Assembly: GCA_963796685.1 (NCBI GenBank)
Contig: CAWCMR010000006.1
Location: 192,001-256,000 of the forward strand
From: an uncultured delta proteobacterium
GTDB lineage: Bacteria; Myxococcota_A; Polyangia; Fen-1088
Length of the DNA: 64,000 bases
Reading direction: 5' to 3'
How positions within the stretch are numbered: the stretch's first letter is position 1; each line of letters begins with the position of its first letter. Position numbers and translations under genes: made by a program. The notes under the pieces were generated by a model. It had not been told where the DNA came from and searched no databases. It was given only the letters and a program-made list of their open reading frames with translations. Positions 1 through 64,000 of this stretch are shown here, in pieces.

Positions 1-124
1 GCAAAGTCGTTAGAAAGCCCAGATATAGAGCACTCGATGGAATACGGTTCACTTGGTAACCCTTTCGGCCCTGTCCGGGCTTTCTCGAAGAGGCAACGAC
101 TTTACACTGACCGTTCCTGCGAAC

Positions 125-487
125 CTACTTCTTGGCCTTTTCTTTCTTTTCGGCCTTCTCCTTCTTTTCAGCCTTTGCGGGCTTGGCCTCGGCCGTCTTG
201 GCTTCGCCAGCCTTGCCCTTCTCCTCCATGGCCTTGCCACCCTTCCCCATCTTGGCGGCCTCGCCCTCCTTGGTCATCATCTCTTGGACCTTGGCTTGAG
301 CCTGTGCGAGCTGCGACTTCAGGCTTTCGATGGTCGCCCTTTGGCTCGTCGATAGCTTCTGCTCGTTGCCGAGATCGTTCTTGCATGTCTTGAGGGCCTC
401 TTGGGTCTCCTTGTCTTCGCATGCAGCGCTGGAAAGCAGAAGGGCTCCAAGGCATACCGCCACGAGTGTCTTGAATGTACGGGTCAT
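125..487 (-). CDS. Small lipoprotein with coiled coil and Lys/Glu/Ala-rich tail (120 aa)
   Basis: ATG at 487 preceded by AAAGGAGAA RBS; signal peptide MTRTFKTLVAVCLGALLLSSAAC with lipobox-like Cys; upstream sigma54 motif. Confidence 0.75.
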   Translation of the reverse strand: MTRTFKTLVAVCLGALLLSSAACEDKETQEALKTCKNDLGNEQKLSTSQRATIESLKSQLAQAQAKVQEMMTKEGEAAKMGKGGKAMEEKGKAGEAKTAEAKPAKAEKKEKAEKKEKAKK

Positions 488-550
488 GGGTTCTCCTTTG
501 CGTTCTCTGATGATGTGAAAGGTGCGCTCGTTCTGTCCGGCAGCGCTAAA

Positions 551-565
551 GCAAGCGACATGCCA
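551..565 (-). promoter_or_regulatory. Sigma54 (-24/-12) promoter for the lipoprotein gene
   Basis: Minus strand TGGCATGTCGCTTGC = GG-N10-GC, close to consensus TGGCAC-N5-TTGC. Confidence 0.7.
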
Positions 566-607
566 CGAAAACAGGAGCTTCCGCGCCAGAAAATAGCCCT
601 CTGCGCT

Positions 608-639
608 GAGGCAGTTTGTCACGCGTGGCAAGTTGCCAC
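608..639. promoter_or_regulatory. Tandem palindromic sites, candidate enhancer-binding-protein UAS
   Basis: GAGGCAGTTTGTCAC (608-622) and GTGGCAAGTTGCCAC (625-639), about 45-75 bp upstream of the -24 element; motif pair recurs at 3629-3662. Confidence 0.55.
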
Positions 640-784
640 GAGGGAGCAATCCAGGCGATCAACGGGTTTGCCGAGATCAGTGTGTTTGCCGGCCCGATTG
701 CCTTTCCTCGCGCGGCACGGGGATTGCTGAATGGCTGCGTGCCCACAGCCGGAGTCGTGTTAATCCGCGCTAGACTCGAACCCT

Positions 785-2267
785 ATGAAACTCGCGGCCA
801 AACTGACAGCCTTCATCCTGACCGCCATGCTGCTGGTGTTCGCTGTGCGCGGCTACCAGGCCGCGCGCGCCCAGATGGCGGTCGCGGAACGGCGTTCGCG
901 CGAGAATGCCCTGCTGATCGGGCGTGCATTGCGGCCGGCCTTGGTGGAGATCTGGGGCGGGGAGGGCCCTACCACGGCGCTGGAGATGCTTTCGTACGCG
1001 GCGGATCGCGTGCGACGGACCCAGCAGCTGGAATTGCGTTTCGTGCACTTGACCGATGGGCCCGGGATGGGGTCGCATCCGCTCGTCCATCTCGATCGTC
1101 TTGCTGGCCTCGGCCCCGACGAGGAACGATCCTTCGTGGAGAAGGTCGCAGGGAACGAAACCCTGCTTACGTACTTGCCCGTGAGGGTCAAGGGCGAGAC
1201 GGTTGGCGCCCTGGAGGTCGCCGGATCTCTCACCGAGCGCGACAAGGAGTTCCGCGCCGAAATCATGCAAATCCTGGGACGCACGGCCTTGGCAGCACTT
1301 GGCGCCTTCGTGGCGGTGGGGGTGGCCGGGGTTCTGCTTGTCGGCCGGCCCATGCGCCGTTTGGTGGCCAAGGCCCGGCGCATTGGTGCCGGTGACCTGA
1401 CGGGGCCGCTCGACCTGAAGCAACGAGACGAGGTGGGCGAGCTGGCCTTGGAAATCAATCAGATGTGCGAGCGCTTGGCTGCAGCTCAGGCACGGGTGGA
1501 AGAAGAAACCACCCGCCGGCTGGTCGAGTCCGAGCAACTCCGCCATGCGGATCGCCTGACGACGGTGGGCAAGCTGGCCTCGGGCGTGGCCCACGAGCTG
1601 GGCACGCCGCTGAACGTGGTCTCGGGGCGAGCCAAGATGATCGTTCGCGGGCAGGTTACCGGCGCCGCGGTGGTGGAAAACGCGCAAGCCATCGCCGATC
1701 AAGCGGAGCGGATGACCAACATCATCAAGCAATTGCTGGGCTTCGCGCGCCGGAGACAGCCCCAGCACAGAAAGGAGAGCCTGCGCGGGGTGGTCGAACG
1801 GACGTTGGCGCTGCTTGGGCCTATGGCCGAGAAGTCCCAGGTCGCCTTCGTGCCCAGCCACGGCGAGCCGGAGCCCTTCGCGGACATCGACGTTTCCCTG
1901 ATCGAGCAGGCTCTCACCAACCTGGTGGTGAACGCCATACAAGCGATGCCCATGGGCGGCTCGCTCACGGTTCGCTCGTGCGAAGAGGTCGTTTCGCCGC
2001 CCGCGGGGGCGCCCGATTCATCCACCGGCAGCTACGCATGCCTGCACGTCGAGGACACGGGAATGGGGATGACCAGCGAGCAACTTCGTCACGCGTTCGA
2101 GCCCTTCTTCACCACCAAGGATGTGGGAAGCGGTACCGGCCTCGGGCTGTCGGTCGCCCACGGCATCGTACGCGATCACGGGGGCTGGATCGCCGCCACC
2201 AGCACGCTGGACAAAGGAAGTCGATTCTCCATCTATCTGCCCTCGGTCCACAAAGCGGAGGGAACCC

Positions 2268-2275
<8 letters not shown>
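785..2275 (+). CDS. Membrane sensor histidine kinase (2 TM, HAMP, HisKA, HATPase)
   Basis: H-box GVAHELGTPLN, N-box NLVVNA, G1 DTGMG, F-box FEPFFTTK, G2 GTGLGL. Confidence 0.95.
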
Positions 2276-3628
<1,353 letters not shown>

Positions 3629-3629
<1 letters not shown>

Positions 3630-3662
3630 TGGCAATCCGCCACGCGCGGGGCAATCGGCCAC
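3629..3662. promoter_or_regulatory. Tandem candidate UAS sites
   Basis: GTGGCAATCCGCCAC (3629-3643) and GGGGCAATCGGCCAC (3648-3662); same motif and similar spacing to a sigma54 motif as at 608-639. Confidence 0.5.
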
Positions 3663-3707
3663 GGGGCATGGGCGAACGGCTTGGCGCCGAACTGGGGATA
3701 TCGGCGC

Positions 3708-3723
3708 GGGCACGCGGGATGCA
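3708..3723 (+). promoter_or_regulatory. Sigma54-like promoter
   Basis: GGGCACGCGGGATGCA, GG-N10-GC, about 23 bp before ATG 3746. Confidence 0.5.
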
Positions 3724-3745
3724 GACGTGCCCCGCCAGGAAGTCG

Positions 3746-4220
3746 ATGTCCGACGCACCAGATTCGAAAGCCGAGGCGGACGTCCTCGGCTCACCGGGAA
3801 CAGCTGCACGAGAACCTCGCACGCGCCGGAGGCGCATCCTGCTGGCCGAGGACGATGCCGCCTTCTGTACGTTGCTACAAGAGGCCTTCGTGCGCGACGG
3901 TTATGATGTGGTCGCGGTGAGGGACGGAACGGAGTTGCTCGAACGACTCGGCGGTCTGTCGCCCGCGAGCTCGGCTGTGGAGACCTTCGACGTCGTGGTG
4001 TCCGACGTTCGCATGCCGGGATGGACGGGCCTGAACGTCCTCGTGACCGTGGGTCGCTTGGAGAAGCTCGCCGCCTCCGGTTGTGCTCATCACCGCCTTC
4101 GGCGACGAGCGGCTGCACGAACAGGCCATGCGGGCAGGGGCCATCGCGGTGCTCGACAAACCTTTCGAAATCGACGATCTGCGCGCCATCGTCAACCGCC
4201 TGTGGACCCTCGAGGACTAG
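3746..4220 (+). pseudogene. Single-domain response regulator with a +1 frameshift near 4060-4070 (pseudogene or read error)
   Basis: Frame A gives ILLAEDD...FDVVVSDVRMPGWTGL; frame B from 4071 gives PPVVLITAFGDERLHEQAMRAGAIAVLDKPFEIDDLRAIVNRL*; together one complete REC domain. Confidence 0.85.
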
Positions 4221-4244
4221 TCGTTGTGGCCGCCAGGCCGGCTT

Positions 4245-4727
4245 TCACGAAAGCACCTGCTCGACGAGCTCGAGCAGGTAGTCGATCTCGAACGGCTTGT
4301 CGAGCAGGGTCACGGCACCCAATTCGCGCGCGCGCTTGTGGGTGTCCTGGTCCCCGAAGGCGGTGAAAAGGATGAAGGGCGGCATGCCCGGCGTCCGTCC
4401 GAGCTTTGCCAGCGCTTCCAGCCCTGGCCACCCGGGCATGCGCAGATCCGTGAGCACCATATCGAACGGCGCGAAGGTTCCATCCGGGCTCAGCGAATCT
4501 CCCAGGATGTCGATCAAGTCCACGCCGTTGGACACCGCGACGACCTGGTACCCATCCTTGCGCAGCACCGACGAGAGCAGAAATCGAAATGGACCATCGT
4601 CCTCGGCGAGCAGCAGGCGCTGAGCGCCCGGGTGGATGTCGAGCTTCGCGTCGGGCATGATCCGGGCGGCGTATTCCACACCCGAGTCCTCTTGTTGGAG
4701 AGTTGGCATGTCATGAATCACCTGCAT
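4245..4727 (-). CDS. Single-domain response regulator (REC)
   Basis: LLLAEDD, DLRMPGWPGL, FTAFG, LDKPF; start uncertain (4727 or 4709). Confidence 0.9.
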   Translation of the reverse strand: MQVIHDMPTLQQEDSGVEYAARIMPDAKLDIHPGAQRLLLAEDDGPFRFLLSSVLRKDGYQVVAVSNGVDLIDILGDSLSPDGTFAPFDMVLTDLRMPGWPGLEALAKLGRTPGMPPFILFTAFGDQDTHKRARELGAVTLLDKPFEIDYLLELVEQVLS

Positions 4728-4762
4728 GAAGGATGCCTAAGACCAATCGAGGGCCCGTGGTG

Positions 4763-5047
4763 CTAGAGATTTTCGAAGGTCTTGACGAGCTCCGGCAGAA
4801 AGCTCCGACGGATTTCGATCAGGCTCTTCTGACTTGCCTTTGGAATTGCGCTCACCAGAAATCCATCGGGACGTTGCAGGTCGCCTTCGACCTGATCGTC
4901 CTCGAAATCGTAGTGGGTGGGCGCCGGGGCCGCCGCTTCTTCTTGACCGGAATTGGTCGTGGTGGTCTTTGCAGTCGTGGTGGTATTTGCGAGTGCTGGG
5001 ACCGCCAATCCCATGCTCAGCAGTAGAGCAATGGCAAATTTCTTCAT
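4763..5047 (-). CDS. cglF: CglF/GltF-like small secreted gliding-motility family protein
   Basis: Signal peptide, GGAGG RBS, motif YDFEDDQVEGDLQRPDG...SLIEIRRSFLPELVKT recognised as the CglF/GltF pattern. Confidence 0.7.
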   Translation of the reverse strand: MKKFAIALLLSMGLAVPALANTTTTAKTTTTNSGQEEAAAPAPTHYDFEDDQVEGDLQRPDGFLVSAIPKASQKSLIEIRRSFLPELVKTFENL

Positions 5048-5105
5048 GGCTTACCTCCTGGTGTCGGCTTGCGACAGGGTGGTCGAAGCCGTCATCCCCG
5101 AAGGG

Positions 5106-5121
5106 TGCATTTGCGATGCCA
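5106..5121 (-). promoter_or_regulatory. Sigma54 promoter for the cglF-like gene
   Basis: Minus strand TGGCATCGCAAATGCA (GG-N10-GC). Confidence 0.65.
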
Positions 5122-5177
5122 AGAACGGGAACGGACGCCCGGCGTCGGCAGAGCGCGCCGAAGCGCAAGGCCGTGCC

Positions 5178-5193
5178 TGGCATCGCGCATGCA
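5178..5193 (+). promoter_or_regulatory. Sigma54 promoter for receiver gene 5223
   Basis: TGGCATCGCGCATGCA (GG-N10-GC), divergent from and 14/16 identical to 5106-5121. Confidence 0.65.
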
Positions 5194-5222
5194 GCTCTAC
5201 TTTGGCCGAAGGAGATGTTGCC

Positions 5223-5690
5223 ATGCACCTAAGCGTGGAACCAAGCGAATCGACTGGCAGGCGAGCTTCGACCAAGGCCAGCGTGCATGCGCCAAGACGC
5301 CCGCGCGTCCTCGTCGCCGAGGACGAGTGGACCTTTCGAGCCATGCTGTTGTGGGCCTTCGAGGTGGAGGGCTACCGGGTCCTCGGGGTGGCCGATGGGC
5401 GCAAGCTGCTCGAGGTGCTGGCCTCCTCGATGCTGACCACCACCGGGCTCGATCCGTTCGATATGGTCGTCTCGGACATCAGGATGCCTGGGTGGAGCGG
5501 CCTTCCCGCGCTGGAGGAGCTGTGTCGCAGTCCGCTCGTGCCCCCGGTCGTCGTCATCACCGCCTTCGGCAGCGATGACCTTCACCATCGCGTCCAAGAG
5601 GCAGGCGCGGCCGCGGTCCTGGACAAGCCGTTCGACTTGGCCGACCTGACCGCGCTCGTGCGCCGTTTGATGGCCGTGCGCTCCGCTTGA
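5223..5690 (+). CDS. Single-domain response regulator (REC)
   Basis: GGAG RBS; VLVAEDE, FDMVVSDIRMPGWSGL, ITAFG, LDKPF. Confidence 0.9.
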   Translation: MHLSVEPSESTGRRASTKASVHAPRRPRVLVAEDEWTFRAMLLWAFEVEGYRVLGVADGRKLLEVLASSMLTTTGLDPFDMVVSDIRMPGWSGLPALEELCRSPLVPPVVVITAFGSDDLHHRVQEAGAAAVLDKPFDLADLTALVRRLMAVRSA

Positions 5691-5773
5691 GATATCGTCC
5701 CCGAGTCGCAGGCCAGGGAGCTGGCCACGGGCTTGACCGTCGGTGCACCAGCTCCTGGCTCGCGTCGATCGCG

Positions 5774-6853
5774 CTAAGGCGAGGGTAGAATGAGCGCACC
5801 GGAGGCGGTGGCGCTGCCCACCGGGAAATTCCCAACCAGGCTGAGGAAATCACCGCTCCGCTTGCTGCGTGCGTAGCTGAGCAGCACCGGCGCCCCACTG
5901 CTCATGCCGAGAACCCCCACCCATCCATCCATCATGTCGATGTCGAAGACCGTGTCCCCTGAAATGCTGGCCGCCGCGCCGGTGTAGCTGGTGAAGGCAT
6001 TCGGACCAAGGTGCCCGCACGAGATCGTCATGCTGCCAGGGTTGGTGATGCAGGCTTCGTTGTCCTCATTGGCAGCCCAGCAGGCCGCGACTTCCTTGGT
6101 TGGAACAACCTGGATCACATCGAGGCCACTGACGACGGGAACGGCCGACTGGTTGGCATTGCTGGCCAAGTGCGCGATGGGTGCCACGACCAGATCCCCG
6201 ACCGCCGTGATGCCGACAATCACGCCGGCGGGAACGCCGGCAACCGGCGTGGCGCTGCCCTGAATATTGCCGTCTCTTCCAAGCGAAAAGGCTTCGAGCG
6301 AGCCGCTCTTTTCCGAGACGTAGGCATACCCGTCGGCAAGCACGACCTGGGCCGCCAATCCGTCCGCTACCAGCAGTGGCTGGGTGCTTGCGGCCATCAC
6401 CTCGCCTTTCCGGAAGAAGAGCAGGCGCGTGCCCGTCAGCACGTAGGCGCCTCGCTCGCTCAGTGCCCCGGAGAGCGAGCCCTCGCCATCGGTCTGAAGC
6501 ATGGCGGGCGACCTCAACTGTCCTCCGGCCAGCTCGAAGAGCACTGCGCCCTGCGACTGGTTCGTCACGAGCACGTGCCGTTCATCGCGGACCAGGCTTC
6601 CCGCAATGCCTCCAGGGGAAGCCATCGTGGCCCCGACCGCGACAGATTGCGTGGTTGCGCCGGTCACGGTGTTCTTGCAAAGGACGGACCCCGGCTGTCC
6701 AACGCCCGAAGAGGCCAGCGTACAGAGCTGATCCCCCCTTGCGCCGTTTCCCGACGGGTGATCGGCCAGTGCTTGGCTGCTGGCCGTCATGACGAGCAAG
6801 CCCAGTACGACGACACAGGATTGCCAGGTATGACTTGGCATACGACTTTTCAT
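5774..6853 (-). CDS. Secreted hypothetical protein, probable beta-propeller
   Basis: Signal peptide ending ALA-D; repeated beta-rich segments (HVLVTN, AYVLTG, YAYVSE); AAGGA RBS. Confidence 0.7.
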   Translation of the reverse strand: MKSRMPSHTWQSCVVVLGLLVMTASSQALADHPSGNGARGDQLCTLASSGVGQPGSVLCKNTVTGATTQSVAVGATMASPGGIAGSLVRDERHVLVTNQSQGAVLFELAGGQLRSPAMLQTDGEGSLSGALSERGAYVLTGTRLLFFRKGEVMAASTQPLLVADGLAAQVVLADGYAYVSEKSGSLEAFSLGRDGNIQGSATPVAGVPAGVIVGITAVGDLVVAPIAHLASNANQSAVPVVSGLDVIQVVPTKEVAACWAANEDNEACITNPGSMTISCGHLGPNAFTSYTGAAASISGDTVFDIDMMDGWVGVLGMSSGAPVLLSYARSKRSGDFLSLVGNFPVGSATASGALILPSP

Positions 6854-6958
6854 GGCTCACGTTCCTTTCTTGTTCGCGCGGTCCCCCAAACCTCTGGGCG
6901 GATACCGCGATTTCCTCCGCTTACGAAGCTCGTCGGGAACGGTTACTTGGAAAAATCT

Positions 6959-6974
6959 TGCATCTTACGCGCCA
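6959..6974 (-). promoter_or_regulatory. Sigma54-like promoter for gene 5774-6853
   Basis: Minus strand TGGCGCGTAAGATGCA (GG-N10-GC). Confidence 0.5.
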
Positions 6975-7223
6975 TGGCAATCGGGGAGGAGAGCCGTCGA
7001 TGCGCCGAAAGAGAAGGCCAGTGTCCTGTTCGGCTTCAAATACGGCTACGTTCGACGCGCCATCGAGCCATCGTCGACCAAGTCGACCTGCTCGGAGGGG
7101 ATAAGCAATTTTGGCACCACATTACTTGTTCTCTGGATTCCCGTAACAGAACCGTCGCGGAGTGTTGACGATCCGCTCACGAGAACTTCCGTATGGTGAC
7201 CCCGCCCACTGAAGGAGATCACC

Positions 7224-10178
7224 ATGTTGCTCGATCGTCGCAGACTCTCTCGAACGCAATTGCTCCCCCTCGGAGCCCTAGCAACCCTTGCCGTCTTTGC
7301 CGTCTTCACTGGCTGTGGCCAGCACGAAGACCCTGCTGCCGGCTCCGGCGGCGCGGACTTGACCGTCAAGACGCTGCTGAGCACCGCTAACGTCACCGCC
7401 GTAACCGCCACGATTTCCGGCCCCGCCCTCTCCACGCCCCGCTCCGTCGCGCTTTCTTCGAGCACCACCGGAACCTGGGGCGCTCTCATCGGCGCGCTTC
7501 CAGCCGGCACCGGCTACGTCTTCAACGTCAGCGCCACCGACGTGAGCAGCGCCATACAGTACGCCGGCGTCGCCTCCAACGTCACCATCGTCCCGAATGT
7601 GGTGACCAGTGTCGTCATCACGGCCCAGCAGGCCGCGGCGCCGACGCCTTTCCAGAACTCGCTCCCCGTGATCGACGCGTTCGTCCTCTCGTCGAGCAAC
7701 GTCGCTCCGGGCGCCACCATCACCGCCGCGGTCACGGCCCACGATCCGGACGCTGGCGACACCCTCACGTACGCCTGGACGGTCAGTCCCAAGGGGAGTG
7801 TCTTCTCGGCCCCGACCGCCGCGACCACCAACTGGACCGCGCCCACCACGGCCGGCGCGTACACGCTCACCATCGCCGTCACCGATAACCACGGCGGGAC
7901 CGCCTCGGCCTCGGTCGTGGTGAACGTCTCGACCGGTAACGGCGTGGGCCAAGCCTCCCTCTCCGTCAACCTCAACACCTGGCCGGTGGTGACCAACATG
8001 GTCGCGGCTCCGAGCTACCTCGTCCTTGGCAAGCCGACCAAGCTGACCGCGGTTACCAGCGATGCGGACGGCGACCCTCTGACCTACGCCTGGACCAGCA
8101 CCTGCGCCGCCGGCTCGTTCAGCGCCGCCATGGCCCCCGTCACCACCTTCACCTTGCCCGCTGGCGACCCCGACACCAGCTGCTCGTTCAGCGTCGCCGT
8201 CAGCGACGGCCGTGGTGGCTCGACCACCGGTCAGGCCACCCTGCCCGTCGGCGCTCCTACTGCGGTCAGCTCTCCAGTCTTCACGGGCAGCTCGCAATCG
8301 CCCAACGTCGTGACCCCTGGCATGAGCGTGACCTTCCAGGTCACCGCCTCGGATCCGCAATCGAGCGCTCTCACCTTCACCTGGATTGCTCTTACGGGCA
8401 CCGTCTCGGGCCAGACCAACACTGCCAATTCGTCGCAGATCACCTGGACCGCCCCGGCCGGGACCTCGTCTAGCTCCACGGTATCCGCCGTGGCGACCGA
8501 TGCCCTCGGCCTGACCGTTGAGCTCGACTTCGCGGTCACGGCTTGCGCGGCCGCATTGAAGTGGCCCTACCTCATCTACCCCGGCCAGAACTCGACGATG
8601 CAGGTGCTCTGGCAGGACAACAACGCCGGCGAGTCGAATAGCGTTCGCTGGGGTACCGACACGAGCTACGGCCTCGGCAGCGCGGTCGCGCCCGAGTTCG
8701 GCGACAAGCAGCACTCGTACACCATCACCGGGCTGCAGCCGGACACGAAGTACTACTACCAGGTGACCGACACGTCCGTCCCGGCCTGCGTCTACGGCCA
8801 GGGCTCGTTCATCACCGCGCCGCTGGCCGACGCGACGTCCATCCGCTTCATCGGCCAGGGCGACTCTCGCAGCCAGCCGTTCGCGCTCGACAACCTGATG
8901 CAGGCGCTCACCCAGTTCACCTCCCAGCCCGAAAACGCGGACTACCAGCGCTTCGCCATCCACAACGGCGACTGGGTCAGCACCGACGGCGAGAGCTACT
9001 GGACGAGCCAATGGTTCGATCCCACCAAGAAGGACATCGTCGCGTACACGGCCAATACGCCCATCGACGGCGTCAAGGGCAACCACGACAACGCTTCGGG
9101 CTACAGCACCACTTTCCCGAAGTACTTCCCCTTCCCGTACCCGAACGCGACGCTCAAGGCTGGGACCGGGACCGGGACCAGCACTCCGGCCGCGTACAAC
9201 AACCTCTACTGGTCCATGGACTACGGCCCGGTCCACCTCACCTACGTCGACGAGTACTCGAGCTTTGCGCCTGGTTCGCAGCAGTACACCTGGCTCACGA
9301 ACGACCTCGCCACCACCACCAAGCCTTGGAAGATCCTCGTCTATCACGAGCCGGCGTACTCCGCGGGCTCGGACGGCGACAACACCTCCGCCCAAACCTA
9401 CCTCGAGCCGCTCATCACCCAGTATGGCGTGGACCTCGTCTTCGCCGGTCACAGCCACAACTACGCTCGTACCGGTGCCTATAACCTGACCCAGGCCCAG
9501 GGCGACCACATCGCCCTCAACGTCCCGCACATCACCAGCGGCGGCGGCGGCGCGCCGGTCTATCAGCCCGACATGACCAACACCCACAGCAAGTACCCGC
9601 ACGTCATCACGGCCTGGCCTGCCTTCGAGTTCGTGACCTTCGACGTGAAGCCGACCACGCTCACCATGACCGCCTACCAGGTCAACAACGTGAGCTTGAC
9701 GGCCATCATGACGCCGGCCGCGCTGACCCTCTCGAAGATCGAGACCATCGTGCTCAATCACTTCAGCAACGTCACGCCGCAGTTCACCGCGACGACGAGC
9801 GCGTTCGTGCAGGATCCGACGACCGGTCACTACATGGGCAACCTGACCCTCACCAACAATGGTACGGATGTTGCCGGAACCGTCGACGTCGTGCTGGACG
9901 GCATCCTGAACCTCGCCGGGATTGGCAATGCAGACAACGAGTACAGCACCGCGAGCCCGCCGCTCGCTTCGAAGATCGCCCAGAACACCGGTTTGGCGAC
10001 GACCGTCACGGTGGTCGGTGCGACCGGCTCTAACAACGGCGAGCCGATGATCCGGGCCACCAGCAGCGGCGTCCTGGCCAGCGGCCAGATCGTCGTTCCG
10101 CTGGAGCTCGACATGGGTACCGGTGGCATCGATCCGAACGCCACCAGCTTCTTCACCCCAGTGGTCCTGAAGGAGTAA
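7224..10178 (+). CDS. Large lipoprotein: Ig/PKD-like repeats + FN3-like domain + purple-acid-phosphatase-type metallophosphoesterase
   Basis: AAGGAG RBS, lipobox FTGC, three D(P/A)..D.LTY/FxW Ig repeats, LQPDTKYYYQV, metal-ligand motifs GDSR, NGD, GNHD, HEP, GHSH. Confidence 0.88.
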   Translation: MLLDRRRLSRTQLLPLGALATLAVFAVFTGCGQHEDPAAGSGGADLTVKTLLSTANVTAVTATISGPALSTPRSVALSSSTTGTWGALIGALPAGTGYVFNVSATDVSSAIQYAGVASNVTIVPNVVTSVVITAQQAAAPTPFQNSLPVIDAFVLSSSNVAPGATITAAVTAHDPDAGDTLTYAWTVSPKGSVFSAPTAATTNWTAPTTAGAYTLTIAVTDNHGGTASASVVVNVSTGNGVGQASLSVNLNTWPVVTNMVAAPSYLVLGKPTKLTAVTSDADGDPLTYAWTSTCAAGSFSAAMAPVTTFTLPAGDPDTSCSFSVAVSDGRGGSTTGQATLPVGAPTAVSSPVFTGSSQSPNVVTPGMSVTFQVTASDPQSSALTFTWIALTGTVSGQTNTANSSQITWTAPAGTSSSSTVSAVATDALGLTVELDFAVTACAAALKWPYLIYPGQNSTMQVLWQDNNAGESNSVRWGTDTSYGLGSAVAPEFGDKQHSYTITGLQPDTKYYYQVTDTSVPACVYGQGSFITAPLADATSIRFIGQGDSRSQPFALDNLMQALTQFTSQPENADYQRFAIHNGDWVSTDGESYWTSQWFDPTKKDIVAYTANTPIDGVKGNHDNASGYSTTFPKYFPFPYPNATLKAGTGTGTSTPAAYNNLYWSMDYGPVHLTYVDEYSSFAPGSQQYTWLTNDLATTTKPWKILVYHEPAYSAGSDGDNTSAQTYLEPLITQYGVDLVFAGHSHNYARTGAYNLTQAQGDHIALNVPHITSGGGGAPVYQPDMTNTHSKYPHVITAWPAFEFVTFDVKPTTLTMTAYQVNNVSLTAIMTPAALTLSKIETIVLNHFSNVTPQFTATTSAFVQDPTTGHYMGNLTLTNNGTDVAGTVDVVLDGILNLAGIGNADNEYSTASPPLASKIAQNTGLATTVTVVGATGSNNGEPMIRATSSGVLASGQIVVPLELDMGTGGIDPNATSFFTPVVLKE

Positions 10179-10188
10179 GTTCGCTAAC

Positions 10189-10228
10189 GGGACGACGGGG
10201 GCCTTCGGGCCCCCGTTTCCCATTTTTT
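10189..10228 (+). terminator. Rho-independent terminator or stabilising hairpin
   Basis: ACGGGGGCC-TTCG-GGCCCCCGT followed by TTCCCATTTTTT. Confidence 0.75.
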
Positions 10229-10238
10229 GTGATTGGAA

Positions 10239-11411
10239 ATGCGCAACCTTTTCGCCATTGCAATAACCGCAACAACCCTCGGCGTGCTGCCGCTGGCGCC
10301 TAGCGCCGCGCATGCTGAGTCGGACGACCCGACCACAAGCGCCCTGAAGCAGACAGCGCAGCAGGCCTATCTCGAAAAGCGCTTTGACCAGGCCATCGCC
10401 CTCGACCTCGAAATCACGCAACACCCCGAGAGCCAAGTGCGCCGCTACGCCGTGCAGATGTTGGGGACGCTGTACGAAGACAACGTCGTCGATGTCGCCG
10501 CCGCTATTCGCTGGGATCGGGAATTCCTGGAGAAGTACGCCGATGTGCGCCAGGTAGCCTTCTACCGGCAGAAGATCGCCACGCTCGAGCAGGTGCTTCC
10601 GCAGAAGGACGCCTTCGCAACTTACCAAAAGATTCGCTTCGCCAACCAGGGCGACGAGGTGCAGGTGCAGCAGCTCGAGGCCCTGCTGAAGGAACATCCC
10701 GACTTCTTCCTCAAGGACAGGGTCCAGGCGGAGCTGGGCTACGCCTACGCCCGCATGGACAAGCACAAGCAGAGTTATCTCGCGTTCCAGGCGCTGTCAC
10801 AGAGCGGAAAGCCAATGTCGGCCGAGCACATGAAGGCCTACCAGGCGGCCGCCCTGCATTTCAACGAGACCTCGCGCTGGGGCTTCGTCGTGTTGGGCAT
10901 CGTGCTCGGGCTGTGGGGCGTGGTGCTCCTCGGCAAGCCGTGGAGGCGGATCACCCGACGCGCGCTCTGGAAGCTTCTCGCCATTGCTTTGGCCTGGGTT
11001 GCGCTGAACGTGGCCCGCATGCCAGGCTTCTACACCATCGAGACAACGGGCTATCCGGTCGTCATTCCCGACACAGTCGTCTACACAGGCATCGCGCTCA
11101 ACCTGACCGTTATCGTGTGGCTCTTCCTATTGAGACGTGGATCGTTCTGGGGGCGCTGGCCGAAGATCGTGCGCCTCGTCGCCAGCCCGCTTCTCGTGGT
11201 CGTGATGACCACGTCCGTCCTCTATCTGCTCGTGATCCGGCAGCCGAACGGGCCGGAGATCGTCGACGTCTTCCCCATGGTGTACCATCGCTGGGTCGAG
11301 GATATGAGACGCCCCAAAGGTCCGGTCGTGCCCAGCGCCGAAGCGCACGAGAAGAAAGCCGTGGGCGGCCCGCCGACCGTACCGGCCATCGCACATAAGG
11401 GGGAACCATGA
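10239..11411 (+). CDS. Exported TPR-like helical protein with C-terminal 4-TM segment
   Basis: Signal peptide (AHA-E), TPR-like helices (AQQAYLEKRFDQAI, AELGYAYARM), four hydrophobic stretches. Confidence 0.75.
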   Translation: MRNLFAIAITATTLGVLPLAPSAAHAESDDPTTSALKQTAQQAYLEKRFDQAIALDLEITQHPESQVRRYAVQMLGTLYEDNVVDVAAAIRWDREFLEKYADVRQVAFYRQKIATLEQVLPQKDAFATYQKIRFANQGDEVQVQQLEALLKEHPDFFLKDRVQAELGYAYARMDKHKQSYLAFQALSQSGKPMSAEHMKAYQAAALHFNETSRWGFVVLGIVLGLWGVVLLGKPWRRITRRALWKLLAIALAWVALNVARMPGFYTIETTGYPVVIPDTVVYTGIALNLTVIVWLFLLRRGSFWGRWPKIVRLVASPLLVVVMTTSVLYLLVIRQPNGPEIVDVFPMVYHRWVEDMRRPKGPVVPSAEAHEKKAVGGPPTVPAIAHKGEP

Positions 11412-11620
11412 CGGGAAAAATCCTGAAAGTGAAGACCGGCTACAACCCGAACTCCAGCAGCATCGGGGTCGACATGGTCGCCTTCTTCACCATTGGTGCG
11501 GGAATGACGGTGCTCTTCAACCTTATCGCGACCTTCATTGACGGCATCCACGGCAAGCAGCGACCGGGCGAGGCCGAGCAAGGCAAGACGGAAGCGACGA
11601 CGGAGGCGAAACCGGCATGA
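11408..11620 (+). CDS. 70-aa single-TM peptide with N-terminal KVKTGYNPNSSS motif; candidate radical SAM substrate
   Basis: ATGA overlaps with both neighbours (11408-11411, 11617-11620); AAGGGGG RBS; one hydrophobic helix. Confidence 0.75.
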   Translation: MTGKILKVKTGYNPNSSSIGVDMVAFFTIGAGMTVLFNLIATFIDGIHGKQRPGEAEQGKTEATTEAKPA

Positions 11621-12771
11621 GCGCGATCCGACATCGCTTCGAGTCCTTCGGCGGCATCCTGGCCATGGAAGATCCGCCGATGCTCGTACACGTGGACCGC
11701 GACTTCATGCGCAGCCTGGGCCATTCGGCCTGCTCGGCCTGGGAAGAACCGGAGACGCGGCTCCTCAGCGCACCGCTGGAGGTTCACCTTGCGGTGACCA
11801 ACACCTGCTCGCAGCGCTGCGGCCACTGCTACATGGACTCGGGGCCAAGCGACGCTGGCGAGCTGTCGTCGGCGGAGCTCCGGCGAGCCATCGACCTGCT
11901 CGCGGACATGGGCGTGTTCCACGTTGCGCTCGGGGGCGGAGAGGCCCTGGAGCGGCCCGACTTCTTCGAGCTCGCCGCCTATGCGCGCGACCGCGGCATG
12001 GTCCCCAACTTGACCACCAATGGAGCTCTTCTGACCCGCGAGACGGCCGAGCGATGCCGTATCTTTGGTCAGGTCAACGTCAGCATCGACTCCCTCGATT
12101 CCCTCGATGGGGGCGCGCAGGCCGCGCGGCTCCGCGCGGTGGACCTTTTGCGGGAAGCTGGGATCCGCGTCGGGATCAATTGCGTCGTGACCCGAGAAGG
12201 CCTCGATGGCCTGGCGAACCTCATCGCGTTCGCGAAGGAGCGAGGGCTTGTCGACGTGGAGCTCCTCCGGCTCAAGCCCTCGGGCCGCGGGAAAAAGGAC
12301 TACTTCGAGCAGCGACTGACCCGGGCTCAGAACGAGAATTTCTTCCCGTTCATCCGGGACCTGTCCTTGAAGCACGGCGGCTTCCCGGTGAAGATCGACT
12401 GTTCGTTCGTTCCGATGTTCTGCTGGCACCGACCGGACAAGAGCCTCATGGAAAAGTTCTCGGTCTACGGGTGCGAGGCCGGCAATGTCCTTCTCGGGGT
12501 GCGTTCCGACGGCAGGTTTGCCGGCTGCTCCTTTCTGTCGGGCGAGGAATCCATCTTCGACTTGCCGGAGCTTTGGCGGACCTCGAAGCACCTCGGCCGC
12601 CTGCGTGGCTTCATCGAGCGCGCGCCGGAGCCGTGTCGCTCCTGCGACTACTTGGATATCTGCAAGGGGGGCTGCCGCGCGGTGGCCGCCTTCGTCGCTG
12701 GCGATGCCTTCGCTCCGGATCCCGAGTGTCCGTTCGCGGTGACGATGAGCGAGCGCAGCGTGGGATCGTGA
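11617..12771 (+). CDS. Radical SAM enzyme with SPASM domain
   Basis: CSQRCGHC (CxxxCxxC), GGGEA, TTNG, SID, SPASM cysteines CEAG...GCSF...CRSCDYLDICKGGCRA...DPECP. Confidence 0.93.
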   Translation: MSAIRHRFESFGGILAMEDPPMLVHVDRDFMRSLGHSACSAWEEPETRLLSAPLEVHLAVTNTCSQRCGHCYMDSGPSDAGELSSAELRRAIDLLADMGVFHVALGGGEALERPDFFELAAYARDRGMVPNLTTNGALLTRETAERCRIFGQVNVSIDSLDSLDGGAQAARLRAVDLLREAGIRVGINCVVTREGLDGLANLIAFAKERGLVDVELLRLKPSGRGKKDYFEQRLTRAQNENFFPFIRDLSLKHGGFPVKIDCSFVPMFCWHRPDKSLMEKFSVYGCEAGNVLLGVRSDGRFAGCSFLSGEESIFDLPELWRTSKHLGRLRGFIERAPEPCRSCDYLDICKGGCRAVAAFVAGDAFAPDPECPFAVTMSERSVGS

Positions 12772-12773
12772 GC

Positions 12774-14039
12774 ATGCGCAGACGACTGGTTGCGGCCTTT
12801 CTGGCAGCGGTAGCGCTGACGGGAGGCGCGCCAGCATTCGCACACGATTTGCCGATGGGAGGATCGCGCTGGTCCTTCGGTCGGAACCGGATCGTCGCCA
12901 ACATCGACCTCGGCCCCTCGCTGCTGCAGTCGATCAAGGGCATCCATGAGGGGGGCTATCCAGTCGGCAGCCTGTCGGACGAGCAGATGCACCAAGTGGC
13001 GATCGAAATCCTCCAGCCGTATCTCGATGAGAAGCTGTCGGTCACCGAGGACGGCAAGGCGTACCCGGTGAAGGTCGATAGGCTGGTGAATAGCGGGAAC
13101 GTCTACACGATCTGGATCTCGGTCGAGCGGATCCCGCTCGACCTTGGGCGGCCCGTCACCATCGATTACAAGCTGCTCTTCGACGAGACCCAGAACGCGC
13201 ACCTGAACCTCGCCTACGGATACGTGTCCGAAGCCACCGGAGACGCTCTGAAGTCGGTGTTCGACTACTCACCACCCGCGATGCAGTACACGTTCGAGTC
13301 GTCCGCGCACACTTGGACGGTGATCCCGCCGGACATTGCAAAGACCGGGGCGGCGAGCACTGCTATCCCGTCGAGAGGTCGGCCCAGCGTCACGCTGCCC
13401 GGAGCAAAGGCGGGCACGTCGGCGACCGCGCAGGCGCCGACGCCGATATCGCCTCGCTCGGGGTGGAGGGAGATCCTCGCCAATGTCGGACGCTTCGTGC
13501 TGCTCGGCATCGAGCACATCCTGACCGGGTACGACCACATCGCATTCCTCTTGGCGCTCGTGCTCGTCGCGCCGTCGTTCAAGGCCGTCCTGCCCATCAT
13601 CACCGCCTTCACGGCAGCCCACAGCATCACGCTGCTGTTGGCGGCCCTGGGCGTGGTCAGGCTTGATTCCAGGCTGGTCGAGTCGGCCATCGCGGTCTCC
13701 ATCTGCTACGTCGCCGTCGAAAACCTGTTTCGGAAGAAAATCACACACCGTTGGCTCGTGACTTTCTGCTTCGGGCTCGTCCACGGCTTCGGGTTCGCGA
13801 GCGTCCTGCAGACCCTGATCGTCGGCAGGGCGAATCTCGTCAGCTCGGTCGTCTCGTTCAACGTCGGCGTGGAGCTCGGGCAGCTCATGATCTTCGCCGC
13901 GTTGCTCCCATTGCTGCGCCTCCTCGCCGCGCTCATCGCGCCCCGGAAGATCACCATCGCCGCCTCGGCCGCCATCGGCCTGCTGGGCTTCATCTGGGTC
14001 CTCGAGCGGGGCTTCGACTTGAAGTTCCTGTGGCTGTGA
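12774..14039 (+). CDS. HupE/UreJ-family membrane protein with exported N-terminal domain
   Basis: Signal peptide ending AFA-H; LGIEHILTGYDHIAF, TAFTAAHSITL, FGLVHGFGFA, FNVGVELGQ. Confidence 0.9.
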   Translation: MRRRLVAAFLAAVALTGGAPAFAHDLPMGGSRWSFGRNRIVANIDLGPSLLQSIKGIHEGGYPVGSLSDEQMHQVAIEILQPYLDEKLSVTEDGKAYPVKVDRLVNSGNVYTIWISVERIPLDLGRPVTIDYKLLFDETQNAHLNLAYGYVSEATGDALKSVFDYSPPAMQYTFESSAHTWTVIPPDIAKTGAASTAIPSRGRPSVTLPGAKAGTSATAQAPTPISPRSGWREILANVGRFVLLGIEHILTGYDHIAFLLALVLVAPSFKAVLPIITAFTAAHSITLLLAALGVVRLDSRLVESAIAVSICYVAVENLFRKKITHRWLVTFCFGLVHGFGFASVLQTLIVGRANLVSSVVSFNVGVELGQLMIFAALLPLLRLLAALIAPRKITIAASAAIGLLGFIWVLERGFDLKFLWL

Positions 14040-14082
14040 GCTGGCGATCGACATCTGCTGTTTATCTGATATGCTCATTGGC

Positions 14083-14538
14083 ATGAGCGCTCACGCCGAA
14101 ACCCTGACCGACTTTCTCCGCCAGCCGAAGCCTATCCTGAAGAAGCTGGCTAGGGAGGATGTTGTCCTGCACCGGCGTGGGGCTGTGGCCCTCCGTCTAT
14201 CCTTGGACACACGATCCTCCGCATCTTCTGCAGGCACCGAGATTGCGGCCAGTCTGCTTGCGGACCTGGTGAATGTTCCTCAGGTTCCGGATTCCCTGGG
14301 CATCCTCCTGGCAGCCCGCTTCCCTTGGATGAAGTTTCTATCCAAGGACGCCAAGCAGGCGTTCGTGTACGAGTTCATCGAGACCGTGCAGGCGTGTGCC
14401 GCCGTTGGAAACAGCGCCGCACTGAACGAGGTCGTTCACGCCTGGAAATCCACGGCTGCGATCTATGCAGACCCCAAGCTGGCGGCGGACCTGAGCCGTT
14501 CCCTTCTCGGTACCCGGGCCAAGGTTCCACGTCCCTGA
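14083..14538 (+). CDS. Putative type II antitoxin (Phd-like N-terminus)
   Basis: LTDFLRQPK..L...DVVLHRR, FPWMKFL, AWKSTAAIYADP; stop overlaps the toxin ATG. Confidence 0.65.
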   Translation: MSAHAETLTDFLRQPKPILKKLAREDVVLHRRGAVALRLSLDTRSSASSAGTEIAASLLADLVNVPQVPDSLGILLAARFPWMKFLSKDAKQAFVYEFIETVQACAAVGNSAALNEVVHAWKSTAAIYADPKLAADLSRSLLGTRAKVPRP

Positions 14539-14888
14539 TGGCCAAGCGTGGCGAACGAGTGGCCCCGCCTCCGCGAAGGGGCGAATGGGAACTGCGGTTT
14601 GGTGAATCCGAAGCGGCAGCCGGGTGGGAAGAGCTGTGCCGTCAGGCACCAGGCCCCCTTCGTGAAGCCTGGGATGTTCTGTCCCGAGATCCTCGCGGCA
14701 GGACCAACCCCGACAGGCAGCATAGGTTGCGTAGCGACCTGGGCATCCGAACCATCAAGGGCAAGGTGCTTGAGCAGTGGCAATACGAGGTCACCGGCGC
14801 TGGAAGAATCTGGTACTGCCCGGATGATGCTCTCCACGTCGTGTTCATCACGAAGGCAAGCACTGGCCATCCCGGCGAGACCGACTGA
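14538..14888 (+). CDS. Putative type II toxin, RelE-like
   Basis: RVAPPP..EWELRF, RQHRL, QWQYEVTGAGRIWY, HPGETD; translationally coupled to the antitoxin. Confidence 0.65.
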   Translation: MAKRGERVAPPPRRGEWELRFGESEAAAGWEELCRQAPGPLREAWDVLSRDPRGRTNPDRQHRLRSDLGIRTIKGKVLEQWQYEVTGAGRIWYCPDDALHVVFITKASTGHPGETD

Positions 14889-15098
14889 CGTCCGCAAAGG
14901 AACCACGATCGTCGTGACCCTCGCGCGCGTCGTCCGTGGCCCAGCAGGATCTCCTGGTCGATCCTCCGAGCTGAGAGTCGCCAGCTCCTCGGCGAGCTCT
15001 TCGATGTGAGCGTCTTGGGTGCGCGATTTCTCTAAATCCCTCTACCCAGGGCCCTCGATCCGGTACAGTCTCGGGAAACGGAAGGAAGTCGAAAGACC

Positions 15099-15929
15099 AT
15101 GCCCGCTATGTCAGCCTTTCCAAAAGGCTTCCACCATGTTCCGAAAGCCTTGGCTCAGTGCCGCCGGGCGCTCTGGCTGCTCCTTACGACCGGATGTGGC
15201 TTCCAGACCGCTCTCGACGTGCCCGGTACGGCCCCGTCGGTCAGCATGGGTGGGGCTGGTGGTGGCGGGCTTATAAGTTCCGGCGGAGCAATTCTCACGG
15301 GTGGTGTGGTAGGCACTGCGGGCGTTGTCGGCAACGGTGGGACGAGCGGCGAATCCGGAGGGACCGGTAGCTCCCCGGCGAGCAGCGGCTGCGCCATGGA
15401 CGCGAATCATCCCGGCTACCTCCACTGCGGCCCGTGGAACGGTTACGCCTGGGCTCTCGCCACAGAGCCCGACCAGGGCAGCAGTATATCTCCCTCCAAT
15501 TTCGCGTCCGCTAGCGGGCTACCGTTTTGCGCCAGGGGGGTGCTGGCTCGTGATGACAGCGCGGTCGGTTTGCTCGGCTTCAATGTCAATCAAAGCATGA
15601 ACGGGGACGTGAATCAGTCCCCGGGAACATGGGCGGTCACTGGCAAGGGCCTCAAGTATGAGGTCAGCAATCCAGGGGGCTCGCCGCTCAGAATTCAAAT
15701 CCAAGGCGCGAAGGGCTGGCCTGACGAAACCTGGTGCGCGGACATCTCCGGCTCATCAAGCAGCGGCTCTGTCCCCTGGTCGACCTTCAACACAATGTGC
15801 TGGGCGCCCAGCGGACCCCCAGGTTATGACGGCCAGACCCCACTCGAACAAGTCATGCTTCTGGTTCCCGGAATCAATGGGACCGAACAACCATTCAACG
15901 TCTGCCTCATCGGTCTTTACCCCTACTGA
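15099..15929 (+). CDS. Hypothetical lipoprotein with Gly-rich linker and Cys/Trp-rich (carbohydrate-binding-like) domain
   Basis: LLLTTGC lipobox-like; GG-rich linker typical of myxobacterial lipoproteins; start uncertain. Confidence 0.6.
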   Translation: MPAMSAFPKGFHHVPKALAQCRRALWLLLTTGCGFQTALDVPGTAPSVSMGGAGGGGLISSGGAILTGGVVGTAGVVGNGGTSGESGGTGSSPASSGCAMDANHPGYLHCGPWNGYAWALATEPDQGSSISPSNFASASGLPFCARGVLARDDSAVGLLGFNVNQSMNGDVNQSPGTWAVTGKGLKYEVSNPGGSPLRIQIQGAKGWPDETWCADISGSSSSGSVPWSTFNTMCWAPSGPPGYDGQTPLEQVMLLVPGINGTEQPFNVCLIGLYPY

Positions 15930-16218
15930 CGCGGTCGCCAGCCACGGACCGAAGCCCGTGCGATGTGCAAGCACGACGTTCGGCCCGGGGCGCGAGGCAC
16001 GGGCAGCCTTCATCTTCTTCGCCCATTTGGCGACGTCGTGTACTTCTTCGTGGTGAAGGTGTCGTACACGGCTTGGGCCAGCTTGGCTATAGTCTCCTCG
16101 CGCGTTCGGCAAAGAGAAGCGGCCAACGTCGTTGGCGGCGTCGGTTCTGCTGTCTTGGGTGCGCGAGCTTCCGCTCTTGGGTTTGCAGCGATTCCTGAAT
16201 GGGGCCATCATCATCCAC

Positions 16219-16872
16219 ATGGTCGCAGGGCTCTGCATCGTGCTCTCGTGCGTATTCGCGCTTAGCTCGTGCCATTCCGAAGGACTGAGAGTGCCGACCG
16301 CTCACGACGCCGGCTTGGGTACCAACGCCAACGGCGGCCAGGCGGGTCACGTTGGCCTGACCGCGAGCGATGCGAGCGCGAGCGGCGGGACCACGCGCGA
16401 CACCAGCGGGAGCGGCGGGATCACGAGCGATGCGAGCGCGAGCGGCGGCATCACGCGCGACGCCAGCGGCCGCGTGAACGTCACCTTCAACTACTCGCCC
16501 CCTTCCTTCATCGGCGTTGATTGCACGGAAAACTCGCCACGCGACCCGGTGGATGTCGGTCTCAACGTCGTCTTCAGTCCCCCCGAAGGGGAATCGCCCG
16601 ATTCGGTCACCTTCCCAGCGGCGCGCATCGAGTTCACGAACACGTCGAACGCATTGACCTGGACTTTCGAGGTCATGACCGAGCCTCTCATAGTGGGCCC
16701 GCCGCTCGTGGACAAAAGCCTGTGGAAGGTTGCCGACTCGGGCTTGGGTCAAGGGAGCGGCGTTCCGTGCGACTACTGCGACACCATGGCCGAGCTCGAT
16801 TTGCAAGTGGTGAGTCCCGCCCAGACTCCCTATTGGGCGACGGGATTGTCGCCGGTGCAGTGTCAGAGGTAG
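16219..16872 (+). CDS. Hypothetical lipoprotein with internal 10-aa repeats
   Basis: MVAGLCIVLSCVFALSSC lipobox; repeats SDASASGGTT/RDTSGSGGIT. Confidence 0.55.
   Translation: MVAGLCIVLSCVFALSSCHSEGLRVPTAHDAGLGTNANGGQAGHVGLTASDASASGGTTRDTSGSGGITSDASASGGITRDASGRVNVTFNYSPPSFIGVDCTENSPRDPVDVGLNVVFSPPEGESPDSVTFPAARIEFTNTSNALTWTFEVMTEPLIVGPPLVDKSLWKVADSGLGQGSGVPCDYCDTMAELDLQVVSPAQTPYWATGLSPVQCQR
16362..16470 (+). repeat. Coding tandem repeat, 30-bp unit, about 3.6 copies
   Basis: cgagcgatgcgagcgcgagcggcgg recurs at 60-bp period, alternating with cgcgcgac(a/g)ccagcgg. Confidence 0.8.
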
Positions 16873-17019
16873 GCGAGGATCGAGGAGGTATGAAGTCCTG
16901 GATCTCGGTGAGGCGCGTGGCAGATAGCCCGAAAGCCCGCACCGAAGCCGTTTTGCCGCGCCAGAGCGATTTCGCGCGGCACCCCCTAGCTCGGCAAAAG
17001 TGTGGCAAGCTAGGGAGCG

Positions 17020-17253
17020 ATGGCAACGTACGAGTGCATCTCTGTGGACCCGGCGCAGATGGGCGGTACTCCCCGTATCAGGCGCCTGTGTATCCCGGTG
17101 GCCACGGTCGTTGGAATGGCGGCTGAGGGAATGGCGACCGACGAGATTCTGGCCGCCTATCCCGACCTCGAACGCGAGGACATCGCCGAGTCCTTGCGCT
17201 ACGCAGCCGAGGCCGTCCGAGAACGAGACCTGCCACTTCGGACCGTCGCCTGA
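17020..17253 (+). CDS. DUF433-family antitoxin-like protein (orphan)
   Basis: ISVDPAQMGGTPRIR..IPVATVV....EGM..DEILAAYPDLEREDI; GGGAG RBS; no downstream PIN toxin ORF. Confidence 0.85.
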   Translation: MATYECISVDPAQMGGTPRIRRLCIPVATVVGMAAEGMATDEILAAYPDLEREDIAESLRYAAEAVRERDLPLRTVA

Positions 17254-17352
17254 CATGAACTACCCTCGGAGAGGATCAGCTCCCCATCTCGGGAAACTCG
17301 CCACGCATCGATTCGGTGGGCAAGACGTTGATATGAAACCCTGCCCTGAAAA

Positions 17353-17409
17353 CACCTCGCCCCGCGCAGCGGGGAGAGGTCGCCGAGCGCAGCAAGGCGG
17401 GTGAGGGGC
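17353..17409. repeat. 57-bp REP-like palindromic repeat, intergenic copy
   Basis: CACCTCGCCCCGCGCAGCGGGGAGAGGTCG...GGGTGAGGGGC; second copy in opposite orientation at 22876-22932. Confidence 0.8.
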
Positions 17410-17744
17410 TGCCACGTTTCATGCCTGAAGGATCCGGCCATTGGCCCGGTGGAGGCAGGAGCTCTTTGGTGTCCATGGTCGAGCATGTATTTCGCCCAAA
17501 CCCACCCTGCCGCCTTCCCCAGGCCCCCCGGTGCACCGCCCGTTCACGACTGCTGCCCACCCCGCCAGACCCTCCCCACCGGAAGGCGGGTCTTGGTCAG
17601 AATACAATGGCTTGCGTCGTCGACCTTCGCGAGCTTCTCGGCAGACACCCCAAACTCATAGGCTTGGTCCAAACTCGATGAGCACCCTCGTCCGAAGAAT
17701 CCCTCTCCCAAAAGACGGGCATATTCGGCACCATCTCCGGCATA

Positions 17745-20700
17745 TTGAGCGTCGCGTCGGCATTCGTCTCCCAGATCGGGGCACTGGCCGCCGTTCCCGC
17801 GTTTGTCAAGGTACTAGTGCCGGTGATCTGCGCAATACTCGCAGTCATCCTGGTGTGGTTCTCGCTGCCCTTGCCGTCGAGGCTCTTGCAGCCCGAACGC
17901 TTCCGTCTTTTGTCGCGCGTTCCGACAGATCTCGTTGGACGAGACGAGGACATCGAGAGACTGGTAAGGAACTGCAGCCAGCATGTTCTGACGTTCCTGG
18001 TCGGCGAATCAGGCGCCGGGAAAACCGCCCTCGTTCAAGCAGGTTTGGTTCCCGCGTTGTCTGGTCAACGCCAGAACGCCGCAGGAAACGCACGGTTTGT
18101 GCCTCTGAGCATCGACCTGTCCTCAGTTCCTTGGGAGCGTGGCCTGCATCAAGCTGTTGCAGACAGCCTATGCCGACTTGAGCAGCGAGATCTCGACAGT
18201 CTGAAAGCAACCGCTCCGGTGGGGAACTTCGACGCTTGGTCGTGGATCAGGGAGCTACCTGCTCGCACGCCCAAGCGCCTCCTTCTGATCTTCGACCAAT
18301 TTGATGACTACCTATCTGCGCACCGCGAGCGGTTCTATGAAGGCACAACACTCCGGCGCGCTTCGGAAATAGCAACAGACGGGGATTGGCGTGAGGTTCA
18401 GAGCCTACTCCGCGACGAGGAGATCCACCTCATCGTCATTGCCCGATCCGATGTCGGCGCCGCTCTTTCGGCGCTTCAATTTGTGGACGAGAGCAAGTTC
18501 ACCCATCAGGAGCTTCATTCAATCAAGACAGGCCTCATCTCACCGCTCCTTGAGCGAATAGCACTGGCACCCGACCAATCGCCTGTCATTGAGAATCCAG
18601 AGTTTGGGTGGATGGCACTGCAGCACCGAATTCTTCGGGACATTCAGGATGAACGCGGCGAGGTGCTTCCGATCCGACTGGCTGTGGCTCTCAGCGGTTT
18701 GCGCTTCACTCGTCGCCACCTGCTAACGCTGCGCGAATACGAACGACTCGGTGGGCTCAGCGGACTCGAGAAGCAGCATATTCAGCGTGTGGTCGAGTCG
18801 GCGGGCAGGGTGGCAAACATACCTAAGGATGATATCTTGGAAGGCATTAGGAGCCTATTGGTGGCTCCCGACGGCAACAAGGCAACTTCCTGTAGTAAGC
18901 AGGATTTTGCAACGGCCCTCCGCCAGCGGTCCGCATCGGGTTCTGCGGAAGAAGCCGTGAGGATCCTCCTTGAGGAACTAATGCTTCGCACCAGCGCCTC
19001 AAGCGACAAGGATGATCCCAGGCTCCTGCTGTACCACGACTACCTCGCACGTCCCCTGCGGGATGCTCAGGGTGAGGCAACGAAGTGGGACGACTTCGTC
19101 TGCAAGAGGAACCAACAGCTTGCAGACGCAACCGGGCTTGAATGGTGGCGTGCACTGCTTTCAATGGGCGAGCAGCTCAAGTTGGTCGGCCATATTCTGG
19201 CACGACGAGTATCGCTCACATCCGCCGGAAGCCTGATCGCCAAGAGCTTTCTTCGTTGGATTCCAGCCGGCATACTCGTTGCGCTTGCTGGTCTGGGCGC
19301 CTGGCAATACTCCGTCTACCGAAATCAAATGATGGTGAGGGAGACCATGAAGGCCATCGGGCACGGCGAGCTTACGGAGGAGGAGGCTCGCGATCTCAAG
19401 CACCTCTGGACTGGCGACAGAGGTCTGCTTACATTGGCCCTCCAACTCGCGGATGACGTCGTAGTGGCGAAGAGGGCAGCAACCCGCGCACAGTACATTG
19501 CCCAAGTCGCTGTGGGCCTCGACGTTACTGGCCGGAGGTCGGACAAGCTCGCCGAAAACATTCTGCTTCCTGCTCTGACAACAGGGAGACCCGGTCAAGT
19601 CCTGATGGCCTCGGCGATTGTGGCTTCAGACCAGCTACGGCTTCTCGATTCCACGTCAACCAAACTCGCGCAGGCCATCGTGGAGCAGTTGAAGGACGCT
19701 TCCCAGGACACCCTTCCTTCGTTGGTTAGTGCCCTCGGCAAGGTCCCGGCACGGATAGATGCCGACCGGTCTTTGATGACCACGAGCTCGCTACTCGATC
19801 GACTGCTGGCTGGAACGCCCTCACCAGAGGAGGATTTCAGGGTATCTGAGGCAGTCTCCGCGATTGCACCGCGGTTAGATTCCCCCACCGGTATTCAGAT
19901 CTTGAGCACCTATCTGCCCAGGTTGCTGGCGCAGAGGGATCCTGCGAGCATCTGTAGAACGGCGCAAGCATTGGCGAGAATCGCAACAGCGATTCCCGGA
20001 CGTGAGCGCGCACGACTCGCCCCGCCTGTTTGGGAGAGGGTCCGAGACGTGACGAACTGGCCGAATGTTGTTTCCTGTCTTGGTGTGCTGGCGACCACGC
20101 TGACCGCAGACGAGTCCAGCACGGACGCGTCTGAGATCGCTACGCAGTTGCTTGCGCGACTAGAAAGTGACGGCGACAGTCACACCCAATCCAGCTTGGC
20201 TGGCGCGGTTGCTTCTTTGAAACCGCATCTTGAGAGTCGGGAAGTCCTTCGCGCAGCCAGGGCCGTGTTGGGACGGATGCGACAGGAATCGAACACGCTT
20301 TTCGGTGGAGGCGCGTTGGAGGCGTTGTCGCGGTTGCTGAGCAACGACGACGCTCAGCGCCTTGCAGACGAAGTGCTTGAGCTGATGAAGACATTTCCGC
20401 CCAGCGATGCGCAGGCTATCCAGGATCTCGGTCGGACCTTGGTGGAACTGGCACCCCGCCTCGACAGCCAAGCCGATTTGCGGCTGGCAAGACAGCTCTT
20501 GACCCTGGCTGAGCGTGCGAACGAGCTACAGGCAACGTCATTTCTGATGCTCACGACTCAGCTCATTCCCAGTCTGGATGTCGCAAACGCCGCAGACTTG
20601 GCTCGTGATCTCCTAGCATGGACAACGGCCAGGAAGGAGCAAACATTCTTCTGGGAGGACACCGGGCGCGCGCTATGCCTCCTGTGCGAAAAGCTCAAGG

Positions 20701-21314
20701 ACGGAGCGGATTCCAAGGTTCGGGACCAGTTGCAACAGGAGATGCTCGAGCACTATCGGAAGTTCAACGGAATGCTTGCACTTTCCGGAACCCCGACGGA
20801 CCAGAGCAAGCAGATCATCGAGCAAATTTCGCACGGGCCCGAAGGTGAGGTCTTCTTCTTTGGCCAGTTTGCTGGGCAAATGGTCGATCGTCTGGACGAT
20901 CGAGAATTGGCGTCGCTCAGCGATTTGCTTCTGACCAGCATTATCTCTCAATGGAATCCAAGGCGGATCGACCTGCTTTCGCTGCTTCTCATACGATCAT
21001 TGACAGCTTCCTCCTCGCCGGTGTTCTTGTCTTCGTACAAACATGCCGTTGACCCTCGACAAGTCTATGCCGACTTGCTCAAGGGCCCTTTTACGGTGGG
21101 AGCGGCTCGTAACAGACTCCTCGCGGCTCTGGTCTCGGATCGCGCTCAGACGCTACGAGATCCCGAACGCTGCGGCCCGGCTATCTTTCCGCCTGAGAAT
21201 GCCCGGAATGCCCACGGAACGGAGAACAGGCGACTACTCGACATCCTGGCGCAGCAGTCCGATCAATCCCTGCTGCCAGTAGACCTCGTCGGCCCTCCAC
21301 CGTGGCAGTTCTAG
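17745..21314 (+). CDS. STAND-like P-loop NTPase (nSTAND1-like) with N-terminal TM segments, internal TM and C-terminal HEAT/ARM-like repeats
   Basis: LVGRDEDI, Walker A GESGAGKT, AGLVPAL, Walker B LLLIFDQFDD, YHDYLA; true start may be ATG 17678 with a 1-bp insertion. Confidence 0.75.
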   Translation: MSVASAFVSQIGALAAVPAFVKVLVPVICAILAVILVWFSLPLPSRLLQPERFRLLSRVPTDLVGRDEDIERLVRNCSQHVLTFLVGESGAGKTALVQAGLVPALSGQRQNAAGNARFVPLSIDLSSVPWERGLHQAVADSLCRLEQRDLDSLKATAPVGNFDAWSWIRELPARTPKRLLLIFDQFDDYLSAHRERFYEGTTLRRASEIATDGDWREVQSLLRDEEIHLIVIARSDVGAALSALQFVDESKFTHQELHSIKTGLISPLLERIALAPDQSPVIENPEFGWMALQHRILRDIQDERGEVLPIRLAVALSGLRFTRRHLLTLREYERLGGLSGLEKQHIQRVVESAGRVANIPKDDILEGIRSLLVAPDGNKATSCSKQDFATALRQRSASGSAEEAVRILLEELMLRTSASSDKDDPRLLLYHDYLARPLRDAQGEATKWDDFVCKRNQQLADATGLEWWRALLSMGEQLKLVGHILARRVSLTSAGSLIAKSFLRWIPAGILVALAGLGAWQYSVYRNQMMVRETMKAIGHGELTEEEARDLKHLWTGDRGLLTLALQLADDVVVAKRAATRAQYIAQVAVGLDVTGRRSDKLAENILLPALTTGRPGQVLMASAIVASDQLRLLDSTSTKLAQAIVEQLKDASQDTLPSLVSALGKVPARIDADRSLMTTSSLLDRLLAGTPSPEEDFRVSEAVSAIAPRLDSPTGIQILSTYLPRLLAQRDPASICRTAQALARIATAIPGRERARLAPPVWERVRDVTNWPNVVSCLGVLATTLTADESSTDASEIATQLLARLESDGDSHTQSSLAGAVASLKPHLESREVLRAARAVLGRMRQESNTLFGGGALEALSRLLSNDDAQRLADEVLELMKTFPPSDAQAIQDLGRTLVELAPRLDSQADLRLARQLLTLAERANELQATSFLMLTTQLIPSLDVANAADLARDLLAWTTARKEQTFFWEDTGRALCLLCEKLKDGADSKVRDQLQQEMLEHYRKFNGMLALSGTPTDQSKQIIEQISHGPEGEVFFFGQFAGQMVDRLDDRELASLSDLLLTSIISQWNPRRIDLLSLLLIRSLTASSSPVFLSSYKHAVDPRQVYADLLKGPFTVGAARNRLLAALVSDRAQTLRDPERCGPAIFPPENARNAHGTENRRLLDILAQQSDQSLLPVDLVGPPPWQF

Positions 21315-21413
21315 GATGGAGTCCATGACGTTTGGTTCCTAAGCCGCGATCGGCCCCGCCGATAGGCGAGGGCGACGTGAGACGGGTGCCGCAGAGGATT
21401 ACCCTCTAGTTGG

Positions 21414-22373
21414 TCAACGTGATGGCCACATCTTCTCTGCAAGCTGCTGCGACATCTGCAATCGGATGCTGCCGATTGGACGAAGTGCATTATTCATGGC
21501 GAATTCGAGCCAGCGGCGTCCATCGGTAAATGCACCCTTCATCGCATGCTGGAACTGCTGAATGGCTGCGGCCTTCAGGGACTCATCCTTAACAATTACT
21601 GCATGTCGAAGGATTTTCGCCATTACGTCTGACCCATCATCAACAGAAGGAAGGCTCTCGAGAACGTGGGCTGCGTTGGCGGAAATCTCAAAACCTAACT
21701 GAAGTGCCGTATCGACGATCTCGCGCTCTGCGGGATTGAGTTGCTCGGTGCGTTTCTCAATCCACGGCGGCAAGGGAAGCGTCTCGATGATGACTATGTG
21801 CGCAATACTCGTGAGGTCTTCAAGCCTGGATCCGTGCGTCCATCTTCCCGCGAGCAGACTCCCGATTGCGTAAAGCACCTCCAGGCGCACTCGCAGTCCA
21901 TATCCCCATGCGTATTGACCCAAGAGGCGGATCCGCTGAATGACCTCACTCAAGCCGCCATAGGGCCCGCAAGATGGGCCAAGTTTTCTCACCTCCATGG
22001 TTGCAAGAGCATCCAGAAAGTCTTCTTGACTGGTGGACTCACTTCCAGGGAGTGAGGGCCTCCTGCGCGCGTTCCGTCTCTCCTGGACCTCGGAGTACCA
22101 CTCATCACGGTACCGCCTGACCACCACGGCTGACAGTTTCCTGGTTAGGCTTGTGGTCTTCGACGCCTCCTCATGGTGCTCGTGGCAGAGCAGGGCAAGA
22201 TTTTCAAGGCCATCGCCTGCCCTTCTTCCGTCAACATGATGGACCTGAACGCCCTTACGTGCCTCATGGTAGATGCAGCAGACGCGGTCCGACTTCCACA
22301 TCAGGTCCGCTTCTACGTTCGGGGAGAGACGTGGGCGACGTTTTGCCGCTGGGAGTGTCGTCTTCTTAGCCAT
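21414..22373 (-). CDS. HNH-like nuclease domain protein with helical C-terminus
   Basis: SDRVCCIY..QVHHVDG....ENLALLCHEHH; one expected Zn-ligand Cys is Tyr. Confidence 0.7.
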   Translation of the reverse strand: MAKKTTLPAAKRRPRLSPNVEADLMWKSDRVCCIYHEARKGVQVHHVDGRRAGDGLENLALLCHEHHEEASKTTSLTRKLSAVVVRRYRDEWYSEVQERRNARRRPSLPGSESTSQEDFLDALATMEVRKLGPSCGPYGGLSEVIQRIRLLGQYAWGYGLRVRLEVLYAIGSLLAGRWTHGSRLEDLTSIAHIVIIETLPLPPWIEKRTEQLNPAEREIVDTALQLGFEISANAAHVLESLPSVDDGSDVMAKILRHAVIVKDESLKAAAIQQFQHAMKGAFTDGRRWLEFAMNNALRPIGSIRLQMSQQLAEKMWPSR

Positions 22374-22435
22374 GGCCAGCATGCTATCCGATCCCCTATC
22401 TGCGGTCCTGATAGATGGCGGCTTCCAATCCCATT

Positions 22436-22977
22436 TCACGCTCCCGCCTCCGACACCAACGCCGCCACTGCCCAGTCGTAGTCTGGGCGTGTCCCATCCC
22501 AAAGCGGCATGTTGCTATCCGCCCCGATGTTCAGCCCGCGATCCTCGGCCCATTCCTGCAAGAAGACCATCGCATCTTCGCTGACCTCGCGCGCGGGTAC
22601 CGATGGTAATTCGCCTCCGTCGGGTGCCCGAAAGCACAAATCCCCGTCTGCCGTTCGCTCGACCGACCAGCCGCCTTCGTGGACCAGATGGTGGTGGTGC
22701 GAGCACAGCAAGGAAAGGTTGTCCAAGCTGGTTTCGCCCCCGTGCAACCAGTGCTGGATGTGGTGGCCGTGCAGGAATAGGTTGTGGGTGCAGCCGGGGA
22801 AGGCGCAACCACGGTCGCGCAGGAGGAGGGCGCGGCGAATTGAGGTGGGAATGGTGCGGGTGCGGCGGCCGGGGAGCCCCTCACCCGGCGCACTTCGCGC
22901 GCCGACCTCTCCCCGCTGCGCGGGGCGAGGTGATTCTACGGCCACGAGGCCACAGTCGCAGGCCACGCGCCGGAGCG
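22436..22977 (-). CDS. DUF222/HNH endonuclease, 3' exon (downstream of the group II intron)
   Basis: LRRVACD...[16 protein letters not shown]...[35 protein letters not shown]; joins the 5' exon in frame as VSAE-T-LRRVACD. Confidence 0.88.
22876..22932. repeat. 57-bp REP-like palindromic repeat inside the HNH reading frame
   Basis: Reverse complement shares its first 30 and last 11 nt with 17353-17409; translated as [19 protein letters not shown]. Confidence 0.8.
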
Positions 22978-24989
22978 GTCGGGTGGCCCTGGGCGGTTGT
23001 CCGCCCAGGGCTCCCACAGATCCGGACGTGCAGATTTCCCGCATCCGGCTCCTCAAGCTACGGTTTCGTTGCGGGTCGGTAGACGCTGTGGACGATTCGG
23101 ATCGGCGGCAGCGGATACCGCTGCAGCAGAGCACAGAAGCGTTCCCACACCATCTTTGCTCTTGCTGACCGACGGTTGAGCCAGTAGCGCCACACGCGCT
23201 CGACCTCGTGCAGAAAGCGACTGAGACAGCGTGCGTTTCCGGTGATTCCGAAATACGCATAGTGTCCGCGAAGCTTCCGCGAAAGGTCGATGTGCTGTGC
23301 GGCGACGGCGTCGTGCCGATGGGTCCGACACCAGTCAGCGATTCGAGAGAGCGCTCGACAAAAGCGGCTCGACGAGGTTTTGCGCTGGATGACTGCGGCT
23401 CCCTTGCGGGACTTACCCCAGTACCAGGTGAAGCCCAGCATGTCGAAAGTCTCAGGCGCACTCGGGTTCGCAGACGACTGCGACCTGCGCGGCCTTCGAA
23501 AGTCGAGCATCCTGGTTTTCTCTGGATGCAGGGCGAGGCCATACTTGGCAAACCGTTTGCCGAGTACATCCAACACTCTGCGGGCATCGTCCTCGTTTCC
23601 AACGACGATGGCCACGTCATCTGCGTACCGGACCATGAATGCCTGTGACCGAAGTCTGAGCTTCACTTCCCGAGCAAACCACGTATCCAGGACCTCGTGC
23701 AGGTAGATGTTCGCGAGTAGCGGTGAGACGACACCTCCCTGGGGCGTTCCGCCTTCAGGGTGGTACACGCTGCCGTCCTCTAGAACTCCTGCTTTGAGCC
23801 ACTTGTCGATTGCTCGACGGAGCACTCCGTCTCGCACCCTTCTGTCGAGAAAGCCTCGGAGATGTCCATGGTCGACGGTGTCGAAGTAGCTCTTGATGTC
23901 TACCTCAATCACCCAGCCACCGCCCATGTTCATCAGACCCTGCCAAAGCGTTGCCAGCGCTTGATGCGCCGACCGGCCCGGTCGGAAGCCATACGAGCAG
24001 GCTAGAAAGTCCTGCTCATAAACCGCCTCCAGCACCATCGTGACCGCCCTTTGAAGCACTTTGTCTTCGAAGGTCGGTATCCCTATGGGGCGGGTCGACT
24101 TACCATCCCCCTTCGGGATATGCACCCGTCGAACCGGAGGCGCCTGGTACGTGCCCGACTTGAACCGGTCTAGCAGCAACCGCAGATTTCCCTGCAGATT
24201 CGCCGCGTACCCGGTCGCATCCTGGCCGTCTACTCCAGTCGCCCCATCCTTTCGGGTCAGCCGAAACGCTTGGTCTAATAGTTCCAGGTCGATGTGATGG
24301 GCAAGCGTCGTGAACACCATGTCCGGTGATTCCTTCGCCAGCTTTGCTATCCGCTGTAGTTTCGTTGAGACGTTTTCGGGACTCGACGTTCCCTTCATCT
24401 TTCTCTCCAGCCGTTCCGTAGTTTGGCTCCCCCTTCCCTCCACGGGGTCCCTCGGGTCGGTTCCCCCGCTTCATCGGTACTACGAGAAAGCTCCGACTTC
24501 CTTTCGCCCTTCCCGCCGCGCTTCGTTTCCTTCGCTTGGCGGTACCACTGCGCGCTCATTCGTTCGCTCCCCATCGTGTCGAGCGCGTCGTGATGGGGCC
24601 TGGGCTCTTGGCTTCCGCCGGGTGCCCTTCCCTTGTTGTCAGTGGAGACGACAGGACCTCCCAGGTTCCTGTGGAACCCCTGTGCATGCGCGCCACGTTC
24701 TTCGACCCCGGCGGGACCTCAACGCCTAGCCATTGCGGCATCGCAGGTGCTGACGCCGCTCAGAAAACCACGGCATCTCCCGCAAGCAGTTTCATTTCGA
24801 GGCTCTATCGCGCGGCCCTCATGCTCCCTGTGTACGCTTCGCAGTCGGGGTTACCCCCGAACCACGCAACACTCGGTTCCGGCTGGTTGCCAGCCTTTGC
24901 CGGGCGGGCTTGTCCCGCCGGGTTCCTTCGCAAGGTTTCAATCATGGTTCTACATGTCATCCTCCTTGCCCAGGCTTTGCCTGGCGCAC
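22978..24989 (-). mobile_element. Group II intron (IIB-like), 2012 bp
   Basis: 5' end GTGCG at 24989; domain V GAGCCGGATGCGGGAAATCTGCACGTCCGGATC; domain VI hairpin ending CCCGAC at 22978; removal restores the host frame (751+542 nt = 431 codons). Confidence 0.93.
23058..24398 (-). CDS. ltrA: Group II intron reverse transcriptase/maturase (no En domain)
   Basis: [50 protein letters not shown], domain X LRGHYAYF; GGAG RBS. Confidence 0.95.
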
Positions 24990-25740
24990 TTTCCGCGGAA
25001 ACGCCTGTGCCGTCGTCCAGGGTTCCGGCCAGCGCGCCGTCGGGTGCAAGCGGATCTTGATCGACGTGAAGCATGACCTGGAAGCGCTCGCCGCCGTTGC
25101 CGTTGCCTGCGTTGCCGGCCAGGTAGCTTTCGGCCAGGGCGACCATGCCGTCGGCGCGGGATGGCCGCTTGGGGTCGGGCTGCTCTATTCTGTGCTCGTC
25201 AACCTTGTGCTCGAGTCCGCGAGCCCGGTCGAGCGCGCCCAGCACGAGCTCGGCTTCGTCGGGCGTTAGAACAATTTCGAGCTTGACCATGCCGCCAACC
25301 AAGTCGCGGCGGCGCACGGAGCGCTCGGGTGGCGGGAGGGCGTTGTCAGCGGTCATGGCAATGCGGTAGCCACGGCACAGGCGTTCGAGCTGGGCGCCGG
25401 TGGAGTACATGGCGGCGTCGAGCAACTTGGCCTCGGTCTCGGGGGTGGCCACGCGGGTCAGCGCTCGCACCTTCGCGTACGACAGCTTGCCCGACCTCAA
25501 GGCGGCGTCGATGGCGGGCAAGTTGCCGAGCGTGCGCGCCACGCGCACCTTCTCGCGTGCGGTGGCCGGGTCGAGCCCAATTCGCCAAGACAACCAGTGC
25601 GCGCACGACACCGCCCCTTGTGGTTCCCATCCGCACTCGGCATCGAATTGGCGAATGCATTCGAGCAACCGGTGCGTGGCCGCATCCAAGTGAACCGCCA
25701 ATTCCGCTATCTCTTGACCCAATTCCTCGACGGTAAACAT
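24990..25740 (-). CDS. DUF222/HNH endonuclease, 5' exon
   Basis: MFTVEELGQEIAELAVHLDAATHRLL..FD...GW...SCAHWLSWR...AREKVRVARTL...GKLSYAKVRALTR (DUF222/13E12-like). Confidence 0.88.
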
Positions 25741-25748
25741 GGGTAAGA

Positions 25749-25765
25749 CTATACAGATGTTCAGG
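25749..25765. promoter_or_regulatory. LexA (SOS) box-like site upstream of the DUF222/HNH gene
   Basis: CTATACAGATGTTCAGG against the M. xanthus LexA consensus CTRHAMRYBYGTTCAGS (both arms match), 9 bp from the ATG. Confidence 0.65.
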
Positions 25766-25863
25766 TGTAATTGCAATGGAAATTCGATGCGATTCACTTG
25801 CATGCACCACAGTCGCGCACGTGAATTTCCGGCCCGCTCGGCGCCTTGACCTGCATGTAACAG

Positions 25864-26694
25864 CTACCGGCGACCGTCGAGGAAGGACATCACTTCCTGC
25901 CACCACGCTTGCTGCGTGAAATCCTGCCACGTGTTGTGAGTTGCGTGCGTAAGGGTCCACAGCCGCTTGCGTCCCGCAAACGAGGAAAACAATGTCTGAG
26001 TGCATGGCGTGGGGATCAACTCGTCTTGTCCGGCGAGGATCACGGCGAGTGGTCCGGGATAGGTCGCCAGGTTTCGCACGCTGTCGTAACGATCGAGCAC
26101 CAGCCACTTCACCGGCAAGAACCAGAAGGTCTTCTGCGCGACCCGCGGCAGGTCGTCCCAGGCCGTGGCCAGCAACACGCCGTCGAGGCTCTTGCCAGCA
26201 GTAGCAACCGTCGCGGCGGCTACGCCGCTGCCCAGGGATTCGCCGAAGAGGAAGAGTGGCGCGCCGAACTGTGCGCGCGCAAGCTCGACCGAGCGGACGG
26301 CATCCGCGACCAACGCAGCCTCGCTCGGGCTGCCGGGACGGGCACCGTACCCCGGGTATTCGAGCAGAATCAGGCGGTAGCCGAGCGGCGTTGTGAACCG
26401 CCGTAGGTCGGACCAGTCGAGCGCCGACCCGGCGTTGCCGTGAAGATGCAAAATGGTGCCCTTCGTCGGGGAAGCATGCGGATCGACCATCAGACCACGG
26501 TGGTCGGCCCCTGCAGGCCAGGGACGGAGGTCCTCGGCCTGGCTTTGCTTGGCCAACTCTGCCAGCGTGTAGGTGGTCGGGTGATAAAGCAGGCGTCGCT
26601 GGAAGACGAAGAGGGCTGACTCGAGCAGGAGGAAGACAACCACCAAGAGAATCGCGATCCGGCGCAGCCTGTGCCAGACGCGTGCAGCAGTCAT
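25864..26694 (-). CDS. Alpha/beta hydrolase (ABHD17/BEM46-like)
   Basis: N-terminal TM, QRRLLYHP, HGNAG, YPGYG, GESLG nucleophile elbow, DELIP, HN. Confidence 0.9.
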   Translation of the reverse strand: MTAARVWHRLRRIAILLVVVFLLLESALFVFQRRLLYHPTTYTLAELAKQSQAEDLRPWPAGADHRGLMVDPHASPTKGTILHLHGNAGSALDWSDLRRFTTPLGYRLILLEYPGYGARPGSPSEAALVADAVRSVELARAQFGAPLFLFGESLGSGVAAATVATAGKSLDGVLLATAWDDLPRVAQKTFWFLPVKWLVLDRYDSVRNLATYPGPLAVILAGQDELIPTPCTQTLFSSFAGRKRLWTLTHATHNTWQDFTQQAWWQEVMSFLDGRR

Positions 26695-26756
26695 ACGGAA
26701 CGGCCCCCCGCGGGTGCGACAACCACGCCGCATGGTCGCGCGTTTGTCAGAGCTTG

Positions 26757-27317
26757 TCATCTGCAAGAAGACCATCGCATCTTCGCTGGCTTGGCGCGCG
26801 GGTACTGCGGGCAAGGCGCCTCCGTCGGCCCGCGAAAGCACAAATCCCCGTCTGCCGTTCGCTCGACCGACCAACCACCTTCGTGGACCAGGTGGTGGTG
26901 GTGCGAGCACAGCAAAGAAAGGTCTTCCAAGCTGGTTTCGCCCCCGTGCAGCCAGTGCTGGATGTGGTGGCCGTGCAGGAATCGGTTGTGGGTGCAGCCG
27001 GGAAAGGCGCAACCGCGGTCGTGCAGGAGGAGGGCGCGGCGAATGGCCGGAGGAATGGAGCGGGAGCGCCTACCAATGGACAGGGTGGTTCCGGTCTTGT
27101 CGTGGCCGACGGCCACGAGGCCGCGGTCGCAGGCCGCGCGCCGAATACTTTCCGCGGAAACGCGGGTACCATCGTCCAGGGTTCCGGCCAGCACGTCGTC
27201 GGGTGTGAGCGGATCTCGGAAAGGATCTAGATCGACATGAAGCATGACCTGGAAGCAGTCCGCGAGCCCGGTCGAGCACACCCAGTACGAGATCGGCTTC
27301 GTCGGGCGTTAGCACAA
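26757..27317 (-). pseudogene. Second, truncated and intron-less DUF222/HNH copy
   Basis: High similarity to 22560-22860 and 24990-25270; lacks N-terminus, has an internal deletion and a frameshift near the 3' end. Confidence 0.8.
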
Positions 27318-27429
27318 TGTCGGGCCAGCGTGGCGCGTGGCGCGTTGAACCGCACCCTGGCTTGCCCCTATGTGGCCTGACAAATTGGATTCATGGCTCA
27401 GCTTCCTGGTCGTGGACGAATTCGAGAAG

Positions 27430-27747
27430 CTATGCCGCCGGCTTGATCTGAACCCTGTATTTGAGCCCTGCTGCCCGTAGACTCTCCTCGATTGACAAGC
27501 GGATGAGGAGCTCCTGAGGTACGCCAATGGCCTTGGCGATTTGCTCGGCCTTTTCCGGACTCACACCCTTGCGCCCCTTCTCTATGTCGCACAGGTTAGC
27601 GACTGACATGCCGACGAGCCTGCCGAAATCCGCCAGACTGATCCCCTCGGAGACCCGCCAGGCGTGAAGAAACTCACCCACGGTGAGCTTGCCCATCCGT
27701 CTCTCCAAATCCTTCGACCCGAAAATCTTTTGCCTATCTGTACTCAT
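27430..27747 (-). CDS. XRE/HigA-like HTH antitoxin
   Basis: ISLADFGRLVGMSVANLCDIEKGRKGVSPEKA. Confidence 0.85.
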   Translation of the reverse strand: MSTDRQKIFGSKDLERRMGKLTVGEFLHAWRVSEGISLADFGRLVGMSVANLCDIEKGRKGVSPEKAEQIAKAIGVPQELLIRLSIEESLRAAGLKYRVQIKPAA

Positions 27748-27860
27748 GCTTGTTTACCTCCAAGACCTCGATCAGCTCGACCTCGCCGGTCTCATGCTCC
27801 ACGTAGATCGCTCGGTAGGCTCTGTTCAACCGCACCGATCTTTGCCCTTGGCGCCCCCAG
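27734..27860 (-). pseudogene. C-terminal remnant of a HigB/RelE-like toxin
   Basis: RQGQRSVRLNRAYRAIY...IEVLEVNKHEY directly upstream of the HigA-like gene; N-terminal part not recognisable. Confidence 0.6.
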
Positions 27861-28113
27861 AAGAGCTTGGTCACTGCTGCGAAGCTACTGCTACAAGCAG
27901 TATTTGTCAAGGACCGTTTGAGCTGATCCCCTGCGGGGGCCACCGACGCGCCACCAAGAAACATAGGCGCGCTCGCGCTCTTGGCCAGGGTTGTCAGCGT
28001 CGTTGCTCCGCCGAGACCGAGCGGGTCAAGAAGACTACGAAACAGATTCCGTTGCGGAACTGTCGCTAAGAAGTCGCAAATCAGACCCGCATTGCATGGC
28101 TACTGTGCGCGCG

Positions 28114-28389
28114 ATGCAAACCTTTCCGATCCGTCGACCCAAGAAGCAATCATCAACAAGAGGGTGGAAGGTGGCAGTTCTGGTAGGGCTCGTCTTGATC
28201 GGATGGGGCGTTGGCTGCGGTCTTGGCAGCTATGACGACCTGGGCGAGCCGGTCCCGGGACAGCGGTGGCCGTGGGTGTGTCCCGCGGGAGGCGACCCGA
28301 GCATGGACGGCGGTTGCCCACCTGCGGCGAGTATGGATGCCGCAGCCACGGACGACGCCTCAGACGCGGCTACCGTAGGGGCGTCATGA
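28114..28389 (+). CDS. Small hypothetical lipoprotein
   Basis: Hydrophobic stretch ending GVGC; stop overlaps the TonB receptor ATG. Confidence 0.55.
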   Translation: MQTFPIRRPKKQSSTRGWKVAVLVGLVLIGWGVGCGLGSYDDLGEPVPGQRWPWVCPAGGDPSMDGGCPPAASMDAAATDDASDAATVGAS

Positions 28390-30713
28390 GTGCGAAGGTG
28401 CGATTCGGAGTGCGATTCGGAGCAACTGTCGGATTGTGCTTGGCCGCCTGCTGGCCTCGCCCAGCCGCAGCCCAAGAACCGCTCGACGGAGGGCAAGAAG
28501 CTGCCCCGCAACCGCTGGCGGCAAGCCCGGACGGCGGCACTCCCGACTTACCGCCAGCTCCGACTGTCGCGCAAGAGCCGGTGAGCCCCGTGGCCACGAA
28601 GGAAGCCGCCTCGCCGCCAGCGCCGACGGCTGTTGCGCCGGAGCTGGCTGTTTCGCCGGAGCCGGCCCCCGACGTCACGGTGCTTGGCCAGAGGGAACGG
28701 ACGACCGGAACGAGTGAGTCCGTCCTATCGCGACAGACGATTGCATCCCTGCCCGGAGGTGACACGCAACCGCTTGCCTACGCGCTGGCGACTCAGCCCG
28801 GGTTCGTCGCCGACACGTTCGGTTTCGGGCTCCACGTGCGCGGCGCCGATGGCGGCTTGCTCTACGTGGTCGATGGCATTCCTCTTTTGGCCGCCCCGCT
28901 CGGGGAATTTGGCGCCACGATGGGCTTTATCCCGACCAGGTTGGTGCAGAACGTTCGCGTTCTGACGGGCGGTTTTCCGGCAGAATTTGGTTCTGGGCTT
29001 GGTGCCGTGATCGACATAACCACGTGCCACGCTCTCGGTGGCCCATCTGGGGAAGCGGAAGCCGCGTACGGATCCTATGGCACGACCCATTACGCCTTCA
29101 ACTATTCCCAGGAGATCGGAAAGCTCAGCCTCTTCATGGCGGGCGATTTCCAGAACACCAACCGCGGGTTCGACCCACCATCGGTGACCCCCATCCTTCA
29201 CGACGGCATGACCTCGGGCAGCGGCTTTCTGCGCCTGGACTACCAACTTCGCGAGAGCGACCACATCGAGCTCGTCACGACCTTCAATCAGAGTCGGTTT
29301 CAGATCCCGATCGACCCGACCTTGCTGCCTCTTTCCCAAGCCCCGGCAGGAGCGGTCCGGGGGGCCGACGCCTACGGTAACGATCCTCCTCCCTTCGTGC
29401 CTTACGATGCAGACCCGGTCGAGACCGAACGCAATGTCTTCGCGGCGGTTTCCTACAAGCATGTCGGCGCAGCGGGCACCTTGCAGGTTGCCCCCTTCTT
29501 CCGCGAAGCGTACGGAAAGCTCACCTGCGATCCTGCCGGATCGCTCGGTCCGACCGCGGATCCTGGCTCTGCCTGCGGCGATGTTCGCAGGGATGTCCTT
29601 CACGGAGGCGGGCTGGCCTCGCTCACGTGGGCACAAGGCCTGCGGCACATCTGGAAGACAGGCCTGCTGGTCGATGCGGCCCGCAGCAATGTGGATTACA
29701 CGGCCTACTTCCGCGACGATGTCGCCCCTTCCGGCGGTGCAGATCCGGCGCAGACCCTGTCAGGCAGTGATAGTACCAACGTGCTTGGCGCGGGGGCTTT
29801 TCTGCAAGACCAAATCCTGCTTGGGAAGGTGACAATCCTTGCCGGTGCCAGGCTCGACATCGAGAGTGCGTCCTTCCTTCACAGCGACGAGCCGTCGTTG
29901 TTTCTCCTCGGGCCAAGCGCCCGGCTGGGACTTAGCTACGCCGTCACGACCAACCTCACGCTGCACGGATTCGCCGGATACTTGTGGCAACCGCCGAGCA
30001 CGATCGACGCGCCCGTTGCAGGTCGCATCCTCGTTCCTTCGCTGGCCGGGCAGACTCTTCCCGTCGATATCAAGGCAGAAAAGGATTGGTCTGCGGAGCT
30101 GGGCATCACCGAGCGTCTGCTGCGCGGGTTGACCTTGGACCTCACTGGTTGGGGCCGCATCGCCAGCGATCAGCTCGACCGCGTGAACGTGGGCACCACC
30201 AACCTCGTCGCCAGCTACAATTTCGAACGCGGGCGTGCCGCCGGGGTCGAGGCCTCCTGCAAGCTGAACGGCGGCAACAACGCCGACGGTTTCGCGAACT
30301 TGGGATGGCAGCTCGCGCAGGGCTCGGGCATCAGCTCCGAAAAATTTCTGTTCAGTCCGGCCGAGGTAGCTGACAAGAGCTGGGTGATGCTCGATCACGT
30401 GCAGACATGGACAGCCAACGTCGGGGTCGATCTTCACGACGCCCCCGCGAGCACGCACGTGTCAGCCCTGCTGAACTACGGCAGCGGACTGCGTACCGGC
30501 CCCGACAGCAACGAGACGGTGCCGTCGCATGTGGTCGTCGACCTCACGCTTCGCCACCGCTTCGATATCTCGCACCTGCACCCCGAGATAGCCATCGACG
30601 TCTTCAACTTGTTCAACCAAGTCTATGCCTATCGCATCGGTACCGGCTACGTCGGCAGCGCCTACGGTCCGCTACGGCGAGTCTTCGTGCGTCTCGCGGT
30701 TCCGTTTTCCTGA
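28386..30713 (+). CDS. TonB-dependent outer-membrane receptor
   Basis: Signal peptide, Pro-rich linker, plug (HVRG..YVVDGIP..GGFPAEFG..GAVIDI), C-terminal DVFNLFN...VRLAVPF. Confidence 0.9.
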   Translation: MSAKVRFGVRFGATVGLCLAACWPRPAAAQEPLDGGQEAAPQPLAASPDGGTPDLPPAPTVAQEPVSPVATKEAASPPAPTAVAPELAVSPEPAPDVTVLGQRERTTGTSESVLSRQTIASLPGGDTQPLAYALATQPGFVADTFGFGLHVRGADGGLLYVVDGIPLLAAPLGEFGATMGFIPTRLVQNVRVLTGGFPAEFGSGLGAVIDITTCHALGGPSGEAEAAYGSYGTTHYAFNYSQEIGKLSLFMAGDFQNTNRGFDPPSVTPILHDGMTSGSGFLRLDYQLRESDHIELVTTFNQSRFQIPIDPTLLPLSQAPAGAVRGADAYGNDPPPFVPYDADPVETERNVFAAVSYKHVGAAGTLQVAPFFREAYGKLTCDPAGSLGPTADPGSACGDVRRDVLHGGGLASLTWAQGLRHIWKTGLLVDAARSNVDYTAYFRDDVAPSGGADPAQTLSGSDSTNVLGAGAFLQDQILLGKVTILAGARLDIESASFLHSDEPSLFLLGPSARLGLSYAVTTNLTLHGFAGYLWQPPSTIDAPVAGRILVPSLAGQTLPVDIKAEKDWSAELGITERLLRGLTLDLTGWGRIASDQLDRVNVGTTNLVASYNFERGRAAGVEASCKLNGGNNADGFANLGWQLAQGSGISSEKFLFSPAEVADKSWVMLDHVQTWTANVGVDLHDAPASTHVSALLNYGSGLRTGPDSNETVPSHVVVDLTLRHRFDISHLHPEIAIDVFNLFNQVYAYRIGTGYVGSAYGPLRRVFVRLAVPFS

Positions 30714-31251
30714 GCAGGCTCGTGGCGTCCTGGCGATCCCAGGCTGCCGTCTCGCGAGCAATCATGGCCTCAATTTCGTGCTCTGGGGTCATCTTCGCTT
30801 TCTCCTCAACGCCTTGCAACAGTGGTGCGCAAACGCCGAGAGTCTGCAAGGCTGTTCGATGGCGGCGGCACAAACCTCGCATATAGGTGTATCACTCAAA
30901 GTCGCACGCGTAGGACAGGGTCTGACCTGCCATGGAGGGGCAGACCTCGTGGTGTACCTGTGCCAAGAAGGTCTGCACAGTCTGCTGGCTAGAAGACGCT
31001 CCATCCGCAGGCGAAGGGGATGCGATCGCCAGCCAAGCATGGCCATCGATAGTCGGCCACCGAGTCCAGCCATGCCTGCTTCATGGAGTCGGAATCGCCG
31101 AAAACCGCGTTGTCGATGACTCGGCCCTCGCCGTCAAGGAGCAATCGGTGGGTTCGCCGGATTTCTGGCGGCGACGGTGGGCCGACGGTGGACAAGAAAA
31201 AGGTCGCCCTGGACCGGCGATCTAGATCATCGTAACGCTTATCGAAAACTT

Positions 31252-31295
31252 GGTGGAGCTGAACAGGATCGAACTGTCGGCCTCCTGAATGCCAT
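31252..31295 (-). repeat. att direct repeat: displaced 3' half of tRNA-Ala
   Basis: 44 bp identical to 47503-47546; this copy ends in CCA (TGG at 31251-31253). Confidence 0.95.
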
Positions 31296-31389
31296 AGAGC
31301 CGAATAGCCTAAATCACCCGAGAAAACCTAGACGTGGCGGGGACTTACAGTCACACAGAGTCACGGAGCGCCATGCTCCGCCACGCTAG

Positions 31390-31412
31390 AAGTGGGGATT
31401 TAGGTGGGGATC
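31390..31412 (+). other. Candidate integrase arm-type binding sites, left
   Basis: AAGTGGGGATTTAGGTGGGGATC, 22/23 identical to 47409-47431 at the other end. Confidence 0.65.
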
Positions 31413-31496
31413 TTAGGGGGCGCCTACACCTCTTGATAGGGGGAACCGTTGAAGCGGGCCGCGCTAGAGATCGTCAAACTAGCCAAAGGGATCGAC

Positions 31497-31802
31497 ATGC
31501 AAACCCACGTGAAGGTGATCGGACTCCTCGCATTCCTCGCTGCCGCGCCCGCCGTGGCCGACTGCCGAATCTACAACGAAACACGCTATAGCTTCGAGGT
31601 CGATTCCGGAGACGCCTACAGGCAGGCTCTCGGGCCACATCAGGAATCCCAATTCGCCCGTGGGCACATGACCGCATCGGGCGAAGACGACGCAGGGCAT
31701 ACGGCAACTTTTGGGGGCTTCTGCGGCGACGGGGATCGGTACGTGGTGAGGGTGGTTCGCGGCTCGCGTGGCGAATGGATTCCGGTCTTGCTGCGGAGGT
31801 AG
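31497..31802 (+). CDS. Small secreted hypothetical protein
   Basis: Signal peptide ending AVA-D; 101 aa. Confidence 0.6.
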   Translation: MQTHVKVIGLLAFLAAAPAVADCRIYNETRYSFEVDSGDAYRQALGPHQESQFARGHMTASGEDDAGHTATFGGFCGDGDRYVVRVVRGSRGEWIPVLLRR

Positions 31803-31851
31803 TGACATGCACAAGACACCACGCACGAGGGAACCGAAACAGCCAACGTCG

Positions 31852-32875
31852 CTAGTTGACTATTCCCAATCCCCTCAAGCCCAGAAGCGACGAGGTGCCA
31901 GTCAGGGTTCCCCTAAGCCTGTAGGAGGTCCCCTTTCGTAGTCCCATGACGAACGCCCTAGCTCGCTCGGGATATGAGAATCTGGATGTCCTGGATCAAC
32001 GACCTTGATCTAGGGGAGCACTTGGCCTGCACCGAAAATCCCCCAAGGATGTCCGAACTAACCTCGGTGATACTGAGTTCCCACTCGAACCCCTTGCCTC
32101 TGTACGGCTTCCACGCTTCGTCCATCTGCAGGTCCGACAGGCCAGAAGCCGTCCCGAATTTCTCGGCAACCTCCAAGCACGTCTCGTCGACATAGGTGAG
32201 GTCTTGCGCTTGCCTGACTACGGGGCTGGGTTGCGCGTATGAAGCGGGTTGCACGGTCGCCGTGTACGCTGACGAGCTTTCCGCCGCCCTGTTCAGGTTT
32301 CTCATCGAAAAGAACATTAGGACCATCCATCCCAAGGCAAGAAATCGCTGTTTCGTAGAGTGCCCTTTTCTCAGCGTGAACCACGCGAAAATGTACGGGA
32401 GAAAGACAATCCCCAAAACCAAACCGGTGCCGAGTTCTTTGCCAGGGTCACCACCGCCGAGATCACATTGCATCTTGAGATAGTTCCACAAGCCAGTGCC
32501 AAGCTTTCTTGCCGGCGGCTTCGCCTGCTGTGTCTTCGGGATCTGCGCCGATGAAGCCGGCCGGGCGCTGGTTTGGGGCAATGGTTGCCGAGGTGCTTCC
32601 GGTGGTTGTGCTTGTCCAGAGGTGGCAGCGCGCTGGCCTACCGTGAGTGGTGGCGGCTGCGCTGGTTGAGCGCTCCCAGCGCTGGCGACCATATACCCAG
32701 GAAGCGACGGTGGTGGCGCGTTCCCGGCATCGGAAGCGTTGTGTCCCACGACCGTTTGTTGCGCCGGGCGTACCGATTTGACGTCAGCGGGACGGTTCGG
32801 CCTTCCACAATGCGGACACGCGATAGCTTCCGTGCTGAGTCGGCCAGCGCAATCGGGGCATTTTACCAGAGCCAT
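31852..32875 (-). CDS. Zinc-ribbon / Pro-rich / 2-TM / OB-fold-like protein, probable frameshift near 31978
   Basis: MALVKCPDC..CPHCG; ORF stops at 31958 but the shifted frame continues SYPERARAFVMGLRKGTSYRLRGTL..* to 31852. Confidence 0.65.
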
Positions 32876-33188
32876 GGGGCCTCCCGGTTCCATCGTCTCA
32901 CCGGGCGGGATCCTGTCAAGCCGGAGTTGGAATACCTTCTTGTCCGGGCCCGCGTCCGAACGGGCCCGCATCCGGGGCCGGCCGAACATGGCGGAGGTTG
33001 CCCAAGAAGTGGGCCGTGTGCGGGACGGGGGCGCATGTAGGCCGTGCCGTGCGCCGCCGTCGTGTCGGCGTCCTTCAAGCTCGGCCCAATTCCGGCACGC
33101 CTTCCTGCCCTGCATGCACGGGATCTTGGGCGCACAAACGCCGGCATTTCATCGAGGACAAGGTCTGGCACCGCGCGGGGCTGAAACG

Positions 33189-34388
33189 CTACTTGCACGA
33201 CACCTTGGCCGAACGGCCCACCAGCATTCGGTAGCCTTCTGTCTGCTCTGCAAGCGTCTCTTCCCAAAGGCGCAGATTCTCTTTCAATTCTTGCAAGTCG
33301 CTAAGGCTAAGCACGCCCGTGCGCTTTGCGTATCGATGCTCTTCGGCGATTTGACGCTTCGTCTCGGCAATGCTGGCGCGAAGGTCGCAAATTGACTCCG
33401 TGACCTCCGCAATCTTGCGCTTGAGAGACTTGGCGTTCGCGTCCGCAGTCCTTCGATCCATGCAGTCTTCATCGGCTCGACAAGATTTCTCAGCCGCCCA
33501 TGTCTTTCTGAACAGCGCAAGTTGATCGGGCGCGTCACCTTCATCGCCGAGACACAGCAAGTTGCTTTCAACTGCTGCGACCTCCGCTTCCTTCCATGCC
33601 GTGGAATCTCCTGCGGGGCGGTAGGTCACCATTACCTCACGCAGAACCCTGAGAGAGTATGCCGCTTTGACGGGAGCTGGTGCGTCCGCTGCCGTACGCG
33701 GACGGGACGCCATTGCTTTCCTCATAAAAGCTTGGTCGTGCACCGGTAGTGGCTTGAGCATCTGATCAAAATCGGCGAGTTGTTCTTCGCTAACAGAAGG
33801 GGAACTTTTTACAAAATCTCTGAGAGCGGCGAGAAGGTCACACCCGGTCAGCTTTGAGATCTCTTTCCAGTGATCTTCGCGCAGCATCTCGCGCACAGTG
33901 GCCGCGATGCTGGCGGCCATTCTAGCCAGTTCCGCCCGATCAGCGTCTGAGAGCGGTAGCTTTGTCGCTTGCAGTAGGATTTCGTTCTTTTGTCGTAGGC
34001 TCCCGCATTCGTTTCTCATTTGAGCCATCTGTCCGCAAGCGAATGCTGCCCTCAACCCCTCTAGGCAGAAGTAGCGCGTTAGCTCGACCATCCTACGTGG
34101 CGCGCCTTGTAACCGGGCAAGACCGTAGTGACATGTATTTAGGGCAGGCAGAGGCTGCTCTTCGATTCCACGCATACCCCGGACTGGTGTGTATGCCGCA
34201 CGCTTTTCTAGGTACTCAAGAGGATCAGTGTTTGAATTCCGCGTATCCTCGTCAATCCGCCAGGTGCCATTTCCGCCGATGTCGATGGCCCGTGAGAATC
34301 TCGGCGATATGCGCAAAGTCGGGGCTTCTTGCGCAAAGACCGGCGTAGCCACACAAAGAAGGGACAGAAACCCAAAGCTATGGCGCAT
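33189..34388 (-). CDS. Secreted hypothetical protein with C-terminal coiled coil
   Basis: Signal peptide ending VFA-Q; 399-aa ORF with lower-GC codon usage. Confidence 0.65.
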   Translation of the reverse strand: MRHSFGFLSLLCVATPVFAQEAPTLRISPRFSRAIDIGGNGTWRIDEDTRNSNTDPLEYLEKRAAYTPVRGMRGIEEQPLPALNTCHYGLARLQGAPRRMVELTRYFCLEGLRAAFACGQMAQMRNECGSLRQKNEILLQATKLPLSDADRAELARMAASIAATVREMLREDHWKEISKLTGCDLLAALRDFVKSSPSVSEEQLADFDQMLKPLPVHDQAFMRKAMASRPRTAADAPAPVKAAYSLRVLREVMVTYRPAGDSTAWKEAEVAAVESNLLCLGDEGDAPDQLALFRKTWAAEKSCRADEDCMDRRTADANAKSLKRKIAEVTESICDLRASIAETKRQIAEEHRYAKRTGVLSLSDLQELKENLRLWEETLAEQTEGYRMLVGRSAKVSCK

Positions 34389-34722
34389 GTCCAGACTCTA
34401 AGCGCATTTGCGCCGCTCGAATAGGGGGCCCGCTGTGGCATTGATTAAGACCGTGGCCGCGATCGAGACCGTGGCCGCGCTCGAGACCGTTAGCGCCGAC
34501 CGATGTCGCCACCGGCGTGACGAGGTCCCTTTTTCACCAGGATCACCGGTGCCCAGGGACCCAGGCAGGCAAGAAACTGGCGATGAGCGGGGCGGGCGGC
34601 GAGGCTGGCGGGCAACGACGGCTGTAGATAGAAAGAAGGCCCGGAGTTCCCGCTCCGAGCCTTCTTGGGGCAGCACCCAAGCGCCGCACACCTGACCAAA
34701 TAGCGACGGTCTTGGCCAGGAT

Positions 34723-35358
34723 GTGGCCAGGTGGCGGCGATGTCCAGTTCTTCGGCCTCGCCGAGGACCACTGGAAATTCGAGCACGACAATGCAGGCAC
34801 TGCGACCAGACGTTTTGGGTCCACCGGCGGTGCGACCACGGACATGCCTATTGCTCCACGACCTGTAAGAAGCAGGGCCGAAAGCGGACCGCAGCGAAAG
34901 CCCGCCGGAAGCACAGGGCCAGCCCCGAAGGACGCGCTGACCACCGGGACAACCAGCGCGCCTACCGCGCCCGCAAGCGCGAGGGCCACGTGGGGGATCA
35001 TGGTTCCGAAAAGTTGACGGCTCAGGCATCTGTGGTCGCGGACGACACGGAGACCGCCGATGAATGCGACACGCTTGACCTTCACCTTGCGGCCCCTTTT
35101 CGATGGGGCCTATACCCAGCTCTCACTACAGGGACCGGTGGCGACGGTGCCACAGCATCGGGAAGTGCGACGGCTGATGTCGCTGCTCTGGCTGTGGCAC
35201 GGACATCCCCTCGATGTTGTGTTGTGTGCGGACGGGACGAATGCGGGCGCTTGCTGGCTGGAGATCTGGGAGGACGTGCTTGGTCGCGTGCCCGGCCGCC
35301 ACCTCGACATTCGGTATCTCTATCTCCGCGACACGCTTGCCCAAGGTGCAGGCCATGA
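34723..35358 (+). CDS. IS21-associated Cys-rich, basic accessory protein
   Basis: CRHC..HRRCDHGHAYCSTTC, Arg-rich helix, C-terminal CVVCG; stop overlaps the istA ATG. Confidence 0.6.
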   Translation: MARWRRCPVLRPRRGPLEIRARQCRHCDQTFWVHRRCDHGHAYCSTTCKKQGRKRTAAKARRKHRASPEGRADHRDNQRAYRARKREGHVGDHGSEKLTAQASVVADDTETADECDTLDLHLAAPFRWGLYPALTTGTGGDGATASGSATADVAALAVARTSPRCCVVCGRDECGRLLAGDLGGRAWSRARPPPRHSVSLSPRHACPRCRP

Positions 35359-36902
35359 GCGCTGAGGAAGAGCTGTTTTCTCAGCGTCGAGCCGAGGTAC
35401 TGCGGCTGACCTACGCCGAGAATCTCGGGATTCGCGCCATCGCTCGTCGCTTGGGGATCGCGCGCAAGACGGTGCGCAGGCTGCTCGACGGAGATCGAGC
35501 GATCAAGAAGGCGCAAGCTGCACCTCGGACGCGACTACTCGAACGGTATGACGGAGCCATTCGGCAGATTCTGGACGACACGCCTGAGATGCGTGCACCC
35601 GCGATGTTGGAGCGTCTGCGCACGCTCGGCTATCACGGCGGCATCACCATTGTGCGCAACCGACTGCGCCAGTTGCGTCCGCACGTCGAGAAGGAGGCAT
35701 TCCTGACCTTGGACTTCAAGGCCGGCGCGGCAGCGCAGGTGGACTGGGCCGACTTCGGTTTCGCCCTGCCGGGCTGTACGCGCAGGCTGAGCGCCTTCGT
35801 GATGGTGATGTGCTACTCGCGTTTGCTCTACCTGGAATTCACGCTGAGCCAGTCCATGGGCTCGTTTCTTCGCTGCATGGAACGCGGCCTGCGCTTCTTC
35901 GGCGGCAGCACTACCGTCGACATCTTCGACAACATGAAGACCGTGGTCACCTCGCACACGCCGACGGCCACGGTCTTCAATCCGAAGTTTCTGGCCTATG
36001 CACGCGCGCGACAGTTTGGCGCCGTCGCCTGCAACGTCGCTCGCGGCAACGAGAAGGGACTCGTCGAGCGCCCCATCGGCTTCGTGCGCGAGCGCTTCTG
36101 GCCGGGCTGCAGGCCCTCCGACCTCATCGACGTCAACGTCAAGGCCGCCGCCTGGCGCGACAACTTCGCCAACAACCGCGTCCACGAGATCACCGGCAAG
36201 GTCCCGTCACTGGTCTTCGAGCACGACGAGCGCAGGGCTTTGCGCCCCATCCAAGACGTCTCGTTCAATACCGACGACGTCCACACCGCCACCGTCAGCA
36301 AGACCTTTCGCGTCCGCTTCGACCGAAACCTCTATTCCGTGCCACCGCGACTGGTCGACCAACTGGTCCTGGTCCGCGGCACCGATCACGATGTGTCCGT
36401 CTTTCTCGGCCCCAAGCTCGTCGCTTCTCACGAGCGCTCCTGGGACACCAACAAGGACATCGAAGATCCCGTACATCGCCTGGCCGTGCTGGCCAAGAAG
36501 CCGCGCTCCCAACCTGGCGAGCTGCCGCCCGGCCTCACCGGCCTCGGTGTCCCGGGCATTCAATACTTCAAGATCCTCGCCGCAGGGTCGCGGTCGCTTC
36601 GTCGCGAAACCGTGCGCCTGGTCTTTCTCGCCGAGCTGTTCGGTGAATCCGCCACGGCCAGTGCCATCGAAGAGGTCATGCACACAGGCCACGTCGGCGT
36701 CGAGTATGTCGAGTATGTCTTGCGCCACAAGAAGGGCCTGGTGCCCTGTGCGCCGCCACTGCGCCTCGGCGATCCAGCGCTCGACAGCATTTCTCTCCGC
36801 GAGCCGGACCTTTCCCTCTACGACACCATGGTGGCGCCGGCGATGACCCGCGACCCCGGCGAGCTGCCAGACGAACACACCGCTCAAGGAGATCCACCAT
36901 GA
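35355..36902 (+). CDS. istA: IS21 transposase IstA
   Basis: N-terminal HTH (IRAIARRLGIARKTVRR), AQVDW, FDNMKT, EKGLVER DDE motifs, NLYSVP. Confidence 0.93.
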   Translation: MSAEEELFSQRRAEVLRLTYAENLGIRAIARRLGIARKTVRRLLDGDRAIKKAQAAPRTRLLERYDGAIRQILDDTPEMRAPAMLERLRTLGYHGGITIVRNRLRQLRPHVEKEAFLTLDFKAGAAAQVDWADFGFALPGCTRRLSAFVMVMCYSRLLYLEFTLSQSMGSFLRCMERGLRFFGGSTTVDIFDNMKTVVTSHTPTATVFNPKFLAYARARQFGAVACNVARGNEKGLVERPIGFVRERFWPGCRPSDLIDVNVKAAAWRDNFANNRVHEITGKVPSLVFEHDERRALRPIQDVSFNTDDVHTATVSKTFRVRFDRNLYSVPPRLVDQLVLVRGTDHDVSVFLGPKLVASHERSWDTNKDIEDPVHRLAVLAKKPRSQPGELPPGLTGLGVPGIQYFKILAAGSRSLRRETVRLVFLAELFGESATASAIEEVMHTGHVGVEYVEYVLRHKKGLVPCAPPLRLGDPALDSISLREPDLSLYDTMVAPAMTRDPGELPDEHTAQGDPP

Positions 36903-37657
36903 CAGCTCGCCAAGACACACCTCAACTCGAACTCCTCGTCGAGAAGCTGCGCTGGCTGCGCCTGCCCGGCATGGCCGCCGCGGTCAAAGACCTCATCGAA
37001 CGCGCCGCCAAGGACAACCTCACCCCATGCGCCGTCGTCGACTGCTTGTGCGACAGTGAGAAGCACAGCCGCATTTGCAGCTCTATCGAGCGCAGGATCA
37101 AGGACGCCAGGTTTCCCGAGATCAACACCGTCGATGCCTTCGACTTCGATTTCGACCCCGCCCGCAAGCGCCTGCGCGCCCGCTACCTGGCCCTGCACGA
37201 CCTCGACTTCATCGCCAAGGGCACCAACGCCATCTTCATCGGCAATCCCGGCACGGGAAAGACCTTCCTAGCGCGGGCACTTGCCTTCAAAGCCTGCCAG
37301 GCCCAGAAGCGCGTCGTCTTCACCTCGGCGCCTCGCATGCTCACCGACCTACACGGTGCCGACATCCACGGCTCCCTCGACCGCGCCCTTCGCCGCTACG
37401 TCCGAGCCGATTTGCTCGCCGTCGATGATTTCGCAGTCCTCGCCATGGACCCCGCCCAGGCCAAGCTCGCCTTCCAGGTCATCGCCGAACGCTACGATTA
37501 CCGTCGGACAACTCTGGTCACTACCAACAGAGCGTTTAAGGATTGGACCAAGGTCTTCCCCGACCCGCTCAACGCCGAGGTGATCGCCAAGCGCCTCACC
37601 GAGCGTGCTGAGACCTTCATCCTCGATGGGAAAGGCTACAAGCCGAACAGTCCCTGA
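36899..37657 (+). CDS. istB: IS21 helper AAA+ ATPase IstB
   Basis: LRLPGM, ARFP, FDFDF, GNPGTGKT, LLAVDD, TTN. Confidence 0.95.
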   Translation: MTARQDTPQLELLVEKLRWLRLPGMAAAVKDLIERAAKDNLTPCAVVDCLCDSEKHSRICSSIERRIKDARFPEINTVDAFDFDFDPARKRLRARYLALHDLDFIAKGTNAIFIGNPGTGKTFLARALAFKACQAQKRVVFTSAPRMLTDLHGADIHGSLDRALRRYVRADLLAVDDFAVLAMDPAQAKLAFQVIAERYDYRRTTLVTTNRAFKDWTKVFPDPLNAEVIAKRLTERAETFILDGKGYKPNSP

Positions 37658-38145
37658 GTGCAATTCCGCCTGTCCGGGAAGGAACCCAACAGCCCCGCCC
37701 GCCGACGCCCCTCGTCGGCGCAGGCCCTACGCCGACCTCTGGCCGCCGGGTTACGCAGGGATTTGCCTCCGCGCCACCAGGTGGGCTCCTGGTACCCGGT
37801 GAAACTGGTGAAAGTGGTACCCTTGGATGCCGTCGGCGACACGACCGAGCCGCCTTTGCAAGTTGGATCGCAATCAAGGCCCTGGCTCGGACCGAGGTTG
37901 TGGGTTCTGGCGGGCCAATTCTCTGGGCGAAAAAATCTTCTGAAAAGTAATTGCGCACGACATGAATGACTACTTGCGCCAGCTCCGATTTCTGAAAAAA
38001 ATTCCTCAGACCGGTCCGAAGGATAAGCACGCCACCTGGGTGCGTTGTCGCATAAACGAGGGCGAGAACCCCCACCCCCTCACGTGTGGGTGCATGGCGG
38101 CCGGCATGAGTGCCTACCCACGTTGACCGAGGCCACCGCGATCGG

Positions 38146-38175
38146 CTGTACAAACACCGCTCGGCTTTTGTACAG
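38146..38175. promoter_or_regulatory. Inverted repeat upstream of the serine recombinase (operator or res-like site)
   Basis: CTGTACAAA-N12-TTTGTACAG, followed by TTGACA at 38194. Confidence 0.45.
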
Positions 38176-38227
38176 AACAACAAACATCAATGGTTGACAA
38201 TCTATAACAATGATACACAATAGGATC

Positions 38228-38953
38228 ATGGCAAAGCGAATTCAACCAGGCGATCCCAAGGTGGCCGTTGGCTATGTTCGGGTTTCCACGGACGAACAGA
38301 GCTTGGGCCCAGAGGCACAGCGGAACGCTATCGAGAAGTGGGCGCAGTCGCGCGGCGTACGTGTGGCGATTGTCCTTGAGGACTTCGGTATCAGCGGCGG
38401 CGCATCGGCCGAGAAGAGGCCCGGCCTACTGGCTGCCTTGGCGGCGCTTCGGGACAACAACGCGGGTATGTTGGTGGCCGCCAAGCGCGACCGCATCGCA
38501 AGGGACACGGTGATCGCCGCCATGGTTGAACAGGCCGCCCAGAGGGCCGGTGCCGTTCTCACCACCGCGGACGGCGCTAGCGATGGCGTAGGGCCCGAGG
38601 GCGCGCTTATGCGTGGGATCGTCGACGTGTTCGCAGCCTACGAGCGAGGAGTCATCAAGTCCCGGACGAAAGCGGCCCTCGGCGTGAAGAAGGCGCGGAA
38701 CGAGTGCGTCGGACAAGTGCCCTACGGGTTCGAGCTGGCGGCCGATGGTGTCCACCTTGCCGAGGCTGCAGGCGAGCAAGCCACGATCGAGAAGATCCGC
38801 GCGCTGCGGACTAGCGGCTTGTCCCTTCGTGGGGTGACCGCGGAATGTGCTCGCCTTGGTTTGGTTTCCCGATCTGGAAAGCCGTTCATGCTCACGTCAA
38901 TCGCGAATATTCTGCACGCGAACGAGATCACCCATGAAAGGGTGGCAGCATGA
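38228..38953 (+). CDS. Serine recombinase (resolvase catalytic domain + partial recombinase domain)
   Basis: GYVRVSTDEQ, SG...RPGL, DRIAR, YERGVIKSRT, PYGF. Confidence 0.9.
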   Translation: MAKRIQPGDPKVAVGYVRVSTDEQSLGPEAQRNAIEKWAQSRGVRVAIVLEDFGISGGASAEKRPGLLAALAALRDNNAGMLVAAKRDRIARDTVIAAMVEQAAQRAGAVLTTADGASDGVGPEGALMRGIVDVFAAYERGVIKSRTKAALGVKKARNECVGQVPYGFELAADGVHLAEAAGEQATIEKIRALRTSGLSLRGVTAECARLGLVSRSGKPFMLTSIANILHANEITHERVAA

Positions 38954-39150
38954 GCAAGAAGGAAACGAAGATGCCCAAGGATGTTGGCGGTTCACTGCAA
39001 ACCGCCGTCAGGCTTGAGACCGATGTGATTGCCCGCTTGGACGCTCTCGTCGAAAAGATGTCACGGCCGGGGCTGCGCCTAAGTCGCACGGACATAATTC
39101 GGATGGCGCTCGCCGAGGGGTTGCCCATCCTCGAAAAGGAATGTCGGTAG
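38950..39150 (+). CDS. Ribbon-helix-helix (CopG-like) DNA-binding protein
   Basis: TAVRLETDVIARLDAL...LSRTDIIRMALAEGL; ATGA overlap with the recombinase. Confidence 0.75.
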   Translation: MSKKETKMPKDVGGSLQTAVRLETDVIARLDALVEKMSRPGLRLSRTDIIRMALAEGLPILEKECR

Positions 39151-39191
39151 CTATGCTTCGCGGGTGGGCGGAGAGCAAGCGGCTCGGAATA

Positions 39192-39290
39192 CTGAACAGA
39201 TGTTCAGGCTTCGACATGCGGAGGCCGAGTCGTGGACGCTCGACAAAATGTCGCAGAAGTACCAACATGGAACACTGAACTTGTGTTCAG
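39192..39290. promoter_or_regulatory. Two LexA-box-like palindromes
   Basis: CTGAACAGATGTTCAGG (39192-39208) and CTGAACTTGTGTTCAG (39275-39290). Confidence 0.55.
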
Positions 39291-39487
39291 TACACGCGCT
39301 CGATCCATGGTGCGAAGGATACGTGTTTGAATATTCCCAAATGATATTAGGTTTTTGAGACCTACAGATTTTGCTCGCCGTCCTGACAAATCTTGATTCG
39401 GCCGCGGAACGGACCGGCCGAGAGTAATTGCGCCCCGCATTGTGATTGTGGCTTCCGGCCCAATTTCGATATGTCAGCGGCAACGGG

Positions 39488-40069
39488 TTAGACGCCGTTT
39501 CGATGAATCCGCAGTTCAGGGAATTCCGATTCTGCCGCGGCTGCAAGGCGTTCAAAGATGTCTTCATCACGTTCCTCATGGCCTGCCAGGCACAGATAGT
39601 AGTTCTTGTGGTTGTGGCGCTTGTAAACGATCCAATCTCCGGTGAGTCGATGTTGCTTCTCTCTCTGGGTGAACGCCTCGGCAACCAGCCGCTCCGAAAT
39701 CTTGCCGGCAAGTTCCCAGTCATTGCGTGGTTTGTCGGCGTACTCGCCAAGCACCCTCTTCACGATCCGGTGCATGCGATCACTTCCTGGCGACCAATGG
39801 TTTAGAATGTTTTGTGGTATGTGCCTGGCGTTGAAGAAGTGCTTGTGCATCAGCCCAGCTAGTGGCCCCCGCTTGAATGCCTCCGCTTTCTTGGTTCGGG
39901 AGGGAAGACTCCGCTCGATTTTGCCAATTTCTTCCATCAAGGAGAACGGATTGATGAGACTGCTCCTTGTCGCCGCTTCGAGCTGCCGACCGAATACAGA
40001 CGTGTACGGGACATCTGACAGACCGGCGCGTGCGAACATTGCTTCTGCAAAGGACATCTGGTCAGCCAT
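39488..40069 (-). CDS. Hypothetical protein, possible RelE/YafO-like nuclease
   Basis: GGAG RBS; motifs LAGLMHKHF, LTGDWIVY, NYYLCLAGH; fold assignment is inference. Confidence 0.6.
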   Translation of the reverse strand: MADQMSFAEAMFARAGLSDVPYTSVFGRQLEAATRSSLINPFSLMEEIGKIERSLPSRTKKAEAFKRGPLAGLMHKHFFNARHIPQNILNHWSPGSDRMHRIVKRVLGEYADKPRNDWELAGKISERLVAEAFTQREKQHRLTGDWIVYKRHNHKNYYLCLAGHEERDEDIFERLAAAAESEFPELRIHRNGV

Positions 40070-40254
40070 TCTGCCTGCTCCGGGCGTCGTCAGTGCGCGG
40101 TCTAACAGGGTCTTGACGATCTCCTAGGCCAGCCTCGGCGGGCCTTGGACTTGGTGCTGACCCCTACGACCTGAATATGCCGGGTGACGGGTGGTTTTGG
40201 TTGGCCGCCACCATGGAGCGGGTGCCGTCGAGGAACCCAAGGGTCTTGGAGCCA

Positions 40255-40588
40255 TGACGCATAAGGCGGGGGACTTGTGGAGGACTTGCGGAGGACTTGC
40301 GGTGGCACTTAGATCGCGTCAAGTGCCGTAAATCAAGGTACCGGAGGACTTGGAGGACTTAGATCCCTCCTCTCCCATACACATCCCCCATGTGGGCGGT
40401 GCGTTAGCACGATGAGTAATAGTTACACACTGTTAACATTACTACTTCAAAAACTTGCATGGGGTAGGATTTAAGTCCTCCAAGTCCTCCGACCACTGTA
40501 TTTGTAGTGTTTGACGCGGTTCAAGTGCCACCGCAAGTCCTCCGCAAGTGCCACCGCTTTGCCCGCAAGTCCCCCGCCTTACGCGTCA
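40255..40588. repeat. Long imperfect inverted repeat with GGAGGACTT iterons around an AT-rich core; candidate replication origin
   Basis: Outer arms TGACGC(A/G)TAAGGCGGGGGACTTG (22/23); several GGAGGACTT on the left arm, AAGTCCTCC on the right. Confidence 0.75.
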
Positions 40589-40622
40589 AATATATGGGAA
40601 ACGGCACGAGCGGCGCGGCAGT

Positions 40623-40713
40623 AATTGTTACGTTGGAAATATGAAGGATTCACGGGAAGGTCCCAGCGGCCCTTGTTTCTAACGTAACAATTCATCTAGT
40701 GTTTCTAATGTAA
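40623..40713. promoter_or_regulatory. AT-rich inverted repeat plus a third partial copy
   Basis: AATTGTTACGTTGGAAA (40623-40639) / TTTCTAACGTAACAATT (40676-40692), 16/17; TTTCTAATGTAA at 40702. Confidence 0.55.
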
Positions 40714-40992
40714 ATATTACTTATCGCGCCAACGCGCCACCCACATGGGTAGGCACCCCGAAGCGCTTCGTGGGTAGGGCTCCAAGGGCATGACCACGAT
40801 TCACATCTAGGCCGAATCGGGGGCCCGGATCCGAATCTGGGTCATGACCTCCGATGTCCTTCACCGGGCTCGGCAACTGGCGCACTCGAAAGCATCCCGA
40901 AGTTCGCGTCACCATTGGGCAATGCAAATCACGTGCCAAATATGTTGACACAGTGACGGCAAGTTTGAGACAATGAATACAGGTAATCCCCT

Positions 40993-41253
40993 ATGGAAAC
41001 AAGTCAAATCGCACAAGCCCCGACCCCTTTGCCCGAAATGCTCACCACCGCCGAGGTGGCGGCAGTGCTGCGCTGTACTCCTCGGACCGTCTACCGCCTG
41101 ATTCGCGCTGGCGCATTGCCCGACACTGGACTAGCCAAGAAACACCTCTGGTCACGTAGTCTGATCGAGGAATTCTTGACAACACGCGTTCCGGGCCGCG
41201 TCGGGCAATGGCGCCGCTCTCAGACACCCGTTGAAAGTACCCCTACCCAATAA
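40993..41253 (+). CDS. Xis/AlpA-like HTH DNA-binding protein
   Basis: MLTTAEVAAVLRCTPRTVYRLIRAGALP; AGG RBS; TTGACA about 45 bp upstream. Confidence 0.85.
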   Translation: METSQIAQAPTPLPEMLTTAEVAAVLRCTPRTVYRLIRAGALPDTGLAKKHLWSRSLIEEFLTTRVPGRVGQWRRSQTPVESTPTQ

Positions 41254-41315
41254 ATGAAAACCCCGCTCGGGTGGGCACTCCCGGCGGGGTCGCAGTCACG
41301 AAAGAACTGGTTTCA

Positions 41316-43538
41316 ATGACTTCAATTATCATATCACAGAATCCCGCCGCTCCTACCGCTCTCATTTCCGTTTCGCCTCCGCCGGTCGATCCCACCGAGT
41401 TTATCAAAGAGCATTTCGCGGGAAAGCCCAAAGTCTTGGAGATCGATCTCGTGATCGTCTCCCCCGACGGGACCACGCGACGCTTGCCGATTTCTCTCGA
41501 TGGCGAAACGGACTATATCCGATCCGTCATCCGGGAATGTTCGGAGATGGGTGACATCGTCTCGTTCTCGGGCGTTGCTCACGCTCCCCTAAAAGACAGA
41601 CGTGTGCACGAATGGATCCCTGCGCTCGGCGTGCGGCTATCCGTCCCACTGGCCGCAGTCGAGAACGTGTTGTCCAACCTCCCCCCACCAACCACGATCA
41701 TCGATGGGGGTGGTACGTGCGTCCCTATCTGGGCGCTCGCCGAACCCATCGAGGTCACGGACGCGGCCGGTGTGGAGCGGGTGCGCGCCATTATGCGGGC
41801 CATAGGGGATCGCGTGCATGGACTCTTGGGCGATCACGGGCAGGACACGCGCGATCCATCGGCGCCGTGGCCACTACCCGGAACCCCGATCGTTGGAGGC
41901 GTCGGCAACGTGCGCACCGTTGGGACACCGGGGCCCGTTTACGATCTGGCGGACCTTGTCGCCTCGCCCGCGCCCGCCGCTTCGCCCGCGCCCGCCGAGT
42001 CGCCCGAGATTCCAGCCGCCTTCCTGCTCCCCGACGGCCGCATCTTGATCGAGCCTAGCCCGATCGCGCATGAGCAAATGGCCCAAGTCTTGGGCATCCT
42101 CCGTCTTCGAGCGGAGGTGCGCAATCTCTTCCAGCGCGGAGGGCGGCTTGTTCAACTGGCCGAGAGTTCTCCCGGCGCGCTGGTCATCAAGCCAATTCAC
42201 CGGGCGTGCATCGACGAAGTTGTTGTTTCACCGGACATGCAATTCGGCTTCCGTGGAACGAAGGACGGTGAACCCCCGAAGCTAATTAAGACCCCGCGTG
42301 ACGTCCTCGATAACCTCGCTTGGCGCCCAGATTTTCCAGGCATTCGCGCTCTCGAAACGGTGACCAGCATCCCACCCGTCGGGCCGGATCTTCGGATCCA
42401 CACAACACCCGGCTACATTTTCGGTTTGCAGATCTTCTACGCGCCTACGGTGAAGATCCCGCCAATCCCAGAGCGACCGACGGCGGGGGACATTGAGGCC
42501 GCGCGGCCTCTACTCGACGATCTGCAGGTTGATCGCCCATTCGCGAGCAAAGGCGACAAGGCCGCCGCCTTGGCCCTCCTGTTTACCTTGGTGCTGCGTT
42601 CCGCGATCGACGGACCAACGCCGCTCTTCAGTGTTTGGGCGAATGCGCCGCGCCAAGGAAAGACCCTTTGGGTTCGGGACTGTTCTTTGATCGCCCACGG
42701 GATTGAGCCCGAACCCCAAAGCTATTCGGGTGACGACGAATCCATTGGCAAGCGGCTTTTCGTTGCCGCACGCGAGGCGCGCCCGATACTCTTTTGGGAC
42801 AACTTACGTTCCGGGATGAAAATCGGCGGTCCGGCGCTCGACTGCGTCCTGACCACTCGCCGCCTAAATGATCGGGTCCTGGGCGAATCAAAATCCGAAA
42901 GCTACCAGTGGGACACGGTGGTGGTAGTTTCGTCGAATAATCCGTGCTACCGCGGCGACACCGCACCACGAACACAGCCCATCGGGTTTCAATCCGATCT
43001 TGAGCATCCCGAACTGCGATCGGGCTGGAAACATCCGGACCTTGCCGGATGGGTGCGCGCAAACCGTGGAAACCTTCTCTGGGCAATTTTCACGATCGCC
43101 CGTGGCTACGCCGCCGCGGGGATGCCCGATCAACACCTCACCGCGTGGGGATCGTATGAGGCATACACCAAGATCGTCCGCGGGGCGCTTGTCTGGGCGG
43201 GGTATTCGGATCCGGCCTCGGTGAGGGTCACGGATCGCGACGTCGAAGTCGATTTCGTTGCAACCCTACTCGAAGGGTTGCGGGTTGCGGACAAAGACGG
43301 CGCGGGACTTTCCACGCGTCAGATAATCGAAAAGGCGCAGTTCGGCCGGAATGAAGTCTTGTCGGCCGCCCTAAGCGCAATTTCGCCGCCGAACCTAATG
43401 ATCTCGCCCGATTCGCTCGGCCGGCACCTAGCCCAGCATCAAGGGCGGAACGTCGGGGGCTGGCGAATTTCTTGCCGGAAGAAGCATGGCGGGGTTTGCG
43501 TCTGGTTCGCCGAGCGCATCTTGTCGAGGGCCGCGTGA
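41316..43538 (+). CDS. Primase-like / P-loop ATPase replication protein
   Basis: Degenerate RepB-primase-like segment (PPTTIIDGGG..W, D...PLPGT); C-terminal PTPLF..APRQGKT, LFWDN, RVLGES, SSNN. Confidence 0.7.
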   Translation: MTSIIISQNPAAPTALISVSPPPVDPTEFIKEHFAGKPKVLEIDLVIVSPDGTTRRLPISLDGETDYIRSVIRECSEMGDIVSFSGVAHAPLKDRRVHEWIPALGVRLSVPLAAVENVLSNLPPPTTIIDGGGTCVPIWALAEPIEVTDAAGVERVRAIMRAIGDRVHGLLGDHGQDTRDPSAPWPLPGTPIVGGVGNVRTVGTPGPVYDLADLVASPAPAASPAPAESPEIPAAFLLPDGRILIEPSPIAHEQMAQVLGILRLRAEVRNLFQRGGRLVQLAESSPGALVIKPIHRACIDEVVVSPDMQFGFRGTKDGEPPKLIKTPRDVLDNLAWRPDFPGIRALETVTSIPPVGPDLRIHTTPGYIFGLQIFYAPTVKIPPIPERPTAGDIEAARPLLDDLQVDRPFASKGDKAAALALLFTLVLRSAIDGPTPLFSVWANAPRQGKTLWVRDCSLIAHGIEPEPQSYSGDDESIGKRLFVAAREARPILFWDNLRSGMKIGGPALDCVLTTRRLNDRVLGESKSESYQWDTVVVVSSNNPCYRGDTAPRTQPIGFQSDLEHPELRSGWKHPDLAGWVRANRGNLLWAIFTIARGYAAAGMPDQHLTAWGSYEAYTKIVRGALVWAGYSDPASVRVTDRDVEVDFVATLLEGLRVADKDGAGLSTRQIIEKAQFGRNEVLSAALSAISPPNLMISPDSLGRHLAQHQGRNVGGWRISCRKKHGGVCVWFAERILSRAA

Positions 43539-43542
43539 GCCA

Positions 43543-44040
43543 ATGGAAACCTATGCGGGTGTTGAAATTCCGACCGATTTGCCGGCTCGGCTTGCGGATC
43601 TTATGAAGGCGAACCCAGAACTTTCCGCCTACGGATGGGGTTGGGAAGCGCCTTCGGAAGCCGCCCATGAGCGCGATCGTGAGAATCTACGGAAGGCCGT
43701 TTCGGTCGTGGCCGCCGTCATGGGACTGTTGGGGGAGTGCCCGCGGACGCGCGAGCCGGCCGCGAACTCCTACGCAATCAAACATTTTGCCGAGCGCATT
43801 TTTGCACTTCGCGAGGGCCGTTATTGCGGCCACGTGAGCAACGGCGCCACAATTGCCGCCGCCTTGCTTATGGGAATCGCCGTCAAAGAAACCGCGTCGC
43901 CCAATCTTCTCATGGGAATTTCGCGGAGTTGGCTCGCGCTTCTTGAAAAAGCCGCGATGCCAGCCAAACTCGAAGACGAGCGGCAAAAGTGGATACGCGC
44001 TCGCATGCGGACGGCACGGCAGTCGGGCGCATCCGCGTAG
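43543..44040 (+). CDS. Hypothetical phage-type protein
   Basis: NSYAIKHFAE...VSNGATIAAA; follows the primase gene by 4 bp. Confidence 0.6.
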   Translation: METYAGVEIPTDLPARLADLMKANPELSAYGWGWEAPSEAAHERDRENLRKAVSVVAAVMGLLGECPRTREPAANSYAIKHFAERIFALREGRYCGHVSNGATIAAALLMGIAVKETASPNLLMGISRSWLALLEKAAMPAKLEDERQKWIRARMRTARQSGASA

Positions 44041-44121
44041 ACGAGTCCGCACTGTAATCCGCACCCACTCCCGGCGTCAGCATCCCAGCGGTGACCTTGG
44101 GCCGCCCGCAGTGCGCAGCCG

Positions 44122-44158
44122 AATTGATATCAATTACGACCGACGTATTGATATCAAT
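44122..44158. promoter_or_regulatory. Twin perfect palindromes (operator-like)
   Basis: AATTGATATCAATT (44122-44135) and ATTGATATCAAT (44147-44158). Confidence 0.65.
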
Positions 44159-44263
44159 TGAGGCAAAGGCACAATCAATTCCATCTAACCGAGAGATTCC
44201 TTAATCAACGATGCGCTTCTTGATTGCAACAACTGGGCCAGTTAAGGTATTCTAGATCGGGTA

Positions 44264-44440
44264 ATGGACAGCTCAAGGCGCTTTCATTCAATTAGAGAGG
44301 TCGCAAAGATCTTCGGAGTGTCGGAGCTTACTGCCCGCCGATGGTGCCGAAACGGGCAATTGCAGTCAATCAAAGTAGGCGGCACTATTCGGATCCCAAT
44401 TGAGGCTATTGAGCGCCTCACAAGCGCGGGCGGTCAATAA
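44264..44440 (+). CDS. Excisionase-like HTH protein (58 aa, absent from the ORF track)
   Basis: Manual translation MDSSRRFHSIREVAKIFGVSELTARRWCRNGQLQSIKVGGTIRIPIEAIERLTSAGGQ*. Confidence 0.85.
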   Translation: MDSSRRFHSIREVAKIFGVSELTARRWCRNGQLQSIKVGGTIRIPIEAIERLTSAGGQ

Positions 44441-44592
44441 TGAATTCCGCCGTCACACCTGAACAAGTCACGCGCGCCATTGCGTGGCTTGTTGAACACC
44501 ACGGATTCCTTTTCGGAACACCGAGAAATCTCCGCGAGATCGAATCATTCGCCCTATGGGCAACACAAAATCAAGACCGAAAGGCCGCCTAA
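44440..44592 (+). CDS. Small hypothetical protein (50 aa, absent from the ORF track)
   Basis: TAATG overlap with the upstream HTH gene; MNSAVTPEQVTRAIAWLVEHHG...RKAA*; next ATG follows after a 1-bp gap. Confidence 0.55.
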   Translation: MNSAVTPEQVTRAIAWLVEHHGFLFGTPRNLREIESFALWATQNQDRKAA

Positions 44593-44593
44593 A

Positions 44594-44977
44594 ATGAGTA
44601 TCCCCCGCTGCAACGTTCCCGAGATCCTTGGCTGCATCAAAATCGCCGCGGCCTTCTGGCCCGATAAGGATGCCGAATTCTTTCGTCTTTGGGCGGCGCC
44701 CTTAATTGAATCCTGTCACGGCGGAATTACAGATGCAGAGCTTGCGGGCGCGATTGATGCTGCTCGTTCTACACCCGTGATTATGTATGCCGTGCCCGAA
44801 ATTTCGGACGTCGAATTGGCCCGGCGCGAAGATGCGGAACGCTCGGCTGCACGGGCAAGGCGCCAAGACGAAGCCGAACGCGCCGTAGCCCGCGAATACG
44901 GCCCACGCCCATCTTCGGGCGGCTATGTGAACCTCGACGAAGCTGAACGTAAGAATCGCGCTTCGGCGCAGAGATAG
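44594..44977 (+). CDS. Hypothetical protein
   Basis: ORF tightly packed in the element's rightward operon. Confidence 0.55.
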   Translation: MSIPRCNVPEILGCIKIAAAFWPDKDAEFFRLWAAPLIESCHGGITDAELAGAIDAARSTPVIMYAVPEISDVELARREDAERSAARARRQDEAERAVAREYGPRPSSGGYVNLDEAERKNRASAQR

Positions 44978-45001
44978 TCCCCACCCAAAGAAAGAAGAAC
45001 C

Positions 45002-45271
45002 ATGCCATCCGGATTTGAAATTCTGAATTATAGCGATCTGAATAGTATGACCCTGGCCGAGGCACTATCGGCCATGGAAGATGGGCGTGTCACGCCCGAA
45101 GCGCTGGCGAAAATCCAGAAAGCTTGCTCTCTCTGTGTCCAGAAGCAAGTCGCCAAGGCTTCCACTGTCGACGCGTGGCCGGCGGACCTGGCGCCGTCTC
45201 CCAGGGACTGCAGCAATCCGAAGAACGTCAGCGTCTTGATACGACAAGGCGCCGCCCACGGTCACCGCTAG
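45002..45271 (+). CDS. Hypothetical protein
   Basis: ORF in the same operon with purine-rich RBS. Confidence 0.5.
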   Translation: MPSGFEILNYSDLNSMTLAEALSAMEDGRVTPEALAKIQKACSLCVQKQVAKASTVDAWPADLAPSPRDCSNPKNVSVLIRQGAAHGHR

Positions 45272-45287
45272 GCGAATCGAGGATCCC

Positions 45288-45857
45288 ATGAAAGAGCAGA
45301 GCCGCCTAGCGACCGAGTTGATCCAGAACGCCCTACTTCGTGGGGCGAGTAAGGCCCAAGCCGTGCTTGCGGTCAAGTCGGTCTTGGGTGCTCTCGACAA
45401 GCCCGCATACAGCGCAAATGAGGAGCAGCTATTGCTTGATCGGGTGAGAGACGCTTGTGTTCTGGCGAAGCTGGACGCCCTCGCTTCCCAGCTGCATCGG
45501 GAAAACGACGCCCCTCGGCTTGGGGGACAGGCTGCAAGTGTGAACCCTCCGGCGTCACTGATTAGGGGCAAGACCGGCGGCGCGGTAGCCGCCTTGAACG
45601 CACGACCGGCGGCGGATCCCGGACGAGGAAACACCCCGATCGCCCAGAGTCCCGTAGTGCCGGGAGTATTTGCGGCCGACACCGTCAGGGCGCTTGAGTT
45701 GCTCACGAAGGAAGCCCAGAGGAAGAAGACACCCGCGGTCAAACCGCCCAAGACCTCCGACCTCGCATCGAGTATTCAACTCGGCGGTCATGATGTGGCG
45801 AAGTCGGGCCGTCGACTAGAAATCGTACTGACCTCGGCCGGTGCGCGACGGGTCTAG
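45288..45857 (+). CDS. Hypothetical protein
   Basis: GAGG RBS; ORF in the same operon. Confidence 0.5.
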   Translation: MKEQSRLATELIQNALLRGASKAQAVLAVKSVLGALDKPAYSANEEQLLLDRVRDACVLAKLDALASQLHRENDAPRLGGQAASVNPPASLIRGKTGGAVAALNARPAADPGRGNTPIAQSPVVPGVFAADTVRALELLTKEAQRKKTPAVKPPKTSDLASSIQLGGHDVAKSGRRLEIVLTSAGARRV

Positions 45858-45863
45858 CTCGCT

Positions 45864-46562
45864 ATGGACGCCTTCACCGAGTCAACAACACCACCAAGAT
45901 CCAGGTCATCATTTGACCTTGATCTTGGTGGTGTTGTTGACCCGTTGAAGGGGAACGCGTCCGCGCTGGTTACCACCGTGGGCGGCGACGATGCCCCAAA
46001 AGGTTCGGACATTGGCCGGCGGCTCGAACAACCCCCGCATCGTTCGAGCACGCCGGCCTGTGCCGATTATCTTGCCGTCCCGGTCCGGTATCTCACCACC
46101 GCCGAAGCGGCCGTCTATCTGCGCTATCGATCGGGTTCGGCTATCCGGAACTTGGTTGTCTCTGGGCGGCTGGTCCCCGCCGGGCGCCGTGGTCGCACAT
46201 ATCTATTCCGCACCGAGGACTTGGACGCTATGCTCGTGGGCAATGGCGCTCCTATGGCTCGGATGGGAGCAAGAAATGAAGACGAAGTATCCGGGTATCC
46301 ACATCATGGACGATGGCCGCAAACGTATCCGCCTACGTGTCATCGACCCAAGAACGGGGCGGAACAAGGAGGTAGACAAAATCATTACGGGGACGGTCCA
46401 GGAAGCCACCAAACTCCGGGAGGAGTGGCGGCTACAGATCCGCAACGCCGACCAAACGGCGAAGGACGTTCCACGGTTGGGCGCCTACGCCGAATCGTGG
46501 ATCGCGTCCAAAGCGCTGCGGCTCAAACCGTCGACGGCAACATGGTACGCCCAGCGGCTTGA
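45864..46562 (+). CDS. Excisionase-like HTH protein overlapping the integrase start
   Basis: YLTTAEAAVYLRY..SAIRNLV..GRL......YLFRTEDLD; boundaries uncertain, tail overlaps int in another frame. Confidence 0.65.
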   Translation: MDAFTESTTPPRSRSSFDLDLGGVVDPLKGNASALVTTVGGDDAPKGSDIGRRLEQPPHRSSTPACADYLAVPVRYLTTAEAAVYLRYRSGSAIRNLVVSGRLVPAGRRGRTYLFRTEDLDAMLVGNGAPMARMGARNEDEVSGYPHHGRWPQTYPPTCHRPKNGAEQGGRQNHYGDGPGSHQTPGGVAATDPQRRPNGEGRSTVGRLRRIVDRVQSAAAQTVDGNMVRPAA

Positions 46563-47475
46563 CGATCACGTCTTGCCCCCTTTGGGTGACTTCTTCCTAG
46601 ACAAGGTCACCCACGAAGATCTGCGGGTCCTGCAGGCCACGCTGGCGAAGAAGATGGCCGCATCTTCTGTGAATGGGGTGATGGCAGTGGTCAAGATGTT
46701 GATCGGGGATGCGTCAGTAGAATTCGATCTGCCGCGCAATCCTGCCCAGCGTCTGCAGTCGCTACCGATCCGAACGTGGAACGACGAGAATCCCAATATC
46801 CTAAGCGCGCAAGAGCTTGGTTGCGTTCTAGACGCGATCAAGCAACTCACTCCGCAGCACTACCCATTGGTAGCCACCTTGGCTTTCACCGGGTTGCGGT
46901 TCGGTGAGGCTAGCGCGCTCCGATGGGACGACATAGACGAAGCTGCCGGCCTTATCCGAATCCGGCGAGCGCAGTGGAGGGGTAGGGTATCGACCACGAA
47001 GACCGGGAAGACAAGATCGGTGCCGTTGGTGGCAGAGCTGGCCGTCGTGCTGCGTGAGCATCGCGAGCGGCTGGTTGCACGTGAGGCGCCCGGACTAGAG
47101 GAGGGGTGGGTATTCCCGTCGTCGGTTGGAAAGCTGCATCCGAAGGAAGTCCTTCGTGTGCCGCTCCGAAGGGCGTTAAAGCAGGCCGGTATCAATCGGC
47201 ACTTTGCAATGCACGGGTTCCGTAGGACGTTCAACAACCTGTCACGGCAAGTAGCCGGAGAGATTGTCACCCGGAGTATCACCGGCCACGTCACGCAGTC
47301 CATGACCGAACACTACAGCCACGTCGGCGGAGCCGAGAAACTCGCGGCGGCCGGGCAGATCGTGCGCCTAGTGTTCACCCAGCCGCCCAAGACCGAGACC
47401 GTCGATGAAAGTGGGGATCTAGGTGGGGATCGCGGACCAGATAGAGAAAAGGCCACCGTGGCTGCGGTGGCCTAA
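46276..47475 (+). CDS. Tyrosine integrase
   Basis: TGLRFGEASALRWDDI, TKTG, HGFRR, GH, HY; GGGAG RBS; abuts the tRNA att site. Confidence 0.95.
   Translation: MKTKYPGIHIMDDGRKRIRLRVIDPRTGRNKEVDKIITGTVQEATKLREEWRLQIRNADQTAKDVPRLGAYAESWIASKALRLKPSTATWYAQRLDDHVLPPLGDFFLDKVTHEDLRVLQATLAKKMAASSVNGVMAVVKMLIGDASVEFDLPRNPAQRLQSLPIRTWNDENPNILSAQELGCVLDAIKQLTPQHYPLVATLAFTGLRFGEASALRWDDIDEAAGLIRIRRAQWRGRVSTTKTGKTRSVPLVAELAVVLREHRERLVAREAPGLEEGWVFPSSVGKLHPKEVLRVPLRRALKQAGINRHFAMHGFRRTFNNLSRQVAGEIVTRSITGHVTQSMTEHYSHVGGAEKLAAAGQIVRLVFTQPPKTETVDESGDLGGDRGPDREKATVAAVA
47409..47431 (+). other. Candidate integrase arm-type binding sites, right
   Basis: AAGTGGGGATCTAGGTGGGGATC, matches 31390-31412. Confidence 0.65.
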
Positions 47476-47504
47476 ACCTGCGTTTCTATTAGTATTTTCT
47501 GCGG

Positions 47505-47577
47505 TGGAGCTGAACAGGATCGAACTGTCGGCCTCCTGAATGCCATTCAGGCGCTCTCCCAGCTGAGCTACAGCCCC
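47505..47577 (-). tRNA. tRNA-Ala (GGC)
   Basis: GGGGCTGTAGCTCAGCTGGGAGAGCGCCTGAATGGCATTCAGGAGGCCGACAGTTCGATCCTGTTCAGCTCCA; G3:U70, anticodon GGC; followed by CCG, not CCA. Confidence 0.97.
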
Positions 47578-47818
47578 ATCGCCCCTTGCGAGGCAGGGAG
47601 TAACTACCAGTCGCCCGGCCGGACGTCAACCACTAGTCACACAGAGTCGCGCGGGCGAGGCAGGCTCCGTTTCCATCTCGCGAGCCGGGGAGAGCCCTGC
47701 GTTGCTTCCTGCCACGGGCGGCGCGTCGTGGCTTGACAGAGTGGGGCAGGGTGGCAGATTGTCACCTCCCTTTTCCGGGCGAGGTTGCGTCCGGAAGGTC
47801 GAAACATCAGGAGATCCC

Positions 47819-48919
47819 ATGGCAACGATCGATTTCGGTGGAGTCAAAGAAGAAGTCATCACGCGCGAAGAGTTCCCGATCAAGAAGGCGCTCGAGGTTC
47901 TCAAGAACGAGACCATCGCGGTGATCGGCTACGGCGTCCAAGGCCCGGCCCAGGCGCTCAACATGAAGGACAACGGCTTCAACGTCATCATCGGCCAGGC
48001 GTCCAAGTTCAAGCGGGACTGGGATCGCGCCATCGCCGACGGTTGGGTGCCGGGCAAGACCCTGTTCGAGATCGAAGAGGCGGCCGAGAAGGGCACCATC
48101 GTGCAGATGCTGGTGTCGGATGCCGCGCAGAAGGCCATCTGGCCCGAGGTCAAGAAGCACCTCAAGAAGGGCGACGCCATCTACTTTTCGCACGGCTTCT
48201 CCATCGTCTACAAGGAGCAGACCGGCGTGATTCCGCCCGCCGACGTGGACGTCATCATGGTCGCGCCCAAGGGCTCGGGCCTGAACGTGCGCCGCAACTT
48301 CCTCTCGGGCGCCGGCATCAACAGCAGCTTCGCCGTCGAGCAGGACGCCACCGGGCGCGCCAAGGATCGCGCCATGGCCATCGGCATCGCGGTGGGCTCG
48401 GGTTACCTCTTCCCCACCACCTTCAAGCAGGAGGTCTTCAGCGACCTGACCGGTGAGCGCGGCGTGCTCATGGGCGCCCTGGCCGGCATCATGGACGCGC
48501 AGTACGACGTGCTGCGCGCCAACGGCCACAGCCCCAGCGAGGCCTTCAACGAGACCGTCGAGGAGCTGACCCAGAGCCTCATCCGCCTGGTCGACGAGAA
48601 CGGCATGGACTGGATGTACTCGAACTGCTCGGCCACGGCGCAGCGGGGCGCGCTCGACTGGCGCCCGCGCTTCAAGCAAGCCGTCATGCCGGTGTTCGAG
48701 CTGCTCTACGACCGCGTCTCGTCGGGCAAAGAGTGCGCCCGCGTGCTGGCGTCGACGGGTGGACCGAACTACCAGCAAGAGCTGGGCAAGGAGCTGGCCG
48801 AGCTCGGCAACAGCGAGATCTGGCGCGCCGGCAAGGCCACCCGGTCCCTCCGTCCCAAGGAGGCCGCCAAGGCCATCTCCGCCGACACCAAGGGCATCGG
48901 CGGCCGCAGTCAGAACTAG
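47819..48919 (+). CDS. ilvC: Ketol-acid reductoisomerase
   Basis: IAVIGYGVQG, FSHGF, VAPKGSG, SDLTGERGVLMG, NCSATAQRGA; AGGAG RBS. Confidence 0.96.
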   Translation: MATIDFGGVKEEVITREEFPIKKALEVLKNETIAVIGYGVQGPAQALNMKDNGFNVIIGQASKFKRDWDRAIADGWVPGKTLFEIEEAAEKGTIVQMLVSDAAQKAIWPEVKKHLKKGDAIYFSHGFSIVYKEQTGVIPPADVDVIMVAPKGSGLNVRRNFLSGAGINSSFAVEQDATGRAKDRAMAIGIAVGSGYLFPTTFKQEVFSDLTGERGVLMGALAGIMDAQYDVLRANGHSPSEAFNETVEELTQSLIRLVDENGMDWMYSNCSATAQRGALDWRPRFKQAVMPVFELLYDRVSSGKECARVLASTGGPNYQQELGKELAELGNSEIWRAGKATRSLRPKEAAKAISADTKGIGGRSQN

Positions 48920-48994
48920 CTGGGGCTGGCGCCCGGCGCCAGGGGGAAGGAACGAAGGGGGCGGATCGTCGCTCTCCCTGATCCCGCGACAAGG

Positions 48995-49108
48995 GTGGTC
49001 GTGGACGTAGACGGCTTACCGTGGCCGTAGGCGTCTTCGCCGTCGTGGCCGACGGCAAGTACAACCGGCCACGGCCACGGCCACGGCTACGACCACGGCC
49101 GCGACCTT
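48995..49108. repeat. Intergenic hexamer repeat tract (CGTGGN then CCACGG, mutually inverted)
   Basis: ggccacggccacggccacggctacgaccacggcc preceded by complementary cgtggacgta/cgtggccgta units. Confidence 0.55.
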
Positions 49109-49199
49109 CCGCGGCTATCGCGGGATGAGGGGATCTGCGCCCTTCTTGCGCTCGCTGTTTTCTCTGTGCGCTCCCTGTCCACGTGGTTAGATCCAGCCC

Positions 49200-51470
49200 G
49201 TGCTCCTCCCCAAATCCGCGCTCGCTTCCAGCATCACGGCGCAGATCGGTCCCACCAACACCGGCAAGACCCATCGCGCGGTCGAGCGCATGCTCGGCCA
49301 CGAATCGGGCATGATCGGCTTGCCCCTGCGCCTGCTCGCGCGCGAGATCTACGATCGGGTTTCGGCGCGCGTGGGCGAAGGCGCGGTGGCGTTGGTCACC
49401 GGCGAGGAGAAGCGCATGCCGCCCCGGCCGCGCTACTTCATCTGCACCGTCGAGGCCATGCCCGCGGGGCGCGAGGTCGACTTCCTGGCCGTCGACGAAA
49501 TCCATCTGGCCGGCCACGTGGAACGTGGACACGTGTTCACCGATCGGATGCTTCACTGGCGCGGACGGCTCGAAACCTGGCTGCTCGGCGCTGACACCAT
49601 CCGGCCCGTGCTCGAGCGCCTGGTCCCCACCGCGGTCATCGAACGCAAGCCGCGCCTCTCGCGTCTGTCGTGGGCGGGCAATCTTGCCCTGCGGGCGCTG
49701 CCACCGCGCACCGCGGTGGTGGCATTTTCGGTGGATCGCGTGTACGAGCTGGCCGAGAGACTGCGTGCCCGCCGCGGTGGCGCTGCTGTGGTGATGGGCG
49801 CGCTATCGCCGAGGGCGCGCAACGCGCAGGTCGCCATGTATCAGTCGGGCGAGGTCGACTACATGGTGGCCACCGATGCCATCGGCATGGGGCTCAACAT
49901 GGACGTCGACTGCGTGGCCTTCGCGGATCTGCGCAAGTTCGACGGGCGCAAGCTGCGCGAGCTGGAGGACTCCGAGTTGGCGCAGATCGCGGGCCGCGCG
50001 GGTCGTCACCACAACAACGGCAAGTTCGTCACGCTGGCCCCGCTGTCCGAGCTGCCCCCGTCCACCGTCAGGGCCATCGAGGACCATCGGTTTCCGGCCC
50101 AGACCAGCGTGTACTGGCGCAATTCCGACCTCGATCTTTCCTCGCTGGAAACCGTCGCGGCGTCGCTGGCGCGCAAGCCGATGCAGTCCTGTCTCGAGAT
50201 GGCGGCCGATGCCGACGACGCACGCGCGCTGGTGCGCCTGGGTGCGGACGCCGAGATCGCGGCGCGCTGCCGGTCGAGCAAGAATGTCGCGTTGCTGTGG
50301 CAGGTTTGCCAGATCCCCGACTTTCGCCAGCTGCAACTGGATGACCACTTCAAACTGTTGCGAGCCGTGTTCCTGCAACTTACCGGCCCACGCGGACGGT
50401 TGGAAAAGGACTGGATCGCGCGACACCTGGAACGGCTGTCGGAGCTGCAAGGCGACATCGATACCTTGCTCGCGCGGATGGCCTTCATCCGGACCTGGAC
50501 GTACATCACCCACCACACGCGTTGGCTCGACGACGCGCAGGCCTGGCAAGAACAGGCGCGCGCCCTGGAAGACGAGCTCAGCGATGCCCTGCACGACAAG
50601 TTGGTGGCCAGGTTCGTCGATGCCGGCAACCGCAGAGGCCGTGGCCGGGCTCCGGTCAGGGGCGCCTTTGCCGAGCAGCTGCGCCACGCCATGACCCGGA
50701 CGGCCGACGGAGCTTCGGTGGAGGTGGCGGATCCCGCGAGATGGGTGGAAGACTTGGTCGAGGCCGGCGACGACCGCTTTGGCCTCGGCGACGACGGACG
50801 AATCCTCGGCGAGGGCAGGGCGCTCGGGCGCATGTCCCAGGGCGCAGACAGACTGCGTCCCGAGGTCACGGTCTCGGTGAACGACCTCGGCCCCGGGGCC
50901 AAAATGCGTCTTCAGCGGCGGCTGGTGGCCTGGACGCGCGACCTGGCCGAAACCCTCTTGTCTCCGCTGCGCGACGAACGCCTCGCCAAGCTGGGCTCGG
51001 CGGCGCGCGGGATCCTCTACCAGCTCGAACAAGGACTCGGTACCGCGCTGTCCGGCCGGGCCCAGGCGCAATTGCGCCAGATCGAGCAGACCGATCGCAG
51101 TCGGTTCGGGCGCGCGGGGATCAAGCTCGGGCGCGAGGTCGTGTATGCGACGGCCCTCCTTCAGCCGGAGGCTCTGCTCGTGCGCGCGACCTTGTGCCGC
51201 GCCTTTTTGCCGCCCGGAATTCCCTTCGAGATTCCGTCGCCGCAGTCCCGATTCTTCCTGCCCACGGACGAGATTGACGACGACACCTGCCTGGCCATGG
51301 GCTTTCCCGTGGTGGCGGGCGTGGCGATTCGCGCGGACGAGGCGGAGGCCATCGCGGCCCACGTCGCAGGCGGTGCTCGCGCCAGCGCCATCGCGCGCCG
51401 CCTGGGCTGCGACACCGACATCGCCACGGCGATTTTCGAAGCGCTGAACCAACGCCGCCACCGCCGCTGA
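49200..51470 (+). CDS. SUV3/MgpS-like ATP-dependent helicase
   Basis: GPTNTGKT, PLRLLARE, CTVE, DEIH, ATDAIGMGLN, QIAGRAGR. Confidence 0.92.
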   Translation: MLLPKSALASSITAQIGPTNTGKTHRAVERMLGHESGMIGLPLRLLAREIYDRVSARVGEGAVALVTGEEKRMPPRPRYFICTVEAMPAGREVDFLAVDEIHLAGHVERGHVFTDRMLHWRGRLETWLLGADTIRPVLERLVPTAVIERKPRLSRLSWAGNLALRALPPRTAVVAFSVDRVYELAERLRARRGGAAVVMGALSPRARNAQVAMYQSGEVDYMVATDAIGMGLNMDVDCVAFADLRKFDGRKLRELEDSELAQIAGRAGRHHNNGKFVTLAPLSELPPSTVRAIEDHRFPAQTSVYWRNSDLDLSSLETVAASLARKPMQSCLEMAADADDARALVRLGADAEIAARCRSSKNVALLWQVCQIPDFRQLQLDDHFKLLRAVFLQLTGPRGRLEKDWIARHLERLSELQGDIDTLLARMAFIRTWTYITHHTRWLDDAQAWQEQARALEDELSDALHDKLVARFVDAGNRRGRGRAPVRGAFAEQLRHAMTRTADGASVEVADPARWVEDLVEAGDDRFGLGDDGRILGEGRALGRMSQGADRLRPEVTVSVNDLGPGAKMRLQRRLVAWTRDLAETLLSPLRDERLAKLGSAARGILYQLEQGLGTALSGRAQAQLRQIEQTDRSRFGRAGIKLGREVVYATALLQPEALLVRATLCRAFLPPGIPFEIPSPQSRFFLPTDEIDDDTCLAMGFPVVAGVAIRADEAEAIAAHVAGGARASAIARRLGCDTDIATAIFEALNQRRHRR

Positions 51471-51692
51471 CCTTCCGGTCTCTGTTGACCTGTCCAAGAA
51501 TTGGACAGGTCGACGGAAGCCGAGCCAAAGGCTCGGCCGCGGGTGGGGTGAAGTCCGCGAATTCACTTCGCGGACGAGGGGCGGGCGGCGGCCCGCCCCT
51601 TTGAAATCTTCAAGACGGGTCCATTTATGGACACGTCTTGCGTCCTCCATCTCCTCCGCGCTCTCTTCCAGCCCGATGTTACACTGCGGGCG

Positions 51693-52727
51693 ATGCAAGA
51701 CGAGTCGTACGACGTGGTCATCGTGGGCGCGGGCCCGGGCGGGCTTTCGTGCGCGCGGGCGCTGGCGGGCTCGGGCCAGCGCGTGCTGGTGCTGGAAAAG
51801 AGCGACGGTTTGGGCAAGAAGATCTGCGCCGGCGAGCTGACCGCCAAGGTCTTGCCCGGCGAGAACTTCGACCGCGGCCGGCCATGGACCGAGATCCACG
51901 TCGGCAACGACCACTCTTGCCACCGCATCGAGCTGCCACGCCCTTTCGCCTGGACCACCGGCCGACAGGGAATCGAGAGCCACCTCATGAAGGGCTGCGA
52001 CGCCGAGGTGCGATTCGGCGAGCCGGTCCAGACCATCACGTCCGAATTCGTCGCGACCCGCACCCGCCGCTACCGCTACAAGAAGTTGGTGGGCGCCGAC
52101 GGGGCGAATTCGATCGTGCGCCGTCACCTCGAGCTGCCGCGCGAGACAATCGTCGGCTGGGCTTACCACTTCGTGGTCGACCAGCCAGCCACCGAGTTTC
52201 ACATCTATTGGTTGCCGCGCACCTTCCCCGCCGGCTACGGCTACATGATGTCGCGCAGCCGCGGCCAGACCATGGTGGGCCTTGCCTTCGAGGGCAGCCG
52301 CTTCGATCGCGAGGTGGCGGCGCGGGCCGGCGCGTGGGTGGCCGAGCGCTTCGGCCTGGACGTGTCCAAGCTGCGCCACGAGGCGGCCAAGGGCAACGCC
52401 GACTACCGCGGCTGGCGCTTCGGCGACGTGTGCCTGGTCGGCGAGGCCGCCGGCCTGCTCAATCCGCTTTCGACCGAGGGTATCTACTACGCCATTCGCA
52501 GCGGCGAGGGGGTAGGCAAGTTTTTGCGTGGCGATGCGTCGGGCGAGGATCTGCTGCGGCACCTTGCCCGGGTGCACGGGCGGCAGGTGCGCATCTTCAA
52601 GTTGGTGACCCACAAGAAGCTGCCCTTCTGCTGGATGGTGGATTGGGTGATGCGCGATCCACGCGCGGGGCTGCGGCGCTGGCTCCTGCAGTGGGTGCTG
52701 TACTGGCTCATGGACCGGTCGGGATAA
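51693..52727 (+). CDS. FAD-dependent oxidoreductase (geranylgeranyl reductase family)
   Basis: DVVIVGAGPGG, KICAG, GADGANS, LVGEAAG...EGIYYA. Confidence 0.88.
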   Translation: MQDESYDVVIVGAGPGGLSCARALAGSGQRVLVLEKSDGLGKKICAGELTAKVLPGENFDRGRPWTEIHVGNDHSCHRIELPRPFAWTTGRQGIESHLMKGCDAEVRFGEPVQTITSEFVATRTRRYRYKKLVGADGANSIVRRHLELPRETIVGWAYHFVVDQPATEFHIYWLPRTFPAGYGYMMSRSRGQTMVGLAFEGSRFDREVAARAGAWVAERFGLDVSKLRHEAAKGNADYRGWRFGDVCLVGEAAGLLNPLSTEGIYYAIRSGEGVGKFLRGDASGEDLLRHLARVHGRQVRIFKLVTHKKLPFCWMVDWVMRDPRAGLRRWLLQWVLYWLMDRSG

Positions 52728-52959
52728 GGGCGACACGAGCAGGCGTAAGGAGAAATTGTGTTCGGCCGGGCCAAGAGCGTGGCAAAATGGCGTTGCCGGG
52801 GCGAAGATCCGGGCGGGACCGCGGGCGTTCCATGCCTCAAGTCCACGGGAAAAACCGACGAAAACCGACTGTAGGATGGGGTGACTGTGCGCCTCGGCAA
52901 ACGCGCACGACGGCTGGAAATCAGCACCCCATACAAGTTCCCCGCCAAGGGAGGTTTCT

Positions 52960-53349
52960 GTGAACGTTGTCAAGACTCGCAAGGTACTCGTGGTCGAGGA
53001 CTCGCGCCTCATCCACAAGATGTATGAGGTGATGCTTCGGCCGTGCATGCTTATCGCGGCGCACGACGGGCGCGAAGGGCTTGCCCGCCTGGCCGAGAAC
53101 CCGGACGTCGATGTCATCATCCTGGACATCAACATGCCCCACATGACCGGGCTCGAATTCCTGGGCCAGGTGAAGGCCAAGCCCGAATTCGCGACCATTC
53201 CGGTCATCATTGTCTCCACCGAGGGCAAGGAAGAGGACGTCGCGCGCGGGCTGCGGGCCGGCGCGGTGGCGTACCTCAAGAAGCCCTTCCAGCGCGAGGA
53301 TCTGCTCAAGATCATCGGCCGGCTCACGCTCAAGCAGCCTTCCCCATGA
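52960..53349 (+). CDS. cheY: CheY-like response regulator
   Basis: VVEDS, LDINMP, STE, KKPF; GGAGG RBS; heads the che cluster. Confidence 0.85.
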   Translation: MNVVKTRKVLVVEDSRLIHKMYEVMLRPCMLIAAHDGREGLARLAENPDVDVIILDINMPHMTGLEFLGQVKAKPEFATIPVIIVSTEGKEEDVARGLRAGAVAYLKKPFQREDLLKIIGRLTLKQPSP

Positions 53350-54116
53350 AGGACGGTGATGCCATGGCCGAAGGTCCACGCAAAACCGGCTATTCAGGGG
53401 CGGACAGCAGCGATCCCTTGGCGACCCTGATGCGGGCGCGCCAGCTCATCCACGACGCCCAGGCCGCCATCGAGGAGGCCAGCAAGTCGGTGGTCCAGCA
53501 GCGCACGGCTTCGTCAGAGCTTCCCGAGCACGCCTTGCGCCTGGCCAAGGCCGAGAACGAACGCGAGGAGCTGGCCGCGCGGCTCGCCGAGGTCGAGCAC
53601 CAGGTGGGGCGTCTCATGACCTTGTACGTGGCCACCTACCAACTGCACGCCACCCTGGATCCGGCGGACGTGCAATCGACCATCGCCGAGATCGCCGTCA
53701 ACCTGCTGGGCGCCGAGCGGTTTGCCCTGCTGCTGCGCGACGAGGACGAGAGCGCCCTCGAGATCCGGCTGCAAGAGGGCGCCATCGATGCGACCTGGTC
53801 GGGGGGCACGACCTACACCGGCGGCGATCCGCTGATCGACGCCTCGCTGCTCGACGGCATGCTGCGCTTCGGGCCGGTCGAGAATTCGCCCGTCCTGGTG
53901 ACCGTGCCCTTGCGCGTGCAGGACGTGACGGTGGGCGCGCTCATCATCACCAAGTTGTTCGAGCACAAGGGCAAGCTGGACGAGGAGGATCGCGACCTGC
54001 TCGATCTGCTCGGGGCGCACGCGGCGTCCGCGCTTTTCGCGTCGCGGGTGTACTCGCGGGCCGCGCGCAAGCTGCGAACCCTCGAGGGGCTGATCAAGCT
54101 GGTCAAGCAGGGCTAG
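53346..54116 (+). CDS. Coiled-coil + GAF domain protein
   Basis: Coiled coil, LYVATYQLHATLD, VPLRVQD..VGAL, EDRDLLDLLGAHAASAL. Confidence 0.8.
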   Translation: MKDGDAMAEGPRKTGYSGADSSDPLATLMRARQLIHDAQAAIEEASKSVVQQRTASSELPEHALRLAKAENEREELAARLAEVEHQVGRLMTLYVATYQLHATLDPADVQSTIAEIAVNLLGAERFALLLRDEDESALEIRLQEGAIDATWSGGTTYTGGDPLIDASLLDGMLRFGPVENSPVLVTVPLRVQDVTVGALIITKLFEHKGKLDEEDRDLLDLLGAHAASALFASRVYSRAARKLRTLEGLIKLVKQG

Positions 54117-54148
54117 ACCGCCGGGGGAGCGCCCCCAAACGAGGATGC

Positions 54149-55810
54149 ATGAGCTTCCGAGGCATGATCGAAGACGTTGCGGTTGCCGATGTGATGCAAC
54201 TGATTCGGCTGGGCGGTCACTCGGGAACTCTCACCGTCAACAACCGTAGCGAAGAAGGCTTCATCGGCTTCGAGCGCGGACGCATCGTGAGCGCGTGGAA
54301 TCCGCGCACCCGGCGGGTCGGCGAGCTGCTGGTCGCCGTCTCCGCCATCGATGAGGGCACCTTGCTGCGCGCCCTGGAAACACAGAGCTCCGAGCGACCG
54401 CGGCGAAGCATCGGTCAGATCCTGGTGCGCATGGGCAGCACCACCCCGGAGGCGATTCGCGACGTGATGGCCGCCGAGATCGAACGCGTGGTGGGCGAGA
54501 TGCTCTCGTGGAAATCGGGGACCTTCGAATTCGCCATCGACGATCTTACGCCCATGGTCGAGGTTACCCGTTTCATCGGCGCCCCCAAGGTCGATCTGGA
54601 CACCCAGACGGTGCTGATGGACGTCCTGCGCCGAATCGATGAGACCGGCACGTCGGGCGAGTTTCCCGCGGCCGGGGTGGGGGACGCGGAGGGGGGCGCG
54701 GCGAAGCGCAGCCCGCAAACCCACAGCAGCGAATTCGAGCCACCCGCCCTCGAGGAAGGGGGCGAAGCCGATGCGCCCCCCTCCGATTTGGACCTCCAGG
54801 CAAGGTCCGGCGACCGGGTGGCCTACGAGCCGACCCCGCGTCCGCAAAGCGAGCGTCTACGCTATCAGATCGTGTCTCCGGACGCCGACCTCCTGGCGCG
54901 GCTCAACCAGTTGATGGCAACGTCCGGCGATCGTGTTGCCGCGGTCGCCCTGCGCGACGCCGGTGCCTCGCTGCTCGGCGAATCGCCGCCCATCGTGGTG
55001 GTCGACTTGCGCTACCAGGTCCACGCCTTGACCACGCTGTCGGCGCTGTGCCGCTCGCGCCCGCGGGCCGCGGTCATCGCGCTCTTCGAAGGCCGCGCAC
55101 CTTTGCGCGAGATGTACAAATCGGGCGTGCTCTCGGTGACCTCGTCGGTGCCCGAAACCATCGTGGCGTGCATGCTATCCGCGGCCCGGCAGCGCAAGTT
55201 CATGGCCAACGAGCACGCCATCACGGAGGGGATCCGCGCCAGCTTCGCGCGCCTGCGACGGATCATCGCCGACCTACGCTCGGGACTGCTCGGCACGTCG
55301 GTGTCCTCGAACTTGATGGCGGCGGTGGCCGAATCCCTCGACCGCGGGGTTCTCTTCGTGCCGCATCTCGATCGCATGGTGGCGCTGGGGGCGTTCGGCA
55401 ACACGAGCTGGGGAGCGCCGCTGTCCAAGACGACCCAAGGGCTCATCATGGCCATCGGCGGCAGCGGGGTGTTCAAGGATTGCGTGACCGACAGCCGTTC
55501 GCGCCGCCTGCGCTACGACGAAGCCGACTTGCCGCAGGCCTTCATCGAAGCCGTGGATCGCCCGAGGACGGGGGAGATCGCAGTCTTGCCGGTGCCGGGC
55601 AGCGAACGCGTGATCGCCGCCATCTACCTCGACAACGGGACGCGGGATCGGGAGATCGGCGACATCGAAATCTTCGAGCTGGCGGCCTTTCAACTTGGAC
55701 TGGCGCTGGAAAATGAATTTCTGCGTCGGGCGAACCCCGGTCAGGACGTGACGTCCGCCATCCTCGGCATGTGCAAGAACGGCGGTGGCAAGAGCGGGGG
55801 CAGCGGATAG
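54149..55810 (+). CDS. DUF4388 (PatA_N-like) + degenerate REC + GAF-like protein
   Basis: FRGMIEDVAVADVMQLI...SGTL, IGQILVRMG, WKSGTFEF; C-terminal IAAIYLDN. Confidence 0.8.
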   Translation: MSFRGMIEDVAVADVMQLIRLGGHSGTLTVNNRSEEGFIGFERGRIVSAWNPRTRRVGELLVAVSAIDEGTLLRALETQSSERPRRSIGQILVRMGSTTPEAIRDVMAAEIERVVGEMLSWKSGTFEFAIDDLTPMVEVTRFIGAPKVDLDTQTVLMDVLRRIDETGTSGEFPAAGVGDAEGGAAKRSPQTHSSEFEPPALEEGGEADAPPSDLDLQARSGDRVAYEPTPRPQSERLRYQIVSPDADLLARLNQLMATSGDRVAAVALRDAGASLLGESPPIVVVDLRYQVHALTTLSALCRSRPRAAVIALFEGRAPLREMYKSGVLSVTSSVPETIVACMLSAARQRKFMANEHAITEGIRASFARLRRIIADLRSGLLGTSVSSNLMAAVAESLDRGVLFVPHLDRMVALGAFGNTSWGAPLSKTTQGLIMAIGGSGVFKDCVTDSRSRRLRYDEADLPQAFIEAVDRPRTGEIAVLPVPGSERVIAAIYLDNGTRDREIGDIEIFELAAFQLGLALENEFLRRANPGQDVTSAILGMCKNGGGKSGGSG

Positions 55811-55818
55811 CTGGCAAG

Positions 55819-57540
55819 ATGGAAACCCTGTTTGCACCCCTGGCGAAAGACTTCGTCGACGAGTCGGCGCCTATCGCGCAAGAGGTGGGCGGACTGCTGC
55901 TCGAGCTCGAGCAAGCGTGGAGCACGGGCGCTGACGGCAAGCAGCTCTTGCGCGCGATTCGCGGCGGGTTGCACACCATCAAGGGCAACGGCGCCATGAT
56001 GGGCCTTTCGCCCATCGAGCGGGTGGCGCACGCCCTCGAGGACGTTTGTGGGCAGGTCGAGACCAGCCGGGCCGGCGAACGGTCCGGTCTCGTCCAGTGC
56101 CTTCTCGAGGGCTGCGACCTCCTGGGTGCTCTCATCCAATCCGCGCTGGTCGGCCAGGTGGACCCGCAGCCCGCGGACGCGTTCGTGGCCAGGGCGCGGG
56201 AAGCGAACGAAGCGGCCCGTTTGCCCAGGATGGCAGCGGCTCGCGCAGAAGCTCCGGTGCGCGGCGAAAGCGCGGGACATGGGCTTGGCCCCGCCGTCGA
56301 AGCCGAGGAGGGGCGGGGCAGCGCGCGCATCGCCGACTGCGATGTGGACGAGCTGCTGGAGTTGGCCGGGGAAACCATCGTGGGGCACACCGAGCTGGCG
56401 CGCGTGCATGGCCGGCTCGTGCGTGGCCACATCGAGGCCAGCGACATCGCGCTCATGGATCAGCTCCTGACCGATCTCGGCCGCACCTCGCGCGAGATGC
56501 GCCACAAGCTCTTGCGGGTCCGCCTGGCCCCCATCGCCACGCTCTTTCGCCGTTTCGGTCGCTTTCTGCGCGATCTGGCCCATGAACGGGGCCAGGCCAT
56601 CGAGCTTTGCATCGAGGGCGGAGAGACCGCCGTGGATCGTGCCATCATCAGCCGTCTGCACGAGCCCCTGGTCCATATCGTGCGCAACGCCGTCGCCCAC
56701 GGCATCGAATCCGCCAACGAGCGCGCGGCCCTCGGGAAGCCGGCCAAGGCGCAGCTTCTGCTCGGCGCTCGCCTGCGCGAGGGCCGGGTCAATGTCAGCA
56801 TCGCCGACGATGGGCGCGGCTTGGATCACGTCGCCATCGCGGCCAAGGCGAAGAGCCAGGGGCTCGACACCACCGGGTTCTCCGAGCGCGACCTCCAGCG
56901 CCTGATCTTTCGGTCCGGATTCTCGACCGCCTCGTCGGTGTCCAACCTCGCGGGACGCGGGGTGGGGCTCGACGTGGTGGCCAGTGTGGTGCAGGGCCTG
57001 GGAGGCAGCATCGATGTGCGCTCGACCCCGGGACGAGGCACGGTCTTCGTGCTCGACCTGCCCGTGACGGTGTCCTTGCAGAAGGCCGTGATCTTCGGCG
57101 TGGACAGCGAGACCTTCGCCATTCCTGCGGGGTTCGTTCTGGACGCCATGGAGAGTCGCGAAAAGGACATGCAGACCATCAATCGCGTCTTGCTTGTCTC
57201 CTGGCGTGGTGATTTCGTGCGCGCCGTGGACGCGGGACACCTGCTCGGTTGTCAGGGCTTGGCCCAGGCATGGGCGCGACCCTACGCCATCGTGTTGCAG
57301 GCCGGGAACAAGACTGGCGCGCTGCTGGTGGACTGGGTCTCGGGCGTGCAGGAGATCGTGGTCAAGCCCCTCGACGAGACCCTGGCGGGTTGCCATATGG
57401 TCGCCGGCGCGACGGTTCTGGCGCAAGGCCGCGTGGTTCCCATCCTCGACAGCGTCGAGGTCGTTCGTCGCGCAAGCGCCGCGCTCTTGCCCGAACCGTC
57501 CTTGGAGACGAAGGTGGAGGCCCACTACGATGTCTTCTGA
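55819..57540 (+). CDS. cheA: Chemotaxis histidine kinase CheA (Hpt, dimerisation, HATPase, CheW; no P2 or REC)
   Basis: LHTIKG, HIVRNAVAHGIE, DDGRG, GFST, GRGVGLDVV. Confidence 0.95.
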   Translation: METLFAPLAKDFVDESAPIAQEVGGLLLELEQAWSTGADGKQLLRAIRGGLHTIKGNGAMMGLSPIERVAHALEDVCGQVETSRAGERSGLVQCLLEGCDLLGALIQSALVGQVDPQPADAFVARAREANEAARLPRMAAARAEAPVRGESAGHGLGPAVEAEEGRGSARIADCDVDELLELAGETIVGHTELARVHGRLVRGHIEASDIALMDQLLTDLGRTSREMRHKLLRVRLAPIATLFRRFGRFLRDLAHERGQAIELCIEGGETAVDRAIISRLHEPLVHIVRNAVAHGIESANERAALGKPAKAQLLLGARLREGRVNVSIADDGRGLDHVAIAAKAKSQGLDTTGFSERDLQRLIFRSGFSTASSVSNLAGRGVGLDVVASVVQGLGGSIDVRSTPGRGTVFVLDLPVTVSLQKAVIFGVDSETFAIPAGFVLDAMESREKDMQTINRVLLVSWRGDFVRAVDAGHLLGCQGLAQAWARPYAIVLQAGNKTGALLVDWVSGVQEIVVKPLDETLAGCHMVAGATVLAQGRVVPILDSVEVVRRASAALLPEPSLETKVEAHYDVF

Positions 57541-58102
57541 TGCCGGTCGAACGGGGCAGGGCGAGGGCGGTGGCGCGGAGAACAAAGAACCCCTGCTGGC
57601 ATTCGCGGACGCCTTGGTCGCCGCCAACGAGCGGCAGGCCGGCGGGGCCGAAGGCGAGATCCGGCAGTTCGTGACTTTCTTCCTGCGCGAAGACGAGATC
57701 GGCATTCCCATCTTGCAGTGTCGAGAGATCGTGCGGGCGCCCGCCATCACCCGCGTGCCCGAGGCGCCCGATTACGTGCGCGGCGTGGTGAACCTGCGCG
57801 GTCGCGTGCTTCCGGCGGTGGACGTGCGCAAGTGCCTCGGCTACGAGGCCAGCCCGCCCACCGCCAGGGCACGCCTGCTGGTCGTGGAGGTCGCGGGGCG
57901 CGCCTTCGCGCTGCTCGTGGACAGGGTCGCGCGCATCCTCAAGCTGGCCTCCGCCGACATCGCACCGTCACCCGAGCCCGCCAGCCCCCGCTCGGCCCTT
58001 GGCGTGGCCCACGATGGCGACGCCGTGATTCACTTGACCGATGCGGAGCGCATTCTGCGACCCGGACCCGCTGCGTCCGTCCCAAGGAGTGACCAAGCAT
58101 GA
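57530..58102 (+). CDS. cheW: CheW adaptor
   Basis: [33 protein letters not shown]. Confidence 0.93.
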
Positions 58103-60468
58103 GCACACACGAGAGCAAGGCCTCAGGGGCCGCCGAGTCTTCGCGTTCGAAGAACGGCGACGGCTCGGCTCGCGAGCGCAAGCGGCACCGGTGGCTCGGG
58201 CGTATCGAGGGGGCGCCCATGCTGCGCCACCTGTCGCTGTGGCAGAAGCTTCTCATCATCGTGATCATTCTTCTTCTCCCCACGGCCCTGCTGCTGCGGG
58301 ATTTCGTCAGCAAGAGCAGCGACGAGCTCGTCCGCATGCGCCGGGAATTGTGCGTGGAGGGATACGCACAACACATCCGGCGCATCCTTGGTCAGCAGAT
58401 TGCCATGAATGCGCGCGCGCTCTCGTCCGGCCCGGAGGAATTTCAGGCGGGCTCGAAGAACGCCATGAGCTCGGCCATCGAGGCCCTGGGCGCCTTGAAT
58501 ACCTCGGGGTGCGGCGTCGAAGCCGACATGGCCAGGGTGCGCATGCCCGAGACGCTGGCCGACCTGCGTGTCCTGTCCGCGCAAGTCGGTGGAACCACGG
58601 TCGCCAGGGAGGAGGTGCACCGTCGCCTGCGCGAGGCGGTAGACACCTGGTTCAGTCAGATCGCCCTGGTGGCGAACGAGACCCAGATCTTGGATCCCAT
58701 CGCCGTGCACGTCGTGGATGCGACGCTGCGGCGGACACCCGAAGCCGCCAGGCACATCGAACGCATGGTCGAGCTGTCGGCCGAATGGTTGCGCAGCGAC
58801 AGCGTCTCGATCGCGGTGCGGGCCGAGCTCATCAGCACCGTGGATGGGTTCGCCGCCGATCTGGCCGACATCGAACGCGATCTGCTGGCGGCGGTGCGCG
58901 GAAGCGGCTCCTCGGCCACGGGACAGTCCGTGGCCAGCGTGGGCATCCCCTTGCAGGAGTGCCTCTCGGCCGGGCGCAAGACCATCGCCGTCGCCCGTCA
59001 GTTGGTGGAAGAAGCGGGAGGCGCCAAGGATTCCACGCGCGCCGCGACGGTGTCGTCCCTGCGCGGTCTGGCGGCCTCGGCGCTCGATTCGTTGCTGGCA
59101 ACGTTCGATACGACCCTCGGCGCTCGCCGGGCCGAGCTGCTGGAGAAGAAGACGGCCAAGGAGGAGCAGGGCAAGTGGACCATCGCCCTCGTGCTGGTGG
59201 CGGTGCTGGCGGCCGCGGGACTGGTTTCGGTCATCGTCCGCAGCATCACCGCGCCCATCAAGCTGGCGGTCGAGTCGGCCAACAGCCTGGCCGAGCAGAA
59301 CTTCGCCATCGAGATAGGGGAGACCCGCTCGACCGACGAGGTTGGTCAGTTGCTGGTGTCCATGCGCAAAATGGCGGCCAACCTGCGCGCCACCATCGGC
59401 TCCATCTTGAATGCTTCGCGCATTGTCGCCAGTGCCTCGGAGAAGATCTCGGTCTCGGGCGCTCAGCTTGGCCGGGGAACGGAGACGCAATCCACGGCCA
59501 CCGCCGCGACCTCGGCCAGCATGGGGCGCATCGCCGAACAGATCCAGCAGCTCTCGCAAACCGCGACGTCGCTTTCCGCCAGCGTGGAAGAAACCACCAC
59601 GGCCTTTCAGCGCATGTACGAGACCCTGGAACGGACTGCGCTGCATGGCCAGACCCTGCTCGCCTCGTCTCAGGAAGCCACCATGCACCTGGCGGGCTTG
59701 ACCAGCAACATCACCCAGGTCACCGCGCAGGCGCGCACGGCCAACGAGATGTCCAAGGCCACGTTGGGTTCGGTCAAGTCGGGCAGCGAGGCGCTGCAGC
59801 GCTCCATCGGGGCCATCGGCGATCGGGCGCAGGAGATCCGCAAGATTCTTCGCCTCATCGAGGAGATCGCCGACCAGACCAACCTCTTGGCCCTCAACGC
59901 GGCCATCGAGGCGGCGCGGGCGGGCGAGGCGGGACGTGGTTTCGCCGTGGTGGCCGACGAGGTGAAGCGCCTGGCCGAGCGCAGCGCCCAATCCACGCGC
60001 GACATCAGCACCATCATCGAAGGCGTGCAGAAGGACGTAGGCACGGCCGTGACTTTGACCGATGATGTGCTGGTGGGAATGATGGCGTCCATCGACAAGA
60101 CCTCCACCATCATCGCGGCCAGCGCCCTGGCCACGGAAAGTCAGAGTGAAGCTGCGCGGCAAACGCTGAAGGTCGCGGAAAACATGTCCGGTCTGGCACA
60201 GCAGATTGCCATGGCCGCGCGCGAAAATGCGGGCAGCGCGGCGGAGATTGTGACGGCCTCCAGGCGCATGAGCGCTCTTACGAGCTCGATGCTCGATGCG
60301 ACCATGGAACAGAAGCGAGGCGGGGAAACCGTCGTCAAGTCGACCGAATCGATCTCGGAAGTGGCGCGGCAGAATCTTCAGGTGGTCGAGCAGCTCAATC
60401 TGGCGGCCAGGGAGCTCTCGGCTGAAGCCGAGTCGCTGCGCCAGCGCATGGAGGACTTCACGGTCTGA
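58099..60468 (+). CDS. Methyl-accepting chemotaxis protein (2 TM, HAMP)
   Basis: [33 protein letters not shown] hairpin tip. Confidence 0.95.
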
Positions 60469-62405
60469 TGGAACCCTTTGGACCGGCAGCATCCCTCGAC
60501 GAAGCCCTGCTGGCGGCGCTGGGCGACGGCAATGCCTCGTCCTCCGATGTGCCCCTGTCGGAAGGCGCCGGCCGCCTCGGTGAAGCGCAAGTGCCACGGG
60601 GCAAGGGCGAGGACGCCGCCCGGCGTGTGGCCGTGCTCGATGCCCTGGCTCGTGGTGGTAGCCGGAGCATCTCGGCGCTGGTCAGTGCCTTGCGCAGCAA
60701 CGACGACGACGTGGCGATGTACGCGGCCACCGCGCTCGGCGAGGCACGCGATCCGGCGGCCGTGCCACACTTGATTCGTCTGCTCCAGCATCCCGATCTC
60801 AACGTGGCCCAAGCCGCCATCGATGCCCTGGGGAAGTTGCGCGCGCAATCTGCCGCCGCCCCCATCGAGGCCATGCTCGAAGCCGATCCCTGGTTGCGTT
60901 TCGCGGCGGCGCACGCGCTCGGCGAGATCGGCCACCCGGGCAGCGTGCACGCGCTCATGCGCGCGGCGGGTGATTCGGCGATCTCGGAGCTCGCGGTGGA
61001 GGCGTTGGGAAAAATCGCCACGGTTCCCGCCGTGGCCGTGTTGGCCGATTTGCTCATGGGCCGGGCCGATGGCGAGGGCTTCGACGGCTGCTTGCTGGCT
61101 CTCGGAACCGCGCTTGGGCGCATGATCGACGGCACGGGCCTCGACGGCAGCCGCGCCTGGCGGCGGCTTGTCTCGCCCGAGGGGAACGCCGTTCACGCCC
61201 GTCTGGCGGCCCTCCTGGTTTGTCGCGAGGTGGAGCCCGAGGGTGCGGTCGACCAGCACTTCCTCAAGGAGGCCGCCATCGCGGTCATTCGCGCGCTGGC
61301 GATTCCCGCCCTCTTCCCCGCGCTCGTCGAGGGCGCCTGGGACGTCGCCATGGGCGAGCCCCTGCTCGATGCCGTGCTCTTCGCGGGGCCGACCACGCAC
61401 GCCAGCGTGCTCGCGGGTCTGGGGCATGCCGACGCGGATGTGCGTGTCTTCAGTTGCACGGCCGCGGCTGCCCTCGGCATCGAGGAGGCGACCGTTGCGT
61501 GCACAGGGCTGCTCGCCAGCGAGGAGGTTCGTGTGCGCGTGGCCGCCTTGCGCGCCCTGGCCGGGCTCGCCGCGGAGGCGGCGGTGCCGGCCATGCTGGG
61601 GTGCCTTGCCGACCCCGCGGAGCAGGTGCGTGCGGCCGCGGTGCGATCCCTAGGAACCATGGACGCGACACTGGTCACCGCCGTGCTCCTCGCGGATCGG
61701 GACGTGTCCACCGCCCAGGCGTCGCTCGTTCTCGAGGTCATGCGCATCGCGCCCTGCGCGGACCAGCGGGGATTCGTCCTGGCCGCTCTCGCAGACGGAC
61801 GCGAGGAGGTGCGGAAGGCGGCGGTCGGCGTCCTGGCAGCGAACGAGCACGCCGAGAGCGTCGAAATGCTGGAGCCGCTGCTCCAAGATCGATCGCCGGC
61901 CGTTCGTGCCGAGGTGGTGCTAGCGCTCGGGCGGCGCCGCTCTCGACGAGCCCTGCGCTTGTTGCTCGACCAGTTCGCACGCGATGCCAGAAGCCGCGAG
62001 CCGATCCTGCGGGCCCTGGGGCGGATCGGGGACGGGTGGGCGGCCCGCCGATTGATGCTGCTGTTCTGCGAACAGGAGCCGCCCGTCCGGTTGGCCATCA
62101 TCGACGCCTTGGGCGCCATCGCCGCGCCCGCCTCGGAGCCCTTCCTTTCACGGCTTTTTGGCGATCCCCAGCCCGAGGTCCGCAGCCGCGCGGTGGTGGC
62201 CATCGGCCAATACACCAGCGATGGTGCGGTGACCCGACTGGTTCACGCGACCCGTGATGCGGATGCGCGCGTGCGGCTGGCCGCTCTGGAATCGCTCTCG
62301 GCGTTCGCGGGCCGTCCGGCCGCCGTCGAATCCTTCGAGCGCCTGTGCTTGGATCCCGTTCCGGCCATCGCGGCGCTTGCCCGCCGCTGCCTGCGCAAGA
62401 GCTGA
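60468..62405 (+). CDS. HEAT-repeat protein
   Basis: Many L.D....VR..A..ALG repeats; TGATG overlap with the MCP gene. Confidence 0.9.
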   Translation: MEPFGPAASLDEALLAALGDGNASSSDVPLSEGAGRLGEAQVPRGKGEDAARRVAVLDALARGGSRSISALVSALRSNDDDVAMYAATALGEARDPAAVPHLIRLLQHPDLNVAQAAIDALGKLRAQSAAAPIEAMLEADPWLRFAAAHALGEIGHPGSVHALMRAAGDSAISELAVEALGKIATVPAVAVLADLLMGRADGEGFDGCLLALGTALGRMIDGTGLDGSRAWRRLVSPEGNAVHARLAALLVCREVEPEGAVDQHFLKEAAIAVIRALAIPALFPALVEGAWDVAMGEPLLDAVLFAGPTTHASVLAGLGHADADVRVFSCTAAAALGIEEATVACTGLLASEEVRVRVAALRALAGLAAEAAVPAMLGCLADPAEQVRAAAVRSLGTMDATLVTAVLLADRDVSTAQASLVLEVMRIAPCADQRGFVLAALADGREEVRKAAVGVLAANEHAESVEMLEPLLQDRSPAVRAEVVLALGRRRSRRALRLLLDQFARDARSREPILRALGRIGDGWAARRLMLLFCEQEPPVRLAIIDALGAIAAPASEPFLSRLFGDPQPEVRSRAVVAIGQYTSDGAVTRLVHATRDADARVRLAALESLSAFAGRPAAVESFERLCLDPVPAIAALARRCLRKS

Positions 62406-62509
62406 CCGCTTCGCCACGCGCGGAAGGGGCCAACACCCTCCCTCGGGTCAAGCTCGGTGCGAAACGTCCGCGGAGTTTGGACATCAGATAGAGCAGATAC
62501 AAGGCGACC

Positions 62510-63835
62510 ATGGGGGAACGCAAAAACAGAGGCTTGGCCGGGATGTCCATCGTTCTGTGCGTGGCCGTCTTCTGCGCGAGCTCCGCGATGGCACGCGCGG
62601 AGCCGATGCCCCACGAGATGAGCCTCGACCAGGCCCTGGCCTTGGGTCGCAAGGCCAACCGAAGCCTTGTCACCGAGCGTGCCCGCCTGGCCCAAGCCCA
62701 GGCCAATCTGGATCTCGCCTGGACAACTCTGTTCCCCACGGTGGCGGCACAGGGCAAGTACACCCGGAACAACATCGCGTTCAGTTTCCAGGTTGCGCCT
62801 GGCGAGACCCTGACCATCCAACCCAAGAACCAGCTCGACGGCGTCGTCAGCTTCACGATGCCGCTTCTCGTGCCTGCCGCGTATGTGGGCTTGGAGGCCG
62901 TGCAAGGCACCGTTCGCGCGGCCGAGGCCCAGTTCGAAACCTCGGAGGCCACCGTGCTCTTCGCTGTGGCACAGGCGTTCTATGCAGCGGCCATCGCGGA
63001 CGAGGTCGTGTCGGTGCGACAGTCGAACATCGAGGTTGCGCGCGCCACGCTCGACAATGCCCACACCCGGTTCGAGAACGGCAGCGTGACCAAGGTGGAT
63101 GAGGATCGGGCACAGCTGGCCGTGGTGCGGGCAGAGCAGGCCGCGCTCGAAGCCCGTTTCGCGCAAGAGCAAGCGTACCGTGCCTTGGCGACGTTGATTC
63201 AGTACGATCGAAAGTTCAAGGTTCGGCCGGCCGCGGCTCCGGAGGCGAGCGAGGAAACCGGAAGTCTCGAATCCGCGCTGCATTTGCGTCCGGAGTTCCG
63301 GGCCCTCGAGCTCACCGCCAAGTCCGCCGAGCTGCAGCGGCGCGCCTATGCCTGGCGCTGGGCGCCCTCGTTGTCTGGCTTCGGCAACCTGCGCACCTTC
63401 AATTACGACAATTTCGCGCAAGAGCGCTATTCATGGGCCATCGGCCTCCAGCTCGATTGGGTGCTCTACGACGGTGGGGTGCGAGATGCGCAGCGCCATA
63501 TGGCCAACGCCCAGGCCGAGGAGGCGGCCGCGCAGGCTGCGGTCTTGCGCGATGCCATTCGCGACGACATGGCCAACGGCCAAGGCCTTCTCGAGACGAA
63601 ACGCCAGGCCCAAAGGGCGGCCGAGCGCTCGGTCGCGTTGGCCATGGAGACGCTCGACCTCGTGCGAACCCAGTACGAAGCGGGGCAATCGGCGCAGATC
63701 GACCTGCTTCAGGCGCAAGACGGCCTTGTCGCCGCCAGGGAGGCCCTGGCGCAAGCCCATTTCGAGGTGGCAGTGGCGGATCTCACGCTTCGTCGGGCAG
63801 CCGGCACGTTTCCTGGACCCGGGATCGGACAATGA
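62510..63835 (+). CDS. TolC-family outer-membrane efflux protein
   Basis: Signal peptide, SLDQALALG, VAQAFY, RPE, QYEAG...DLLQAQ. Confidence 0.9.
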   Translation: MGERKNRGLAGMSIVLCVAVFCASSAMARAEPMPHEMSLDQALALGRKANRSLVTERARLAQAQANLDLAWTTLFPTVAAQGKYTRNNIAFSFQVAPGETLTIQPKNQLDGVVSFTMPLLVPAAYVGLEAVQGTVRAAEAQFETSEATVLFAVAQAFYAAAIADEVVSVRQSNIEVARATLDNAHTRFENGSVTKVDEDRAQLAVVRAEQAALEARFAQEQAYRALATLIQYDRKFKVRPAAAPEASEETGSLESALHLRPEFRALELTAKSAELQRRAYAWRWAPSLSGFGNLRTFNYDNFAQERYSWAIGLQLDWVLYDGGVRDAQRHMANAQAEEAAAQAAVLRDAIRDDMANGQGLLETKRQAQRAAERSVALAMETLDLVRTQYEAGQSAQIDLLQAQDGLVAAREALAQAHFEVAVADLTLRRAAGTFPGPGIGQ

Positions 63836-64000
63836 GGGGGGGCTGGTCACTGCCCATGCATGCGATCGGCGTGCTTACGGGTTGCGGCGTGGCAATGGCC
63901 GTTCGAGGAACGTGGCCCATCGTGGTGGGGTCCGGGCTGTCTATCATGGCATGGGGATGGGGCGCGGGCAACGTCGGGCGGTGGACGCCGAGCGGCCGAT

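Follow-up and report, generated by a model that had tools for sequence, protein, structure and literature searches.

In the 64-kb window, that is, the whole stretch of DNA that was analysed, five open reading frames lie co-oriented on the + strand, with a terminator-like element between the first two and a receptor gene further downstream:

7224..10178, + strand: gene 1, MPE, a predicted exported metallophosphoesterase (984 aa)
10194..10217, + strand: terminator-like hairpin and T-run, between the MPE gene and gene 2
10239..11411, + strand: gene 2, TPR-like/4-TM protein (390 aa from the ATG at 10239)
11408..11620, + strand: gene 3, PEP, single-span membrane protein (70 aa)
11617..12771, + strand: gene 4, radical SAM/SPASM enzyme, rSAM (384 aa)
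12774..14039, + strand: gene 5, predicted Ang-1-like domain fused to a HupE/UreJ-2 permease (421 aa)
28266..30713, + strand: TonB-dependent receptor (Plug and TonB_dep_Rec_b-barrel Pfam matches)

The PEP start overlaps the gene 2 stop in an ATGA (11408-11411), the PEP stop overlaps the rSAM start in another (11617-11620), and the ATG of gene 5 (12774) follows the rSAM stop (12769-12771) by 2 bp. An earlier sequence-only reading had reported the five co-oriented genes, the overlaps and the 2-bp gap, and both the ORF list, which places the genes where that reading had them, and the junction sequence bear this out. A Shine-Dalgarno-like run read from the sequence, AAGGGGG, stands 5 nt 5' of the PEP ATG, and an alternative TTG start at 10233 would extend gene 2 to 392 aa. 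The hairpin has a 10-pair stem (8 pairs G-C), a 4-nt loop and the tail TCCCATTTTT; as this strong terminator-like element separates the MPE gene from the other four, the five genes may form two transcription units.

What lies here is one instance of a gene cassette that is widespread and new to description; a literature search found no paper describing it. Its constant core comprises the rSAM, PEP, the TPR-like/4-TM protein and the purple-acid-phosphatase-like MPE. In support of the sequence-only reading, which had this single copy, the PEP-rSAM pair is accompanied across phyla by the HupE-type protein, the phosphoesterase and the TPR-like/4-TM protein, and the remark that no protease or ABC exporter is present extends to the annotated recurrent neighbours of both cassette types, close and distant, among which tetrapyrrole or cofactor pathway genes were likewise not found.

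PEP is a genuine protein, and selection on it is strong. It reads MTGKILKVKTGYNPNSSSIG, followed by a hydrophobic segment, where the Kyte-Doolittle profile peaks (residues 19-47), and by a charged tail; because basic residues flank the hydrophobic segment on both sides, its topology is ambiguous. It has 68 database relatives, and a profile search found 513 cluster representatives at E<=1e-3, which places this 70-aa ORF far beyond chance. The invariant N-terminal motif is GKILKVKTGYNPNSSSIG, and the full motif of the family is G-[RK]-[IV]-L-[KR]-[VI]-K-x-G-Y-N-P-N-S-S-S-[IVLM]-G; an alignment of 34 sequences, with identities down to 35-40%, shows a run of 13 residues without any variation, and the motif is encoded by 100 distinct DNA versions with synonymous codons at every position. 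G-[YFW]-N-P-N is kept in 211 of 214 sequences, the other three being one-residue variants. In the 211 the residue after G is Y (200), F (10) or W (1) and the following residue is always N, so that the motif 'K.R.GFV.NSSS', which the sequence-only reading had named as a likeness, was not found. PEP contains no cysteine, C-terminal core or cleavage site, and its invariant part has neither Cys nor His nor other obvious metal ligands. Its copies track those of the TPR-like/4-TM protein (two of each in the distant type, one of each here), not those of the rSAM.

PEP and one clade of the rSAM are coupled, whichever of the two the search starts from. Among 44 genome loci fetched with PEP (29 close, 15 distant), the rSAM is present in 29/29 close and 10/15 distant; four of the five distant loci without it are short or end at a contig edge, and the fifth (L032) carries PEP with phosphoesterase and TPR proteins and no adjacent rSAM; elsewhere in that genome, on a separate contig, the rSAM is present and is preceded at about 1.3 kb by a PEP motif of its own. 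Among 80 metagenome loci fetched with the rSAM, counted where at least 300 nt (close) or at least 1700 nt (distant) lay upstream, the motif occurs in 50/51 close loci, 47 of them within 300 nt, and in 12/12 distant ones. The expectation that the motif would be conserved beside rSAM homologues thus holds in both search directions. One close locus (L069) has 930 nt upstream without PEP, where TonB_C-like and ExbD-like ORFs were recognised by eye, and in three others (L054, L077, L078) PEP lies 2.3-4.3 kb from the rSAM. In whole genomes of the phylum, PEP was found in 30/301 and the rSAM (E<=1e-90) in 39/301; the 25 top-scoring for the rSAM (E<=4.1e-108) all have PEP, while 11 of the 39 gave no PEP match, though one of these (L130) does have a divergent PEP. 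For a sister clade of the rSAM five loci were fetched, and none showed PEP within 3 kb upstream.

The rSAM (Radical_SAM, 68.1 bits, cut-off 29.5) is predicted to be catalytically complete, with every radical SAM and SPASM cysteine in place: C64, C68 and C71 of the CxxxCxxC and C262, C286, C304, C340, C343, C349, C353 and C371, 11 in all, are invariant in 26 sequences. It reaches no NCBIfam cut-off, the best model being MftC (156.8 bits against 265), with lower scores for NirJ2 (135.4/500), AhbD (123.1/500), NirJ (118/515), AhbC (100.5/650) and PqqE (99/381). Membership in the NirJ/AhbC/AhbD-type small-molecule families was rejected on these scores, and the enzyme falls outside the characterised families, as the sequence-only reading had supposed. 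Its closest relatives are peptide or protein modifiers: in sequence PqqE (6c8v, E 3.6e-24), SkfB and SuiB, with anSME at E 2.7e-10, and in fold SuiB, PqqE, SkfB, anSME (4k39, E 5.2e-12), TigE, CteB and ChlB; MoaA and BlsE are also among the PDB matches. About 50 aa extend the enzyme at its N-terminus, with little or no variation at R7, E9, F11, G12, G13, P20, P21, L23, V26, D27 and W42. The model of this extension, of low confidence (pLDDT 51-59), consists of three short strands and two short helices and is compatible with a small peptide-docking element; a full RRE would be longer. No PqqD-type partner is encoded nearby. Identity of the rSAM runs at 66-74% from one phylum to another and at 45-52% for the distant type, and the PEP motif is the sole other part of the cassette that is as constant.

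The MPE is predicted from its signal peptide, with an FTGC that by eye resembles a lipobox, to be exported; of the earlier description as a 'surface' phosphoesterase, export is retained and surface location is not. The signal peptide is followed by Ig-like repeats (K319L-like_PKD and Big_9 matches), a purple-acid-phosphatase N-terminal domain (Pur_ac_phosph_N, 38.5 bits, cut-off 30), a catalytic domain (Metallophos, 50.8, cut-off 21.5) and a C-terminal region that matched no known family. RR patterns occur in only 2/63 MPE N-termini, and with these ordinary Sec-type signal peptides the protein is expected to cross the membrane unfolded. Residues about 430-984 are conserved in 26/29 close loci, and a homologue was counted in 72 related loci by neighbour-family annotation. 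Like purple acid phosphatases the MPE combines Pur_ac_phosph_N and Metallophos domains, and its nearest solved relatives in a PDB sequence search are the plant enzymes (6gja, E 1.2e-17). Of 47 close-type homologues, 46-47 retain the motifs GD, GD, GNH[DE], H and GHxH, and six of the seven metal-ligand positions of purple acid phosphatases are conserved in the close type. Unlike them, the close-type proteins have S, G or A at the position of the tyrosine ligand (GDxxY), and a purple Fe(III)-tyrosinate site is therefore not expected; in the distant type GNH[DE] becomes GDND and GHxH becomes SW-H. The conserved residues found are metal ligands, and no conserved candidate target motif for the rSAM was identified in the protein.

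Gene 2, with a homologue in 28/29 close loci and conserved sequence blocks among its homologues, carries a helical-repeat periplasmic domain. A signal-like N-terminus is followed by four hydrophobic segments (214-232, 246-264, 274-292 and 315-333), in agreement with the '4-TM' part of its former name. The 'TPR' part fared less well: no Pfam family, TPR families included, matched at E<=0.01, nor did any NCBIfam family, and the first 214 aa alone matched only HEAT_2 (E 0.007). The label comes from the nearest Atlas clusters, whose automatic names are given with high confidence, and from sub-threshold TPR_2 matches in a distant counterpart.

Gene 5 is predicted from a structural model to be an Ang-1-like periplasmic metal-binding domain joined to a HupE/UreJ-2 permease (HupE_UreJ_2 at residues 241-385, 160.4 bits, cut-off 24.5). 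H24, the first residue past the predicted signal peptide (...AFA), is invariant in 25/25. The modelled N-domain best fits the Ang-1 structure 9gce (Foldseek E 1.3e-4; VIA Z 11.7, 144 residues), followed by ZrgA (Z 10.1) and PA4063 (Z 9.2), zinc binders by the titles of their structure entries; these alignments have 10-15% identity, and a sequence search against PDB chains gave no match at E<=1. With the anglerase-HupE/UreJ-2 proteins gene 5 shares the order of signal peptide, N-terminal His, periplasmic domain, linker and HupE_UreJ_2, a likeness of architecture and of the model's fold without detectable sequence similarity. The anglerase paper (PMC12537917, Nat Commun 2025) describes Ang-1 as found particularly in Pseudomonadota and Ang-2 as confined to Actinomycetota, names metallophosphatases as frequent neighbours of Ang-2 genes, and does not use the term 'radical SAM' in its main text. 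Around the close-type cassette we find a TonB-dependent receptor (25 loci), TonB (13) and ExbB (7), while the distant type has no receptor among its recurrent families. In close relatives the receptor gene comes immediately 3' of the HupE-type gene; in the window an inserted island intervenes, and about 14.2 kb separate the receptor gene from gene 5. Its product and the receptor that follows HupE in one such relative (L045) share 71.5% identity over 685 aa. This receptor, TonB and ExbB context and the Ang-1-like domain are additions to the sequence-only reading.

That reading had cast PEP as the target of the rSAM, with NSSS as the putative modified site and a product that might mature, metallate or display the phosphoesterase; its conserved motif, uncharacterised enzyme and travelling genes have stood, the likeness to 'K.R.GFV.NSSS' having fallen away; of three refuting conditions set beforehand, two, motif conservation and the family of the rSAM, were examined, and neither refuted it. 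We regard it as an even call that PEP is the membrane-anchored substrate of the rSAM, on account of the two-way co-occurrence, the conservation of PEP, the stop/start overlap, the complete enzyme with its peptide- or protein-modifying relatives, the conserved enzyme extension, the equal constancy of the two partners and the lack of a recurrent protease or exporter. We infer the topology of PEP, the site and kind of chemistry, an anchored product and a functional tie to the MPE and to metal uptake as follows. The rSAM would be cytoplasmic and the MPE Sec-exported, and PEP would adopt a signal-anchor topology with its basic N-terminal 20 residues in the cytoplasm. There the rSAM would recognise the strand-like G-[RK]-I-L-K-V-K and abstract a hydrogen within T-G-Y-N-P-N-S-S-S, giving a cross-link or oxidation at Tyr12, as PqqE and MftC do at Tyr, or a change at Asn or Ser. 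Because no protease or exporter travels with the cassette, the modified PEP would not be released but would stay in the inner membrane, probably beside the TPR-like/4-TM protein. The whole may serve a metal-linked periplasmic function, the close type pairing the cassette with the Ang-1-like/HupE-UreJ-2 permease and usually with the TonB-dependent receptor, TonB and ExbB. Several observations speak against PEP as substrate. It is unlike a classical RiPP precursor, with no Cys, C-terminal core or cleavage site, and we know of no precedent for a radical SAM substrate that retains a membrane anchor. Its copy number follows that of the TPR-like/4-TM protein, which a structural partnership fits as well; PEP was not found in the 930 nt upstream at L069, in 11/39 genomes with the rSAM (one of which has a divergent PEP) or within 3 kb upstream in the five sister-clade loci, and it lies 2.3-4.3 kb off in three loci (L054, L077, L078). 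Its topology is ambiguous, and the rSAM extension is short for an RRE and modelled at low confidence.

PEP could instead be a tether or a subunit in the membrane: the invariant N-terminus, on the cytoplasmic side, would dock the rSAM beside the TPR-like/4-TM protein, and the true target would be another protein, most plausibly the unfolded MPE precursor before Sec export, as for anSME on sulfatases, or alternatively the 4-TM protein. We consider this unlikely, though it has the tracking of copy numbers in its favour, as well as the constancy of an MPE that crosses the membrane unfolded, the presence of anSME among the nearest folds, and L032, where PEP stands with phosphoesterase and TPR proteins and no adjacent rSAM. 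The L032 genome, however, has its rSAM elsewhere with a PEP beside it, the all-polar, small-residue G-Y-N-P-N-S-S-S has the look of a reaction site rather than of a surface for docking, and the MPE shows conserved metal ligands but no conserved target motif.

Two further readings strike us as quite improbable. One would have PEP give rise to a released peptide product, such as a metal-binding RiPP, that is cut from its anchor, exported and reimported through the TonB-dependent receptor after the model of methanobactin operons. The receptor, TonB and ExbB genes beside the close type and the metal-capture permease within the cassette would suit it, but a protease, exporter or cleavage motif recurs in neither type, the distant type has no recurrent receptor, and the invariant part of PEP is N-terminal and offers no obvious metal ligands. 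The other, to which we give equally little credence, would give the rSAM a small-molecule substrate, whether a tetrapyrrole, the type handled by NirJ, AhbC and AhbD, or some other cofactor, and would make PEP an unrelated small membrane protein of the transport machinery. Although NirJ2, AhbD, NirJ, NirJ1 and AhbC are among the ten best NCBIfam matches (100-135 bits) and MoaA and BlsE among the PDB matches, all these NCBIfam scores lie far under cut-offs of 500-650, the best match is MftC, the best solved relatives modify peptides, no tetrapyrrole or cofactor pathway gene recurs among annotated neighbours, and the two-way coupling would be left without explanation.

Returning to PEP as the candidate substrate of the rSAM, three known arrangements offer comparisons. 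In quinohaemoprotein amine dehydrogenase the small subunit QhpC is cross-linked by the cytoplasmic SPASM enzyme QhpD before it takes up its role in a periplasmic enzyme. The idea that PEP serves the periplasmic phosphoesterase is similar, by description only, but PEP lacks cysteines and the cassette has neither a QhpE-type protease nor a QhpF-type exporter. The cytoplasmic SPASM enzyme anSME acts on a Ser or Cys, within a C/S-x-P-x-R motif, of a protein that is later Sec-exported. It is near to the rSAM in fold and sequence, and the cassette too holds a Sec-exported hydrolase; that hydrolase is a metallophosphoesterase rather than a sulfatase, no target of the C/S-x-P-x-R type was identified, and the cassette has an extra invariant small protein. 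In the mycofactocin (MftC/MftA) and PQQ (PqqE/PqqA) systems a SPASM enzyme modifies the Tyr of a small dedicated peptide encoded alongside. The rSAM misses the cut-offs for both enzymes, no PqqD or MftB partner or other gene of these pathways is present, and PEP differs from MftA and PqqA in carrying its motif at the N-terminus rather than the C-terminus and in being membrane-anchored with no sign of release. Nevertheless, MftC is the best curated model and aligns over the full length, PqqE is closest in sequence among solved structures and ranks among the top matches by fold, and PEP, like MftA and PqqA, is small and dedicated, bears an invariant Tyr motif, and lies directly upstream of the enzyme to which it is translationally coupled.

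All five open reading frames that the sequence-only reading had placed on the + strand are present, as are the ATGA overlaps that it described (the PEP start with the gene 2 stop, and the PEP stop with the rSAM start) and the gap of 2 bp between the rSAM stop and the start of the HupE-type gene. Here PEP denotes the small single-span membrane protein, rSAM the radical SAM/SPASM enzyme and MPE the exported metallophosphoesterase.

Features of the five-gene region and of the DNA 3' of it.
7224-10178, + strand: gene 1, MPE, 984 aa, with a signal peptide, PKD/Big_9 Ig-like repeats, a purple-acid-phosphatase N-terminal domain and Metallophos (Pfam)
10194-10217: strong terminator-like hairpin with a T-run, 3' of the MPE gene
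10239-11411, + strand, from ATG: gene 2, the TPR-like/4-TM protein, with a signal-like N-terminus, a helical domain of ~190 aa and four hydrophobic segments
11408-11620, + strand: gene 3, PEP, 70 aa, ATGA overlaps at both ends
11617-12771, + strand: gene 4, rSAM, a radical SAM enzyme
12774-14039, + strand: gene 5, the HupE-type protein, with HupE_UreJ_2 at residues 241-385
17020-17253: DUF433, within the 14040-28265 stretch
17745-21314: nSTAND1/NACHT NTPase, same stretch
22436-23620: HNH, overlapping the RVT_1 ORF, same stretch
23058-24443: RVT_1 reverse transcriptase ORF, same stretch
24805-25803: DUF222, same stretch
25864-27012: alpha/beta hydrolase, same stretch
28266-30713: TonB-dependent receptor, ~14.2 kb from gene 5, the intervening DNA looking inserted

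In close relatives (locus L045 and others) the receptor lies directly after HupE, and in the window ~14.2 kb (14040-28265) separates the two. GC dips to 0.58 at 18-22 kb versus ~0.64 on either side, and the cassette seems to have been interrupted here by a mobile or defence island. Two ORFs 5' of the cassette, at 4245-4727 (-) and 4953-5690 (+), resemble response-regulator receiver domains by eye (LLAEDD..., ...D-x-R-M-P-G). A promoter scan upstream of the operon gave nothing useful. The RNA evidence for the region is weak: one RNA-library run contained 6% of the sampled words, and its contigs, being 90-99% alike, belong to relatives. They match parts of the 3' end of the MPE gene, of the TPR-like gene and of the HupE-type gene, and one bridges the TPR-like/PEP junction (11303-11494); DNA carry-over is possible, and gaps in this coverage carry no information.

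PEP belongs to no family in Pfam or NCBIfam. A word-indexed search gave 68 relatives, and a profile search of 1.84 billion cluster representatives gave 513 matches at E<=1e-3; among the best 150 representatives of these 513, 149 are at most 153 aa long. L6 and K9-G20 are invariant in an alignment of 34 relatives with identity down to 35-40%, and the 214 family sequences (the 68 word-search relatives plus newly listed profile-search representatives) share the consensus G-[RK]-[IV]-L-[KR]-[VI]-K-x-G-Y-N-P-N-S-S-S-[IVLM]-G, with G[YFW]NPN matched in 211 and a one-residue variant in the remaining three. The motif is followed by a hydrophobic segment of ~26 residues and then a basic stretch; basic residues flank both sides of this segment, and do not fix its membrane orientation. 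The 13-residue core occurs in the fetched loci in 100 distinct DNA versions, with synonymous codons at every position (all six serine codons are represented at the third Ser), which argues for selection on the protein. PEP is a real and strongly constrained protein. One apparent fusion, a 331-aa family representative (P0263) with a low-complexity Arg/Pro-rich N-terminus, looks like an over-called ORF and was rejected, and an ESM Atlas match was set aside, its best score of 0.80 lying below the lead level of 0.9. Divergent forms of PEP were seen in the window's phylum in L130 (~2889) and L139 (2742-2960), directly upstream of lower-scoring rSAM homologues; they read ..[RK]-[IV]-L-x-V-R-R-G-R-[AS]-P-N-C-S-S-A-G.., with Cys replacing the first Ser and no Tyr (in L130 ..RRGRAPNCSSAG.., and likewise in L139).

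The PEP motif proved to be conserved beside rSAM homologues, as the sequence-only reading requires, when the search started from either partner. Scanning one genome per species for the motif yielded 44 loci, and in the 29 close ones (PEP 47-88% identical to the window's) tblastn found rSAM in 29, the TPR-like/4-TM protein in 28, the HupE-type protein in 27 and MPE in 26, the missing parts falling at a contig edge (L003, L016, L021) or in a fetched stretch that was too short (L011). MPE is placed after rSAM in L011, L014, L024 and L029, and this permuted gene order argues for linkage and not merely inherited synteny. Ten of the 15 most distant PEP loci contain rSAM; four of the others are short or end at a contig edge, and in the genome of the fifth, L032, the rSAM orthologue (E 1.5e-168) sits on a different contig and has a separate PEP motif ~1.3 kb upstream of it. 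At L032:3859-11093 itself (a Pseudomonadota MAG), PEP has a PAP-like phosphoesterase and two TPR proteins as neighbours, and no rSAM adjoins it.

From the side of the enzyme, a search with the rSAM alignment retrieved 80 metagenome loci, 61 of them close (66-91% identity) and 19 distant (49-54%). The motif is present in 50 of the 51 close loci with at least 300 nt upstream, within 300 nt in 47, and in 12 of the 12 distant loci with at least 1700 nt upstream; in the exception, L069, TonB_C-like and ExbD-like ORFs (by eye) precede a close rSAM and there is no PEP. In the window's phylum 301 genomes were sampled, of which 30 gave PEP, 39 rSAM (E<=1e-90) and 28 both. PEP is present in all 25 genomes with rSAM at E<=4.1e-108; those with a weaker rSAM gave a PEP match in 3 of 14, and one more (L130) has the divergent form. 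Two genomes gave a PEP match without rSAM, G011 (E 3.7e-7) and G110 (E 9.9e-4, marginal). In L129, L131, L133, L136 and L137, which carry a sister rSAM clade with the N-terminus R-x-E-R-F-G-A, the 3 kb upstream contain no PEP-like ORF, and crude ORF lists of the downstream DNA gave nothing informative. By record titles, the PEP loci come from Myxococcota/'delta proteobacteria', Geobacter and relatives, Syntrophobacter, Nitrospirota, Acidobacteriota, Planctomycetota, Cytophagia, Fibrobacterota, Raymondbacteria and a Pseudomonadota MAG, and carriers of the rSAM clade from Myxococcota, Desulfobacterota, Nitrospirota, Acidobacteriota, Planctomycetota, Bacteroidota, Fibrobacterota and others; one carrier of the cassette, Geomesophilobacter sediminis Red875 (L029), is cultured. 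Across taxa, PEP and rSAM show the precursor-beside-maturase arrangement of a RiPP pair.

rSAM matches Radical_SAM (PF04055) with 68.1 bits against a cut-off of 29.5. The CxxxCxxC cysteines C64, C68 and C71 are invariant in 26 of 26 rSAM sequences (45-90% identity), as are eight further cysteines in SPASM spacing (C262, C286...C304, C340-x2-C343-x5-C349-x3-C353, C371). The SPASM subgroup is marked by a C-terminal seven-cysteine motif for two auxiliary 4Fe-4S clusters, and by its cysteine pattern rSAM is assigned to this subgroup of the radical SAM superfamily. Its alignments to the MftC, NirJ2 and PqqE models are full-length and reach the C-terminus, and the folds that it matches are those of SPASM enzymes; a Pfam scan at E<=0.01 returned PF04055 and Fer4_12 only, and no SPASM family. 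The family cut-offs were missed for MftC (TIGR03962; 156.8 bits versus 265), PqqE (TIGR02109; 99 versus 381.35) and GeoRSP (128.3 versus 400), and relatives of rSAM bear generic names only in public sources. The seven window proteins, annotated ORFs among which the very short MftA could be missing, gave no NCBIfam or Pfam match to the partners MftA and MftB, and the neighbours of rSAM form a gene set different from that of mycofactocin. The nearest solved sequences in a profile search are PqqE, SkfB, SuiB, MoaA and anSME, and the AlphaFold model (pLDDT 79.8, pTM 0.82) is closest in fold to SuiB, PqqE, SkfB, anSME, TigE, CteB and ChlB, all of them peptide or protein modifiers. In the model a conserved N-terminal extension of ~50 residues forms, at low confidence, three short strands plus two short helices, and no PqqD-like protein is encoded near rSAM.

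MPE scores 50.8 bits against Metallophos PF00149 (cut-off 21.5), its catalytic half being closest to plant purple acid phosphatases (6gja, E 1.2e-17), and its signal peptide ends in a lipobox-like FTGC (by eye). The motifs GD, GD, GNH[DE], H and GHxH are kept in 46-47 of 47 close-type sequences. Purple acid phosphatases have seven metal ligands, including the tyrosine of GDxxY, whereas that position in MPE is S in 35, G in 6 and A in 4 of the 47, and a seven-ligand site of that kind is not predicted for MPE. Twin-arginine export of the phosphoesterase was rejected, and the signal peptides taken as Sec-type, because an RR pattern occurs in only 2 of 63 N-termini. The gene 2 product has no family in Pfam or NCBIfam: Pfam returned 0 families at E<=0.01, and residues 1-214 gave no TPR match at E<=1. 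Its label derives from the names of the nearest Atlas clusters (0.95, 0.93) and from sub-threshold TPR matches in distant counterparts (for one, TPR_2 at 24.9 versus a cut-off of 27).

The HupE-type protein carries HupE_UreJ_2 (PF13795) with 160.4 bits against a cut-off of 24.5. Its predicted mature start is His24 (...AFA/HDLPMGGSRW, cleavage site by eye), which is invariant in 25 of 25 sequences. The N-domain, modelled with pLDDT 80-94 over residues 28-185, has as its best fold match 9gce, the Cu-bound Ang-1 domain of a HupE/UreJ-2 protein (Foldseek E 1.3e-4, TMt 0.57; by VIA, Z 11.7 and rmsd 5.6 over 144 of 168 residues), followed by zinc-binding ZrgA (Z 10.1) and PA4063 (Z 9.2). The Ang-1 match was obtained by fold search only, a PDB sequence search with the protein giving 0 matches at E<=1. 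As modelled, the protein shares with the anglerase-HupE/UreJ-2 proteins of PMC12537917 their architecture, the His that comes first after the signal peptide and the Ang-1 fold. That paper proposes metal capture followed by hand-over to the permease, and reports that metallophosphatases are often encoded near Ang-2 genes; its main text does not use the term 'radical SAM'. Free-standing copies of the Ang-1-like N-terminal domain occur by the full-length HupE-type gene, between or beside rSAM and HupE, in L007, L012, L013, L017, L025 and L027 (several Nitrospirota, Acidobacteriota).

In the close type, to which the window belongs, the cassette encodes the phosphoesterase, the TPR-like/4-TM protein, PEP, rSAM and the HupE-type protein, in some loci with an additional free HupE N-domain. 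When the ORFs of L001-L124 were all clustered, the resulting neighbour counts were lower bounds, since the ORF caller was crude and sometimes picked antisense ORFs in high-GC DNA: a TonB-dependent receptor recurs in at least 25 loci, a 209-aa protein of no known family in at least 20, a 367-aa protein of no known family in at least 18, a pentapeptide-repeat protein in at least 15, TonB in at least 13 and ExbB in at least 7. The distant type, found in Planctomycetota, Bacteroidota and others (L030-L044, L106-L124; e.g. L037:5087-14343), encodes in order a larger TPR/4-TM protein, a periplasmic protein of ~276 aa, a first PEP, a ResA/TlpA-like thioredoxin lipoprotein, a phosphoesterase fused to a multi-span domain, a second PEP, a TPR/4-TM protein weakly similar to the window's (E 0.001 pairwise), rSAM and a ~214-aa protein. 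Its phosphoesterase has GDND in place of GNH[DE] and SW-H in place of GHxH, and the multi-span domain bears two conserved membrane cysteines. With these cysteines and the adjacent ResA/TlpA-like thioredoxin, the domain may be CcdA/DsbD-like; it found no match in PDB or Pfam, and a likeness to HupE was rejected (hhalign probability 0.06% against the HupE alignment). In both types the number of PEPs equals that of 4-TM proteins. The constant core is rSAM, PEP, the TPR-like/4-TM protein and the phosphoesterase, and the accessory genes point to a periplasmic supply of metal in one type (Ang-1-like/HupE plus TonB) or of thiol redox in the other (the thioredoxin-like protein plus the Cys-bearing membrane domain).

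The best reading of these observations, and one about which we are evenly divided, gives PEP the candidate role of substrate of rSAM. The main argument is the tight, two-way coupling of the two across phyla; in addition, their genes are translationally coupled, in the motif a recognition part that could form a strand seems to precede a small polar reaction site, the enzyme is akin to tyrosine-modifying peptide maturases, and its N-terminal extension is conserved while a separate RRE partner is lacking. An N-in signal-anchor topology of PEP would place the motif within reach of a cytoplasmic enzyme. Since no protease or exporter recurs among the annotated neighbour families, the product of PEP probably stays in the membrane. 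More tentatively, and with appreciably less confidence, we postulate that rSAM turns the invariant cytoplasmic T-G-Y-N-P-N-S-S-S into a tyrosine-derived or cross-linked group that stays tethered to the inner membrane beside the TPR-like/4-TM protein, as a peptide-derived cofactor or ligand needed by the phosphoesterase and metal uptake, for instance in redox upkeep or metal hand-over across the membrane. If true, this would add a new class to the products of radical SAM enzymes, distinct both from released RiPPs and from soluble cofactors.

The substrate reading has its weak points, one being that the number of PEPs tracks the 4-TM protein and not rSAM. Under a rather unlikely alternative PEP is a tether or subunit, and rSAM modifies the phosphoesterase precursor, as anSME does sulfatases; anSME is among the nearest sequences and folds, and the phosphoesterase is part of the constant core. 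PEP might instead be the precursor of a released metal-binding peptide, in keeping with the metal-related accessory genes of the close type; we consider this improbable. No protease or transporter for leader removal or export was found among the annotated recurrent neighbour families (p209, p367, p276 and p214 having no assigned function).

Another weak point is the one close locus without PEP, together with the PEP-less sister clade. Beside these stands the view that rSAM acts on a small molecule, to which we give little credence. The sequence-only reading had allowed that rSAM might fall within a characterised small-molecule family such as NirJ or AhbC/D; the enzyme lies outside these, since against the models for haem d1 and the alternative haem pathway (NirJ, NirJ1, NirJ2, AhbC and AhbD) it scored 135.4 (NirJ2, cut-off 500), 123.1 (AhbD, cut-off 500), 118, 109.2 and 100.5 bits, and missed every one of the cut-offs of 500-650. 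MoaA is among its nearest solved sequences, and its closest folds are those of peptide and protein modifiers.

Pfam and NCBIfam release 20.0 contain no model for PEP, for the 4-TM protein or for this rSAM clade, and the literature searched, which lay outside subscription journals and supplements, held no description of a PEP/rSAM/phosphoesterase/TonB/HupE cassette, PMC12537917 being the sole relevant paper. The constant exported phosphoesterase, often accompanied by a TonB-dependent receptor and an Ang-1-like/HupE permease, suggests that the cassette helps to acquire metal or phosphorus in anoxic soils and sediments. For experiments the clade is a good choice, being spread over many phyla, highly conserved, paired with a 13-residue invariant motif and absent from family libraries, and since a short synthetic peptide could serve as substrate and a carrier is in culture, the question is directly testable. 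SPASM radical SAM enzymes with dedicated small peptides have been the source of PQQ, mycofactocin, sactipeptides, streptide and other new chemistry, and a membrane protein retained as substrate would widen the range of targets ascribed to them. As such, a SPASM enzyme with a dedicated small protein is of a known kind, while its membrane-anchored partner is unusual and its gene context is new.
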